Positions 1 to 55,859 of a stretch of DNA of 55,859 nt are shown in pieces. A program made the translations under genes and the position numbers. The DNA comes from a virus (taxonomy: Duplodnaviria; Caudoviricetes): positions 1 to 55,859 of the IMG/VR virus record IMGVR_UViG_3300044899_000002, one strand, 5' to 3'. The notes under the pieces are model-generated. The model made no database searches and was not told where the DNA came from. It worked only from the letters and a program-made list of their open reading frames with translations. Numbering within the stretch: position 1 is the first letter of the stretch; every line of letters begins with the position of its first letter.

Positions 1-9
1 CGGGTCGGG

Positions 10-64
10 GGCGGGTCGTTCCCGCCTACACCAGGGACATTACCGTAAATGTCGGGGTTGTCAA
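10..64 (-). promoter_or_regulatory. Repeated promoter-palindrome cassette, copy 1 (its gene lies left of the window)
   Basis: Minus strand reads TTGACA-accccgacatttacgg-TAATGT, then GGCGGG-N5-CCCGCC at 10-26. Confidence 0.85.
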
Positions 65-78
65 GCCTTACACGCTGG

Positions 79-300
79 TTATTTCTGGGTGACCAGGCTG
101 CCGGGCTGTCGTAAAGGTGCCGGGTTGGCGGGTACCAAGTTAGCGGGTGCCGGGTGCTTGCGCACCAGGCCGTCCTTGCGCGGTGCCAGGTGCTTGCTGC
201 ACTCGGGGCACGCCACGGCCCCGGCGTAGCGGATGCCGCCGTGGGGACCCCTCCAGGTCACCGACAGCGCCCGCGCGCCGACGCCGGGGCAGTGCATCAC
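79..300 (-). CDS. Small hypothetical protein, possible Zn finger
   Basis: 73-aa ORF whose start overlaps the upstream stop (GTGA); contains CPEC and His residues. Confidence 0.65.
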   Translation of the reverse strand: MMHCPGVGARALSVTWRGPHGGIRYAGAVACPECSKHLAPRKDGLVRKHPAPANLVPANPAPLRQPGSLVTQK

Positions 301-542
301 TCGCCGCCGTGCTCGGACGCCGACCCGCCCCAGCGATAGCCGCCGTGCTTGGCCATCGCTGCGAACAGGGGACGGCGGGCGACGTGCCAGCCGACGGGCA
401 GGAACCCGCCCGAGGCCAGGAACCCGTCCAGCGCCTCGAACAGGTCGGCACCGCGCTCCACGTCGCCCTGTGACAGCCGAGAACCGGCCCTCACGCGGGC
501 GACGAGGACGCGCAGCTCGTTCAGCGTCTCGTCGGGGTCCAT
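297..542 (-). CDS. Hypothetical protein (MDPDETLNELR...)
   Basis: ATG at 542 is coupled to the upstream stop (TAATG); GC3-biased codons. Confidence 0.75.
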   Translation of the reverse strand: MDPDETLNELRVLVARVRAGSRLSQGDVERGADLFEALDGFLASGGFLPVGWHVARRPLFAAMAKHGGYRWGGSASEHGGE

Positions 543-1030
543 TACCAACCCTGCTGCGCCTGGCTGGTGTCGGTCACCGCGTCGGTGCCCACCACCCGCC
601 CGTAGCGCCCCATCCGCTCGGCCACCGCAGGCTCGCCACCGGGTGCGGCCAGCGCGCGGGTGTCGGTGAACTGGTGGAGCGTGCCCCAGTTCGCCTCGCC
701 GATGAACGCCAGCAGACCCGCCCAGTTGAATCGGCGCGTCTCCTCGCCCGTGACGGCCCACCTGGTGACCTGCGTGCGGCCACGGCCCTCCACCCAGCCA
801 ATGGCGGCGTAGGTGTAGACCTTGCCGGACTGGTACCGGCTGAACATCACGAACTCGGGCAGACCCGCCTCCACGGGCGGCTGCTGGGGTCGTGACGCCT
901 CCAGCTCGGCACGCCGGGCGGCAGCCGCCTGCGTGGCGAGGTCCTTGGCGATGCGGGCAGCCTGGTCGGCCTGCGCCTGGAGCGCGGCGGCGTTGGTGGT
1001 GCTGATGCCGGTGAACGGTGATTCAGCCAT
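542..1030 (-). CDS. Hypothetical protein (MAESPFTG...)
   Basis: AGGAGG RBS before ATG 1030; Ala-rich helical N-terminus followed by an aromatic-rich domain. Confidence 0.8.
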   Translation of the reverse strand: MAESPFTGISTTNAAALQAQADQAARIAKDLATQAAAARRAELEASRPQQPPVEAGLPEFVMFSRYQSGKVYTYAAIGWVEGRGRTQVTRWAVTGEETRRFNWAGLLAFIGEANWGTLHQFTDTRALAAPGGEPAVAERMGRYGRVVGTDAVTDTSQAQQGW

Positions 1031-1063
1031 GCGGTTCCTCCTGTGGTTGTGGTTGGTCGTGCG

Positions 1064-1136
1064 TGGACCGAACGGGACTCGAACCCGCATCTCGCACTTA
1101 CGTCGGCTCTATTCCGGGGACTTGAGCTATCGGCCC
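1064..1136 (-). ncRNA. tRNA-like element with Ala identity (G3-U70, A73) and a truncated anticodon arm
   Basis: Minus strand: GGGCCGA TA GCTC AAGTCCCCGGAATA GAGC CGACGTAAGTGCG AGAT GCGGG TTCGAGT CCCGT TCGGTCC A. Shows a 7-bp acceptor stem, D stem and T arm with TTCGA, but only 17 nt between the D and T stems; intergenic. Confidence 0.75.
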
Positions 1137-1171
1137 GTGTGCGCGTTGTCCGGTCGCGCCCCCGGTAGAAC

Positions 1172-1555
1172 CTAGCCGGGCAGCTCGGCCCCGTCGATGT
1201 GGTTGACCCAGTTGATGACGTGCAACACGTCCAGGCCGTTGGCGCTGTCCAGGTCGATGACCGCCACGCGGTCGCTGGACGCGGTGGCCAGGTTGTGGGC
1301 GCTGCCCGCCACCCACACCGGGGTCATGGTGTGCCAGGAGACGCCGCTGCGGTCGGCGGTGTCGCCCTCGGGGCGGGGCAGGCGGATGCTGCCATCGGTC
1401 AGGCCGATCATCACGTCGAACAGCACGGCCTCGCCGGACTCGATGCGGTCCACGCTGGCCATCTGGCCGGGGATGAGGGGGTAACTGACCCCGCCGTCCT
1501 GGCTGGGTCCACGACGGTCGGCGATGCCGGTGATGATGGCGATGGTGGTGGTCAT
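1172..1555 (-). CDS. Hypothetical protein
   Basis: 127-aa ORF with GAGGAG RBS, directly behind cassette copy 2. Confidence 0.8.
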   Translation of the reverse strand: MTTTIAIITGIADRRGPSQDGGVSYPLIPGQMASVDRIESGEAVLFDVMIGLTDGSIRLPRPEGDTADRSGVSWHTMTPVWVAGSAHNLATASSDRVAVIDLDSANGLDVLHVINWVNHIDGAELPG

Positions 1556-1573
1556 GGGGTTCTCCTCGGTTCG

Positions 1574-1628
1574 GGCGGGTCGTTCCCGCCGGTACGGATG
1601 ACATTACCGTAAATGTCGGGGTTGTCAA
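1574..1628 (-). promoter_or_regulatory. Repeated cassette copy 2
   Basis: TTGACA-N16-TAATGT plus GGCGGG-N5-CCCGCC (1574-1590); near-identical to copy 1. Confidence 0.85.
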
Positions 1629-1647
1629 GCCTTGCAACCTGGCAATT

Positions 1648-1794
1648 TCACCAGGTGCCCATCAGCCTCCCCACCGGGACGGCCAGCGGGCACGCGATGA
1701 CGAGCACCGCGCCCACGTCCAGCAGGAACGGCACCCGGCAGCGGTCGCCCGCCAGGACGAGGACCAGGCCGATGGCGAACAGCACCGCGAGCAT
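1648..1794 (-). CDS. Small membrane protein (MLAVLFAIGLVLVLAG...)
   Basis: Two hydrophobic segments; start coupled to the upstream stop. Confidence 0.65.
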   Translation of the reverse strand: MLAVLFAIGLVLVLAGDRCRVPFLLDVGAVLVIACPLAVPVGRLMGTW

Positions 1795-1994
1795 CACCAC
1801 GGGACCACCGCCACCAGGACGTTGGGGTTGATGCGGCGGGCGGCGACGAGGCGCAGCAGCATGTCCCGTTGCCACGGGGGCAGCGGCACCGCCTCGGCGA
1901 GCAGGTGGACGCGCAGCTCACCCGGTGCCCAGCCCGTCCAGGACGCCACCCTGCGCGCCCGTAGACGGTGGCGCTGGAGGCGCAGGCGGGCCAT
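1794..1994 (-). CDS. Small hypothetical protein (MARLRLQRH...VAVVPW)
   Basis: Fills the gap with TGATG coupling on both sides. Confidence 0.55.
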   Translation of the reverse strand: MARLRLQRHRLRARRVASWTGWAPGELRVHLLAEAVPLPPWQRDMLLRLVAARRINPNVLVAVVPW

Positions 1995-2353
1995 CACGGC
2001 ACCGCCAGCAGGAACTCGCTGCGGAGGAGGCACTGGCGGCGGTTGTGCGGCAGCCGGATGCAGAACAGCGGCGTGCCGTCGTTGGTCGCGGTCACCATGC
2101 TGATGGTGCCGCGCTTGCCCGCGTACTCCACCACGTCGCCCACGACGACCGGGGACACCAGCCGCCCCTCGCCCATCGTGCGCCCGCTGATGGCCCGATA
2201 GGCGGCGTCCTGCGCGGCGCGCTTGGTGTCGGTCAGGTGGTCGGCGACGATGCCCGGCCCGGCGACGGTCCACAGGGCGCGGTGGTGGCCGGACTCGGTG
2301 ACGGTGTACGGCCCGGCGAAATACGCGCCGGGGCGCAGGCGGGTCCACTTCAT
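1994..2353 (-). CDS. Hypothetical protein
   Basis: 119-aa ORF with ATGA overlap to the upstream gene. Confidence 0.75.
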   Translation of the reverse strand: MKWTRLRPGAYFAGPYTVTESGHHRALWTVAGPGIVADHLTDTKRAAQDAAYRAISGRTMGEGRLVSPVVVGDVVEYAGKRGTISMVTATNDGTPLFCIRLPHNRRQCLLRSEFLLAVP

Positions 2354-2595
2354 CGCCGCAGTCCTTGGTAGTAGCGGCTGATCTGGACGTTCAGCTCGGC
2401 GATGTTGCGGTCAATCTGCATTGCCGCCGTCTCGTTGGCGATGCGGTCGCCGCCCGAGGTGCGCAGGATGGCGGCGGCGGTGGCCAGCGTCTCCCGTGTC
2501 TTGGTGGCGCGGTTGACGCCCGTGCGGCTGGTGATGGCCTTGGCCGGGTCGGCGACCCTGCTGGCCGTCACTCCTGGCGTGGCTGGTGTGGACAT
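2350..2595 (-). CDS. Hypothetical protein (MSTPATPG...)
   Basis: AC-rich tract and AGGAGG RBS before ATG 2595. Confidence 0.75.
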   Translation of the reverse strand: MSTPATPGVTASRVADPAKAITSRTGVNRATKTRETLATAAAILRTSGGDRIANETAAMQIDRNIAELNVQISRYYQGLRR

Positions 2596-2627
2596 GGTGG
2601 TGGTTCCTCCTGGTGGTTGTGGATGGA

Positions 2628-2810
2628 CTACAGCAGGCGGCTGATGCCGCTGGGGATGCGGGCGGACCCGCCACACCCGCACAGCGTGCGGGCGGCGTAC
2701 TCGGGCGAGGGGCAGCAGGCGTTGGCGTGGAACTCGTCCCACCACTCCTCACGGGTCAGGGCGTTCTCGAACGCCTCGGCCAGGTTGACCTCGGTGCCGC
2801 CGGACCACAT
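2628..2810 (-). CDS. Small Cys-rich hypothetical protein
   Basis: 60 aa with CC...CGC; TGATG coupling. Confidence 0.7.
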   Translation of the reverse strand: MWSGGTEVNLAEAFENALTREEWWDEFHANACCPSPEYAARTLCGCGGSARIPSGISRLL

Positions 2811-3013
2811 CAGGCGATCCGCTCGGCCTGCGCGAGCGCGTCACGCGCTGCGGCCATCAGCTCGCCGAACACCTCGGGGGTGTCGGTGAACAGCTCGGCG
2901 CGGTCCACCATGTCGGCGGCGTAGGCCAGCAGACGCGCACGCCGGTCGGCGAGCTGCACGCGCGCCTCGGCGGCGTTGCGGGCGGTGAGCCGGGGGAGTG
3001 AGATGGTGGCCAT
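2810..3013 (-). CDS. Small helical hypothetical protein
   Basis: 67 aa; first gene behind cassette copy 3; AAGGGGG RBS. Confidence 0.75.
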   Translation of the reverse strand: MATISLPRLTARNAAEARVQLADRRARLLAYAADMVDRAELFTDTPEVFGELMAAARDALAQAERIA

Positions 3014-3036
3014 GTGGCCCCCTTTCGGGTCAGGGC

Positions 3037-3106
3037 GGCGGGTAGGTCCCGCCTGCTGATAGAAACAACTTTACCGTAAAACTCGGGATTGTCAAACCCG
3101 AGTTTT
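3037..3106 (-). promoter_or_regulatory. Repeated cassette copy 3, with an inverted repeat AAAACTCGGG/CCCGAGTTTT around the -35
   Basis: TTGACA-N16-TAAAGT; GGCGGG-N5-CCCGCC at 3037-3053; inverted repeat at 3078-3087 and 3097-3106. Confidence 0.85.
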
Positions 3107-3126
3107 CCCGGCCTCGTTTTGCCTGG

Positions 3127-3306
3127 TCAGGCGTTGCAAACCCCCTCGTAGCGGTCGGCGCGCGTGATGCTCGCGCCTCGGTGGTGGGCGCGGCACTCGG
3201 CCCGCGCCTCGTCATAGGTGCCGGTGAACGCCACCGCGAGGTCCTGCCCCTCGGGGCCGACCGTCTCGATGACCCAGAACAGCTCGGCCAGCGCGGCGGT
3301 GCTCAT
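3127..3306 (-). CDS. Small hypothetical protein (MSTAALAELFWVIE...)
   Basis: ATGA overlap; GAGGA RBS. Confidence 0.7.
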   Translation of the reverse strand: MSTAALAELFWVIETVGPEGQDLAVAFTGTYDEARAECRAHHRGASITRADRYEGVCNA

Positions 3307-3509
3307 TTGTCCTCGCCGATGTAGCCCTGGCACTGGAGCACGGGGCCGTAGGCGGGCACCCAGTTCGAGGTGCGCACGATGCTGGCCTCGCCCACCGAGG
3401 TGTAGGCGTCCGAGGCGTCGGTGGCCCGGCGCAGGAACATCGGGTCATAGGACCCGTGCTGTGCCCACACTGCGCCCGTCTCGGGGTTGTGGTGGATGGT
3501 GACGCGCAT
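3303..3509 (-). CDS. Small hypothetical protein
   Basis: 68 aa with AGGAGG RBS, behind cassette copy 4. Confidence 0.75.
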   Translation of the reverse strand: MRVTIHHNPETGAVWAQHGSYDPMFLRRATDASDAYTSVGEASIVRTSNWVPAYGPVLQCQGYIGEDK

Positions 3510-3529
3510 GGTGGCCTCCTGGCCTCGGG

Positions 3530-3584
3530 GGCGGGTTGGTCCCGCCTACAAGAACAACAATACCGTAAAACTCGGGATTGTCAA
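3530..3584 (-). promoter_or_regulatory. Repeated cassette copy 4
   Basis: TTGACA-atcccgagttttacgg-TATTGT; palindrome at 3530-3546; the TGA in the -35 is the stop codon of the upstream gene. Confidence 0.85.
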
Positions 3585-3736
3585 ACCTCGCCCGCGTTGT
3601 GGGCGTCGGCCATCGTCTGGGCGGCGTGCTCGCGCACGTAGCTCACCGACACCCAGCCACAGGGGCACTCGGCCCGCCAGGGCTGGCGGCTGCCCGCCGG
3701 GGCACCGAACACCCCGGCGGAACACGCCTGCGCCAT
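3581..3736 (-). CDS. Small Zn-finger-like protein (CxC...H...H)
   Basis: WRAECPCGWVS...EHAAQTMADAH; TGATG coupling. Confidence 0.65.
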   Translation of the reverse strand: MAQACSAGVFGAPAGSRQPWRAECPCGWVSVSYVREHAAQTMADAHNAGEV

Positions 3737-4047
3737 CAGGCGACCGCCTGGAGGGCGAGCGTGGCCGTGCTGGCGACGAGTTTGAACGCCCACGCGCTGT
3801 CAAGGGCAGGGATCAGCCCCTCTACGTGGTCCATCAGCACCGAGGTGCCCGCGATGTCGTCCCACGTCCAGGAGAACCCCAGACGCGCGTCCACGACGCG
3901 GTGGCAGCCCTTGCACACCGACCCCTCGCACACGCCGGTCACGGCGGCACCGCAGCACGCGGTGAGCCAGAACCCGACGGCCTGGCCGTCCTCGGCCTGG
4001 ACAGCCAACGAACCGACCTCGGTGGAGGTGATGATGATGGGGGCCAT
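3736..4047 (-). CDS. Cys-rich hypothetical protein
   Basis: 103 aa with CC...C...CKGC; AGGAGG RBS. Confidence 0.75.
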   Translation of the reverse strand: MAPIIITSTEVGSLAVQAEDGQAVGFWLTACCGAAVTGVCEGSVCKGCHRVVDARLGFSWTWDDIAGTSVLMDHVEGLIPALDSAWAFKLVASTATLALQAVA

Positions 4048-4081
4048 TTTGGCCTCCTCTCTGCCCCGGCGGGGCGACGGC

Positions 4082-4139
4082 GGCGGGACGGTCCCGCCTG
4101 GTCTGAGAACAACAATACCGTAAAACTCGGGTAAGTCAA
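4082..4139 (-). promoter_or_regulatory. Repeated cassette copy 5
   Basis: TTGACT-N16-TATTGT; palindrome at 4082-4098. Confidence 0.85.
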
Positions 4140-4148
4140 ACCCGCAGG

Positions 4149-4385
4149 TCAGCCCCGGTAAACGCGGGTGATGCTGTACTGCGTGCCGCCCACGATGACC
4201 TGCGCGCGGGTGTAGCGCATCCCGGCGGTCGGGGTGACATCGGTGACCGGGGCGTCCAGGTCGATGCCCTTGGCGGCGTCCCCGATGACCGTGGCCAGCT
4301 CGGCGACGGCGGCGTCAAAGCTGTCGCCCTCGTAGTGGGTAACGGCCAGGTCGGCGTCCAGGGCGGTGGCGGTGTAGGTGATCAT
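4149..4385 (-). CDS. Small hypothetical protein
   Basis: 78 aa with GAGGAGAGG RBS; sits alone between cassettes 5 and 6. Confidence 0.75.
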   Translation of the reverse strand: MITYTATALDADLAVTHYEGDSFDAAVAELATVIGDAAKGIDLDAPVTDVTPTAGMRYTRAQVIVGGTQYSITRVYRG

Positions 4386-4399
4386 CGTGGCCTCTCCTC

Positions 4400-4454
4400 G
4401 GCGGGTCCGTCCCGCCTATGAGAACAACAATACCGTAAAAGTCGGGATTGTCAA
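4400..4454 (-). promoter_or_regulatory. Repeated cassette copy 6
   Basis: TTGACA-N16-TATTGT; palindrome at 4400-4416. Confidence 0.85.
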
Positions 4455-4497
4455 ACCCTGGTCAGGATTACACCCCTGACCAGGGCCGACGAGTCGT

Positions 4498-5256
4498 CTA
4501 CCTCGGGCGCTCGCGCCGCACGATGGAGAACAGCAGCCCCTCCACGGTGCGCGTGATGACCTGGTGCGGGCCGGGGTTGGTGCTCGGGTCCATCTTGGGC
4601 ACCTCCTCGTAGGCGCAAGCTGCCAGCGCAGCCGCCCGGCGGAACGCCCACACGTCGCGCTGCTGGGTGATGTCGCGGTTGCGGGTCAGGTAGCCCGCCT
4701 CACCGAGGAGCGCCTGCTGGAGGTGGTACTGGGCGTCCGCCAGCTCGGTCGTCTGCGCGATGCGGACGTGGGCCATTGCGCGCGTCTCATCGCTGGCCAT
4801 GTGGTCGGCGGTGTCGCGGGTGACGTAGAAATCGGCGGCAGGCTCGGCCTCCAGGCGCAGCCCGCCGTCCTCGGTGGGGACACCCTCGGCCAGGATTGCC
4901 TCGGCGGCGTCCACGTCGGGGACCTCGGTGACGGCCTCCTCGGCGACGACCTCGGCCACGTCCAGGCCGAGCTTGTCGGCCAGCAGCGCCCGCATGGTGG
5001 CGGCGGGGATGTCGCCCCAACCCTCGGTCACCGTCTCGGGCCAGCGGTCGGACGGCTTGCCGTTGAACTTGACCGGCACGACCGGGTAGACGGGGGTTCC
5101 GCCGTGGTAGCGGTCGGTGCTGGCCTTGTAGGCGGCGGCGAACGACTTGTGCCAGGTGCCCCCGGTGTAGGCGACGTAGGGCATGGTGCCCGAGCTGCGG
5201 GTGATGGGGTCGGCCTCGGTGCCGGGGACCTGTGCGACGAAAGTGACGGTGGCCAT
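4498..5256 (-). CDS. Hypothetical protein, two domains joined by an acidic linker
   Basis: 252-aa ORF with GAGGAG RBS behind cassette copy 7. Confidence 0.8.
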   Translation of the reverse strand: MATVTFVAQVPGTEADPITRSSGTMPYVAYTGGTWHKSFAAAYKASTDRYHGGTPVYPVVPVKFNGKPSDRWPETVTEGWGDIPAATMRALLADKLGLDVAEVVAEEAVTEVPDVDAAEAILAEGVPTEDGGLRLEAEPAADFYVTRDTADHMASDETRAMAHVRIAQTTELADAQYHLQQALLGEAGYLTRNRDITQQRDVWAFRRAAALAACAYEEVPKMDPSTNPGPHQVITRTVEGLLFSIVRRERPR

Positions 5257-5274
5257 GATTTTCTCCTCTGGTTC

Positions 5275-5329
5275 GGCGGGTTGTTCCCGCCTCTGAGAAC
5301 AACAATACCGTAAAACTCGGGATTGTCAA
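5275..5329 (-). promoter_or_regulatory. Repeated cassette copy 7
   Basis: TTGACA-N16-TATTGT; palindrome at 5275-5291. Confidence 0.85.
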
Positions 5330-5418
5330 ACCCCAATCGGCACCAATTTCGCGCGAATAAACACCCCACTATTTTGTGGGTCCCCTGGTACCGACCCCGG
5401 TGCCCGGCTCCGAGGACC

Positions 5419-5446
5419 AGTTTACCGTAAAAGTCGGGTAAGTCAA
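5419..5446 (-). promoter_or_regulatory. Cassette copy 8 (promoter part only, no palindrome)
   Basis: TTGACT-tacccgacttttacgg-TAAACT. Confidence 0.75.
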
Positions 5447-5482
5447 GGGCCAGTTTCCCGAGGTCGGCGGTAGACTGCGGCC

Positions 5483-6067
5483 ATGACCCACCGACTCGTC
5501 TACCTCATCGGCCAGCCTGGCGCGGGTAAGTCCCAGCTCATGGCCCGGTTGACGCTGCCGTTTCAGCGCGTGGCCATCGGCACCGACGAGGCACCCGTGG
5601 CCCATGACCAGCTATGGCGCGCCGTGGACCCCGAGCGCGACACCGCCAGCGACACCCATGAGTGCGTGGGTGCCGAGATCGGCGTGCGCCGTCCCTCGTT
5701 CGGCGGCACCGATGCGCTGCCGTCCTCGGTGATTGACCAGGCCGTCCCCTGGCTGGCCAGCGTGCCGTACCGCCTCCTGCTCGCCGAGGGCGCGCGGCTG
5801 GCCAACCGGCGGTTCCTGGACGCCGCCCTCGGGGCCGGGTACACCGTCACCCTGGTGCTGCTGGACCACGACGACGCCGACGTGTGGCGCAAGCGCCGGG
5901 CCAAGCTCATCGGTCGGGACCAGAACGCCTCATGGGTCAAGGGTCGGCTGACGGCCAGCCGCAACCTGGCCGAGCAATTCCGCAACGTGCCCGGCGTGGC
6001 CGTCATCGTCGGCGCGCCTGACGACGTGTTCGAGCAGGTCCGCAGCGTAATCTCGGGCGATGCCTGA
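5483..6067 (+). CDS. P-loop nucleotide kinase (adenylate kinase-like)
   Basis: Walker A GQPGAGKS and Walker-B-like LLLAEG; lies immediately before terminase as in cluster B-type phages; TAGACT -10 lies 6 nt before the ATG. Confidence 0.75.
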   Translation: MTHRLVYLIGQPGAGKSQLMARLTLPFQRVAIGTDEAPVAHDQLWRAVDPERDTASDTHECVGAEIGVRRPSFGGTDALPSSVIDQAVPWLASVPYRLLLAEGARLANRRFLDAALGAGYTVTLVLLDHDDADVWRKRRAKLIGRDQNASWVKGRLTASRNLAEQFRNVPGVAVIVGAPDDVFEQVRSVISGDA

Positions 6068-7901
6068 CAACCCGTTCGCCAAGCGCAAGGGCACGCGGGC
6101 ACCCAAGGCGACACCGCTGCCCCAGCCCGAGGCCATCGACGTGGACGCGCTGCGCTCGGAATACGACCCCGACGAGGCGCGCCGGTTCGAGGAGACTGAC
6201 CGGCCCGTCCCCGATGTCTGGACCGACGAGGGCGTGCTGGACACCGAGCGCGCCCGGCTGATATTCGAGCAGACCCGCGAGTGGCCCGCCGAGCAGCGCA
6301 CCGCCATGCTGACCAGCCTGCGCGCCGCCGAGGTGCGGGCCACGGTCAAAACCAAGTACGCCCACCCCGGTCACCTGGCGGCGGCGTGTGACCCGACGTA
6401 CACCCTGACCCCGGCCCTGGACCTGGTGGGCCAGGCGATAGAGGCGGTGCTGAACAGCCCGCACAAGATCAACCTGTTGATCACCATGCCCCCGCAGGAG
6501 GGCAAGTCCACCACCGGCTCGGTGTGGACCCCGCTGCGCGCCCTCCAGCTCAACCCAAACCGCCGCATCATCCTGGCCACCTACGCCGACGCCCTGGCCG
6601 AGATGCACAGCCGCACGGCACGCGGGTGGATCGAGTCGCATGGCACCGACGTGGTGGACGGCCTGACCAGCCTGGTGGTGCCGGACAAAATCGGCCTCAA
6701 GCTCGCCGCCGGTAACGCCAAGGTGTCGCACTGGGGCGTGGAGGGCGGCAACGGTGGCCTCCTGGCCGCTGGCATCGGTGCCCGCATGACGGGTATGCCT
6801 GCGGACTTGATGATCATTGACGACCCGTTCAAGAATGCCGTGGAGGCCGACAGCGCCACCCACCGCAACAAGGTGGACACCTGGTTCAGCACCGTCGCGC
6901 TCACCCGCCTCGCGCCGGACGCCAGCGTCATCCTCATCCAGACCCGGTGGCACCCCGAGGACCTGGCGGGCAAGATTCTCGCGGGCGAGAAAATGCTGGA
7001 CAAGTCCGAGCGGTCCTGGCGTCACATCAACATCCCCGCCATCGCCGAGGACGGCATCAAGGACGCGCTACGCCGCCCCGTCGGCACGCCGATGGTGTCC
7101 GCGCGAGACACGCCCGAGGCCAAACGCAATTTCCCCATGACGCGCAAACAGGTCGGCGAGCGCACTTGGTACGCCCTCTATCAGGGCAGCCCCACCAACC
7201 CGGCGGGCGGGATATTCCAGCGCGCGTGGTTCGACCCCCGCCTACCCCAGCCGCCCGATTACCCCATCGCCAGCATCGTGGGCGTGGACCCCGCCGACAG
7301 CGGCGAGGGCGACGAGGCGGGCATCCTGGCCGGGTCCCTCTACGCCGAGGGTGGCCAGGCCAAGATTGCCCTGACCCATGACCGCTCGGGGCACTACACC
7401 AGCGACCAGTGGGCCACCGTGGCGGTGACGCTCGCCCTGGAGGTCGGTGCGCGCGTGCTGGCCGTGGAGGGCTACACCACCGCCAAGACATACCTGCGAG
7501 TGGTCCGCCAGGCGTACACCGCCCAGCACAACGAGGCGGTGGCCAAGCGTGCTCGGGGCGAGCTGCTGACGCCGGTAGAGCAGCGGGCCATCCCCGACAT
7601 GCCGCCGTTCCTGATCAAGCCGTGGCGGGGTCCCAGCAAGGCCGACGCCATCGCGCGCTCGGGTGCGCTGTCGCAGTCGTTCGAGGTGGGCCGTGCCCGC
7701 ACCGTGGAGTTCAGCCTGCGCGTGTTCGAGGAACAGGCGTGCGATTGGAACGCCGGACAGCACCAGCCCGACCGGGTGGCGGCGGCGGTCATCGTCCACG
7801 ACGAGCTGATGGAACTGGCGGGCGGTCAGATGACGGTGGCCACGCCGGTCAACCGAACCCCGGCACCCCCGCCCGCCTGGATGCGGCGCAAAATCGGTTA
7901 G
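6060..7901 (+). CDS. terL: Terminase large subunit
   Basis: ITMPPQEGKST Walker A, LMIIDDP Walker B, ILIQTRWHPEDL, nuclease motifs GVDPA and QPDRVAA. Confidence 0.95.
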   Translation: MPDNPFAKRKGTRAPKATPLPQPEAIDVDALRSEYDPDEARRFEETDRPVPDVWTDEGVLDTERARLIFEQTREWPAEQRTAMLTSLRAAEVRATVKTKYAHPGHLAAACDPTYTLTPALDLVGQAIEAVLNSPHKINLLITMPPQEGKSTTGSVWTPLRALQLNPNRRIILATYADALAEMHSRTARGWIESHGTDVVDGLTSLVVPDKIGLKLAAGNAKVSHWGVEGGNGGLLAAGIGARMTGMPADLMIIDDPFKNAVEADSATHRNKVDTWFSTVALTRLAPDASVILIQTRWHPEDLAGKILAGEKMLDKSERSWRHINIPAIAEDGIKDALRRPVGTPMVSARDTPEAKRNFPMTRKQVGERTWYALYQGSPTNPAGGIFQRAWFDPRLPQPPDYPIASIVGVDPADSGEGDEAGILAGSLYAEGGQAKIALTHDRSGHYTSDQWATVAVTLALEVGARVLAVEGYTTAKTYLRVVRQAYTAQHNEAVAKRARGELLTPVEQRAIPDMPPFLIKPWRGPSKADAIARSGALSQSFEVGRARTVEFSLRVFEEQACDWNAGQHQPDRVAAAVIVHDELMELAGGQMTVATPVNRTPAPPPAWMRRKIG

Positions 7902-7946
7902 CTGACAAATAGGCTGATCTGCTGGCCAACCCTGGCGGCATGTTTG

Positions 7947-8522
7947 CTAGTCGCCGAGCTTGGCCATGACCTCGGTGCGGTAGTTGGTCACCGGCACGAT
8001 GGGCAACCCCATCTGCTGGCACACCGCTGCGCCGACGACGGCGGCGTCCGCCTCGTTGTTGTCGCTGATGTCGGCCTCGGGGAACAGCTTGATGGCAGCG
8101 GCCAACACCTCGTCCTTGGATGCGTTGCCCTTGCCGGTGGCGAACTTGGCCCGCGCCGAGGTGGCCACGATGGTCAGCGGCACGTCGTACTCCTCGCACA
8201 GCATGATGACCTCGCCCCATATCCAGGGCAGCACCCACGCGCCCTCACCGCGAGCGCCGAACGCCAGCCCCTCCATGCCCACGCGGTCAGGCTTGTCCTC
8301 GCGGAAACACCACTCAATCTGTTCCAGCAGCGACTTGACCCGGCGGGCCATCGCGCGCTTGCTCTTGTCCTTGGTGGGTTTGGGCGCGCCGACGCGGGCC
8401 ACGTCCATCTGGAACTCCACCGGCTCGCCCTCCTGGCGCGCCGGGCGCGAGGGTGGCCACGTCGCCAGGTCGATGCGCGCGAGGCCGGTGCCGGTCAGGC
8501 TGGTGTCTATCCCCAGAACCAT
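7947..8522 (-). CDS. ruvC: RuvC-like Holliday junction resolvase
   Basis: VLGIDTSLTGTG, GME, KFATGKGNASK and NEADA RuvC motifs. Confidence 0.9.
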   Translation of the reverse strand: MVLGIDTSLTGTGLARIDLATWPPSRPARQEGEPVEFQMDVARVGAPKPTKDKSKRAMARRVKSLLEQIEWCFREDKPDRVGMEGLAFGARGEGAWVLPWIWGEVIMLCEEYDVPLTIVATSARAKFATGKGNASKDEVLAAAIKLFPEADISDNNEADAAVVGAAVCQQMGLPIVPVTNYRTEVMAKLGD

Positions 8523-8716
8523 CACCACAGCAGGGCACCCGTCAGCGGGCCGTGGTCCACGTTCTCCTCCAGGTGATACGCCGGGCGCGGGCACAGCCAG
8601 CCCTCGGGGGTCAGCACCCCGCAGCGGTGTCGGGTTCCGGCGGCGGTGAACTCATGCCCCACCACGTCATCGTGGTCGGTCATGTCCACGCCGCAACGGC
8701 ATAGGGCGATGTCCAT
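8522..8716 (-). CDS. Small Cys/His-rich protein
   Basis: 64 aa; coupled to ruvC; TAACAT -10 lies 6 nt before the ATG. Confidence 0.7.
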   Translation of the reverse strand: MDIALCRCGVDMTDHDDVVGHEFTAAGTRHRCGVLTPEGWLCPRPAYHLEENVDHGPLTGALLW

Positions 8717-8722
8717 GCCGTC

Positions 8723-8756
8723 ATGTTACCCGACATGTTCGGGATTGTCGTACCCT
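8723..8756. promoter_or_regulatory. Divergent leaderless promoters flanking a CCCGA-N5-TCGGG palindrome
   Basis: TAACAT (minus, 8728-8723) and TACCCT (plus, 8751-8756), each 6 nt from an ATG; cccgacatgttcggg lies between them. Confidence 0.6.
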
Positions 8757-8762
8757 TGGGCC

Positions 8763-9188
8763 ATGTCCCTCATCGTGCTCATCGTGTGGTTCCTCGCCAT
8801 CGCCCGCGTCACCCGGCTCATCAACGCGGACACCATCCTGGACGCCCCGCGCGCCTGGCTGGCCACCCGTGCGGTGACCGCCCGCGAGGACGCCAACCTG
8901 GCCAAGGCCGACGGGCGCGAGCTGTTCCCCCGCCAGCCCCTCCAGCGCCGGGCGGCGCGGTGGGAGAAAACGCTGGCGTTCACACAGTGCCCGTGGTGCG
9001 TCGGCATGTGGCTGGCCCTGCTGTCCGCGTGGGCACCGATGGTCCTGCTGTCCTGGTTCTCCCGCCCCTGGTACCTGGACGCGGTGGTCTACCTCGCGCT
9101 GGCGCTGGCGGCGTCCCACCTCGTCGGGGTGTTCGCCCGGTTCGCCGACACCGAGGAAATCGAGTTCGAGGACGATGACGCTGCGTAG
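8763..9188 (+). CDS. Membrane protein (DUF1360-like)
   Basis: Hydrophobic N-terminus, ARVTRLINADTI, CPWCVGMW and further TM segments. Confidence 0.75.
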   Translation: MSLIVLIVWFLAIARVTRLINADTILDAPRAWLATRAVTAREDANLAKADGRELFPRQPLQRRAARWEKTLAFTQCPWCVGMWLALLSAWAPMVLLSWFSRPWYLDAVVYLALALAASHLVGVFARFADTEEIEFEDDDAA

Positions 9189-9213
9189 CACGGGCACCGG
9201 CTAACCTGCTCAC

Positions 9214-11130
9214 ATGGCCCCGTCCACTATGCGCGTCGTGCGCCGTCCCAAGGGCAGCGCACCGCGTCGGGCGCTGACTGCCGCATCGCAGCCGGTGGAC
9301 CCCGGCAAGTCCTCGCCCCGCACCAACCTCGGCAGCGCCAGCCGTTCGGACTGGCAGGCCGAGGCGTGGGACATGTTGGACATCGTTGGCGAGCTGGGTT
9401 ACGTCGTCGCCTGGATTGCCGCCAGCGTCAGCCGCGTTCGGCTCATCGCATCCGAGATCGACCCGAACACCGGACTACCCACGGGTGGCCTCGCCGAGGA
9501 CGCAGACGGCAACCTGACGCCCGAGCAGCAGCGTGTCGCGGCCATCATCCGGTCCATCGCTGGCGGGCCACAGGGTCAGTCGCAAATGCAGAAGCGTGTC
9601 GCCGAGTGCCTTTACGTCCCCGGCGAGCACTGGCTGGCCATCCTGGACCGGGGCGAGCGGTTCCCCGACGGCACCCCGATGGCCTCCTGGTTCGTCATCA
9701 CCCGCGACGAGTGGCGCAAGCGCACCACCGGCAACAGCGTCGGCGAGGTGGAGATTGACCTGCCCGACGGGGACAAGCACATCGTGGTGGGCGGCGTGGA
9801 CCGATTCATCCGCGTGTGGAACCCCCGCCCTCGCCGGGCCAAGGAACCCCACAGCCTGGTGCGCTCGGCCCTGGACCCCCTGCGCGAAATCGTCCGCACC
9901 ACCAAGAAAATCAAGGTGGCCGACAAGTCCCGGCTGATCGGCAACGGCGTGGTGTTCCTGCCCGCCGAGATGAGCCTGCCCGCCGCGCAGGCACCCGTGG
10001 CCGACAACCAGCCCGGTGCCCCCATCCCCGTCGTCCAGGGCGTCGGCGCTGCCGACCAGCTCGCCAACCTGATCTATCAGCAGGCCGTCGCGGCGGTGGA
10101 GGACGACGACAGCCAGGCGGCGGTCGTGCCCCTGCTGGCCACCGTCCCCGGCGAACACCTCGGCAAGATTTTCCACCTCAAGATCGGCGATGAGGTCACC
10201 GAGATCGAGCTGAAAAAGCGCAACGACGCCATTGCGCGCCTGGCGATGTCGCTGAACATCAGCCCCGAGCGCCTGCTGGGGTTGTCGCAGGGCAACCACT
10301 GGAGTGCGTGGGCCATCGGGGACGAGGATGTCCAGTCCCACATCAAGCCCATCGTTGAGACGCTGGTGTCCGCCATCAACCGCGAGGTCCTGCGGGTGGT
10401 GCTGGAGCGCGAGGGCATCGACGCGAGCAAGTATTGCCTGTGGTACGACGCCAGCGGGCTGACCGCTGACCCCGACCTGACCGACGAGGCGAACAAGGCG
10501 CGCGAGCTGGGCGCACTGCGCAACGAGGTCTACCTGCGGATGCTCGGGCTGCCCGAGGACGGTGGCCACGACCTCACCACGCTGGAGGGTGCGCAGGCGT
10601 GGGCGCGCGAGGCCATCATCCAGGACCCCACGCTCATCACCACGCTCGCGCCGCTGCTGGACGGCGAGCTGGCGGACATCGAGTGGCCGACGCCGCAGCC
10701 TGCGTTGCCGCCTGGCCAGGACCCCGCCGAGGACCCCGACGCGGTGGACACGGGCGAGCCGACCACCGACGAGGACCCCGACGACTCGGCCAGCGCCAGC
10801 ATTCACTCGCTGCACAGCCGGGCCGAGTTCATCCTGGCCGAGCGCCTGTTGACCAGCCGCGCCCTGGAGCTGGCCGGTAAGCGCCGGTTCAGCATCAGCG
10901 ACCGCGACCAAAAGGCACGGTTGCGCGGGCTGGCCCCGCACGATTACCACCGCGTCATGGGGCCGGTGAGCGCCGCCGAGGTGCCCAAGCTGATCAGCGG
11001 GTGGGACAACGCCCTGGCCGACCATGCCATTGAGCTGCTGGGCATCGACACCGACGCCATGCGCGCCGCCGTCAAGGCCAAGGTGGTCGCGCAGCTCACC
11101 GCGCCGACCATCGACGTGGAGGCGTCCTGA
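9214..11130 (+). CDS. Portal protein
   Basis: 638 aa, downstream of terminase; RVWNPRP and GNHWSAW motifs typical of actinophage portals. Confidence 0.85.
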   Translation: MAPSTMRVVRRPKGSAPRRALTAASQPVDPGKSSPRTNLGSASRSDWQAEAWDMLDIVGELGYVVAWIAASVSRVRLIASEIDPNTGLPTGGLAEDADGNLTPEQQRVAAIIRSIAGGPQGQSQMQKRVAECLYVPGEHWLAILDRGERFPDGTPMASWFVITRDEWRKRTTGNSVGEVEIDLPDGDKHIVVGGVDRFIRVWNPRPRRAKEPHSLVRSALDPLREIVRTTKKIKVADKSRLIGNGVVFLPAEMSLPAAQAPVADNQPGAPIPVVQGVGAADQLANLIYQQAVAAVEDDDSQAAVVPLLATVPGEHLGKIFHLKIGDEVTEIELKKRNDAIARLAMSLNISPERLLGLSQGNHWSAWAIGDEDVQSHIKPIVETLVSAINREVLRVVLEREGIDASKYCLWYDASGLTADPDLTDEANKARELGALRNEVYLRMLGLPEDGGHDLTTLEGAQAWAREAIIQDPTLITTLAPLLDGELADIEWPTPQPALPPGQDPAEDPDAVDTGEPTTDEDPDDSASASIHSLHSRAEFILAERLLTSRALELAGKRRFSISDRDQKARLRGLAPHDYHRVMGPVSAAEVPKLISGWDNALADHAIELLGIDTDAMRAAVKAKVVAQLTAPTIDVEAS

Positions 11131-13688
11131 TGTGGCCCGAGCGTGGTGAGGCGCTGTCTCGAACCATTGATTTCGAGGATGCCCTGGCCGACCTCTACGC
11201 CGAGGGTTTGAATCGGTACGTGGTGGATGTCCACCCGATGGTGGTGCCCGCACTCACTGCCGCGACCTTGCCGCCGGACCCCGATGCCGTCGATGAAACG
11301 TCGAACCTCTGGGATCAGCTAGCGGCCAGCCTGATCCTAGCTGGCTTGTCAACCCTGTGGGTATTGGCCCTGCTGGAGACACTGGAGGCGCTGGGTATCC
11401 CCATTCCCAGCCTGCCCGAGCTGGGTAACCGGCGACCGGCCCCGACGGTGCCGCCCGAGGTGCTGCGCTCGGTGACTCGGCACGCCACCAGCATCACCCG
11501 CACCGAGGTCCTGGAGGCGGTGGAGGTCATCGAGAACGACGACGACCTGCGCCTGGCCCGCGATGATTTCCTGGCCAGCCAGCGCGAGATCGTCGCCCGG
11601 CCCCCGGCCATGATCCGCGACCGGGTGAGCGCGGCGGTGAGGGACGCTACCCCCGACATCGACGCCTCCCCGGTCGCACAGGTGCAGCGCACCCCTGCCC
11701 CGGCAGCGCCGACCGTTGACGTGGCAGCGCCGACCATTGCCGCCCCAGCCGCCGACCCCGTGCCCGACATCGAGGTGGTCGTGGTCAACCAGCGGGCAGC
11801 GGCGTCCTCGGCGCTGACGCCGGGCAGCGAGGTCGTGCGCGACGTGGCCCGGCTGTCGGGATACCAGGCCGCAGGCGTCCAGAACGCCGCCGTCATCACC
11901 GCCGCCAAGCTGTCCGAGGACGAGCTGGAGAAAACCTGGATTGCCACGATTGACGGCAAGACTCGCAATACCCATTTCGCCGCCGACGGCCAGCGCGCAC
12001 CCCTTGCCGGTAGTTTCACGGTGGGCGGCGCATCGCTGCGTTTCCCTGGTGACCCAGACGGCCCGCCGGATGAGGTCGCAAATTGCCGGTGCCGCGTAGG
12101 CGTGCTGGCACCCGACGAGGAGCTGCCCGATGAGGTTGACCGCCACACCGAACGCCTCAACGGGCGCGACTCGGTGCAGCGCAACCGCGTCGGCAGCCAG
12201 GCCGACGAGATCGAACGACGGGCGGCGGATGGCGTCGTCCGCGCCCGCGACGACGTGGACGAGCACGGGCGCGTCAGTCAAACCGCAGCGGGCGGATGGA
12301 CTGCCCCGAGTGAACAGGAGTACGACATGCCAGGCCAGCGCGTAGTCAACACCGTGGAGGGCGGCAGCACCGTCGTGCTGTCCGACGGCACCGACGGCGA
12401 GACGTTCCGCACGTTCACCGACCAGCCCATTGCGTTCATCGGCATCGAGACGAGCGACGGGCGGATGCTCAAGGACGGCATTGAGCTGTCCATGCGCGAT
12501 TTCCCGCTGCCGGTCATGTGGTGCGAGCAGTCGTCCGGCGGGCATTACGACAGCTACACCGTGGGCGTGGCCGAGGCCGCGAGCGTGGACGGCGACACCG
12601 TGCGCGGGTCCGGCTACTGGCTGAACACCGACAAGGCCAACGAGGCGTTCGAGACGGCCAGCCGTCTGGTGTCCCGGCCCTCGGTGGACCTCGCCGCCAC
12701 CGAGTGGATGCTGACCGACGAGGACGGCAACGAGATCACCGAGGAGCAATGGTGGGACATGCCCATCGACGCCAAGGTCATCCAGACCATCACCAAGGCC
12801 GAGCTGATCGGCTTCACGATGGTCGCCACGCCAGCGTTCGGGGACACCCGCATCGAGTTCAACCCCGAGCGCGAGTCCAGGGACGCCGCCATCGTCGCCA
12901 GCGCCGCCGATGATTTCCGGCCCCGCGTCTACCCGGCGGGGATGTTCGCAGACCCCGGCCTGTCCGAGCCAACCGAGATTCACATGCGCGAGGACGGGCG
13001 CATCGTCGGCCACCTGGCCTGTTTCGGGGCGTGCCACCGCAGCATCCAGGCGCAGTGCGTCATGGCCCCACGCTCGCCGTCGGCATACAGCCAGTTCCTC
13101 ACCTCGCCCTCGGTGGCCCTGGACGACGGCAAGCGCCAGCGCGTCGGGCGGCTCACCGTCGGCACCGGCCACGCGCCGGACACCGCCAGCGCGGCGGTGG
13201 CAATGGCCCACTACGACAACACCGGGGCGTGCTTTGCCCTGGTGACCGTCGGCGAGGATGCGCATGGCATCTGGGTGTCCGGCGTGGCCGCACCGTGGGC
13301 GACCGCCGAGCAGATCGAGATGGGGCTGTCCGCCCCGCTGTCCGGCGACTGGCGCGATTTCGGCCAGGGGTTGGACCTCATCGCCGCCCTGGCCGTCAAC
13401 ACGCCGGGGTTCGCCGTGCGTGGCCGCGACGACGCGCAGGGCCGTCCCGTGGCCCTGGTCGCCAGCCTCGGCCCGTCGCCGACCGGCGAGCGCGGCAAGT
13501 CGGGCGCGGCGCTGTCCGCCGACGCCATCGGCGACATCGTGACCCGCGCGGTGACCGCTGCCCTGGCGCAGCGCGACACCGACACCGAGGTGGCCGCGTT
13601 GCTCGCTGCCGTCCCGGCCAAGGCTGGCCCGGCACCGACGCCGCCGACCGCCGACGAGGAACTGGCCGAGCTGCTGGCGCGCATCTGA
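11130..13688 (+). CDS. MuF-like (gpF) and capsid maturation protease fusion
   Basis: KTWIATIDGKTRNTH...ANCRC MuF motif; C-terminal protease-like region (ETSDGR, PSVDL, TMVATPAF). Confidence 0.85.
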   Translation: MWPERGEALSRTIDFEDALADLYAEGLNRYVVDVHPMVVPALTAATLPPDPDAVDETSNLWDQLAASLILAGLSTLWVLALLETLEALGIPIPSLPELGNRRPAPTVPPEVLRSVTRHATSITRTEVLEAVEVIENDDDLRLARDDFLASQREIVARPPAMIRDRVSAAVRDATPDIDASPVAQVQRTPAPAAPTVDVAAPTIAAPAADPVPDIEVVVVNQRAAASSALTPGSEVVRDVARLSGYQAAGVQNAAVITAAKLSEDELEKTWIATIDGKTRNTHFAADGQRAPLAGSFTVGGASLRFPGDPDGPPDEVANCRCRVGVLAPDEELPDEVDRHTERLNGRDSVQRNRVGSQADEIERRAADGVVRARDDVDEHGRVSQTAAGGWTAPSEQEYDMPGQRVVNTVEGGSTVVLSDGTDGETFRTFTDQPIAFIGIETSDGRMLKDGIELSMRDFPLPVMWCEQSSGGHYDSYTVGVAEAASVDGDTVRGSGYWLNTDKANEAFETASRLVSRPSVDLAATEWMLTDEDGNEITEEQWWDMPIDAKVIQTITKAELIGFTMVATPAFGDTRIEFNPERESRDAAIVASAADDFRPRVYPAGMFADPGLSEPTEIHMREDGRIVGHLACFGACHRSIQAQCVMAPRSPSAYSQFLTSPSVALDDGKRQRVGRLTVGTGHAPDTASAAVAMAHYDNTGACFALVTVGEDAHGIWVSGVAAPWATAEQIEMGLSAPLSGDWRDFGQGLDLIAALAVNTPGFAVRGRDDAQGRPVALVASLGPSPTGERGKSGAALSADAIGDIVTRAVTAALAQRDTDTEVAALLAAVPAKAGPAPTPPTADEELAELLARI

Positions 13689-13930
13689 TGGGGTGCTCAT
13701 GCGGCGGTAAGACATCGGCCAACAGCAGCGACACCCTCGGGTACTACGTCGTGCTGCCCAACGGGCGCGGCATCCTCCCCGAGGGGTTCGACCCTGCGAC
13801 GTTCGACCCCGATGACCGCACAGCGGTCGCGCCGTATTTCGGCGTCTACGAGGCCAACGCACAGGTGACCCTCAACCGTGGCGGGACCATCAAGCGGCTC
13901 AAACGTCAGCCAGCCTCGGCCACCGCGTAG
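13688..13930 (+). CDS. Small hypothetical protein (MGCSCGGK...)
   Basis: TGATG coupling to the protease gene; 80 aa. Confidence 0.75.
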   Translation: MGCSCGGKTSANSSDTLGYYVVLPNGRGILPEGFDPATFDPDDRTAVAPYFGVYEANAQVTLNRGGTIKRLKRQPASATA

Positions 13931-13946
13931 AGGTCCCGCAACGCAA

Positions 13947-13978
13947 CGAACCCCCGACCCTGATGGGCCGGGGGTTCG
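13947..13978. terminator. Stem-loop between convergent genes, probable bidirectional terminator
   Basis: CGAACCCCCG-ACCC-tgat-GGGC-CGGGGGTTCG. Confidence 0.7.
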
Positions 13979-13990
13979 GTGTTGGTGGGG

Positions 13991-14257
13991 TCAGGCAGCG
14001 GCAACCACCGCCTCGGTCACCATGTCGTGGGTGATGCCGCCCGCGCCGTAGTTGCGGCGCACCATGCTGGCGCTGACGTACCCGGCGTTGATGCGGGCGG
14101 CGGCACCGAGCGCGTGGGCGACGTTCTTGGGGCTGGCGTCGATGGCCCCGACCTCGAACAGCGCGCGGGCAATCTGGACCTCGATGGTGCTGGCCTCGGT
14201 GTGCGCGATGGCGGTGCGGAACTCGCGGTCAATGTCGGCGGCGGTGTGGATGCTCAT
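13991..14257 (-). CDS. Hypothetical protein; moron-like antisense insertion in the head operon
   Basis: 88 aa MSIHTAADIDREF...; AGGAG RBS; has its own cassette promoter and terminator. Confidence 0.75.
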   Translation of the reverse strand: MSIHTAADIDREFRTAIAHTEASTIEVQIARALFEVGAIDASPKNVAHALGAAARINAGYVSASMVRRNYGAGGITHDMVTEAVVAAA

Positions 14258-14278
14258 GGGGTTCTCCTGTGGGGTGAG

Positions 14279-14334
14279 GGCGGGCCGTTCCCGCCGAACA
14301 AGGACAACAATACCGTAAAACTCGGGATTGTCAA
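14279..14334 (-). promoter_or_regulatory. Repeated cassette copy 9
   Basis: TTGACA-atcccgagttttacgg-TATTGT; palindrome at 14279-14295. Confidence 0.85.
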
Positions 14335-14461
14335 ACCCAACGCCCCCGGTCGCTGCACACCGTTCCCCTACAGTTCGGCGCAGAGGGAACCTGGCCGGTT
14401 GTGTACCGGGGAACGCTCGCCCGAGACAACGCAAGTAGTTGACCGAACCGAGGAGTTCGCA

Positions 14462-16309
14462 GTGACCATCCTGACGCCACCGGCCCCGGCCCGTCGCATC
14501 ATCCGCCTCCACGGCGTCGGCCAGTTCACCGCCGCCGTCGGGTTCCAGATGCCGGACGCCGACGCCATCGCCGCAATGAGCGTGGCCGAGCTTGACGCCC
14601 TCCTGGAGTCCGCACGCGCCGAGGCGCATGTGTTCGAGGCACAGCACGCCGCAGGGCGCTCGCTGTCGTCCGAGGACATCAGTGCGCTGCGCTCCATCGT
14701 GGGCGAGGGTCAGGCCATCGACACCCTGGAGGCCGCGCGCACCGCAGCCGCCAGCGCCGAGGCCGACCACAGCGCCGAGCTGGGCGACCTGCTGTCCCGT
14801 GCTGCTGGCACCCGCCAGGCACCCGCCGGTACTTCCCCAGCCGACGGTGGCCCCGAGGGCGAGCAAGCACCCGAGGGCGAGCAGGCACCCGAGGCGACCG
14901 GCGAGCAGCCGCCCGCCGCGTCCGGCCCCGACGACGCCGCCCCGCAGGTGGATGCCGTCGCCGCGTCCGGCGCACCGAGCACGACCGGCGCACAGCGTGG
15001 CGTCAACGTGCTGGGCACCGGCACCGACGCGCCGCCCGCTGGCGGCAACGAGTCCGAGCCGGGCTGGGAACTGAACCCCAGCGTGCCCGGTTACCAGGTC
15101 GGCGCATCGCGCACCGGGTTCGCTGGCATCGCCCAGCGTCTCGATGCCATCCGCCCCGGCAGCCGCGCAGCTCGCAACGGCAAGGCGCGCGTGATGGACG
15201 GTCAGTCCTTCACCGCGCAGGTCGTCGCCGGGCTGTCCCGCGACATGCCCGTGGTCGATGACCCGCACGCGCTGGTCGCCGCCATCAACACCGCCACCAG
15301 CCAGGTGAACGGGCAGCGCGTCACCGCGCAGTCCCTCACGGCAGCCGGTGGCTGGTGCGCCCCGTCCGAGCAGCTTTACGACTTCTGCGACGTGCCGGAC
15401 GCCACCGACCTCCTGTCCATGCCCGAGGTGGCCATCAACCGGGGCGGCGTCCGCTGGCCCCGCGAGCCTGACCTGTCCGGCATTTTCGAGGATTTCGAGT
15501 GGTTCTTCACCGAGCCAGAGCTGGAGGCGACCGACGCCGACGGCAACCCCACCGCCGTCAAGACGTGCGTGGAGGTGCCGTGCCCCGAGGACTTCGATGA
15601 GATCCGTCTCAACGCGGTCGGCTGGTGCGTGGAGGCGGGCATCCTCCAGGAGCAGGGCTGGCCCGAGCTGATCGAGTGGTTCATGCGCTCGCTGACGCAG
15701 GAGCACTTGCGGGCGCTGTCTCGCCGGTCCATCCTCAACATCGTCGCCGGGTCCGGCGCGGCGCGGATCATCCCGCCCGCCTCGGTCATGGGGTCGGTTG
15801 CGTCGGTGCTCAACAGCCTCGCGCTGGTGGCCACCAACATCCGCCTCAAGCGCGGGCTGTCCCGCACGGCGACCATCGAGGGCATCGCGCCGTCGTGGTT
15901 CTTCGAGGTGCTGCGTGCTGACCTGGCGTTCCGCCAGGGCACCGACACGTTCGCCGTCACCGACGCCCAGATTCTCGGGTGGCTGACGGCGCGCAACATC
16001 GCGCTCCAGTTCGTCGGTGACTGGCAGACCCGTGGTGCGGGGCTGCCCGGCAACATGGCCACCCTCAAGTGGCCGACCACCGTGGACATCGTGATGTACC
16101 CGGCGGGCACCTGGTTCCGTTCGATGAGCAACGTCATCGAGCTGGGCGTCATGTACCCCAAGGAACAGCTCCAGGTGAACCGCTTTACGCGGATGTTCAC
16201 CGAGGACGCCATCGCGGTCGGCAAGCGGTGCGGCGAGTCCGCACTGGTGCGGGTCCCGCTGGATGTCAACGGGGCTGTCGGGGCGCGCGAGGCCATCAGC
16301 AACGCCTAA
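14462..16309 (+). CDS. Major capsid protein (hexamer type) with a long N-terminal scaffold-like extension
   Basis: GAGGAG RBS before GTG 14462; Ala/Pro/Glu-rich N-terminal part, then LTAAGGWCAPSEQLYDFC and a capsid-sized domain; synteny. Confidence 0.85.
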   Translation: MTILTPPAPARRIIRLHGVGQFTAAVGFQMPDADAIAAMSVAELDALLESARAEAHVFEAQHAAGRSLSSEDISALRSIVGEGQAIDTLEAARTAAASAEADHSAELGDLLSRAAGTRQAPAGTSPADGGPEGEQAPEGEQAPEATGEQPPAASGPDDAAPQVDAVAASGAPSTTGAQRGVNVLGTGTDAPPAGGNESEPGWELNPSVPGYQVGASRTGFAGIAQRLDAIRPGSRAARNGKARVMDGQSFTAQVVAGLSRDMPVVDDPHALVAAINTATSQVNGQRVTAQSLTAAGGWCAPSEQLYDFCDVPDATDLLSMPEVAINRGGVRWPREPDLSGIFEDFEWFFTEPELEATDADGNPTAVKTCVEVPCPEDFDEIRLNAVGWCVEAGILQEQGWPELIEWFMRSLTQEHLRALSRRSILNIVAGSGAARIIPPASVMGSVASVLNSLALVATNIRLKRGLSRTATIEGIAPSWFFEVLRADLAFRQGTDTFAVTDAQILGWLTARNIALQFVGDWQTRGAGLPGNMATLKWPTTVDIVMYPAGTWFRSMSNVIELGVMYPKEQLQVNRFTRMFTEDAIAVGKRCGESALVRVPLDVNGAVGAREAISNA

Positions 16310-16331
16310 GCGCACCCCCGCGTAGCAGACT

Positions 16332-16380
16332 GGAGGCGGTTACCGTGGTCAACCCGAGGCCGACCACGGTGACCGCCTCC
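16332..16380 (+). terminator. 19-bp stem-loop between the two capsid genes
   Basis: GGAGGCGGTTACCGTGGTC pairs with GACCACGGTGACCGCCTCC with one G-U; no U tract. Confidence 0.65.
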
Positions 16381-16412
16381 TCTACGTCCACCCCCAGGAG
16401 GGACCGACCGAC

Positions 16413-17201
16413 ATGACCGCCCCCGTTCTCGATGCCGTGCAGTTCGTTGCGCCGCCGCTGAACCCGTCCATCCCCGGCCTGTTCGCCGCGACCGACTGGC
16501 AGAACGACCCAGACAATCGGTTCCTCCACGGCGTCGTCATCCGAGGGGCCAACTACGGCGGCGAGGAGTCCGCCGGGGTGTGGCACTCGCCCTGGTGCGC
16601 GCCGCCGCCCATCGACCAGGATGAGCGCAAGTTCGGCGAGCGCCCCGACATCCACGACCGTTTCGACCCGGTGACCGTCTGGGCATACGACGAGTGCGAC
16701 CTGACCGAGCCGTCCCGGCGCGAGGTGGAGGAGCGCGCCGCGCAAGTCCTGCGCCTGGAGGAACAGCCGATGGTGGAGCGCGAGTTCGCCGCCCGCTTGC
16801 TGCTGGACGCCGGGGACCCCGACGTGGCCGACGCCACCGGCATCGAGACGCGCCCGAACATCAAGGCGGCGTTGAGCTACCTGGAGGGCGAGATCGCCAA
16901 GACGAACACCCTGGCGTTCCTCCACGTCGGTGCCCAGTGGGTGGCTGCCGAGTTCGGCATGTTCATCAAGTCCGGCACCAAGTGGGTCAGCCCCTCGGGG
17001 CACACCTGGATCATCGGCGGCGGTTACGTCGATGGCCTGGAGAACGTCATCGTGGCCACGTCGCAGCCGTTCGGCTGGCGTGATGCGCCGACCACGCGCA
17101 CGGCCATCGACACTCAACACAACCTCTACGCTGCCGTTGCGGAGCGTAGCGTCACCATCGGCTACGAGGCATTGATTGCCGCCGTCGCCATCGCACCGTA
17201 A
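16413..17201 (+). CDS. Second capsid protein (pentamer type)
   Basis: 262 aa directly after the major capsid gene; position matches the separate pentamer gene of cluster B phages such as Rosebush. Confidence 0.7.
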   Translation: MTAPVLDAVQFVAPPLNPSIPGLFAATDWQNDPDNRFLHGVVIRGANYGGEESAGVWHSPWCAPPPIDQDERKFGERPDIHDRFDPVTVWAYDECDLTEPSRREVEERAAQVLRLEEQPMVEREFAARLLLDAGDPDVADATGIETRPNIKAALSYLEGEIAKTNTLAFLHVGAQWVAAEFGMFIKSGTKWVSPSGHTWIIGGGYVDGLENVIVATSQPFGWRDAPTTRTAIDTQHNLYAAVAERSVTIGYEALIAAVAIAP

Positions 17202-17217
17202 CCAGGAGGACAGGACA

Positions 17218-18159
17218 ATGCCCGAGGGAATCATCGCCACCGACAACGGGGACGGGTTCGTCACCCTGGATTTCGTGGACACGTCGCTGCGCGGTCCCGC
17301 GCTCGCCGAGCTTGTCGAGATCGGTGGCGCGGCCACCATCGAGACGATTTCGCGCAAGGGTCCCCGCCGGATGTACCGCGTGCCCATCGGCAACGCCACC
17401 ACGGCGGGGCTGGTGGACGACGAGAACACCGTGGAGGGCGTCCGCTCGGCGGGCCAGGACACCGGGGCGGCGGCGGCACTGGTCGCGGCGGACCCCAACG
17501 TCAACCCCGGCGCGGACGCGGCCAACTGGCACACCCCGGTGGCCGAGTACACCAGCGCCAACAAGTTCGTGGGCCAGGTGCCCAACGAGACGGTGCTGGA
17601 CCGCGTACAGGTCCACACGGGTGACGCGGGCAGCTACGGCGGCAGCCCGCGCGCACCGCTGCACACCGAGGTCATCGAGCACGTCAAGGCCAACAGCACC
17701 CAGCAGGCCGTCGGCGGCGTTCTGCCGATGACTGCCGGGTTCCGCGCCCCGCAGGCACGCGCTGCCGAGATCAGCGGCGCACTGGCCGACCAGACCAGCG
17801 CACTGGGGTCCGACCCCGGCGCGTGGGGCGAGCAGGGCGGCGAGTCGCTGGCCGACGATTACACGACCGTCCAGGCCACCCGCGAGGCCGAGCCGAGCAC
17901 GGGTGACCCCGGCACGCAGGGCGGCGACGAGCCGACCACGCTGGAACCGACGCCGCAGGCACCACCGGCACCCGAGCCGACCCCGGCCCCCACCACGACC
18001 GAGCCGACGCAGGCATGGCCGGACGGGACGCCGAACGAGGATTGGAAGCGCGCCGAGCTGGACGCCTACGCCGCCTCGGTCAAGGGCATCGACACCAGCC
18101 AGGAACCGAACAAGGCAGCAGTGGTCACGGCCATCCAGAACGCGCCGACCCCGGCGTAA
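17218..18159 (+). CDS. Capsid decoration-like protein with a long linker and a small C-terminal helical domain
   Basis: AGGAGG RBS; compact N-terminal domain, Pro/Thr-rich linker, C-terminal WKRAELDAYA...NKAAVV. Confidence 0.6.
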   Translation: MPEGIIATDNGDGFVTLDFVDTSLRGPALAELVEIGGAATIETISRKGPRRMYRVPIGNATTAGLVDDENTVEGVRSAGQDTGAAAALVAADPNVNPGADAANWHTPVAEYTSANKFVGQVPNETVLDRVQVHTGDAGSYGGSPRAPLHTEVIEHVKANSTQQAVGGVLPMTAGFRAPQARAAEISGALADQTSALGSDPGAWGEQGGESLADDYTTVQATREAEPSTGDPGTQGGDEPTTLEPTPQAPPAPEPTPAPTTTEPTQAWPDGTPNEDWKRAELDAYAASVKGIDTSQEPNKAAVVTAIQNAPTPA

Positions 18160-18174
18160 TGACCAGTCATCACA

Positions 18175-18663
18175 ATGACGATTGATCCGGCGGACCCGAA
18201 AACCGCCCCGCAACAGATCGACGCCCTGGCCGGTCGCCTGGCCGACGAGCACGGTCGGCTCGTTGACTACATGCGCACGGCGACCGTCCTGCTGGGGCTG
18301 ATCCCGTTCGTATATGGAGTGCTCACATGGTCGTTTGGTATCAACCTCTGGAGCGGCAGCGTGGTCTACCAAACCGCGCTCGGCATCCCCGGCGCGCCGC
18401 AGTCGTGGGGCACGCTGTTCCTGATCCTCGGGGCGGGCGTCATCGTCGCCTCGTTTCGGGGGCGCAACAAGCTCATCGGGGCGTTCGCGCTGGCCACGGC
18501 GTTGATTCTCTCGGTGTTCATGGTGACGTTTCTGGCGGTCGCCATACGCCAGGGCGAGGAAACGGCGCTACCGCCGTCGGTCGTCTATGGCGTGCTGTCA
18601 CTGCTGTTCTTGAATCGGGCGCACCTGGCCTGGTTATCCGTGCCACGACGACAGGATGGCTAA
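18175..18663 (+). CDS. Multi-pass membrane protein (holin-like)
   Basis: About four hydrophobic segments. Confidence 0.7.
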   Translation: MTIDPADPKTAPQQIDALAGRLADEHGRLVDYMRTATVLLGLIPFVYGVLTWSFGINLWSGSVVYQTALGIPGAPQSWGTLFLILGAGVIVASFRGRNKLIGAFALATALILSVFMVTFLAVAIRQGEETALPPSVVYGVLSLLFLNRAHLAWLSVPRRQDG

Positions 18664-19184
18664 TGGCCCTCGGCAAGGTGGTGGGCCGCTGGCTGTCCCA
18701 CACCCGTTTCGTTCCCACCCCCCTCTACCGGCTCATGCTCATCGCGGCCATGATCAGCGGCGTATTGCAACTGGTCTACGGTGCCCCGGCAGCGGTGACC
18801 GACGCGGCGGGCAATGCCAACTGGTTTGACTGGACGTTCGTCCTCATCCAGCTCGGCGCGGCGGTGCTGACGTTCTGGGGGCTGTACCTGGTGGAGGGCG
18901 AGAACGCCCCGCCGTGGGTGTCGCAGACCAGCCCGATAATGGAACCGGACCCGCGCACGCTGGACCCCGGCAAACTACACCGCAGCCTCACTATGGAACT
19001 CATTGGCCTGTTCGGGCTACAGACGGCGATGGCGCTACAGATCGTCTCGCAAATGATTTCGCTGGGCCGGGTGCCGAGTTCCATGACCGTCTGGATGGGC
19101 ATTGTGTTCTGGACGTGGGCATGGTTCCGCGTGCGCGACATCGTGCGGGCCGTCCGAAAGCTGACCCGTAAGCCTCGGGCATGA
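18663..19184 (+). CDS. Multi-pass membrane protein
   Basis: TAATG coupling; about four TM segments; basic C-terminus. Confidence 0.7.
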   Translation: MALGKVVGRWLSHTRFVPTPLYRLMLIAAMISGVLQLVYGAPAAVTDAAGNANWFDWTFVLIQLGAAVLTFWGLYLVEGENAPPWVSQTSPIMEPDPRTLDPGKLHRSLTMELIGLFGLQTAMALQIVSQMISLGRVPSSMTVWMGIVFWTWAWFRVRDIVRAVRKLTRKPRA

Positions 19185-19516
19185 GCACCGCCGCACTCGT
19201 CCTCCAGACCATCACCGGCGCGGGGTTCCTGGCCGGTGCTGGGGCGTTCCTCCATTTCCTCAACACCCGCAAGTCCACCAAGGACAAGGGCAGCGCCGAG
19301 GCGTACACCGCCTACCGCACGTTCGTCGCGGGGGCGTTCGAGGACGCGGCGGGCATCACCTCGCGGGTGACGGTGGACCGCGACCGGCTCGCCGGGGTGC
19401 GCACGCTGCTCATCGACCTGGTGCAGGACCTCATCAATTTTTGCCGCCGCAAGGGTGCGACGACCGAGGAACTGGACCCGTACCAGGACCGACTCGATGA
19501 GGTACGCGCCAAGTAG
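19181..19516 (+). CDS. Single-TM membrane protein with a helical C-terminus
   Basis: N-terminal hydrophobic helix; ATGA overlap. Confidence 0.7.
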   Translation: MSTAALVLQTITGAGFLAGAGAFLHFLNTRKSTKDKGSAEAYTAYRTFVAGAFEDAAGITSRVTVDRDRLAGVRTLLIDLVQDLINFCRRKGATTEELDPYQDRLDEVRAK

Positions 19517-19596
19517 TTGCACGGTCCTGGCCTATGGTCGGGGCAACCTCGGACCCATACCCGGCACGATGTGCCTGACCCAGGAGGACCACCACG

Positions 19597-20397
19597 ATGG
19601 CTGGCAGCTTCCCGCTCGTCAAGGGCACGCGCGCCCGCTTCACCAAGGTCAACGGTTGCGGTATGCCCGTCGCCGGGCCACGCAACCGACTGGTCACCAG
19701 CGGCTACGTGTCGCTTGGCCTGACCGCCGTGATGCGTGACGCCACCGACCTCACGCAGGACAACGCCGAGGGCAAGGAGTGCGTCCAGGACCGCACCGAG
19801 CCGGAACGTCGTTGGTACACCCCGGCCCTGGAGCTGTGCCAGGTGGACCCCGACGTGGTGACGATGTTCACCGGGTGGGAGGCCATCCTGGACGCAGACG
19901 GCGAGGTCATCGGGTTCCAGGATGACAAGCGCATCGAGTCCGATTTCGCCATCGCAATGGAGCTGTGGACCTCGGGCAAGTCCGCCGACGACTGCCCCGA
20001 CCTCCCCGAGTCCGACCAGATTCTCACGGCCACCGGCAGCGGTCGCAAGTTCGGCTATTTCCTGTTCGCCGGTACCGAGTGGGTCCCCGGTGACATCACC
20101 ATCAGCGCGTCGGTCGCCACCCTCACGCTGACGGGCCGGACCATCGCCCTGCCGCACTGGGGCAAGGGTCCCTACAACGTCATGTCCGACGCGGACGGTG
20201 ACCCCGTGCGCCTCCTGACGCCGATGAACAAGACGGCCCACCTGCGGGTGTTCCGTACTGCCGTCGCGCCTCCCGAGGTCACCAACGGCGCGGTGCCGCT
20301 GGGTACGTCCACCCTGTTCACCGGCACCAAGTATTACTACGGTGGCCCGGCGGACGAGGCACCCATCGACGTGGCCCCGGTGCAGCTCGCCGCGTAA
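19597..20397 (+). CDS. Major tail (tube) protein
   Basis: AGGAGG RBS; 266 aa; RFTKVNGCG, NAEGKECV and WGKGPYNV; followed by a stem-loop. Confidence 0.85.
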   Translation: MAGSFPLVKGTRARFTKVNGCGMPVAGPRNRLVTSGYVSLGLTAVMRDATDLTQDNAEGKECVQDRTEPERRWYTPALELCQVDPDVVTMFTGWEAILDADGEVIGFQDDKRIESDFAIAMELWTSGKSADDCPDLPESDQILTATGSGRKFGYFLFAGTEWVPGDITISASVATLTLTGRTIALPHWGKGPYNVMSDADGDPVRLLTPMNKTAHLRVFRTAVAPPEVTNGAVPLGTSTLFTGTKYYYGGPADEAPIDVAPVQLAA

Positions 20398-20419
20398 CCT
20401 CGTCGCATCAGCGAAGCGA

Positions 20420-20453
20420 CAACCGCCCTCGGCCTCACGGTCGGGGGCGGTTG
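20420..20453 (+). terminator. Stem-loop terminator after the major tail gene
   Basis: CAACCGCCCTCGGCC-tcac-GGTCGGGGGCGGTTG. Confidence 0.7.
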
Positions 20454-20489
20454 CCGTTGGTGAGCACGCCGGGGCGGTAGCCTGACCCC

Positions 20490-21230
20490 ATGTCGTTCAC
20501 CTGGCCTGTTGACCGCAGCGGGTTCCCCGCGCTGCCCGAACCCGGCCAGCCGGACTACTCGCGCAAGCTCGCCGAGCAGCAGGCAGCGGCGCAGCTCGCC
20601 ACCGCCGTCATGTGGTCGCTGTCGGGCCGTCAGTTCGGCCTCGCCGACGCCATCGCCCGACCGTGCCGGGGACCCCTGCGCAACCACCACGGCCCCGGCC
20701 CCGTCACCAGCTACGTGCTGTCGTGGGAGGGCTATGGCTGGATTACCCCGCCGTGCGGTTGTGCGGGCGGCTGCCGGGTGTTCGGCCCCAACATGGTCCA
20801 CCTGCCCGGCCCGGTCCACCGCGTCACCAAGGTGGAGCTGGCGGGCGTGGAGCTGCCCGCCAACGTCTGGGCGGTGGAGGGCAACGTGCTCTACCGGCGC
20901 GAGGGACCCTGGCCCGCGCAGGACCTCAACCGCGCCCTCGGTGCCGAGGGGACGTGGGGCGTCTACTACGAGCGCGGCATCCCCGTGCCCATCGGGGTGG
21001 ACCAGCTCACCGGCAGCCTGGCCAAGGAAATGCTGACCGCCGTCACCGACGACGTGGCGCGGTGCCGACTGCCCCGCACCGTCAGCGTGGTCAACCGCCA
21101 GGGCATCACGTACCGCGCCTACGACCCCGCCGCCATCTATGCCTCGGGCAAGACTGGCCTGGCCGAGGTGGACCTGTGGCTGGCCAGCGTCAACCCCCAC
21201 GCCCTGCTCGCCGCCCCGACGGTCATCTGA
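20490..21230 (+). CDS. Head-to-tail adaptor
   Basis: WSLSGRQFG, CRLPRTVSVVNRQG, KTGLAEVDLWLASVNP; synteny. Confidence 0.75.
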   Translation: MSFTWPVDRSGFPALPEPGQPDYSRKLAEQQAAAQLATAVMWSLSGRQFGLADAIARPCRGPLRNHHGPGPVTSYVLSWEGYGWITPPCGCAGGCRVFGPNMVHLPGPVHRVTKVELAGVELPANVWAVEGNVLYRREGPWPAQDLNRALGAEGTWGVYYERGIPVPIGVDQLTGSLAKEMLTAVTDDVARCRLPRTVSVVNRQGITYRAYDPAAIYASGKTGLAEVDLWLASVNPHALLAAPTVI

Positions 21231-21739
21231 TGCCGGACAACGCCCGCGAGATCATCACCACCGCGCAGGCGGTGTTGCTGGAGTTCTTTGGGCCGGACGC
21301 GGCGGTCAAGGCCAAGGTGGGCACGGTCAACGAGGTGCGGCTGTTCGCAGGCGACGGCATCCCCCTGGCCGCGTGGAACTCCATTGGCGGGTGCGGCGAC
21401 GTGTTCGTGTGGGTGCGGGCCGTCCGGCGCTACCGCACGCGGACGTTCCCCACGCCGACCATCGACGCCAGCCCGTGCTCGCTGCCCAAGGCCATCGCGG
21501 TGGAGGTCGGCGTGGCGTCGTGCGCGAGCATGGAGGAACAGCCCCGGTGGGATGACTACGCCCGCGAGGCCGACGAGTCGATGGACACCGCCTGGCGGCT
21601 GGAGGAGGCGCTGTGCGTGCTGTCTCGCCGCCTCAAGCGCGACGACAGCGAGCGGCTGACCGGGACCGACACGGTTACCCCGTATGGTCCTGATGGCGGG
21701 GTGCTGGCGTGGACCGGCGTCCTCTATGCGACGTACTGA
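21230..21739 (+). CDS. Virion neck or tail-terminator-like protein
   Basis: TGATG coupling; 169 aa; PYGPDGGVLAW C-terminus; function inferred from position only. Confidence 0.6.
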   Translation: MPDNAREIITTAQAVLLEFFGPDAAVKAKVGTVNEVRLFAGDGIPLAAWNSIGGCGDVFVWVRAVRRYRTRTFPTPTIDASPCSLPKAIAVEVGVASCASMEEQPRWDDYAREADESMDTAWRLEEALCVLSRRLKRDDSERLTGTDTVTPYGPDGGVLAWTGVLYATY

Positions 21740-21752
21740 CGAGGAGCAACAC

Positions 21753-22079
21753 ATGGCCACCATCACCATCGAGGGCAGCCTGTCCCCAGCGAGCGACCTG
21801 CCGCGCGGTGAGCGCCGCCGGGTCCAGGACGGCAAGGCCGTCCGCAAGCTCGTCGCCGACGGGTTTGCCGTCATCGTGGACCAGGACGGCGAGCCGGAAC
21901 CGGCCCCCGCGCCCGAGGCCGTCAAGGCACCGGCCAAGTCCGCCAGCCGCGACGACTGGGCCGAGTTCCTGGCCGAGCACACCGACGTGGTGACCGAGGA
22001 CCGCACGCGGGACCAGCTCGTTGGTGACTACGAGGTGTGGCTGGAGACGCACGACGCCCCGGCTGCCGACGCCGAGTAA
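21753..22079 (+). CDS. Hypothetical protein
   Basis: GAGGAG RBS; C-terminal SASRDDWAEFL...TRDQLV helical motif. Confidence 0.75.
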   Translation: MATITIEGSLSPASDLPRGERRRVQDGKAVRKLVADGFAVIVDQDGEPEPAPAPEAVKAPAKSASRDDWAEFLAEHTDVVTEDRTRDQLVGDYEVWLETHDAPAADAE

Positions 22080-22082
22080 CCG

Positions 22083-22499
22083 ATGGCGCGCATGACGGCG
22101 CGAGTCGAGATTGACGACGTTGCCCTGGAGCGCGAGTCCGGCGCGCACCTGCGCCGCAAGCACCGCCAGATCACCCGGCGCATCGCCACGCAGGCGCGGG
22201 CCGATGTCCCCGTCCGCACCGGCAACCTCGGGCGGACCATCGGCGAGCTGCCGCAGACGTACACCCCGTACCACGTCAGCGGCGGCGTGGAGGCGACGGC
22301 GGACTACGCGGCGGCGGTTCACCAGGGCAGCCGACCCCATCGCATCAACGCCCGGCCAGGCGGCGCGCTGCGCTTCATGTGGGGCGGCGTGGAGACGTTC
22401 CGCCGGTCGGTGTGGCACCCCGGCACCCGAGCGCGCCCGTTCCTGCGCAACGCTGGCACCCGCGTGGTGACCAGTGACCCCGACGTGCGGATGACCTGA
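22083..22499 (+). CDS. HK97 gp10-like head-tail component
   Basis: PVRTGNLGRTI, YAAAVHQG, HPGTRARPFL motifs. Confidence 0.75.
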   Translation: MARMTARVEIDDVALERESGAHLRRKHRQITRRIATQARADVPVRTGNLGRTIGELPQTYTPYHVSGGVEATADYAAAVHQGSRPHRINARPGGALRFMWGGVETFRRSVWHPGTRARPFLRNAGTRVVTSDPDVRMT

Positions 22500-22550
22500 G
22501 TTTCCCGACGTGTCCGGTAGAGTCGCGCCCGTAGCCTCGGAAAGGACACC

Positions 22551-23222
22551 ATGACTCAACCGCAGATGACGCCGCCCGATGACGGCGCAACGCCCACCCC
22601 GGTCGCACCGCTTACCGACGCCGAGCGAGCCGCCGCCACCGCACAGGTCGCAGGCACCGCGCTGCCGGTCACGGGCGCGGTGACGCCGCCGAGCACCGGC
22701 CCGTCGGATGCGGCGTTCGCCGCCGGTACCGACACCGCTGCCGACCAGGCGACCACGCCGCCGGACCCCGCCCCCGTCGTGGCCAACCCGCCCCCGGCCC
22801 CGACCGACAGCCAGGTGGTCAACGCCATCCCCGAGTCCGACACGCCCAGCACCGAGGTCAGCGTCACCGACGACGGCAACGTCATCGTGCTGGCCGAGCG
22901 GTTCGACGTGACGCTGGCGGGCGAGACGTGGCCCTACGGCACCGTTGAGTTCAAGGGCGACCTGTTGGGCATCCGGCTGCCGACGCGCCAGGCGCTCGCG
23001 GCGTTCTCGCTGTCGTCGTCCAAGTACGTCAGCCTCAACGTCAAGAATGACCTGACGGGGCTGTTCATCGCCCGGCACCTGTCCCCCGAGTCCTACGGTC
23101 GGGTGTTCTCGCGGCTGATGGACCCCGACGAGGATGACTACGACGTGGAGACGGTCGGCGAGCTGTTCAACGTCATCGTGATGGCAGCCGTGGACGCAGA
23201 TAAGGCCGACGACGCCGGGTAA
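22551..23222 (+). CDS. Tail assembly chaperone
   Basis: Immediately upstream of the tape measure; acidic; AAGGA RBS. Confidence 0.7.
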   Translation: MTQPQMTPPDDGATPTPVAPLTDAERAAATAQVAGTALPVTGAVTPPSTGPSDAAFAAGTDTAADQATTPPDPAPVVANPPPAPTDSQVVNAIPESDTPSTEVSVTDDGNVIVLAERFDVTLAGETWPYGTVEFKGDLLGIRLPTRQALAAFSLSSSKYVSLNVKNDLTGLFIARHLSPESYGRVFSRLMDPDEDDYDVETVGELFNVIVMAAVDADKADDAG

Positions 23223-23250
23223 TTCGAGGCTGGTGCGATAGCCTGACCAG

Positions 23251-26200
23251 GTGACCGATGTAGGGAAGATCAGTCTTGGCGTCGAGATCGACGCCAGTGA
23301 CCTGTCCTCCCGCCTCGGTGAGGCCGTGCGTCGGGCTATCGCCCCGGCCCTCGCGCAGATCAACGAGGAGCTGAACAAGGTTCAGCGCGGCTACGAGGAC
23401 ACCGCCAAGTCCGCCGAGCGGTCGGCCACTCGTCAGGTCAACGCACTCAAGCGCGTCCAGCGCCAGGCCGAGCAGACGGCGGCGGCTGTGCGCACCGCCC
23501 AGCAGGCCGGTGGTGGCCCGAACTCGAACAACCCCGCAGGCGGTGGGGGCAATGGCGGCGGTGCCTCGAACGACAACCGCCGGTACGACAACCGCGACAA
23601 CCGCAAGTACGACCAGCGCACGGTGGACAACCGGCGCATCGACAACAGCCGAGACAACAGCCGGGACCAGCGCCGATACGACAACCGGCGCTATAACACC
23701 AGCAACAAGTACGACAACCGCACGATCAACAACACCACCTACGACCACCGGGTTTACAACTACTACGGCCCCGGTGGTCCAGGTCCCAACGGTCCAGGAC
23801 CGGGCGGCGGCAACGGCAACAACCGAGGCGGTGGCGGCGGCGGTCGCGGCGTCCTCGGGATGCTCACCTCACCGCTCGGCCTCAACGGCATCGCGCTCGG
23901 CGCGGCGGCGCTGCCCGCCGTGGCCACGGGCGTGGTCAACATCGTCGGCGCGGTGCAACAGCTTGGACAGGCTGGCCTCGCGCTGCCCGGTATTTTCGCC
24001 GCTGGTGCGGCGTCCATCGGCACGGCGGTCGTCGGGTTCAAGGGTATGGGCGATGCGGTAAAGGCGCTCAACGAGGCCGCTAAGTCCGGCGACATGACCA
24101 AGGCCAACGAGGCGCTGAAAGATATGGACCCCGCCGCGCAGGCGGTGGCGAAAACCGTATCCGGCCTGGTCCAGGGTCCGCTCAAGGAACTCAAGAAAAC
24201 CGTTCAGGGCAAAATGTTCGACGGGTTCGACAAGGACCTACAGTCGGCGGCGGACAAGACACTGCCCCGACTCACCGCCGGGATGGCCAAGACTGGCGAG
24301 GCGTGGAACGGAACTCTCAAGGGCATCACCGGGGCGCTGTCGTCGGACTCGTCGCTCGGGTTCATGGACCGCATTTTCGGCAACACCGCCGAGGGGCAGA
24401 AGCGCGCCAACGCGGCCATTGGCCCGCTCATTCACGGTATGGGCCAGCTCGCCACGACCGGCAGCGATTTCCTGCCCCGCCTCGGCGACGGCATCGCCAA
24501 GGTGGCAAATCGGTTCGATGCGTTCATTACCAAGAATGCCGCCAACGGCAACCTGTTCCGCTGGATTGACGAGGGGCTGAACGGGCTGCGCTCGTTCGGC
24601 AACGCCATCCTCAACGTCGGCAAGTTCATCACCGGCCTGACCAAGGCAGCGGGCCAGGCCAAGGGGTCCCTGTCCGGTGACGGCGGGTTCCTCGGCGGGC
24701 TGGAGCGGTTCACCGGCAAGTGGGCCGATTTCGTCAACAGCCCCGCAGGTCAGAAGCGCCTCGGTGACTTTTTCCAAGGTGGCACGGGCGACCTCGCGCG
24801 CATCGGCGACACGCTAAAAGCCATCTGGCCCGCCATCCGCGAAATCATCGAGGGGTTCCAGACGTGGGGCCGGATCATCGCCCCCATCGTCGGGGCCATC
24901 GCCAACCTCGTCGGCGCGCTGGGCAACGTGCCCGGCCTGCTGGAGGCCATCGTGGTCGGGTTCCTCGCCTGGCGCACCATCGGCGGCATCATCGGCGGCA
25001 TCACCACCAAGCTCGGCGGTGCAACCGGGGCCATCGGCAAGTTCGGCAAGGCGCAGGCGGGTATCGCTGGCCTCGGCATCGCGGCGGCGGGGACCGTGAT
25101 GCAGCAGAACGCGGGCGACAACGTGGGCAGCCAGATCGGCGGCGCGGCCATGACCATCGGCGGCAGCGCGCTGACCGGCGCGATGCTCGGCAGCGTCATC
25201 CCCGGCGTCGGCACCGCCATCGGCGCAGCGGGCGGCGCGGTGGTCGGCACCGGCCTCGCGGCGTACAACGCGCTGCTGAACGAGAACAAGACAGCCAACG
25301 ACAAGGCGGCGGCTGCCGAGGCCGCACGGGCGTCGGCGCTGGAGCGCAGTGCGGCGGCTATGGACATCAGCAAGGCCGGGATGAAATCGGCCACCGACGC
25401 GCTGGCCGAGTCCGGCGGCGTCGTGGACCCGACCGTCCTGGCGGGCGTCGGCCAGCAGGTCAACGCCATCCCCGAGAAACTGGCCGGGGCATACGACGAA
25501 AACACGCTCAAGGGCATCCAGACCGCGCTCGCCGGGGTCAACATGACCACCGAGCAGATGTCCGCGACCATCACCGCCGGGGGTCCCCAGTTCGACGCCC
25601 TCACCGCACGGCTGAACCTCATGGGTCCCGCCGGGCAGATCGCTGCCGCCCAGCTCGCCAGCATCCGCGACAACACGCTGGGCGCTGCGCAGAACGCCAG
25701 CGTGGCCGCGCCGTTGCTCCAGCAGCTCGCCGACAACTACGGCGGCGTGGCCAGCGCGCAGGTGGCCGTCCAGAATGCGTTTGCGGCCATCCCGCAGGAC
25801 GTGCCCATCAACGTCTCGATGCCCGGCCATGAGGCCGTGGAGGAGATTCTGCGCAACATCGGCGCGCAGGTGGACCACAACAAGGACGGCAGCATCATCA
25901 CCAAGGTGCCGCTGGCACCGGACACCATCGCGCAACTGGAGGCCATCGGCGTCAAGGTGCAGCAGAACAAGGACGGCACCATCCAGGTGTCGGTCCCCGA
26001 GGGCCAATACATCGACACCCTCAACAAGCTCAACGTCCTCGGTGACGCCTACAAACGACTGTTCGCTGGCACCCCCGCGCTGCCCAACGTGCCCGCCCCG
26101 CCGTCGAACCCGAACACGCAGGCGGCGGACCCGTTCCAGTTGCCCAAGCCTCCAGGCGGCGCGGACGGCAAGATCATCGGGCGTATGGGCGGCGGCGTGC

Positions 26201-29200
26201 TGCCCGGCTACAGCCCCCGCGTGGACAACATCCTCTACCCGATGGCGGGCGGCGGCGTGCAACCGCTGTCCGGCGGCGAGGGCATCCTGATCCCCGAGGC
26301 CGTGCGCGCCCTCGGCGGTGCGCCCGGCATCTATGCCATCAACAGCCAGTTCCGCAGCGGGCTGTCCCGGCGCGGCTACGGCATGGCGGGCGGCGGCGTG
26401 TTCGGTGCCGACGACGGGGCCGTCATCGGCGAGGCGGGCACCGGCCTCGGTCCCCTGCCCGGCCCGGTCGCACCGGGGCCGGACACCGAGCTGTCCGTCC
26501 TCATCAGCATCCGCGACCTGCTCGCGGGCAAGGGCGGCACCGCAGGCAACCCGCTGGCGGCGACGGCGGCGAACACCGCCACCACCGCGACGGCGGCGAC
26601 GAACACGACCGGCACCGGGGGCGGCGCTATGGGGCCGTTCGGCACGCCCCTCAAGTCGCGCGGCAACATCGGCTACAAGATGGCGGCGGCGGCTATCTCG
26701 GCGCTCGGCGGGGACCCCGCCGAGTTCATCGGCACCGACCCGTCGGCGGCTGCCGCGACGGCCACCGCGACGATGCCGGGGATGCCCGGCGCGACCACGA
26801 CGGCCACCACGGTGGACGTGGCGGCGCTCCAGCGGTTCGCCGCCTCGGGCAACACCGCCGACCTGCCGCCAGGGCTGACCATCAACAGCCCGGCGGTCAC
26901 CGCCATCCTCGCCGCACGCAACAAGAAAAAGGGCGGGCTGGACGACGCGGCGCTGTCCGACCTCGTTGGCCAGGCGCTCGGCCCCGGCGGGTTCACCGGC
27001 ACGCTGGACCCCACGAATACCCCCATCGTCAAGGCGCTGGAGAAGCTGCGGACCAAGGGCGTGCCCGGCACCCCGGCGGCGGGCGGGTTCGCCCCCACCG
27101 CTGCGGCTACCGGCGTTCCGATGACGGCGCTGCCCGCTGGCGCGAGCGGCATGATGGACCCCGTTTCGGCGTTCGCGCAGCGCGCGACCGGCGGGCGTTA
27201 CGATTGGGGTGCCAGCGACCTGTCCGCCGGGCTGTCCGATTGCTCGGGCGCGGTGAGCGACCTGGTGGAGCTGATCACCAAGGGCCAGGCCAGCCCTGAG
27301 CGTCTGTTCTCCACGGCGGACGCGGCGTCGGTGCTCAAGTCCCTCGGCGCGGTGGAGGGGGCCGTGCCGGGTGCGCTCCAGATCGGGTGGAGCGACACGC
27401 ACATGCGGTCCACGCTGCCCAACGGTGTCAATTTTGAGTCCGGCGGGCAGACCGGCCAGGGCGCGACCTACGGCGGCAACGCACAGGGCGCGGCGGGTAT
27501 GCCCAACATCATGTCCCTCGCCGTCCCCGGCGGGCTGCCGATGGTGCCGGGTATGGCTGGCACGTCGGCCTCGGGGCTGCCCGGTTCCTCGGGTGGCCAA
27601 GGCACCGCCGTCTACGTCACCAACTGGCCGGGCGGCGGCGGTGGCCTCGCCGGGATGATCGGCAAGCAAGCACTGGGCGCGGGCGTCGATGCGGCGGGCC
27701 AGGCGGGCATCGGCGTCGTCGGCGACATCGGTGCGGCCATCACCGACTCGATGCTGACGCCGGACGGCAAGAGGATGCCCAACGCCTCGCTGACTGACCT
27801 GGTGAGCCAGCGCAACCCGCTGGCCCTCGCCGCTGCCGCTGGGCTGAACGTGGAGGACTTCACGCGCCAGGGCGGTGCCGGTGGCCCGGTGGAGCAGAAC
27901 GCGCAGGCATACGACGCCAGCGGGCGCATGTTCTCGGACACGGGCGCGCTGATGGACCGCACCATGACCAACCTCAACGCGCAGCTCCAGGCCATGCGCG
28001 AGCAGTTGGTGGATGTCATCACGCAGGTGGCCGACAAGCTCAACGACAGCGCGCTGGAACCCGTCATCAAGGCGGGCATGACGGCGGCGCTGGACAACCT
28101 CAAGAGCAGCATTTCCAGCGCCATCGGCGGCAGCCTCGGCGAGGCGGCAGCCCCGCCCATCGCCGAGGCGGTGAGCAGCGCGGTGGCCAACCTGCCCATT
28201 GACCAGTCCGGCGCTGGCGGCGTCGGCGGCAACGCGGCGGGCGTCGTCACCGGGGTCATCGGCATGGCCGGGGGCGGCGGCGTGTTCGGCGGCAAGGCGG
28301 GCAAGGACTCGGTACCGGCGATGCTGATGCCAGGGGAGTTCGTGTTCAACACCACCGACGTGGCCCGCCTCGGCGGCGTCGGCGGTGCGGAGGCGTTCCG
28401 CCAGGCGCTCGGGCGTACCGGCGGCGTGCGCAAGTTCGCACAGGGCGGCGGCGTCGATGTCAACAGCACCGTCGGCGCAGAGTTTTTCGGGCTGTCCGAG
28501 GTGCCCATCATCAGCACCATCGTCAACATGCTGGTTAAGGTCCTCCTCCAGGTGCTCGGTGTCACCATCGAGGGCCGGGACACGTTCAACGAGCTGACTG
28601 ACGAGTTCCGCCAGTTCCGTGGGGACAGCTTTAAGGCGTTCGACGCGCAGGGCCGGTTGCTCAACGACACGTCCGCCCTCATCGACCGCAGCTCGTCGTC
28701 CGAGGAGGTGGCCGCGCAGGAGCGCATCCGCATCCTCAAAATCGTCATCCAGGCGCTCGTCAAGTACATCATCGAAAAGGTCATCGTCCCCATCGCCAAG
28801 GCGGTCGCTAACTCGGTCATCCAGGCCGGTGCCTCGGCTGCCGGTGCGGCGACCAACGCGGGCGCGCCTGGTGCTGGCGGCATCGTCTCCAGCCTGATCA
28901 GCTCGGCGGGCAGCGCAGGCGTGGACATCGCTGCCGAGGTCGGCACCGATTTCGCGCTGGCCATCAGCGAACAGTTGATTGCCACCGTGGCCGAGGGGCT
29001 ACAGGGTGTTTTCCCCGACCTGATGACGGGGCTGTTCTCGGGTGCCGGTGCGGCCAACCTGTTCGGCCCGCTGGGCACGATCCTGACCACGGTGCTGGGC
29101 GGGTTCCTCGGTGGGTTCACCGGCCTGTTGGGCGGCGGTGTCCTCGGCGGCGCGTCCACCCTCATCCCCGGCATTCCGTTCGACCAGGGCGGCATGGCGT

Positions 29201-29418
29201 CCGGCGTTGGCTACCTGCCCAAGGCCACGATGGACGACGAGCTGGTGCTGTCTCCTGGCGAGACTGACCTGTTCTCGCGGTTCGTCGGCGCACTGGAGCG
29301 CGGCGGGTTCGGCGGGGGCGGCAACCGCACCGAGGTCCACGCGCCCATTACCATCGTGGGCGGCGGGCGCGAGACTGCCGACCAGGTAGAAAACCGACTG
29401 CTCGCGCTGATGCCGTAG
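23251..29418 (+). CDS. Tape measure protein
   Basis: 2055 aa, Ala/Gly-rich; VGKISLGVEID N-terminus; internal DCSG...H hydrolase-like motif. Confidence 0.95.
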   Translation: MTDVGKISLGVEIDASDLSSRLGEAVRRAIAPALAQINEELNKVQRGYEDTAKSAERSATRQVNALKRVQRQAEQTAAAVRTAQQAGGGPNSNNPAGGGGNGGGASNDNRRYDNRDNRKYDQRTVDNRRIDNSRDNSRDQRRYDNRRYNTSNKYDNRTINNTTYDHRVYNYYGPGGPGPNGPGPGGGNGNNRGGGGGGRGVLGMLTSPLGLNGIALGAAALPAVATGVVNIVGAVQQLGQAGLALPGIFAAGAASIGTAVVGFKGMGDAVKALNEAAKSGDMTKANEALKDMDPAAQAVAKTVSGLVQGPLKELKKTVQGKMFDGFDKDLQSAADKTLPRLTAGMAKTGEAWNGTLKGITGALSSDSSLGFMDRIFGNTAEGQKRANAAIGPLIHGMGQLATTGSDFLPRLGDGIAKVANRFDAFITKNAANGNLFRWIDEGLNGLRSFGNAILNVGKFITGLTKAAGQAKGSLSGDGGFLGGLERFTGKWADFVNSPAGQKRLGDFFQGGTGDLARIGDTLKAIWPAIREIIEGFQTWGRIIAPIVGAIANLVGALGNVPGLLEAIVVGFLAWRTIGGIIGGITTKLGGATGAIGKFGKAQAGIAGLGIAAAGTVMQQNAGDNVGSQIGGAAMTIGGSALTGAMLGSVIPGVGTAIGAAGGAVVGTGLAAYNALLNENKTANDKAAAAEAARASALERSAAAMDISKAGMKSATDALAESGGVVDPTVLAGVGQQVNAIPEKLAGAYDENTLKGIQTALAGVNMTTEQMSATITAGGPQFDALTARLNLMGPAGQIAAAQLASIRDNTLGAAQNASVAAPLLQQLADNYGGVASAQVAVQNAFAAIPQDVPINVSMPGHEAVEEILRNIGAQVDHNKDGSIITKVPLAPDTIAQLEAIGVKVQQNKDGTIQVSVPEGQYIDTLNKLNVLGDAYKRLFAGTPALPNVPAPPSNPNTQAADPFQLPKPPGGADGKIIGRMGGGVLPGYSPRVDNILYPMAGGGVQPLSGGEGILIPEAVRALGGAPGIYAINSQFRSGLSRRGYGMAGGGVFGADDGAVIGEAGTGLGPLPGPVAPGPDTELSVLISIRDLLAGKGGTAGNPLAATAANTATTATAATNTTGTGGGAMGPFGTPLKSRGNIGYKMAAAAISALGGDPAEFIGTDPSAAAATATATMPGMPGATTTATTVDVAALQRFAASGNTADLPPGLTINSPAVTAILAARNKKKGGLDDAALSDLVGQALGPGGFTGTLDPTNTPIVKALEKLRTKGVPGTPAAGGFAPTAAATGVPMTALPAGASGMMDPVSAFAQRATGGRYDWGASDLSAGLSDCSGAVSDLVELITKGQASPERLFSTADAASVLKSLGAVEGAVPGALQIGWSDTHMRSTLPNGVNFESGGQTGQGATYGGNAQGAAGMPNIMSLAVPGGLPMVPGMAGTSASGLPGSSGGQGTAVYVTNWPGGGGGLAGMIGKQALGAGVDAAGQAGIGVVGDIGAAITDSMLTPDGKRMPNASLTDLVSQRNPLALAAAAGLNVEDFTRQGGAGGPVEQNAQAYDASGRMFSDTGALMDRTMTNLNAQLQAMREQLVDVITQVADKLNDSALEPVIKAGMTAALDNLKSSISSAIGGSLGEAAAPPIAEAVSSAVANLPIDQSGAGGVGGNAAGVVTGVIGMAGGGGVFGGKAGKDSVPAMLMPGEFVFNTTDVARLGGVGGAEAFRQALGRTGGVRKFAQGGGVDVNSTVGAEFFGLSEVPIISTIVNMLVKVLLQVLGVTIEGRDTFNELTDEFRQFRGDSFKAFDAQGRLLNDTSALIDRSSSSEEVAAQERIRILKIVIQALVKYIIEKVIVPIAKAVANSVIQAGASAAGAATNAGAPGAGGIVSSLISSAGSAGVDIAAEVGTDFALAISEQLIATVAEGLQGVFPDLMTGLFSGAGAANLFGPLGTILTTVLGGFLGGFTGLLGGGVLGGASTLIPGIPFDQGGMASGVGYLPKATMDDELVLSPGETDLFSRFVGALERGGFGGGGNRTEVHAPITIVGGGRETADQVENRLLALMP

Positions 29419-29430
29419 AGGAGGCAGCCC

Positions 29431-30867
29431 GTGGCGTTCCGTGGGTACTTTGCCCTGGACGGCGTTGAGATCGCCAACAGCAGCCGCGTCGTGGCCCACC
29501 TCGGCATGGACTTGCCGACCAACGACCTCGGCCTGCTCGGGGCGTCCGAGGATTGCACGCTGGCACCCAGCCCCGCCGGGGCGCTGCTCGCGGTGCCCTC
29601 GGCGTCGATGGTGCCCACCGCGCCCGGTTCGCTGCTGGCCACCCCGCCGGACGGCGCGCGGCTGTACGGTCCCGGCCTCGCCCTCGTCGGCGACTGCTGG
29701 ACGCCGGACAACCTCTGTTTCGGCTGCCGGGGCTGGGTCGGCTATGACGACTCATGGCCAGGGCTGACCGACCTGCTGGAGGACGGCCACGTCTACCGGC
29801 CCGAGCTGGCCCCCTGGTACACCACTCGCGTGCCCGAGTCTGCCGAGTTCGGTGGCATCTGGGTCATGGACGTAACCGGCCTGGACGTGACCCCGAGTAA
29901 GCGCGAGGTCATCGAAATGGCGGGCGACGGCGGCGCACCCGGCCCGGCGCGGAACCCGTCGCGGGTCGTCAAGTTCGACGCCCTGCTGATGGCCTGTTCC
30001 AACGCCGGGCTGACCTACGGCCTCCAGTGGTTGGCCACCCAGCTCAAGGCCACCGAGGGGCGCAGCGACAGCACGCTGCGGTACCTCGCCGCCCACCCCG
30101 AGCACAGCAGCGCGGACCCCGAGACGCTGCTGCGCGAGGCGCACGGGGTCATCCTCACCGCCGGGCCGGACATCACCCAGCAGACCAACAACGGCAAGGG
30201 CGAGCACCACCAGGCGACGATGTACCGGGTGAGCTGGGAACTGACCATCACCCGGCCCCACGCCTACAGCCCGCCCCGGCCCGTGCCGGTCGTCTGGGAC
30301 GAGGTGACGGTGGAACCCATCAAGTGGACCCACGCCGCCGACTGCCGCCCGGCGCTGGCGTGCAACGACGACGCGCCGCTGTTCTCGGCCACCTGCGAGG
30401 TGGAGCGCATCGAGGTGGTCAACACCCCACCCCCGACGTGCGGCGGCTGCCTGCCCGTCTGCGCCATCACCACGCGCACGTTCGAGGTGCCGACGATGGA
30501 CTGGCCGGTGCGCGGGTCCGAGACGGTGGCGACCATCAACGTGCTCAACCGGGGCGCGTCCCCGCTGACCCTCCAGATGTGGTGGCGGCGGTGCAACGCC
30601 CTGGAGTCCTGTGACGACAACCGTTTCCCCCTCCAGGTGTCCGGCCTGCCACCCCACGCCGAGCTGGTCCTGGACGGCATCAGCGGGCGCTACTGGGTGA
30701 ACTACGCCGGGCGGCGTCGTCGCCCGTTCGGTATCGTTGGCACCCCGTCCGGCGCGCCGTGGCGTCCGCCCATCATCGACCGGGGGCTGTGCTGGGAACT
30801 CGTCGCGCAGTCCGACGGTGACGCCTCGTTCGACATCGGCATGGTGCTGACCGACCGGGAGGCATAG
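29431..30867 (+). CDS. Minor tail protein (distal tail-like)
   Basis: First gene after the tape measure; 478 aa; GAGGAGG RBS. Confidence 0.8.
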   Translation: MAFRGYFALDGVEIANSSRVVAHLGMDLPTNDLGLLGASEDCTLAPSPAGALLAVPSASMVPTAPGSLLATPPDGARLYGPGLALVGDCWTPDNLCFGCRGWVGYDDSWPGLTDLLEDGHVYRPELAPWYTTRVPESAEFGGIWVMDVTGLDVTPSKREVIEMAGDGGAPGPARNPSRVVKFDALLMACSNAGLTYGLQWLATQLKATEGRSDSTLRYLAAHPEHSSADPETLLREAHGVILTAGPDITQQTNNGKGEHHQATMYRVSWELTITRPHAYSPPRPVPVVWDEVTVEPIKWTHAADCRPALACNDDAPLFSATCEVERIEVVNTPPPTCGGCLPVCAITTRTFEVPTMDWPVRGSETVATINVLNRGASPLTLQMWWRRCNALESCDDNRFPLQVSGLPPHAELVLDGISGRYWVNYAGRRRRPFGIVGTPSGAPWRPPIIDRGLCWELVAQSDGDASFDIGMVLTDREA

Positions 30868-30869
30868 CC

Positions 30870-31937
30870 GTGCCCGTCGTCACCGATGACCAGATCATCT
30901 CGTTGCACACCGCCAGCGGGGTGACGCTTTACCAGTTCCTCCCCGAGCACTACAGCGAGTCCTCCTGGACCCGCGACCAACGAGACGCCAGCCGGTCCAC
31001 CATCAACCTGCCCCCGCAGGACGGCCTCGCCGAGCTGCCCGACATCATGCCGTGGTTGCACCACGTCACCGTGTTCGACGGCGAGCGCGACGTGGTGCTG
31101 TGGACCGGCCCCGTGCAAAAGGCCAGCAAGAATCGCGGCGGGCTGACGCTGACGTGCAAGGACCACGCCGCCTACCTCGCGCGCACGCGGGACCCCATCA
31201 CCAAGCGATGGGACGCCGCCGACCCCGCCGAGATCGCCGCCGAGCTGTGGCGGCTGATGCAGGACCAGCAGGGCATCGGCACCCGCGTCATCGAACGCCG
31301 GGACCCCGAGGGCGAGCGGTTCGATTTCGCCACCGTCGCCGATGACCAGATGTTGGACCAGACCATCAGCAGCCTGGTGGACAAGGGGCTGCGCTGGGCG
31401 GTCGTGTCCGGCACCGCCATCATCGGGCCGGTCGGCCTGGACCCCATCGCCACGCTGTCAGAGGACGATTTCATCGGCGACGGCATCACCCTCACCCGCG
31501 ACGGCAGCGCCGTCTACAACGACGTGATGGTGCGCGGCGCGGACGTGCGCCACCGCGAGCGCGTCGATTTCTACGGGCAGAACCTCCAGACCATCCACAA
31601 CGTGGACGACATGTTCGGGGTCAGCAACGTCAAACGCGCCGCCCAGCAGTACGTCCGGCACACCGGGACGGTGCGCACCCGCCTGGAGCTGCCCGGTGGC
31701 ACCGTGCTCCACCCCGACGCGCCCGTGTCGATTGACGAGCTGATGCCCTCCACCCGGTTCATCATCGAGGCCGAGGGCATCCGCCAGCTCATGGAACTCA
31801 CCGGCATCGAGGTCGCCCGCCGGGCCGGAACCACTAGCGTGTCGGTGACGATGGAGTCCGTGGAGGAGGACATCGAACTACTCAAGAAACAGGGTGACCA
31901 GTTGCCGCAGCAGACGTTGGGCGGGCGGTCGTTGTGA
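30870..31937 (+). CDS. Minor tail protein (hub-like)
   Basis: 355 aa; VLWTGPV; synteny. Confidence 0.8.
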   Translation: MPVVTDDQIISLHTASGVTLYQFLPEHYSESSWTRDQRDASRSTINLPPQDGLAELPDIMPWLHHVTVFDGERDVVLWTGPVQKASKNRGGLTLTCKDHAAYLARTRDPITKRWDAADPAEIAAELWRLMQDQQGIGTRVIERRDPEGERFDFATVADDQMLDQTISSLVDKGLRWAVVSGTAIIGPVGLDPIATLSEDDFIGDGITLTRDGSAVYNDVMVRGADVRHRERVDFYGQNLQTIHNVDDMFGVSNVKRAAQQYVRHTGTVRTRLELPGGTVLHPDAPVSIDELMPSTRFIIEAEGIRQLMELTGIEVARRAGTTSVSVTMESVEEDIELLKKQGDQLPQQTLGGRSL

Positions 31938-34381
31938 CGACCACGCTGCCGGGCCGTGCCCCGAGCACCGACACCGAGCTGGTGCGCTCGTTCCACGACC
32001 GCATCCGCAAGCTGGAGACGGCCCCGACCGTGCGCGTGGGGCCGTGGGTGCTGTCCAACGACGCCGCCACGGGCGCGCTGCGGGCCACCCGTCCCGGCCA
32101 GGTCGTGCTCATCGACGGCGAGGGCGCGACCGAGCTGGACCCGGTAAAGGTAGACCTGTCCGGCCTGGTCACCAACACCCAACTGGACCACGCGCTGGCG
32201 GGCGTCGGCGGACTGCCCGACCTCGGGGCCATCGCAGAGTCCATTTTCGGCTCGCTGTATACGCAGCTCACCGGGTTCCTCAACCCCGTCTCGGCGCTCA
32301 CCCAGCTCGCCAACTTTTTCAAGCTGGAGCTGGGCGGGGCCATCACGCCGGGGCGGCTGCCCCTCATCCCGCTGTCGCACATCCGCAACGTCCAGCCCAA
32401 CCTCCTGGTTGACGGCTCGTTCGATGACGAGAACACCCTGGCCGGGTTCCCAGATTGGGACTACGACGAGGCCGACGGCAAGTCCCGACCGGGGTGCGCG
32501 TACACCGTCGCCGACGGCACCACCCACACGCTGCACAGCAATCCCATCGAGGTCGGCGCTGACGACACGCTGGACGTGGAGGCGTGGGCCAAGTGGACCG
32601 GCCTGACCACCAGCGCGCCCAACCCCATCACCGTCGCGGTGGCCAGCTACACCGCCGCCGGGGTGCTCATCGGTGGCGCGCCCGCCGTCCTGACCAACGC
32701 AGGCGGCAGCGGCGGCACCGTGGGGTGGACCGGCGGCACGATATTCACCAACTGGGACGTGCCCAACACCGCCGCCTACGTCGTGCTGGAGCTAACCGTG
32801 GCCAACACCGCCACGGCGGGCACGGTCAAGTTCGATGACCTGGTGGTGCGCAAGACTGGCACCCTTCCCCAGTCCTACGTCACCGGCCTGGTGGGCGCGC
32901 TCGGGGCGGCGGCGCAGGGAATCCAGGACCTCATCAACCAGATATGGACCGGCATTACCCGCCAGGTTCTCGATGGCCCCAAGGCGCTGCCCGACCTGTG
33001 GGAGGTGCTGGGCGACATCCCCGCGTTCAGCATCGGCGGCGTCGGCGGGCTGACCAACATGGCCGACACCATCACCCAGACGTGGACGCAGCTATGGGGC
33101 GGGTTCGCGCAGGCGATTGGCGCGGGCGGCAAGTCCATCGCCGACGCCGCCAACGCGGCGGGCAACGTGGCCTCCACCGCCGACCAGGCGCAGGACCTCG
33201 CCGAGTGGACCAACGCTGTCCAGGGCATCCGCAACAACAAGCCGTTCGACAGCGGGATGGACCCCACCGCCGTCTCGATGTTCCCCATTCCCGCCGCCAC
33301 CGCGTCCGGCGGTGAGCCGCCCTACCTCAACGCCACCTCGGCGTCGGTCCCGATGGCGTTCTGGATTGCCCCCGAGGACGCACAGCGCGGGTCCATCCAG
33401 TGGCTCGGCAAGGGCAACGCCAACATCACCGCCCTCTACATCGACGTATACCGACTGAACACCACGACCGGCGCGGCCACGCTCATCCACACCAGCCCCG
33501 ACCAGTTCCCCAAACTGACCGCTGGCCTCAAGCTCATCCGCTACGACATGGCCACCGCCGACCGCATCGCGGTGGCCCACGCTGACGTGCTCGGGTTCGC
33601 CTGGCGCGTCACCGGCACCGGCACCCACCAGGTGGCCATGCGCTACGGGCTGGCCACCGGGGACACCACGCAGGTGCCCCAGCGCCCCAGCGCGGTGCGT
33701 ACCGGCACGCTGGTGGGCAACATGGCTGCCGGTGCCGTGCCATACGGCGGTGACGTGCCGTGGGTGGCGTTCGGCATCGTGACCGGCGACGTGGCCCCGC
33801 CGTTTTTCAATCCCCGCACCACCGAGTTCGCCACGCCCGGCGCGGGCCAGGTCTACGACATCCCGACGTGGGCCAACTATCTGGACATCGTGCTCATCGG
33901 TGGCGGCGGCGGTGGTCGCGGCGGCAACGGCGGCAACACCATCGCGGGCCAAGGCGGGTTTGCCGGGCAGTGGCGCACCGAGACGCTGGTGCGCGGCGTG
34001 GACTTCCCCGCCAACGCCAGCCAGGTCATCCTTGACATCGGTACCGGCGGCAACGCAGGCGGCAAAGAACAGGCAGGCCAGGCGGGCACCGTGACGGTGC
34101 GCCGCGCCATCGTCGGCGGCAAGGCGGTGCTGACGGCACCCGCCGGTAACGGTGGCCAGGTGGAGGACAACAACCTCTCGGCGGGCGGTTCGCCTGGTGA
34201 CATCACGTTCGGCGGCAAGCCCTACGTGGGCGGCATCGGCGGCGTCGGCGGTCGGCCCGGCTCAAACGCCTCGGCCCCCGGTGCGGGCGGCGGTGGCGGC
34301 TACGGCGGCATTTACACCGTCGGCTACGCGGGCGGCAATGGTGGGCGTGGCGGCGGCTGGGTCACCGCTCGGGCGACGTAA
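31934..34381 (+). CDS. Minor tail protein with a carbohydrate-binding-like domain and a Gly-rich C-terminus
   Basis: RIRKLET, NLLVDGSFD...KFDDLVV, YLDIVLIGGGGGG. Confidence 0.8.
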   Translation: MTTTLPGRAPSTDTELVRSFHDRIRKLETAPTVRVGPWVLSNDAATGALRATRPGQVVLIDGEGATELDPVKVDLSGLVTNTQLDHALAGVGGLPDLGAIAESIFGSLYTQLTGFLNPVSALTQLANFFKLELGGAITPGRLPLIPLSHIRNVQPNLLVDGSFDDENTLAGFPDWDYDEADGKSRPGCAYTVADGTTHTLHSNPIEVGADDTLDVEAWAKWTGLTTSAPNPITVAVASYTAAGVLIGGAPAVLTNAGGSGGTVGWTGGTIFTNWDVPNTAAYVVLELTVANTATAGTVKFDDLVVRKTGTLPQSYVTGLVGALGAAAQGIQDLINQIWTGITRQVLDGPKALPDLWEVLGDIPAFSIGGVGGLTNMADTITQTWTQLWGGFAQAIGAGGKSIADAANAAGNVASTADQAQDLAEWTNAVQGIRNNKPFDSGMDPTAVSMFPIPAATASGGEPPYLNATSASVPMAFWIAPEDAQRGSIQWLGKGNANITALYIDVYRLNTTTGAATLIHTSPDQFPKLTAGLKLIRYDMATADRIAVAHADVLGFAWRVTGTGTHQVAMRYGLATGDTTQVPQRPSAVRTGTLVGNMAAGAVPYGGDVPWVAFGIVTGDVAPPFFNPRTTEFATPGAGQVYDIPTWANYLDIVLIGGGGGGRGGNGGNTIAGQGGFAGQWRTETLVRGVDFPANASQVILDIGTGGNAGGKEQAGQAGTVTVRRAIVGGKAVLTAPAGNGGQVEDNNLSAGGSPGDITFGGKPYVGGIGGVGGRPGSNASAPGAGGGGGYGGIYTVGYAGGNGGRGGGWVTARAT

Positions 34382-36096
34382 TGGCGGGCTGGTTCCCCGG
34401 CGTCCCGACGTTGCCCCACGTTCTGGTGCCGGGGTGGTTCCAGGGCACGCCCGTCGCGCCCGACATCCCCGCCGACGAGATCGGCTGGTGGGCCACGCTC
34501 ACCATCGACATCCGCGAGGTGGCCGACCCGGCGCAGGCGCTCGTCCTCATGGCCATCAAGCGGGTGGCCCTGGCCAACCTCGCCGCCAGCACGCAGTCGC
34601 TCGCGCTGCGCAAGATCGCCATGTCCGTGTTCACCAACACCGCGACCTCGGCGCAGACGATGGCCCTGCGCAAGATCGCCCTGGAGCAACTGGCCAACGT
34701 CGCCCCGGCCACGCAGGCGCTCGCGCTCACCCGAGTCGCCACGCTAGCGTTTGCCGCCACGTCGCCCTCGGCGCAGTTCCTCGGCATCGGGCGCGTGGGC
34801 ACCCTCGGCATGACGAGCACGGCGGCGGGCGTCCAGGCGCTCAACTTCATCGCCGTCGCGGTGCTGTCGTTCGCCGGGCTGGCCACGCCCAGCCAGGTCC
34901 TCAACCTGACGAGGGTGGCCACGCTGGCGGCTGCCAACAGCGCCCCCGCCCTCCAGGTGCTCACCGCCATCAGCATCGGCATGGAGGCGTTCACCAACAT
35001 CGCCCCGGCGTCCACGACGCTGGCCCTGGCGCGCGTCGTCGGCGAGGCGTTCGCCAACACCTCACCGGCAGCCCAGTCCATCGCCCTGGCCCGCGTGGGC
35101 ACCCTCGGGCTGACGAGCACCGGGGACGCGGTTACGGCGCTGTCCGTGGCGCGTGTGGGCGTTCTGTCCATCAACAACCTCGGCGGCGTCGTCCAGTCGG
35201 CGAGCCTCACGCAAATCGCCATGCTGGCGCTGTCGTCGGCGGGCGTCAGCGCCGAGGCGTTCTCGTTCGACATCGTGTCTGGGTTCGTCCCGGTCACCCA
35301 GACCAACATCACGGGCGCGGTCACCATCCCGCCCGGCGCTCATGGCGTCTGGGTGACGTGCGCGGCGGCGGGCGGGTCCGGCGGCGGTGCCGGTGTTCGT
35401 GGCGCGTCCGGCACCGGCAACGGCGGTGGCGGCGGGGGCGGCGGTGCGCGCCTGCGGGTCTATGTGCCCATCACGCTCATCGGCGCGGGTCCGGCGTCCA
35501 TCACCCGAGGCGCAGGCGGCACCGGCTCGCGGACACAGGGCAACGCGGGCATTGCGGGAGGCAACACCGTGTTCAGTGTGAGCAGCGTGGACGTGGTGAT
35601 TGCGACCGGCGGCGCAGGCGGCGGCACCACGACCAACCCCCTCGGCGGTATGGGCGGCGCGGTGGGTGCGTTCCAGGGCACGACCATCGACTACGCCCAG
35701 AACGGCGGCGAGGGCGGCGACGGGTCCACCGTGGCGGTGCAATCCCCAGCCACGTCGCTCGGCCAGAACACCGACAAGTCCGGCCCCGGCGGTGGCGGCG
35801 GTGGCGCGAACAAGGGCAGCGCCTACTCGGGCGGCAAGGGCGGTAACTCGTCCTACGCCAACGGCGGCGCGTCCGGCGGTGCTGGCGTGGCTGGCGGGTC
35901 CGGCGGCACCAACGCGGGCGGCGGTGGTGGCGGTGGTGGTGCCGGGTCGGGGTTCGGTGCCAACGGCAACAACGCGGGCAACGCGGGACCCATTGGCGCG
36001 GGCGGCGGTGGCGGTGGCGGTAAAGAGGGGTCGTCGGGTTCCGGCGGTCAGGGGTCGGCGGGCGCGGTCGGCTGGAACTTGCTGGAGTGGGTGTGA
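34381..36096 (+). CDS. Minor tail protein with ~16-aa repeats and a Gly-rich C-terminus
   Basis: Periodic Q-x-L-x-L-x-R-V-x-x-L pattern; AGGSGGGAG-type Gly-rich domain. Confidence 0.8.
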   Translation: MAGWFPGVPTLPHVLVPGWFQGTPVAPDIPADEIGWWATLTIDIREVADPAQALVLMAIKRVALANLAASTQSLALRKIAMSVFTNTATSAQTMALRKIALEQLANVAPATQALALTRVATLAFAATSPSAQFLGIGRVGTLGMTSTAAGVQALNFIAVAVLSFAGLATPSQVLNLTRVATLAAANSAPALQVLTAISIGMEAFTNIAPASTTLALARVVGEAFANTSPAAQSIALARVGTLGLTSTGDAVTALSVARVGVLSINNLGGVVQSASLTQIAMLALSSAGVSAEAFSFDIVSGFVPVTQTNITGAVTIPPGAHGVWVTCAAAGGSGGGAGVRGASGTGNGGGGGGGGARLRVYVPITLIGAGPASITRGAGGTGSRTQGNAGIAGGNTVFSVSSVDVVIATGGAGGGTTTNPLGGMGGAVGAFQGTTIDYAQNGGEGGDGSTVAVQSPATSLGQNTDKSGPGGGGGGANKGSAYSGGKGGNSSYANGGASGGAGVAGGSGGTNAGGGGGGGGAGSGFGANGNNAGNAGPIGAGGGGGGGKEGSSGSGGQGSAGAVGWNLLEWV

Positions 36097-36124
36097 CCGC
36101 ACCCCGAACGGATAGGATGCCCAC

Positions 36125-36508
36125 ATGGCTGTCGGACCCACCACGTACTTGGTCAACAAGCTGCTGGACCTCGCGCTGCGGAACGTCGCATGGACGCCCC
36201 CGGCCATCGTCTATTTCAAGCCTCACGTAGGGGACCCCGGCGCGGCTGGCGCGGCCAACCCGTCGGCGCAGACGACCCGCGTGGCCGTCACGTTCTCGGC
36301 TGCCGCTGCGGGCGTGGTCAACCTGTCCGGCACCCCCGAGGTAACGCTGAACGCCACCGAGACGATTTCTCACGGTTCGTTCTGGGACGCCTCCACGGGT
36401 GGTAACTGCCTGTGGACCGCGCAGGCTGCCGTGGCCAAGGGTGGCGTGGCCACCGACATCATCCGACTCACTGCCATCCAGCTCGGGTTTACCGGGCTGG
36501 CGGCGTAA
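36125..36508 (+). CDS. Minor tail/structural protein
   Basis: NKLLD, HVGDPGAAG, FWDASTGGNCLW. Confidence 0.75.
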   Translation: MAVGPTTYLVNKLLDLALRNVAWTPPAIVYFKPHVGDPGAAGAANPSAQTTRVAVTFSAAAAGVVNLSGTPEVTLNATETISHGSFWDASTGGNCLWTAQAAVAKGGVATDIIRLTAIQLGFTGLAA

Positions 36509-36516
36509 GGGGAACC

Positions 36517-36897
36517 ATGACCACCGCCGTGCCGTCCACCGTCATCTGGGGAGTCCAGTGGGAGGTGTTCGTGATGCCCGCCTCGTTCGAGGGCGAGCGC
36601 CCCAAGCCGCCGGACATGCTCGGCGAGGACCCCACCGAGGCCGAGGTGGACGCCTACAACGAGGCGTCAGCGGCGTTCGTCACCGCCAACGCGGCGTTCG
36701 AGGCCGAGATGGTCACCGTGGCGCAGGACGAGGCCAACTGGTTCCACACCGTCAGCACGATGGACGACGAGCAGTCTGCCCGCGAGACGCTGACGGTGCT
36801 GCGCGATGCCAACGAGGGCAACCCGTTCAACCGCGCGTTCGAGCTGGTCAAGGCCAACCGCCCCCGCTGGGTCGTCGTGCCGGTGGACGCCGAGTAG
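36517..36897 (+). CDS. Acidic hypothetical protein
   Basis: AAGGGG RBS; 126 aa. Confidence 0.75.
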   Translation: MTTAVPSTVIWGVQWEVFVMPASFEGERPKPPDMLGEDPTEAEVDAYNEASAAFVTANAAFEAEMVTVAQDEANWFHTVSTMDDEQSARETLTVLRDANEGNPFNRAFELVKANRPRWVVVPVDAE

Positions 36898-37541
36898 TGA
36901 GCGCCACGGTATGCCTGGCTGAAAACCTGACCATCGGACCCGATGGCCAGCTACGCCTTGCGCCGTGGTCCCGTCCGCGCAACGTCGTGGACGTGCTCGC
37001 CCCCTCGGGTGCGGACACCACCAAGCTGCTGGCCACCGAGACGCTGCCCGGTCGCCTGCTCATCGACCGCCGGGTTGAGTGGACCAACGACAGCCCGGTG
37101 GACCACGACATCCGCGTGCTCGTCACCCGGCGGTGGCGGCGGTGGGTCACCTCGAACCCCAACGCCATCGAGTTCCGCGACCGCTGGTCCTCGGCCATCA
37201 CCCCCGCCGACAGCGCGGTGCCCATCGACCCCGCCGAGCCGGTCACGTCGGGCTACTACAACAGCCAGACCGGCAGCGCCGGGGACATCGGCACCAACAG
37301 CGTGGCCGAACCCCAGCCGGGCAAGTTCTGGCACTGGTGGGGCACCAACACGTCCGAGGAGTGGCTGGGGCCGGTCGGCCCTGGCGACACCATCCGGCTG
37401 TGGTATCGCGGCTACGTCTGGACGCCTGGCCCGTTCTCGGACAACGCCAACAAGAACAGCCCCGCCCATGAGGCCGAGGCGGGCTGGGCGCGCATCCAGC
37501 TCATGGCGTTCCCCGACCAGGGCAAGGTCGTGACCGGGTGA
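36897..37541 (+). CDS. Putative tail-tip protein, paralog 1
   Basis: GTG coupled to the upstream TAG; WTNDSP and RIQLMAFP motifs shared with the next two genes. Confidence 0.7.
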   Translation: MSATVCLAENLTIGPDGQLRLAPWSRPRNVVDVLAPSGADTTKLLATETLPGRLLIDRRVEWTNDSPVDHDIRVLVTRRWRRWVTSNPNAIEFRDRWSSAITPADSAVPIDPAEPVTSGYYNSQTGSAGDIGTNSVAEPQPGKFWHWWGTNTSEEWLGPVGPGDTIRLWYRGYVWTPGPFSDNANKNSPAHEAEAGWARIQLMAFPDQGKVVTG

Positions 37542-38137
37542 GCGTGAAAATCTGCACCGCCGAGTACATGATCAGCGACGTTCGGGGCACGGGCGTGGCC
37601 CGCACCTGGCTGCCGCGCGTCGTGTCCGAGCAATTCCTGGAGTCCACCAAGGACGGCGAGATCAAGCTGTCACCGGACCCGGTAACCATGATCGACGGCG
37701 ACCTAACCTGGTTCAACAACAGCAAGGACGCGCAGCGCATCGGCGTCTCGGTCCACCGCGCCCCGCGCATGATCGTCGCGCAGTCGCCCAGCACCGTGGT
37801 CATCCACGACGCCTGGTCCCACCAGGTCGGTGCCAGCCCCGAGGCCGATTACCCCAGCGTCATCGCCGACACGTTCGGCGGGCGCATCCAGATCGACCGC
37901 GCCTCGGCGTCGGCCAATGACCTGCTGTTCGGGCGTTACATCCTCATCGGTGACGACAGCATCCGGTGGGTGGACCTCGGCATCGTGCCGCCCCGTCAGT
38001 CGTTCCATTTCCGCTACATCGCCGCCGTGCAGACGCCCGGCACCTGGACGCTGCCGGGCAGCGACAGCGACGTGGTGGGCCGGTGGGAAGCACACGCGCG
38101 GTGGACGCGCCTGACTGCGATGGCGGTGCCAGCATGA
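37538..38137 (+). CDS. Putative tail-tip protein, paralog 2
   Basis: GTGA overlap; WFNNSK and RLTAMAVP. Confidence 0.7.
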   Translation: MSVKICTAEYMISDVRGTGVARTWLPRVVSEQFLESTKDGEIKLSPDPVTMIDGDLTWFNNSKDAQRIGVSVHRAPRMIVAQSPSTVVIHDAWSHQVGASPEADYPSVIADTFGGRIQIDRASASANDLLFGRYILIGDDSIRWVDLGIVPPRQSFHFRYIAAVQTPGTWTLPGSDSDVVGRWEAHARWTRLTAMAVPA

Positions 38138-38895
38138 CCAACCCCACCCCCTGCGTGGACCCGCTGCATTTCGAGGTCCTGGAGGACGGCAGCATCCGGC
38201 CACAGCCGTGGATGCAATGGCGCAACATCGCCAGCGTCATCGCCGCGAGCAAGTCCGGCACCTACGGCGTCACCCTCCAGTCCGGCGGCGTCGGCGGCAC
38301 CCCGATTTTCGGCACCCTCGGGTCCCTGTTCGGCTCGCTGTTCTCGTTCATCCCCACCATGTTCGGGTCGTCGGGGTTCCTCTCGGGGCTGCTGGCGTCG
38401 GCGTCGGCGGGCGGCAACAAAAACGACCTCATCCACAGCCTCACGCGGACGTGGACCAACGACACGCCCGTGGCCCAAGATGTCTATGGCCTCATCACGC
38501 GCGGCGGCTGCCGGGTCACCCTCCAGGCTCGCTCGCGCGGCGGGCTGGTGCTGGCGTCCGGCTACAAGGTCGGCGCGCTCGGGGACCCCGGCCCCCTGGT
38601 CCCGGCGTCCATGTTCGGCGTCGGCGCGGACATCGGGCGCGGCGGCACCCTGGCCATCGGCACCCAGTTCTGCGTGGCCGAGGAGCGCATGAACAGCGTC
38701 ACCATCCCGCTGGCCCCCGAGCGCACCGGCTGGGCGCGTCTCCAGCCCGGTGAGTCCATCACCGCTCGGGTGGAGCTGCGGTTCGTGTCCGAGTTCTGGG
38801 AAAACACCACCATCGACGGCGGCGACTCGGGCACCGAGTCCGGCTACGAGACGGGCGACACGCGACTGGACCTGTTCGCCGTGCCGGTACTCTAA
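38134..38895 (+). CDS. Putative tail-tip protein, paralog 3
   Basis: ATGA overlap; WTNDTP and RLDLFAVP. Confidence 0.7.
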   Translation: MTNPTPCVDPLHFEVLEDGSIRPQPWMQWRNIASVIAASKSGTYGVTLQSGGVGGTPIFGTLGSLFGSLFSFIPTMFGSSGFLSGLLASASAGGNKNDLIHSLTRTWTNDTPVAQDVYGLITRGGCRVTLQARSRGGLVLASGYKVGALGDPGPLVPASMFGVGADIGRGGTLAIGTQFCVAEERMNSVTIPLAPERTGWARLQPGESITARVELRFVSEFWENTTIDGGDSGTESGYETGDTRLDLFAVPVL

Positions 38896-38922
38896 AGGTC
38901 AATCCCGACCTCGGAGGGTAAT

Positions 38923-39291
38923 TTGTACGACCCCACCCCTGGATACATCGACTGCGAGTCCGACGGCGAGGACCACCCGACGCCGCCCGGTCACCCGTAC
39001 CGCGAGCTGGAGGTGGACGGCATCGGCATCATCCACGCCCGCAAGCCGCTGCCCAACGCCATCCCGGCCCTCGCCGGGGCGGCAAACGCCCGCGTCAGCC
39101 ACATGACGCGCATTGATCAACTGGACATATTCATCCAGAACCACGTCGCGGAGGGCGAGTTCGAGGCGCTGCTGGCGCGGATGATGGACCCCGACGAGGA
39201 CATGCCGCCGGACACGATGTTGCGGGTGAGCCGGGCCATAGCGACAGCAGGCACCGCCCGCCCTACACGGCGGTCATCAACCTCGCGTTGA
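38923..39291 (+). CDS. Tail assembly chaperone-like protein (G-like)
   Basis: GGAGG RBS before TTG; ARMMDPDED resembles SRLMDPDED in 22551-23222; has RPT near its end. Confidence 0.65.
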   Translation: MYDPTPGYIDCESDGEDHPTPPGHPYRELEVDGIGIIHARKPLPNAIPALAGAANARVSHMTRIDQLDIFIQNHVAEGEFEALLARMMDPDEDMPPDTMLRVSRAIATAGTARPTRRSSTSR

Positions 39292-39599
39292 TGGCCGCGC
39301 ACAACTGGCGGGCGTTGCGCACCCGCGCGCTGGACAAGGGCATCGGTCACCTGATGGACCTGTCCTCCATGCACATCGTGCTGGACATCATGGAGCAAAT
39401 CGGCCTGGAGTCCTCCACCCATGACGCCAAGACAAAGGCCGAAGCACTGGGCAAGATCAGCAGCTATTACGACAAGCTGTATAAGCCGGACCCGGTGGCC
39501 ATCAAGGTCAACGGCGGCGAGATCGGACCCCCGCCGGGCTGGTCCGACGCCGAGGTGGAGGCGTCGTTTGATGCGTTCCTATCGGCAGGTGGCGGCTGA
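39288..39599 (+). CDS. Hypothetical protein, probable -1 frameshift (GT-like) extension of the upstream gene
   Basis: In the -1 frame relative to the upstream ORF; GC3-biased codons already start at 39261. Confidence 0.65.
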   Translation: MMAAHNWRALRTRALDKGIGHLMDLSSMHIVLDIMEQIGLESSTHDAKTKAEALGKISSYYDKLYKPDPVAIKVNGGEIGPPPGWSDAEVEASFDAFLSAGGG

Positions 39600-39629
39600 T
39601 ATGCGCGCGGACACGATACCCTGATCAGC

Positions 39630-40037
39630 ATGGCAATCGTCGCCGTCCTGATGGACACCAACGCCGCGCCCGGTGCCAAGCTGGACCCGGCCCTGCGTGC
39701 CGAGATTGAGAAGCTGGCCCCCGGCCTGGAAATCGGCGAGGTCGGCACCGACGAGCTGGCCGACAACGCGGTGACCGATGCCAAGATCAAAGAGGGCGCG
39801 GTCCACAGCGAGCACATCGCCGAGGGCGAGGTAAAGGCCATCAACCTCGGGTCCAAGGCGGTCGGCACCAACGCCCTCGCCGACGACTCGGTGACGGGCC
39901 GGACGGCTGGCCCCGGCGTCGTCACCGCCAAGGACCCGGCGGGCAACTACATCGAGTCCGAGGAGTGGCACGGCACCGCTGCGGCGTTCGCCCAGATCAA
40001 TCCCCGGCTGCCCAACGTCACCTATTACGTGGTCTGA
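39630..40037 (+). CDS. Fibre-like protein with 10-aa repeats
   Basis: GEVGTDELAD/NAVTDAKIKE/GAVHSEHIAE/GEVKAINLGS/KAVGTNALAD. Confidence 0.7.
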   Translation: MAIVAVLMDTNAAPGAKLDPALRAEIEKLAPGLEIGEVGTDELADNAVTDAKIKEGAVHSEHIAEGEVKAINLGSKAVGTNALADDSVTGRTAGPGVVTAKDPAGNYIESEEWHGTAAAFAQINPRLPNVTYYVV

Positions 40038-41170
40038 TGCCGGTATATCGGGGCGCTGGCCCGCTGGTCAAACAGGTGTATCGGGGCGAGTCCCCGGTGC
40101 GCCAGATTTACCGTGGCAACGCCCTGGTGTGGCAGCGCACGGCGGTGTCGGACGGGTTCGACTGGGACGGCTGGCTGGACAACTGGATTAACGAGCTGTG
40201 CAGCGGCGAGGACCTTGGCGACCTGATCAGCGACGGCCTCGGCGGCATCGTGGACGGCCTCGGCAACGTGGTCGGTCAAACCGTCTCGTTCGTGGAGGGC
40301 GGTGCCAACGGCATCGGCACCCTGGTGGCCGACACGGGCACCTCGCTGGTGGACGCCTACTGCGGGGCGTGGGGCGGTGCCTCGCCGCCGGACGGCCTCA
40401 TCGGACTGGTCAACGGCATCCCCATCATCGGCGGGTTCCTGGCCGACTGGCTGGGCGGCAAACTGGACATCACCAGCATCATCGGCAAGGTGCCGGTTAT
40501 CGGCGACATCGCCAAGCAAATCGGCCTGCTGCCCGACGACCTCGGCAACCTGCTGGACCCCATCAACTACGTCATCGACGCCGCTGGCGAGGTCATGGGG
40601 ACCATCACCTGCGGCAAGTACAAGAACATCGGCGGCGGTGCCCTGGAGGGCATCTGTTACGTCATCGGCGTGGTCAACCACGCGGCGCGCGTCATGGTGC
40701 CGGACGGCCTGCTCAACCTGGACAAGCAAGTGGGCCGGATGCGCCACCCCAGCCTCGTCCCGGCGGACGACGGCTGGCTGGAGGTCCAGGTGGCCGAGGC
40801 GGGTATGCCGGGCATGGCCACGCAGGTGTTCCGCCGCTACGCCAACGACGGCAGCGGGGCGCGCGGCGTCGGCATCCACATGGTGGACAACATGGCGGGC
40901 ATCGTGCGGCGCGTCGGCGGCGTGGAAACGGTCGTCAAGCCTGCGCTGGGCGGGTTCGGCCCGACCTCGCGGCTACGCCTCGAACAGCTCGGTAACACCC
41001 ACACCCTGTTCCGCGACGGCATCCCCCTCGGGGACCCGTGGGTGGACGCCACGAACACCGCCGCGAGCGGTGCGAACAACCGCAGCGTGGCGATGGTGAT
41101 GACGGGGGCTAAGGAACTGTGGGGGTCCCGTCGGTTCTCCCCGTCGCTGAACTATCTGGAGGCAGGGTAG
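40037..41170 (+). CDS. Minor tail protein
   Basis: N-terminal VYRG x3 followed by LVWQ; repeated IPIIG-type motifs; C-terminal beta-rich domain. Confidence 0.75.
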   Translation: MPVYRGAGPLVKQVYRGESPVRQIYRGNALVWQRTAVSDGFDWDGWLDNWINELCSGEDLGDLISDGLGGIVDGLGNVVGQTVSFVEGGANGIGTLVADTGTSLVDAYCGAWGGASPPDGLIGLVNGIPIIGGFLADWLGGKLDITSIIGKVPVIGDIAKQIGLLPDDLGNLLDPINYVIDAAGEVMGTITCGKYKNIGGGALEGICYVIGVVNHAARVMVPDGLLNLDKQVGRMRHPSLVPADDGWLEVQVAEAGMPGMATQVFRRYANDGSGARGVGIHMVDNMAGIVRRVGGVETVVKPALGGFGPTSRLRLEQLGNTHTLFRDGIPLGDPWVDATNTAASGANNRSVAMVMTGAKELWGSRRFSPSLNYLEAG

Positions 41171-41342
41171 TCAGTCGGCCCCCGCCGACGGCGAGGAACC
41201 CGAACCCGACGAGGATGGCACCCCAGCCGTGGACCACGGCCAGGACGAGCACGCCAACGAACACCAGCACCACCGCGTCCAACGGCCATTGCACCGTTGG
41301 ACCCGGCGTGCGACGGCCCCAGCGCAGCGGGATGACGAACAC
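41109..41342 (-). CDS. Small membrane protein
   Basis: GTG directly after the upstream stop; two hydrophobic segments; overlaps the end of the convergent gene by ~60 nt. Confidence 0.5.
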   Translation of the reverse strand: MFVIPLRWGRRTPGPTVQWPLDAVVLVFVGVLVLAVVHGWGAILVGFGFLAVGGGRLTTLPPDSSATGRTDGTPTVP

Positions 41343-41552
41343 CTACCGGCCCCCGTGCCAGCCACGGCCAGGACGCTCGGCGTGCCAGGCGTCAATCGTC
41401 TCGGGGAACCAGCCTCGGTGGATGCCCACCTCCACGTCGTGCGGGGGCAGCTTGATGCCGGACAGGCTACGGGCCGACCTCATCCCGAGACGCTGGGCCA
41501 CCTGGTTGGTGGACAGCGCCACGATGACGGTGGGCGCGGTGGTGGCGGTCAT
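41343..41552 (-). CDS. Small HTH DNA-binding protein (AlpA/excisionase-like)
   Basis: LSTNQVAQRLGM...LPPHD...RGWFPETIDAW...RPGRG. Confidence 0.75.
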   Translation of the reverse strand: MTATTAPTVIVALSTNQVAQRLGMRSARSLSGIKLPPHDVEVGIHRGWFPETIDAWHAERPGRGWHGGR

Positions 41553-41562
41553 GTCCTGGATA

Positions 41563-41964
41563 TTACCCGACGTTTGCGGGTTTGTCTGCACCGACCAGGA
41601 CGATGGGGTGGTCCTGCGTGGCCTCCACCGCAGCGCGCCCGGCGACCAGGCGCAGCCACTCGTCGGCGGCGTTGCCGTCGGTGACCACGGCCAGCGTCAG
41701 CGGGCCGTCGCTCGGGTCCCGGCGGTCGGCCTCGTCCAGGACCATCTCCACCTGGTGGGCAAAATCGTCGGACAGGTCCTCCACCGCGCCGAGCAGGCCG
41801 GGCGGGCAGGCGTCACGGCCCGACTCGATGCGCTGGTAATCGCGCCGGTCCTTGTGCAGCCTCTCGGCCATGTCACGCTGTGACAGGCCGATGAACAGGC
41901 GGTGGGCGCGGATCATCTCGCCGAGGCCGTGGGTGTACGTCTCGGGCGTCTGGGGGTTGGGCAT
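41563..41964 (-). CDS. XRE-family HTH DNA-binding protein
   Basis: IRAHRLFIGLSQRDMAERLHKDRRDYQRIESG; GAGGAG RBS. Confidence 0.85.
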   Translation of the reverse strand: MPNPQTPETYTHGLGEMIRAHRLFIGLSQRDMAERLHKDRRDYQRIESGRDACPPGLLGAVEDLSDDFAHQVEMVLDEADRRDPSDGPLTLAVVTDGNAADEWLRLVAGRAAVEATQDHPIVLVGADKPANVG

Positions 41965-42001
41965 GGTGTTCTCCTCGGGTTGTGGTGGGTGGAACGGGGG
42001 T

Positions 42002-42028
42002 GGCCCCGGCGGGGTGTCCGCCGGGGCC
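42002..42028 (-). terminator. Intergenic GC stem-loop
   Basis: GGCCCCGGCGG-ggtgt-CCGCCGGGGCC. Confidence 0.5.
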
Positions 42029-42046
42029 GTGGAGCGGTGTGGCGGG

Positions 42047-42805
42047 TTACCACCCGGCCTTGGCGGCGCAGATGGGGCCGATGCCCCGAGCGCGGCTGTC
42101 GTCGTTGGTGAGGGTGCGCCCGCACATCCCGCACTCGCCGACCTCATGGCCGTAGCGGGCGGACGCCGCCTCGGCACCGACGGCGGCGATCTTGCGCAGG
42201 ATGGCGTCCCCGGCGGCGCGGCTCATCCGCTGTTCCTCGTCGGACACCATCAGCTTGACGAACACGTAACCGGCCCACTTGCCCTCGGTCGGGCGGTCCA
42301 CCTTGTAGAACGCCACGGCGTTGGTCGCGCCGTCCTCGGTGTCCACCGCGTAGCGCCCGGCGGGCACGACCTCGGCGGACGGGCGGTCGGTGCTGACGGG
42401 CAGCTCGGCGTCGGCCTTGGGGGCGTCGGCGTCCAGCGAGAACAGCCACTCGATGAGCTTGGACGCGCCCGCCTTGGTCAGCGGCGCGTAGCAGTAGGCC
42501 ATCTCGGGGGCTGCCTCGGCGGCGAGGTGGGCCAGCAGCGCGTTGACGCGCTCGCCGTAGGTGGACGACCGGCCCACGGTGCCGTTGATGACGCGGCTGA
42601 TGGCGGGCGGGGTGGCGTCGTCCATCGGGGCCAGCGCCCACGCGGTGACGGTGTTGATGACCGCCGCGCGGCTGATGTACTTGTCCGCGCCGACGACCGA
42701 GCGCCAGGTGCCGCGCTCCAGCGCCGGGACGATGGCCCGAGTGATCTGCGCATCGGTGGCGGCGTCGGCGGGGCGGGCGGCGTTGGTGTTGAAAGGTGAG
42801 GCCAT
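42047..42805 (-). CDS. Hypothetical protein with a C-terminal Zn ribbon (DUF6011-like)
   Basis: CGMCGRTLTNDDSRARGIGPICA; lies behind cassette copy 10. Confidence 0.8.
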   Translation of the reverse strand: MASPFNTNAARPADAATDAQITRAIVPALERGTWRSVVGADKYISRAAVINTVTAWALAPMDDATPPAISRVINGTVGRSSTYGERVNALLAHLAAEAAPEMAYCYAPLTKAGASKLIEWLFSLDADAPKADAELPVSTDRPSAEVVPAGRYAVDTEDGATNAVAFYKVDRPTEGKWAGYVFVKLMVSDEEQRMSRAAGDAILRKIAAVGAEAASARYGHEVGECGMCGRTLTNDDSRARGIGPICAAKAGW

Positions 42806-42825
42806 GATCGGGTCCTATCTGCGAG

Positions 42826-42888
42826 GGCGGGCCATTCCCGCCGAACAAGGACCACATTACCGTAAACGTCGGGATTGTCAAACCCGAC
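42826..42888 (-). promoter_or_regulatory. Repeated cassette copy 10, divergent from lysA
   Basis: TTGACA-atcccgacgtttacgg-TAATGT; palindrome at 42826-42842; GTCGGG/CCCGAC inverted repeat around the -35. Confidence 0.85.
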
Positions 42889-42916
42889 TTGCACGGCCTA
42901 CTCGTAGAGTCGTGGC

Positions 42917-44407
42917 ATGGCCCTCGGAATGACGCTGGAGAACGGCTGGCCCGAGTGCGACCTGTCCGACACCCAGCGCCTCACCATCCCCGGCACGGCG
43001 CTGTCGCTGCCCATCCGCGAGGGCCAACCGCACGCCATCCTCCAGGCGTTTTTCCGCGACGTTGACGCATTCATCGAACCGGCCAACAACAGCCGGGGGT
43101 ACAGCGACGAGGGTAGCTGGACCGAGAACAACAGCGTCTACACCAGTAACCACAAGGGTGCGACCGCCGTAGACTGGAACTGGGATGACCACCCGTTTCA
43201 CGTCAAGGACGGCGGCTGGGGCGGTTCAATTCTCATTGCTGGCAGCCAGGTCCCCGCCATGCGGGATTTGCTGGCCTGGTATGAGGGCATGGTTTTCTGG
43301 GGCAACGACTGGGCCAACCCCGTTGACTCGATGCACTTTCAGATGGGCTACAACACGTTCGGCGCGGCCAACGTCGCGCGGGTCCAGAACTTCATTGACC
43401 GCAAAATCCGCGCCGACGAGTACAGCACCTACCGGCGCGGGGGCGTCTCGCGCGGCGGCGTCGGGTCCCCGGCTGCCCCGGCACCGACGCCCGTGCCCAC
43501 GAACCCGATTCAGCCCACGCACGGCCTCACCGCCGAGGTGCTGTGGAACATCGCCGGGCGTCCGGCGCGGATGCCCCTGGCCCGCTACGCCGAGCTGCTG
43601 CCGGTGTTCGTGCAAATGCTCCACGACATGCACGCCGACACCATCGACCGCCGCGCGATGGTGATTGCACAGCTATTCCATGAGGCCGGTGCCCTCTACT
43701 ACAAGCGCGAGATTGCCAGCGGCGAGGCATACGAGGGGCGGCGCGACCTCGGCAACACCGAGCCGGGCGACGGCGCGCGGTTCCGTGGCCGGGGCTGGAT
43801 TCAGTTGACGGGCCGGGCGCACGCCGCCGGGTTCTCGCGCTGGATGTTCAGCCGCGACCGGGCACCGACGCCCACGTTTTTCGTGGACCATCCCGAGCAG
43901 ATGGAGACAGACGACAACGCCGCACAGGTGGCCGTCTACTACTGGACGGTGAGCCGCCCGCAGCTCAACGACCTCGCCGACGCCCGCAACCTGGAGGGCG
44001 CAACGCGCGCCATCAACGGCGGGCTGAACGGCCTGGCCGACCGCCGCATGTTCTACGACCGCGCCCTGGCGGTCAACGCCGACCTCCTGGACGGCACCGC
44101 AACCAACCCCGACCCGTGGGAGGAACTGATGGCCACCAAGGTCAAGTCATTGAGCATCTACGCCAACCCCGGCGAGGGCGAGATCGAGGTGGCCACGATG
44201 GTCGCCGCACTGGACGCCCACGGCCCCCATGAGCCATACGTGGAGGGGCTGGCCCGCCAGGGTGACATCGACAGCATCCGGCGCATTGCTCGGGTGGCTG
44301 CCGGTCAGGGCATCCGCACCGACGCGCAGGCGGTCAACCAGGCCACCCGCGTGCTCAACGAAATCTATGCCAGCAACCCCGCGTTCATCGTCGCGGCCAA
44401 GCAGTAA
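42917..44407 (+). CDS. lysA: Lysin A (M15-like peptidase plus GH19 glycosidase)
   Basis: SNHKGATAVD...DSMHFQ peptidase motifs; AQLFHE...YEGRRDLGN...DGARFRGRGWIQLTGR...TRAINGG GH19 motifs. Confidence 0.92.
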   Translation: MALGMTLENGWPECDLSDTQRLTIPGTALSLPIREGQPHAILQAFFRDVDAFIEPANNSRGYSDEGSWTENNSVYTSNHKGATAVDWNWDDHPFHVKDGGWGGSILIAGSQVPAMRDLLAWYEGMVFWGNDWANPVDSMHFQMGYNTFGAANVARVQNFIDRKIRADEYSTYRRGGVSRGGVGSPAAPAPTPVPTNPIQPTHGLTAEVLWNIAGRPARMPLARYAELLPVFVQMLHDMHADTIDRRAMVIAQLFHEAGALYYKREIASGEAYEGRRDLGNTEPGDGARFRGRGWIQLTGRAHAAGFSRWMFSRDRAPTPTFFVDHPEQMETDDNAAQVAVYYWTVSRPQLNDLADARNLEGATRAINGGLNGLADRRMFYDRALAVNADLLDGTATNPDPWEELMATKVKSLSIYANPGEGEIEVATMVAALDAHGPHEPYVEGLARQGDIDSIRRIARVAAGQGIRTDAQAVNQATRVLNEIYASNPAFIVAAKQ

Positions 44408-44416
44408 GGGACAGCC

Positions 44417-44920
44417 ATGACACAGCCGTATTACACCGCCGTACCCGCACAGGGCCAGGTCGTCACTGCCGGGCCGGTGGACCAGAACGCCCCGGCAGCG
44501 GCCAAGCTCTACACCGTCGTGTCCGGCATCCTCGGCCTCGTCGGCATCGCCTCCACGTTCGGCCTCATCACGTCCGAGCAGGGGGCCAACCTCGGCGCGG
44601 TGGGCACCGCTGCCACCACGCTCGTCGGCGCGGTCGTGACTGCCGTGGCCTCGTTCCGCACGAACAAGCAATTGCGCAACGGCACGTTCGAGGCTGCCCC
44701 GAACGCCCCGGTGCTGGATGCGTTCCAGTCCATCAACGCCATCGCGGCGCACGCCAACGACACGGTGCAACAGGCGCAGGCGCAGGTGGTCGGCGCAGTC
44801 GGTGCCATCCAGGGCGCGGTGGCCATGCTGCCGGGCGGCGCGCTGATCAACAGCGCCGTCCAGGCGGGTCCCCTCGGCGACCTCATCCAGGACCTCGCCG
44901 ACCGGGGCGGCAAGCTGTGA
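44417..44920 (+). CDS. Holin
   Basis: Two TM segments; lies between lysA and lysB. Confidence 0.75.
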   Translation: MTQPYYTAVPAQGQVVTAGPVDQNAPAAAKLYTVVSGILGLVGIASTFGLITSEQGANLGAVGTAATTLVGAVVTAVASFRTNKQLRNGTFEAAPNAPVLDAFQSINAIAAHANDTVQQAQAQVVGAVGAIQGAVAMLPGGALINSAVQAGPLGDLIQDLADRGGKL

Positions 44921-45915
44921 GCCTGGCCCTTGGCTCGTCCGGCATCATGCCCGCAGCGTGGGCGGCGACGATGCGCCTGCGGTTCGGCGGGTACGCCCTC
45001 GGGCGCGACGGCGCGCCACTCAAGCCGGACGGCTATTTCGGCTATGACGAGGAGGCCGTCCAGGTCGAATACCAGCGGCGCACCCAGCAGGTGCTCACTG
45101 GCAAGGTGACCGATGAGGACCTACACCGCCTCGGCCTGCTGCCCACGCTCATCACCACGCACGGCAGCGGCCAGCCGGACCCGTTCGGCATCGGCTACCC
45201 CGCCGACATGGCCCGCCGCCTGCTGCACCTCTACCGCTGGCAGCCGACCGGCAACTACCCCGCCACCTCGGTTCCGATGAACAAGTCCGCCGACAAGGGC
45301 GAGGCAGAGATCAATCGGTTCCTGGATGACCCGGCCATCGTGCCGGGGCCGACCGCCTGGATTGACTACAGCCAGGGGTCCATCTGCGGCGGGCGTGCTC
45401 GCAACCGCATCCGCGCGGGCAAGGCGCGCAAGGAAATCAGCATCATCGGCGGCGTCACGTTCGGCAACCCGATGGCCATACCCGGCATCTATGCGGGCAA
45501 CGTGGACCCCGGCGGCGGCGGCATCGACCCGGTGCATGAGACGGCCAGCGAGCCGGGGTTGCTGCACATGCGCAACAAGGGCGACCTTTACACGACGTGC
45601 CCCGACGGTAACTCGGGCGAGATCGAGCGCGCGGCGTTCAACGCGGTGTTCTCGCGGTTCACCGGCAAGGACTCGGTGCTGGAACAACTGGGCGAGTTCA
45701 TCGCCAACCCGTTCGGCGAGGGGTTCGCCGCTGCTCGGGCGGCGCTGACGGGCGGCATGTTCCTCGTCAAGGGCACCGGCCCGCACGTCCAGTACCACTC
45801 CACCATCTGCCCCGGCACCAACCAGACGTTCTACGAGTACGGCATCAGCCACCTGGACCGGCTCGCCACGGCGCGCCTGGAGGGCATTGTGGCCCGCGTG
45901 GCGCGGGCGGCGTAA
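44917..45915 (+). CDS. lysB: Lysin B (cutinase-like esterase)
   Basis: N-terminal PG-binding-like DGYFG; YSQG nucleophile motif, TFGNP, GDLY, GPHVQY. Confidence 0.88.
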   Translation: MSLALGSSGIMPAAWAATMRLRFGGYALGRDGAPLKPDGYFGYDEEAVQVEYQRRTQQVLTGKVTDEDLHRLGLLPTLITTHGSGQPDPFGIGYPADMARRLLHLYRWQPTGNYPATSVPMNKSADKGEAEINRFLDDPAIVPGPTAWIDYSQGSICGGRARNRIRAGKARKEISIIGGVTFGNPMAIPGIYAGNVDPGGGGIDPVHETASEPGLLHMRNKGDLYTTCPDGNSGEIERAAFNAVFSRFTGKDSVLEQLGEFIANPFGEGFAAARAALTGGMFLVKGTGPHVQYHSTICPGTNQTFYEYGISHLDRLATARLEGIVARVARAA

Positions 45916-45951
45916 CCTCACCCTCGGTACCGCGTGGTTGTGGACCTAGTG

Positions 45952-45991
45952 CAATGCCCCGGCCCCGTCGTGAGACGGCACCGGGGCATTG
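45952..45991. terminator. Stem-loop between convergent lysis and replication transcripts
   Basis: CAATGCCCCGG-..-CCGTC-gtga-GACGG-..-CCGGGGCATTG. Confidence 0.75.
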
Positions 45992-46010
45992 TCTTGGGGT
46001 CAGCGACTAG

Positions 46011-46595
46011 CTAGGCGGACTGACGCCACGCCTCGAAAATCGCCTTGTCCTCGTCGGTCGCCGCGACCAGGATGACGGGCGCGTCCTGGCCCTCTTTGCG
46101 CGCACCCTTTTGGATGCGCCCGAGGACCCACGCAATCTGCCGGTCCAACGCACGCTTGCCCTCGCGGACCAGCGGCTTGTTGAAAAACAGGTTGTCATCC
46201 AGGCGCTCGCCCACCTCGAACGGGTCGCACTCCTCGTACTCGCCGTACTTGTTGGTGAACCCGAACGTCTCGGGCAGCGTCAGCGGGATGAGGTCCACGC
46301 GGGTGAACGGCGACTTACCGTCCTCCTCGTTGCCGCTGTTGACGGTCTTCATACGCCCCACCTCGGTGAAGTGCATGAGGACGAGCTGGCCCATGAAATG
46401 GCCCGGCTTGTAGCCGCCGGTCCCGCCGGGGTCGGCCACCCCACCCGCGAACGGGTCGGCCTTGGCCACCGGCTTGCTGTCCTCGCCCACGCTCGCCACG
46501 GCGGCGGTGCGGGGGTTGTCGTCGGCAGCCGGGGCGGCGTCGGCGGGGGCGGACTTGGTGGCGGTGCCACCCTTTTTGTTGAACGGACTGGACAC
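46011..46595 (-). CDS. Hypothetical protein of the recombination module (possibly ssDNA-binding)
   Basis: AC-rich tract and AGGAG before GTG 46595; function inferred from position only. Confidence 0.7.
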   Translation of the reverse strand: MSSPFNKKGGTATKSAPADAAPAADDNPRTAAVASVGEDSKPVAKADPFAGGVADPGGTGGYKPGHFMGQLVLMHFTEVGRMKTVNSGNEEDGKSPFTRVDLIPLTLPETFGFTNKYGEYEECDPFEVGERLDDNLFFNKPLVREGKRALDRQIAWVLGRIQKGARKEGQDAPVILVAATDEDKAIFEAWRQSA

Positions 46596-46641
46596 GATGT
46601 GACTCCTGGTGTTGTTGGTGGTGTTGTTACTGGTGGTGGGA

Positions 46642-48027
46642 CTACTGCTGTTCCAGCAGCGCCGCAAGCCTCGCGGCGTGCTCACCGAGGTCGTCGTCCC
46701 AAACGTCCTCGTAAGACTCGTAGACAGCCTGGCCCTCGTCCAGGCTGGTGATGGCGGACAGCTCGTTGCGCGCGGTGGCGTAGCGAATGGCGGCGTCCGA
46801 GGGGATCGGCACCGCGTGGCGGGGCACGGCCTTGGGGGCGTCCTTGCGGCGGTTCTTGACCATCGCCGACTCGGCCAGCGCCTCGCCGCCGAACCACTTG
46901 TCAATCGTGATGGCGGCGGTGCCCTCGGGGTTGTTCGAGGGGACGTGCATGAGGATGGCGAAATCGTCGCGGATGGCGGGCATGGCCTCCCACCCCTTGC
47001 CGTCCAGGGTCAGCACGCGCTCGGCCCACCCGTAGACCCCGCCCACCTGGACGGCGAACGACAGCCACGAATACTGGAGGTCCTTGGATGTTTTCACGTC
47101 ACCCAGCACCAGCTCGCCCGTGGTGACGATGCGGAAAATGCGGTCGATCTTGCCCGCGACCGACAGCCCATACTCGCCCTCGCACTGGGTGTTGAGCACG
47201 GTGCGCTCCACGTAGGCGGGCAGCGGGACGAGGCCACGGTGGGCCATCGTGGCGCGGTAGGCATCGACGTGCGGGCGCACCAGGTCGGGCACGTCGCGCA
47301 GCAGCACGATGCCCATGTCCAGCGCCTCCAGCCAGGCGTGGACGCACTCGCCCAGCTCGCGGGCGTGCGCGCCGCCCATCATGTTGTCGATCATGTCCAG
47401 CACCGGGTCCGGCGCGGTGGCCTTGTTGGACTCCATCGCCATCAGCAGCGCGCCGAGGGCACTGCCCGCCGTCGTCTCGAACCGGGGATTGAGCTGGGTA
47501 TCCGGCGGCAGCTTGGTCAGCTCCAGCACGCGCGCCGCCGTCTCGCGCCGCCCCCACTTGGCCAGCCCCTCGCGGTCGTCCAGGACCTTGGCGATGGTGG
47601 TGGCGCGGGGGAACAGCGTGTCCCGGCCCGTCTCGGGGTGCGGCAGCTTGTACCAACCCCACTGCCCGAACCGGCTGGCCGGGCGCGGCGTGGGCGGCGG
47701 CAGCGGGTAGCCCTGGTACTCGGTCGCGCGGGGTTCCGGCGTCATGTCGGCGCTGATGTCCATGCTGTTCTCCTCGGTGGTTGTGGAAACGGGCTGTGTG
47801 GCCCTGTGTGCCTCGGTGACGCTATCCGGCCCCACTGACACGTCGGGGTCGGCGCTGGCCTCCTGTGGCGGCAGCGGGGCGGGCGCACCCGGTGCGAAAT
47901 AGTCGGGGTGCGCCAGCTCGGGGTTGTAGGTCCAGCCGTCGCCCAGCTTGCCGTCGTGGTCCACCGCGCGGCGGTACACCCGCCCGTCGGGCTGGACGCG
48001 GGCCGGGTGCATCTCGGACACCCTCAC
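46642..48027 (-). CDS. Cas4-like / PD-(D/E)XK exonuclease
   Basis: GECVHAWLE, VERTV, AGKIDRI, GDVKTS, FAVQ; start uncertain (48027 or 48021, with a strong alternative at ATG 47763). Confidence 0.8.
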   Translation of the reverse strand: MRVSEMHPARVQPDGRVYRRAVDHDGKLGDGWTYNPELAHPDYFAPGAPAPLPPQEASADPDVSVGPDSVTEAHRATQPVSTTTEENSMDISADMTPEPRATEYQGYPLPPPTPRPASRFGQWGWYKLPHPETGRDTLFPRATTIAKVLDDREGLAKWGRRETAARVLELTKLPPDTQLNPRFETTAGSALGALLMAMESNKATAPDPVLDMIDNMMGGAHARELGECVHAWLEALDMGIVLLRDVPDLVRPHVDAYRATMAHRGLVPLPAYVERTVLNTQCEGEYGLSVAGKIDRIFRIVTTGELVLGDVKTSKDLQYSWLSFAVQVGGVYGWAERVLTLDGKGWEAMPAIRDDFAILMHVPSNNPEGTAAITIDKWFGGEALAESAMVKNRRKDAPKAVPRHAVPIPSDAAIRYATARNELSAITSLDEGQAVYESYEDVWDDDLGEHAARLAALLEQQ

Positions 48028-48407
48028 GCTGCCCCCTCGGCGACGGGGGTGAACTGGCCCGTGCGGTCGTGGCCGGTGCGCAGGAACACCCACTCATCGG
48101 CCTCGCTGGCCCGCAGGTCGAACAGCCCGGCCAGGTCCTCCTCGTTGTGCATCAGCAGCCGGGCGTAGTAGGCGGTGAAATCGTTGGACAGCTTGTACTC
48201 GCCGTCCGCCGTCACGGTGCGGAGGCCGAGTTCCCAGCGGGCACCCTCGAACAGTGCTTTGACGCCCAGCCGAGTCTTGCCGGTGCCGAGCCACTGGCGG
48301 GACAGGTCGGCCATGACCTCGTAGACGTGGGGGTTGGCGGCGTGGAACGCCTCGAACCGCACGGCGATGGGCAGGTGCGCCACGGCGGCGTCGTCGGTGT
48401 CGGTCAT
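48024..48407 (-). CDS. Hypothetical protein
   Basis: FEAFHAANPHVY...ARWE...YKLSNDFTAYYARL; 127 aa. Confidence 0.75.
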   Translation of the reverse strand: MTDTDDAAVAHLPIAVRFEAFHAANPHVYEVMADLSRQWLGTGKTRLGVKALFEGARWELGLRTVTADGEYKLSNDFTAYYARLLMHNEEDLAGLFDLRASEADEWVFLRTGHDRTGQFTPVAEGAA

Positions 48408-48411
48408 GGCG

Positions 48412-50118
48412 TCAGTTCTCGATGAGACGGTCAAGGCACCGGGCCACGAACTTGATGGAGATTTCGTCGGACAGCCGCGCCTTGGTCATGTCGGCATACC
48501 CGACGATGCGCAGGCTGCGGGCGAGGCCGAGCTGTGCGTCCGACGGCGGGGCGCTGCGCCGCCACTTGGCACCACGGTCGGGGAGGTCCTGGCCGGACTC
48601 CACGATCCACACCTCGGCAGCCTCCAGCGCCTCGGGCAGGTCCACGTATTCCGGCTCGTCAGTCTCGAACCGGCCCGAGCCGGTGACGCTGATGACCTTG
48701 CCGGACTTGGTGTTGAGCTGGCCGACGGCCCACGTCGTGCTCGCCGGGGCACCCTCGCGGCCAGGCCGGACGCCGCCCTTGGGCCACAGGAACACGACCT
48801 CGTTGGCACCCATGAGCGAGATAAACGGCACGCCCTTGGGCGTCTCCAGCCACAGCGTGGTGTCGTTGGCCAGCAGGTCAATCGTCACCATGTCCACGGG
48901 ACCCTGGCGGACCAGCTTGACGTCGCCCTCGCCGCCACCCATCGAGTCGTCCAGCGGCATCTCCAGCTCGGGCAGCTCGTTGCCGTCGGTGTCCACGTCC
49001 TTGGTGGCGGCACCGGGCAGCAGTTGCGTCAGGCTGACCAGCTTCATGGTGCGCGCGGACCCGGCGAGGTCCAGCACCAGGGCGTCGGACTTGCCGGGGT
49101 AGAGGCGCAGTGCCCGGCCCACCATCTGGCTGAACAGGTTGCGGCTGCGGGTCGGGCGGGCCAGCACCACGGTGTCGCACATCGGGAAGTCCGCGCCCTC
49201 GGTGAGCACCTGGACGGTGACGAGTGCCTGGTATTCGCCCGAGCGGTACCCGGCATAGATCGGCTGGCGTGCCTCGTAGCTCATCGCACCCGTGACGGCC
49301 ACCGCCGGGTAGTCCGCCTCGGTCAGCGCGTCGGCGATGAGGTGCGCGGCGTCCACCGAGGCGGCGAAAATGATGGGCGTGCGGTCGGCGGCGTGGAGCT
49401 TGATGGCGTCCACGACGTAATCGGTGGCTGCCTCCATGACCTCGGCGAGGTCGCCCTGGTGGAAATCGCCCGCGACGTTGCGCACGTCATCGAGCGCGTC
49501 CAGCCCCTCCACGCGCACGGTCTTGCCGTGCGGCTGGACGAGGAACCCCTGTTTGATGGCCCACGCGATGTCTTTTTCGTAGGCGATGTTCTCGATGACA
49601 TCGCCGAGGCCGATGACGCCCTGCTCGGTGCGGTACATCGTGGCGGTGAGGCCACACATGCGGGCGTGGTCGTAGCCGCCCAGCTCGCGGAACGTGGTGT
49701 GGAACCCCTCGGCCCCGGCGTGGTGGACCTCATCCCACAGGATGACATCGCGGTGGCCAAGCGCCTCGCGGCGGCGACTGGTGGCGAGGGTCTGGAGGGT
49801 GGCGAACACGACGGCGGCGTGGCTGTCGTCGGTGTCGGCGCGCACGATGCCGGTGTCCGCTGCCATGTTCGGCGCGACGGCGATGAAATCGCGGCGCATC
49901 TGGTCCAGCAGCTCGCCCCGGTGGGCGAGGGCCACGACGCGCTCGCCGCGCACCCGAGCGCGGCGGATGAGTTCCCCGATAACCGTGGACTTGCCCGAGC
50001 CGGTCGGCAGCACGACGCCCGTGCGCTGCGTGCCGTTCGCCCAGCGACGTTCGACGGCATTGGCCGCGTCGGTCTGGTACTGGCGCAGCTCGCGCGGTGC
50101 GGTGGGGGTGAGAGTCAT
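48412..50118 (-). CDS. Superfamily 2 DNA helicase
   Basis: LRQYQ, LPTGSGKS, DEVHH, GLTAT, LTEGAD, QMVGRALR. Confidence 0.92.
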   Translation of the reverse strand: MTLTPTAPRELRQYQTDAANAVERRWANGTQRTGVVLPTGSGKSTVIGELIRRARVRGERVVALAHRGELLDQMRRDFIAVAPNMAADTGIVRADTDDSHAAVVFATLQTLATSRRREALGHRDVILWDEVHHAGAEGFHTTFRELGGYDHARMCGLTATMYRTEQGVIGLGDVIENIAYEKDIAWAIKQGFLVQPHGKTVRVEGLDALDDVRNVAGDFHQGDLAEVMEAATDYVVDAIKLHAADRTPIIFAASVDAAHLIADALTEADYPAVAVTGAMSYEARQPIYAGYRSGEYQALVTVQVLTEGADFPMCDTVVLARPTRSRNLFSQMVGRALRLYPGKSDALVLDLAGSARTMKLVSLTQLLPGAATKDVDTDGNELPELEMPLDDSMGGGEGDVKLVRQGPVDMVTIDLLANDTTLWLETPKGVPFISLMGANEVVFLWPKGGVRPGREGAPASTTWAVGQLNTKSGKVISVTGSGRFETDEPEYVDLPEALEAAEVWIVESGQDLPDRGAKWRRSAPPSDAQLGLARSLRIVGYADMTKARLSDEISIKFVARCLDRLIEN

Positions 50119-50216
50119 GGTGTCGGTACCTGCCAGGGTGTCGAGTGCGGGAGAGGGTGAGGTGGTGGTGTTGGTGGCCCGGTCGCTCGGGGTCGCCGTG
50201 CGACCGGACCACCATG

Positions 50217-50245
50217 ACGTTACCCGTAAGGGTCGGGATTGTCTA
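50217..50245 (-). promoter_or_regulatory. Degenerate cassette-like promoter upstream of the helicase
   Basis: TAGACA-atcccgacccttacggg-TAACGT. Confidence 0.6.
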
Positions 50246-50407
50246 GCCAACCCGGCGGGTGATGCACACCTGCATGTCGTTGGCCCGAGCGTCCCGGTAC
50301 GCCCGCCAGACGGCGAGCAGGGAATTGCCCTCGTAGAGCATCTGGTCGTGGTACCCGTCGGGGGTCATGTCACGGCCCTCCACGCGCCACTTGGATGCCT
50401 TGCTCAT
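50243..50407 (-). CDS. Small hypothetical protein (MSKASKWRVEG...)
   Basis: ATGA overlap with the upstream gene. Confidence 0.65.
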   Translation of the reverse strand: MSKASKWRVEGRDMTPDGYHDQMLYEGNSLLAVWRAYRDARANDMQVCITRRVG

Positions 50408-50886
50408 CCCAGCACCACCCCGTCGGCAGACGCGGCGGCGCGGAACAGCGCCTCCAGGTCCGAGTACCCGAACAGCTTTAGCTGGTTGGCCGTGATGGTG
50501 TCCTCGGTGTTGGCCTGGAGCATGGCAATCAGCCCCCGATAGGACGCCACCCGCGTGGGGTTCAGCCAACCCTCGGGCCGGGCGACGTTGTTGCGCACGT
50601 CGCGGTCGTCGGGCACGTTCACGTACATGTTGCGCAGGTAATCGTGGTCCCCGGTGACGGCGCGGAACCGGCGCGCGTCGTCCGCCGTCGGTTGCTTGCC
50701 GGACTTGAGGAACTTGGTCAGCTCGTCGCGCAGCGCGCGGAGCATCGGCAATTTGTCCTGGTCGGCCACGATGCCGTCGCGGTACTTGGCGGCGTCCTCC
50801 TGGAACCGGATGTCAGCGGCGTCGTGCGCCTTGAGGGCGGACTGGGCGGCGCTGATCAGGGCGGACTTGTTGAACGTGATGGACAT
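50404..50886 (-). CDS. Hypothetical protein (MSITFNKS...)
   Basis: CACAACCAC-AGGAG before the ATG; 160 aa. Confidence 0.8.
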   Translation of the reverse strand: MSITFNKSALISAAQSALKAHDAADIRFQEDAAKYRDGIVADQDKLPMLRALRDELTKFLKSGKQPTADDARRFRAVTGDHDYLRNMYVNVPDDRDVRNNVARPEGWLNPTRVASYRGLIAMLQANTEDTITANQLKLFGYSDLEALFRAAASADGVVLG

Positions 50887-50950
50887 GGGTGTCTCCTGTG
50901 GTTGTGTTCTCTTGCGTTGCGCGTGGAGGTATGCGCGCCCCACCTGGTGC

Positions 50951-53770
50951 TTAGTCGCTGTCGGTCACCTCGGCAGCGGCGGCGGCGCGGGCCATCTCGT
51001 TGGTCACCGTCGGGTCGGGGATGTACCGGGACCCCGAGGCCGTGCCGGTCAGCGTCACGATGATGCCGTAACGCAGGCCACGGTCCACCGCCAGGCCAAT
51101 GGTCTGTTTCCAGTACGCCGAGGTGTCGCTGCGACTCTTGGCGTAGGCGTCGGGCCGGATGGCCGCGACCAGCTCGGCGCGCGTTGCGCCCTGCTGGGGC
51201 AGGTCGTCCAAGTAGCGGCGCACCATGATGGCCACCTCCACGATGGGCGTGGGCAGCGGACGGGCCAGCACGATGTCCCCTTGCATCGGGTCCACGTCAC
51301 CGTTGGGGCCGGTGATGATGGGCGCGTTAATGTCGTTGCCGGGCCAGTTCAGCATCCGCAGCGGGATGGCGTCGTCAAGCTGCTCGGCGTTCTTTTGCTT
51401 GGTCGTCCACACCTCGATGGCCTTGCCGTTGATGTGGCCATCGGCGTCGGTGATGTCGGTGGTGTCCCACGTCGCGTGCCTGATCAGCAGCTCGCTGTCC
51501 AGGGCACCGTTGAGGGCCGAGCTACCGCGCCCCACCGAGGGGTCGTGCTTGCCGGTGTGGTGGACCACGCAGACGCCCGCGTTGGTAAGCGCCTTGAGCT
51601 TGTCGAACCGGCGCACCGCGATGCCGACATCGGTGGCGCTGTTCTCCTCCAGCCCCGAGGACATGCGGGCGAACGTGTCGAAGATGACCAGGCCGATGCC
51701 CTTGCGCGCGATGTAGGCGGCGATCTCGCCCCACGCCTCGTTCTCGGCCTTGACCAGGATGATGCTGTCACCCAGCAGCAGGTCGTCCGAGAGGTCGATG
51801 CCGTGCGCATCCTCCCACGCACGCAACCGCTGCACCGCACCCGACAGCCCCTCACCGGGGAGGTAGAGCACCGGGGTTTTCAGCGTCCGGCGACCTTGCC
51901 AGGACTTGCCGGTGGCGATGTGGCAGGCCATGTCCAGCACCACGGTGGACTTGCCCAGCCCCGGCGGGCCGACGATGCACGACAGGCCACCGTGCTCAAT
52001 CAACCCGTCGATGATGTACTCGGGCGGCGGCATGTGACGCCAGTGCGAGAACGGCGCGATGCGGGGCACGCCCGCGTGCTCGCTGTCGAACACGTCGGGG
52101 TCGGGGTCCTCCACCCGGTCGGGGTACGGACTGTCCGCAGGCGGCGGCGTGCTGGCCCCGGCGTCGGCCTTGCCGAAATCGGCGGGCAGCCCGGCCAGCA
52201 GCTCGTCGGGGGTAGCCGCTGGCGGGGTAGGTGCTGGCGGTGGGTCCCCGTACTCGGCGGCGCTGTCCATCGGCGCGTCGTCGGCGCTGGTGGGCTGGAG
52301 GTCGGACCCGTCGGCGCGGTGGCCCTCGGGGTCGTCCTCGTCGGCGCGGTGCCACACGATGCCCCCGGCCACCTGGAACTCGCCGGACCCGGTGTTGCAC
52401 ACCTGGCAGACCAGCAGCGGCGGGGCGTCCTCCTCGGTGACCGGCAGCGAGAAATCGCCGTCAGTCTTGGCGATGTCCTCCACCCCGGCGTGCGGGTTGA
52501 TGTCGGGGTCCACGCTGACCACGGGCGTGATGCCCATGTCATCCATCGCCTCGCCCACGTTGCCCTTGTAGCTGATGGCGGCGACGGCCTGGAGTTTCGA
52601 GAACGTCGCCGACCAGCCCGGCGTCCCGATCTTGTCGGTAAACGGCGGGGCGTCGTGGTCGGTCCACAGGTGGAGAGGCGCGTTCGTCTCGGTGTAGCGC
52701 CCGAGCGAGCAACCGGGATCGTGCGCGGTGGCCGACTTGGGACTGGCGTGCTCGCCCGGCGCGGTCCAGACGGCGCACCCGCAGGCGTCGGCGCGCGGTG
52801 CCGGGACCCACCCGAGGGGTTCCAGGATGGACGCCCATGAGACGTTCGCCGCCCACTGGTCCACCAGGTCGGCCAGGCTGCCGTCCTCGTTGCCGTCGGT
52901 GTTGTCGCGGGCGCGGACAATGCGGTGCTCGCCCGCCTTGATGATCTCGTCCGCCAGCCAGGGCGGCAGCTCGTAGACGTGGCCAAGCTGCTCGTAGGCA
53001 CCCTCGGGCCGGGTGCTCGGCGGGATGAGGACATACCGGCGGTCCCACAGGACGGCGAACCCGTTGTCACCGCCCCACGTCATCGCCCCGAGGTGGCGCG
53101 GCAGCACCGGCATCAGCTCGTCGGGCACCGTGAAATAGAAATGCCCGCCGTCGCTGTGCGACCAGGTGGACGGGTCCTCGGGGTTGGCCCCCTTGCCCAT
53201 GTGGCCCGGCGTCAGCACCGTCGGCGCGGGCAGCTCGGGGTCGTCGGGGTCCAGCTCGTTGGCCTCGAACCAGCGGCGCACCTGTGCGGCGGTGTCGCAG
53301 TCGATGACGACGAGGGCGGACCCGCCGACCTCCACCGCGAGGTTGACCGCCACAGGGGTGGTCATCACGATCTCGTTGGCGTCGTGGCGTTTCTTGTTGT
53401 AGACCACCGGCTCACCGACCGGCAGCCCCTCCTCGTCCACCGCGTGCCACTCGCTGAACAGCTCCACGTACCTCTTGAGGTAGCGGTCCAGGGTCGGCTT
53501 GTCCGAGGTGGCCAGCGCCAGCCCGCCTGCCGACTTGATGGCCCGCCAGTCCTTGCGCCCGGCGTCACGCGCCGCCTCCTGTGCGGCCTTGTCGTCCTTG
53601 TTGCGGGCGACGGTGGTGCGCAGGTCGGCGGGCACCTTGCTGTTCGGGAGGATGAACAGCAGCGACAGCCCGAGGTCGGCGGCGGCGCGGACGAACGAGC
53701 GCACGGCCTCATGGTCGGTGTTGTCGATGCCGGACCCCAGTACGGCCTCCAGCGGTTTTGCGCCCAGCAT
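50951..53770 (-). CDS. DNA primase/polymerase-helicase fusion
   Basis: N-terminal prim-pol motifs (LVVIDCD, GGHFYF, YVLIPPS); C-terminal AAA/RecA-like motifs (GPPGLGKS, YLPGEG, IFDT, VVHH, RGSSAL). Confidence 0.9.
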   Translation of the reverse strand: MLGAKPLEAVLGSGIDNTDHEAVRSFVRAAADLGLSLLFILPNSKVPADLRTTVARNKDDKAAQEAARDAGRKDWRAIKSAGGLALATSDKPTLDRYLKRYVELFSEWHAVDEEGLPVGEPVVYNKKRHDANEIVMTTPVAVNLAVEVGGSALVVIDCDTAAQVRRWFEANELDPDDPELPAPTVLTPGHMGKGANPEDPSTWSHSDGGHFYFTVPDELMPVLPRHLGAMTWGGDNGFAVLWDRRYVLIPPSTRPEGAYEQLGHVYELPPWLADEIIKAGEHRIVRARDNTDGNEDGSLADLVDQWAANVSWASILEPLGWVPAPRADACGCAVWTAPGEHASPKSATAHDPGCSLGRYTETNAPLHLWTDHDAPPFTDKIGTPGWSATFSKLQAVAAISYKGNVGEAMDDMGITPVVSVDPDINPHAGVEDIAKTDGDFSLPVTEEDAPPLLVCQVCNTGSGEFQVAGGIVWHRADEDDPEGHRADGSDLQPTSADDAPMDSAAEYGDPPPAPTPPAATPDELLAGLPADFGKADAGASTPPPADSPYPDRVEDPDPDVFDSEHAGVPRIAPFSHWRHMPPPEYIIDGLIEHGGLSCIVGPPGLGKSTVVLDMACHIATGKSWQGRRTLKTPVLYLPGEGLSGAVQRLRAWEDAHGIDLSDDLLLGDSIILVKAENEAWGEIAAYIARKGIGLVIFDTFARMSSGLEENSATDVGIAVRRFDKLKALTNAGVCVVHHTGKHDPSVGRGSSALNGALDSELLIRHATWDTTDITDADGHINGKAIEVWTTKQKNAEQLDDAIPLRMLNWPGNDINAPIITGPNGDVDPMQGDIVLARPLPTPIVEVAIMVRRYLDDLPQQGATRAELVAAIRPDAYAKSRSDTSAYWKQTIGLAVDRGLRYGIIVTLTGTASGSRYIPDPTVTNEMARAAAAAEVTDSD

Positions 53771-53771
53771 G

Positions 53772-54512
53772 TCAGTTCTCCTCGGTGGTCGTGGTGTCCG
53801 CGCGGCGGCGGTTGATGCCCGCGCCCAGCGCGAGGTAGGCGGTGGCGTCCACCCATGAGTCGTCATGGGTGGGGGTGTTGTTGAGGCGGGCCACCTTGAT
53901 CAGTGCCGAGCAGATGGCAACCTGTTCGGCGCTGACGGGGTGCCCGAACACGACGGCCCACAGGTTGCCGATGTCCTCGAAATTGTCGGTGGCGTCCCCG
54001 TAGTCGGCGTTGCGGTCCCCGGTGAACAGGGCCACGGCCTGCTCGGCGACCTCGCGGGCATAGTCGCCGGTCGGGCGCGGTGGGACCTCGAACCGAATGC
54101 CGCCCCGCTGGATGAATCCCTGGAGGGTGGCCCCGTGCTCGTCCTCGGTCATCGAGAACGGGCCGACCGATGCGGTGGTGTCGGTCACCGGGTCCACGCG
54201 GGGCATGGTGTACCCCACGGTGTCGGGGTGGTCGGGGTCGGTCCAGGCCGGGTGGATGCCCTCGGTGGGCACCTCGGCGTCCACCAGGGGGGACACGGTG
54301 TCGGCGGTGGTCCGGCCCTCGTTGCACGGGTGGCCGTCGCTGTGGGTGTGCGGCAACACCTGGCCCGAGGGCAGCGATGGGCACGGGGACGGCGGCGTCA
54401 TGTCGAACGGGCCGTTGATGTCGGCGGCGGTGCCGCGTCGGTTGTGGTGCTGACTATCGGCGGCGCGCTTGACGGCCTCGATGTCGGCGGCGATGTTGCT
54501 GCCTTGGGGCAT
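53772..54512 (-). CDS. Hypothetical protein with a C-terminal DUF6378-like domain
   Basis: GDRNADYGDATDNF...LW...KVARL...HDDSWVDATAY. Confidence 0.75.
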   Translation of the reverse strand: MPQGSNIAADIEAVKRAADSQHHNRRGTAADINGPFDMTPPSPCPSLPSGQVLPHTHSDGHPCNEGRTTADTVSPLVDAEVPTEGIHPAWTDPDHPDTVGYTMPRVDPVTDTTASVGPFSMTEDEHGATLQGFIQRGGIRFEVPPRPTGDYAREVAEQAVALFTGDRNADYGDATDNFEDIGNLWAVVFGHPVSAEQVAICSALIKVARLNNTPTHDDSWVDATAYLALGAGINRRRADTTTTEEN

Positions 54513-54622
54513 TGTGGTCCTGTTCGTGGTTGTGGTTGTGGGACAAGACTGGCCAGCCTAAACCCTTGCGGGGCAACTGATTACCAGCCACTAGATGTAG
54601 TGGTGGGGTCGCGCGTCGGGCG

Positions 54623-55858
54623 CTATACCTTGGCCCAAGCGTGCCCCATATCTGCTCGGTCGGTGCGCAGCACCGGGGTGCGCTTGGCCCACGCCGAGAG
54701 GAACGGCGGCGGCGTCAGCATGATCTCCTGGACGGCCTCGGCCACCTCGGTGTCCACCACCACCTCGTCGTGCATGGCGAGCTGTAGGTGGTTGCTCAAC
54801 CCCTGGCGGTCCATCTCCACGATTGTGTGCGCGAGGATGTCATAGGCGGACCCCTGGATGGTGTAGTTGACCGACTTGAACACCCCGCCCTCGTCCACCG
54901 GGAGGATGCGCCCGCCGACGGTGATGGTGCGCCCGTGCATGTAGCTGACCTCCTGCACTCGGGCCATCCACGCCTCGCACTTTTTCATCGCCTCGAACAT
55001 CTGCCGCCTGATCTGGGCGGCGGACTCCTCGGTGTGGCCGATGGTCGCGGCGAGCTTGGCGATGCCGGACCCGTACATCGTGGACAACAGCACCACCTTG
55101 GCGGTGTCGCGGTCGCATCCACACGACCGCATGATGGGGCCGTAAAGGTCCTCACCGGCCTCGTAGGCGGCGAGGAAATCCAGGTCCCCGGCCATGTTCG
55201 CCATCGTGACGGGTTCGATCTGGGACCAGTCGATGGACGTTAGCCCCTGGCCGTCGTCGCACAGCACCGCCCGCGCTGGCTTGGGGAACTGTTGCAGCTC
55301 GGGGGACCCGTAGCTCATCCGCCCGGTCGCCGACGCCCCGAGGGTGGCCACCTGCGGGTGACACCGCCCCGTGACGCTGGCCTGGCGGTCCACCTTTTCG
55401 AGGTAGCCCATGACCTTTTCGATGGTGGCGAGCTTGCGCTGGGACGCGGCCAGGCTGTTCACCTCGGCGAGGGCGTCCAGGTCGGCCTTGGTCGCCCGCA
55501 GGTTGCCCGTCGGCGTGCGCGGCCACGGCTGGGGCAGCTCACCGCGCTCGGCGAGGTACTTGACCAGTGCCGCCGCCTTGCCGGTGCCACCCTCCAGGCC
55601 GTGGACGGCCAGCTCGGCAACGGCCAGGTTGCGCTCCACGTCCACCTCCTCCTGGTACTGGGTGAGGTAGTCCCGGTTGACGTTGAGGCCGACCGCCGAC
55701 CGGCGCAGCATCACGCGGTGGACCGTCTCTTGCTCGCCGAGCTTGTCCAGCGCCTCGCCCCGCGTGCTGGCGGCGGCGTAGGTGTTCGAGAACGGATGGT
55801 CCAGGGTCCAGGCCACCGCCATCTCGCGCATCACCGGCTCAAGGCGCAGCGTGGCCAC
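54623..55858 (-). CDS. polA: DNA polymerase family A (5' end outside the window)
   Basis: TGRMS, motif A DWSQIEP, motif B RDTAK...MYG, NYTIQGSA, motif C MHDE. Confidence 0.95.
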   Translation of the reverse strand: MATLRLEPVMREMAVAWTLDHPFSNTYAAASTRGEALDKLGEQETVHRVMLRRSAVGLNVNRDYLTQYQEEVDVERNLAVAELAVHGLEGGTGKAAALVKYLAERGELPQPWPRTPTGNLRATKADLDALAEVNSLAASQRKLATIEKVMGYLEKVDRQASVTGRCHPQVATLGASATGRMSYGSPELQQFPKPARAVLCDDGQGLTSIDWSQIEPVTMANMAGDLDFLAAYEAGEDLYGPIMRSCGCDRDTAKVVLLSTMYGSGIAKLAATIGHTEESAAQIRRQMFEAMKKCEAWMARVQEVSYMHGRTITVGGRILPVDEGGVFKSVNYTIQGSAYDILAHTIVEMDRQGLSNHLQLAMHDEVVVDTEVAEAVQEIMLTPPPFLSAWAKRTPVLRTDRADMGHAWAKV

Positions 55859-55859
55859 G

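Follow-up and report, generated by a model that had tools for sequence, protein, structure and literature searches.

The lambda proteins gpG and gpGT, and a tail-assembly-chaperone frameshift that is conserved in long-tailed dsDNA phages, were reportedly described by Levin in 1993 and by Xu, Hendrix and Duda in 2004. In E. coli dnaX, a -1 slip takes place on the heptamer A_AAA_AAG, an SD-like stimulator lies upstream, and the shifted product is the shorter one. Cluster B phages and their relatives, among the largest sequenced groups of actinobacteriophages, are the textbook exception to the tail-chaperone frameshift rule of long-tailed phages. In particular, two genome announcements state that B1 phages have no chaperone frameshift (PMC10793310; PMC12352053), and the accessible passages of two other Cluster B papers name only the chaperone adjacent to the tape measure protein (TMP) gene. 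The minimal accepted -1 site is the tetranucleotide Z_ZZN, on which one tRNA re-pairs, as in the CGA_AAG cases; A_CGA_AAG in Bacillus cdd and G_CGA_AAG in IS1222 are such sites (PMC5009743). The CCC_U cases in that review are +1 shifts, and no description of C_CCU as a used -1 site was found.

Here, we analyse a gene pair whose two overlapping frames would be joined by a programmed -1 ribosomal frameshift at C_CCU, yielding a 225-aa fusion beside a 122-aa form; we give this reading a probability of about 0.85. As judged from comparative sequence evidence, a frameshift is very probably present in a second chaperone gene, within a phage group published as lacking one. A full-text literature search, with subscription papers outside its reach, found no published report of it, and the accessible text of the PRFect supplement contains no Cluster B phage names.

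The two reading frames and the candidate slip site

The window, by which we mean the whole stretch of DNA that was analysed, is a virus contig from IMG/VR with a length of 55,859 bases and a completeness of about 79%. Its kin are the Cluster B mycobacteriophages, the nearest record being that of Imvubu (86.6% nucleotide identity over 38700-39800). The relevant features are:

19597-20397: major tail gene.
22551..23222, plus strand: TMP-adjacent paralogue, with Phage_TAC_16 at residues 112-216 (Pfam E 5.4e-37; phrog_1118 'tail assembly chaperone').
23251..29418, plus strand: tape measure protein gene, 2055 aa (phrog_934, full length).
38913..38918, plus strand: SD-like GGAGGG, read from the bases, 4 nt 5' of the ORF1 TTG; its function is presumed.
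38923..39291, plus strand: ORF1, the frame-0 product, 122 aa with a TTG start; Phage_TAC_16 at residues 1-114, then an 8-residue non-conserved tail.
39259..39266, plus strand: invariant octamer CGCCCTAC, with zero entropy in 25 of 25 distinct split junctions.
39261-39264, plus strand: slip tetranucleotide C_CCT, formed by the Arg codon CGC (39259-61) and the Pro codon CCT (39262-64).
39264..39599, plus strand: -1 frame coding region after the putative slip, 111 codons and a stop; a conserved 9-codon stretch, the ATG, then DUF7240.
39265..39269, plus strand: 5-nt spacer from slip codon to hairpin; the stem offset is identical in the 24 distinct split sequences folded.
39270..39298, plus strand: predicted stimulatory hairpin with a 12-bp stem (39270-39281 with 39287-39298) and a 5-nt loop, from RNAfold, RNAalifold and pair counts.
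39291..39599, plus strand: ORF2 as annotated in relatives' records, ATG start, 102 aa (39288-39599 in the ORF list).

The original prediction quoted bases 39256-39293 correctly in both frames, where frame 0 runs from GCC CGC CCT ACA to CGT TGA and the -1 frame from CCC TAC ACG to GCG TTG ATG. The ORF1 stop (39289-39291) and the ORF2 ATG (39291-39293) overlap as TGATG. The -1 frame has been open since 39117, yet it contains no ATG, GTG or TTG until 39288. ORF2 had been described as having no clear Shine-Dalgarno sequence and, by eye, no GGAGG-like motif occurs in the 25 nt 5' of 39291. Likewise, the poor codons reported near the end of ORF1 are borne out for CCT and ACA, which are rare in 20 chosen ORFs of the window (19 of 585 Pro and 11 of 660 Thr codons).

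The domain content of the two ORFs is well defined. ORF1 matches Pfam PF23781 Phage_TAC_16 over model positions 1-114 of 114 (E 9e-42; 142 bits, cutoff 27), and the match stops exactly at residue 114, the Pro of the slip codon; it also matches phrog_915. ORF2 matches Pfam PF23888 DUF7240 above the gathering threshold (E 1.8e-39; 134.7 bits; model positions 1-102 of 104). Moreover, phrog_941 (233 positions) covers both, with ORF1 at 1-117 and ORF2 at 127-227; the gap of 9 positions between them is matched by the nine -1-frame codons that separate CCT from the ATG.

The proposed mechanism is as follows. Ribosomes translating ORF1 would arrive at CGC_CCU (39259-39264), where the 12-bp hairpin located 5 nt downstream would resist unwinding. 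In a fraction of them, tRNA-Pro would re-pair from CCU to the overlapping CCC (39261-63), making UAC in the -1 frame the next codon, and these ribosomes would continue into the 225-aa TAC_16-DUF7240 fusion. Non-slipping ribosomes would stop 9 codons on, releasing the 122-aa short form. Slippage itself, its rate and the ribosomal site (A or P) in which tRNA-Pro would slip are matters of inference. The spacing is canonical if CCU occupies the A site at the moment the ribosome encounters the stem; the slip would then probably take place at that stage or during translocation. Mycobacteria decode CCU by a tRNA with a GGG anticodon through a G:U wobble, which would favour the shift to CCC. There is no tRNA-Pro gene in the window.

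Conservation of the junction and its hairpin

Thirty-one loci were compared (the window, 10 annotated phage records and 20 IMG/VR loci), which contain 27 distinct junctions and include some phages entered twice, via two collections. In 29 of the 31 loci, the split has one and the same -1 offset and CGC CCT AC never varies, with ..G[TS]ARPT.. in frame 0 and ..PY.AV.. in the -1 frame; both the slip sequence and the -1 peptide, whose conservation in relatives had been proposed as a check, are kept. The two remaining loci, Dori gp35 (232 aa) and L013:832-1500 (222 aa), are single ORFs that both read ..ARP-Y.AV... The CGC CCT split also recurs in all four loci that were added, namely an M. abscessus prophage, harman, LittleMunchkin (Gordonia) and ReqiPine5 (Rhodococcus); ReqiPine5 has TTC where the other added loci carry ACN.

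The conserved frame changes from 0 to -1 exactly at CCT (39262-64). Across the 25 distinct split junctions, the third positions of frame 0 have the highest entropy in the 42 nt upstream (1.13 vs 0.35 and 0.41), and the third positions of the -1 frame have the highest entropy in the 43 nt downstream (0.70 vs 0.45 and 0.30). Further, the -1 frame is unconserved 5' of the slip site (RPP/CAP/GAP/CPP), and the frame-0 tail past CCT is variable in sequence, with its stop 6, 12, 21, 27 or 30 nt after CCT. The slip from CCT to CCC had been predicted at 39261-39264, which is where the invariant C_CCT and the frame switch both fall. Among the 14 upstream codons, the Arg codon alone has an unvarying third position in the 25 distinct split junctions; this wobble C yields CCC in the -1 frame, so tRNA-Pro would be able to re-pair. 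The window contains a single copy of the octamer CGCCCTAC joined to the beginning of the hairpin, where 0.01 copies would be expected, and the junction pattern is far beyond chance.

The site is a tetranucleotide, C_CCT, in line with the proposal of a non-heptamer slip site. Since C_CCT occurs in frame 5 more times in 20 ORFs of the window, the tetranucleotide alone is not sufficient. Two other ways of reading the site were rejected. A pause at a hungry ACA codon is unlikely because the codon after CCT is not conserved (ACA, ACG, ACC or ACT, and TTC in ReqiPine5). Tandem slippage on the C_CCU_UUC heptamer of ReqiPine5 would leave a hairpin that begins just 1 nt past the heptamer, so this locus is read as the same C_CCU site with a Tyr-to-Phe change.

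A mistaken or decaying sequence could produce a similar split. The window comes from a metagenome assembly, where the gain or loss of one base in a C run is a frequent error, and the split could be such an error or a tolerated inactivating mutation, leaving a downstream frame that is decaying or irrelevant. However, among 522 phage records that match a fusion protein, 60 evenly spaced rows were sampled, and the match is in two pieces in 59 of them; the 60th, ReqiPine5, is itself split and was matched in one piece because its second half has diverged beyond the reach of tblastn. Two other environmental runs provide contigs that cross the locus with 68 and 75 substitutions and have no indel near the site. 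Moreover, the -1 frame stays open for 101-124 codons, with -1 codon-position variation across lineages down to about 35% identity. Error or decay is hardly credible as an explanation. The comparison of sequences shows the site, the hairpin and the switch of selection from one frame to the other.

The hairpin, which was absent from the original prediction, is the second conserved element. The 125-nt region folds with an energy of -61.4 kcal/mol in RNAfold (z -3.37). RNAalifold, applied to 17 split sequences chosen for diversity, retains the stem and finds double changes in 6 of its 13 predicted pairs. Of 11 core pairs, 6 have compensatory changes and 96.8% of the cells are paired, a result that none of 500 shuffles reached; when the partner was slid by 1-3 columns as a control, 21-65% were paired. 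For example, one compensating pair joins two synonymous Ala wobble positions and is GC in 11 sequences, CG in 6 and broken in 0. In Gordonia phages, a change in a Val codon offsets amino-acid changes in the opposite hairpin arm.

The stem lies at the identical offset in each of the 24 distinct split sequences, where its energy ranges between -16.6 and -29.6 kcal/mol (mean -20.5). In 13 naturally fused forms, the energies are -4.2 to -19.8 kcal/mol (mean -12.7) and the stem is lost in several; the difference has a Mann-Whitney p of 4e-6 with kinship ignored. Overall, C_CCU, a 5-nt spacer (5-9 nt is usual in such cassettes) and a 12-bp stem with covariation have the make-up of a -1 cassette. The hairpin 5 nt downstream would make this a regular Z_ZZN site with a stimulatory structure, rather than an odd site that works without help. 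The 5' arm overlaps the nine conserved codons, so their nucleotide conservation could partly reflect RNA structure. The 3' arm carries the ORF1 stop (39289-91) and the ORF2 ATG (39291-93).

An outer stem in the single-sequence fold (39256-62 with 39307-13) is not conserved, with 2 pairs left in RNAalifold, and was discarded. A search of 39150-39450 against Rfam returned no match at E <= 1. The G-rich stretch 10-16 nt 5' of the slip site corresponds to a Gly codon context.

Start codons of the downstream frame and natural fusions

Several lineages appear unable to start the downstream frame near its beginning, and this is, on the sequences compared, the strongest single argument for a frameshift. 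In Pipefish, a B3 phage, ATG, GTG and TTG are absent from codon -87 to codon +79 around the Tyr codon, and gp42 as annotated is a 37-aa stub. The first start after the Tyr codon is at +30 in Jeon and harman and at +43 in ReqiPine5. Acadian-type phages end ORF1 two codons past CCT, and the 9 conserved codons sit in an annotated 'intergenic' gap. Two observations fit a downstream ORF that depends on ORF1 for its translation: the offset is -1 in every split locus, and starts are missing for the first 9 conserved codons here and for 30-79 codons in the lineages just named (Pipefish, Jeon, harman and ReqiPine5).

In the window and most Cluster B relatives, an ATG lies 9 codons past the site and overlaps the ORF1 stop (TGATG). 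This arrangement would suit a reading with no frameshift, in which ORF2 is translated alone from ATG 39291 (or TTG 39288) through termination-reinitiation at TGATG, and the two proteins are a split fusion. Existing annotation agrees with two proteins. In line with the original prediction, by which no such frameshift is usually annotated in Cluster B-type genomes, all 15 GenBank records examined have two separate genes at this locus and none has a joined CDS. Likewise, 59 of the 60 sampled rows contain two features, all named 'hypothetical protein', and ReqiPine5 lists gp34 only. Reinitiation leaves unexplained, however, both the nine conserved -1 codons that precede the ATG without a start and the fixed wobble C of the Arg codon. 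For Pipefish, Jeon/harman and ReqiPine5, it would also mean a first start that falls 30-79 codons inside the conserved domain. In the window, the ATG has no Shine-Dalgarno motif and is buried in a stable hairpin, within its 3' arm. We consider reinitiation as the sole source of ORF2 unlikely. Because the ATG overlaps the ORF1 stop, ORF2 could also arise by this route, and reinitiation may operate alongside frameshifting and make ORF2 alone.

The product of the proposed frameshift has natural counterparts. The L013 fusion, used as a query, matched 65 protein clusters: 14 combine the two Pfam domains in a single chain (213-228 aa), 50 have the chaperone domain only (122-129 aa) and 1 has DUF7240 only. 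When the 14 fusions are aligned, T, R, P, Y, A and V occur at the junction without exception. By this conservation, the fused TAC_16-DUF7240 protein is a real, conserved protein elsewhere. The anticipated junction, ..ARP followed by Y.., and a product of about 225 aa agree with these in-frame fusions, which share the junction, and with the lineages that have no downstream start.

A further search, biased to the in-frame junction, yielded 18 loci, of which 13 are fused, 4 are split and 1 (L045) was unparsed and excluded from the counts. In the 13 natural fusions, the Pro codon is CCC, CCG or CCA, and the Arg codon is CGC in 9 of 13; in the split forms, the Arg wobble C is fixed in 25 of 25. The contrast in the Arg codon between split and fused forms has a Fisher p of 0.0097 when related sequences are treated as independent. 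In a maximum-likelihood tree built from 40 distinct rows, 27 of them split and 13 fused, the two states are interleaved and five changes are needed, of which at least three are forced by well-supported branches; L013 is nested in a split Cluster B clade. No direction of change is claimed, as the root of the tree is arbitrary.

The fused forms differ from the split forms by one added base at the Arg-Pro codons. In Dori, an extra C lengthens the C run (CGC CCC TAC vs CGC CCT AC), and in L013 the extra base lies inside the Arg codon. Together with the interchange of fused and split states at least three times on the tree, this difference would fit RNA polymerase slippage, by which a fraction of the mRNAs would gain one C in the CCC run and so carry the fusion as a single frame. 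Known cases of productive slippage by RNA polymerase involve homopolymers of roughly 6 bases or longer, with the stimulatory hairpin located upstream, within the nascent transcript. The C run here is just three long, and a 5-nt spacer with a downstream stem is the geometry of ribosomal -1 frameshifting; we therefore regard polymerase slippage as very improbable. Under the preferred reading of a ribosomal -1 frameshift, the repeated switching between fused and frameshifted forms would be a natural experiment on why phages retain chaperone frameshifts. The natural fusions also imply that the short form is dispensable in some lineages, which weakens a strict analogy to G/GT.

Possible role and comparison with known systems

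The original prediction had pointed to a shared motif between ORF1 and the chaperone preceding the tape measure gene, and the motif is present as RMMDPDED in ORF1 and RLMDPDED in the 22551-23222 protein. The latter has a P/A/T-rich N-terminal region of about 110 aa, followed by its Phage_TAC_16 domain. It is 28% identical to the fusion over 67 aa, and a 25-nt DNA match (96%) links 23110-23134 to 39176-39200. A circular permutation was rejected, as the N-terminal 111 aa of the paralogue have no similarity to DUF7240. That the TMP-adjacent chaperone has no frameshift partner also holds: its stop is at 23222, the tape measure starts at 23251, and no other plus-strand ORF of at least 90 aa is listed in that region. 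In three records examined (Dori, Jeon and Shatter), no joined chaperone CDS precedes the tape measure gene. The paralogue and the distal pair co-occur almost throughout, in 521 and 522 records with near-identical genus tallies.

An AF2 model of a fusion (pLDDT 82.3, pTM 0.76) combines a mixed N-domain with a C-domain of four helices (residues 115-187); an acidic helix at the C-terminus is poorly predicted. In BFVD, it matches proteins named 'Tail assembly chaperone' from Lilbeanie (Gordonia; 208 columns, TM 0.55, E 1.7e-4) and SilentRX (Arthrobacter; 181 columns, rmsd 4.4, E 6.8e-4); these alignments span nearly the whole length with TM values of 0.55-0.62, and many weaker rows are named alike. 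Several homologues are also named 'Tail assembly chaperone' in UniRef. Foldseek against the PDB returned nothing at E <= 0.001 for the fusion model, and VIA-align against 48,161 chains gave weak matches with Z < 5 (uncharacterised Bacillus 3fgx 4.9, YqbN 3.2, HK97 chaperone 3.0). The N-terminal part thus falls in a chaperone family by Pfam and BFVD, with weak matches to solved structures.

Next to the pair there is always a gene for a small 'tail fiber protein' (39630-40037 in the window) and one annotated as 'minor tail/virion structural'. The pair (38923-39599) lies after the minor tail genes and not in the interval from the major tail gene to the tape measure. Chaperone-family membership, co-occurrence with the paralogue and the neighbouring tail genes make a G/GT-like role the best guess. 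Pairs of the G/GT type are characterised by two products in a set ratio, both required in tail assembly and missing from virions, of which the shared domain binds the tape measure and the extension the tail tube protein. In such a role, the two products would resemble lambda gpG and gpGT, in that both would share the chaperone domain and the minority product would add a second helical domain that recruits another tail component. The clients may be the tape measure together with the tail tube, or else the adjacent fibre proteins. A complex prediction for the DUF7240 part (alignment A2, residues 112-222) with the major tail protein scored 0.00, which points neither way on binding. The earlier proposal that this pair is the lineage's G/GT equivalent, the 'missing G/GT pair' for the tape measure, is plausible but unproven.

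A more tentative idea, which we consider possible though doubtful, is that the G/GT roles are divided between the paralogues. The TMP-adjacent protein would be the abundant 'G', and the distal TAC_16-DUF7240 protein would be the rare 'GT', dosed by the C_CCU frameshift or, where fused, by its own expression. If true, divided roles would explain the loss and regain of the frameshift at the identical codon at least three times, and these phages would be living intermediates of the origin and disappearance of a chaperone frameshift.

If the slip is real, hundreds of annotations (in more than 500 genomes) would need a joined CDS, and DUF7240 would be the extension domain of a chaperone. Moreover, C_CCU with a hairpin would be a used -1 site in high-GC hosts, and such sites would be missed by frameshift finders tuned to heptamers beside the tape measure gene.

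Compared to lambda G/GT, the locus has a small chaperone ORF that would likewise be extended by a -1 shift into an overlapping ORF with no dependable start of its own. The two predicted products would be N-terminally identical, and the N-domain belongs to a chaperone family within a siphovirus tail module. Unlike lambda G/GT, the pair is located some 16 kb past the start of the tape measure gene and is a second paralogue beside an unframeshifted TMP-adjacent chaperone; its slip site is the tetranucleotide C_CCU and not a heptamer such as G_GGA_AAG, and its long form is a single plain ORF in related phages. As in E. coli dnaX, a stem-loop at a short downstream spacer is predicted to stimulate a -1 slip and set the ratio of two products, but the site here is not a heptamer and the shifted product would be the longer one. 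The cdd and IS1222 sites share the single re-pairing tRNA, the Arg CGN codon ahead of the shifty codon and the 3' structure, whereas their shifty codon is AAG, read by tRNA-Lys, and the one here is CCU, read by tRNA-Pro. The closest counterparts are Dori gp35 and the 14 metagenomic fusion clusters, which match this locus in both domains, their order, the junction ..ARP-Y.AV.. and the neighbours. There, in contrast, one continuous ORF encodes the protein with no need for recoding, the Arg and Pro codons change synonymously, and most have a weaker downstream hairpin or have lost it.

Copies and neighbors of the chaperone pair

Directly upstream of the split chaperone pair (ORF1, 38923-39291; ORF2, 39291-39599), the window carries three phrog_282 paralogues in tandem (~36900-38895), two of which score Pfam DUF7172. 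Their positions are:

C-terminal part of 36399-37541: phrog_282 paralogue 1
37538-38137: phrog_282 paralogue 2
about 38134-38895: phrog_282 paralogue 3

The window contains two TAC_16 paralogues, ORF1 and the chaperone that precedes the tape measure gene, whose proteins share only 28% identity over 67 aligned residues. Their genes nevertheless have in common a 25-nt DNA stretch, spanning the R[ML]MDPDED motif, that is 96% identical (23110-23134 versus 39176-39200); such near-identity could have arisen by gene conversion or from codon bias. Moreover, the chaperone next to the tape measure gene begins with about 110 Pro/Ala/Thr-rich residues (22551-22880), which look disordered, and no similarity to DUF7240, the family of ORF2, was found within this N-terminal region.

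The proposed slip-site octamer and a tRNA call

The octamer CGCCCTAC, which contains the proposed slip site, has a sole other copy in the window, located at 33318-33325 within the minor tail gene 31934-34381. There, the codon phase differs and CCC TAC is read in frame; therefore, this copy was ruled out as a slip site of the kind proposed for the chaperone pair. Elsewhere, ARAGORN calls a 90-nt tRNA-Ser (anticodon cga) at 52560-52649, in a region with long ORFs on both strands, and this may be a false call.

The cassette in related phages

The downstream genes of two relatives are annotated at lengths shortened to the first available ATG. In particular, Pipefish gp42 (L029:1711-1824) is annotated at 37 aa and Jeon gp35 (L004:1561-1845) at 94 aa; counted from the Tyr codon, the first to be read after the proposed slip, the conserved -1 frame extends over 116 and 124 codons, respectively. 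Mycobacterium phage prophi79-1, a prophage of M. abscessus, likewise carries this split pair together with the same proposed slip site and the hairpin, and the cassette is therefore not limited to lytic M. smegmatis phages.

Further, the homologous site of Rhodococcus phage ReqiPine5 (L057:1161-1167) reads C_CCT_TTC and is followed, 1 nt past these seven nucleotides, by the start of a hairpin of -23.0 kcal/mol. The replacement of Tyr by Phe in the -1 frame has turned this site into what is formally a canonical X_XXY_YYZ heptamer.
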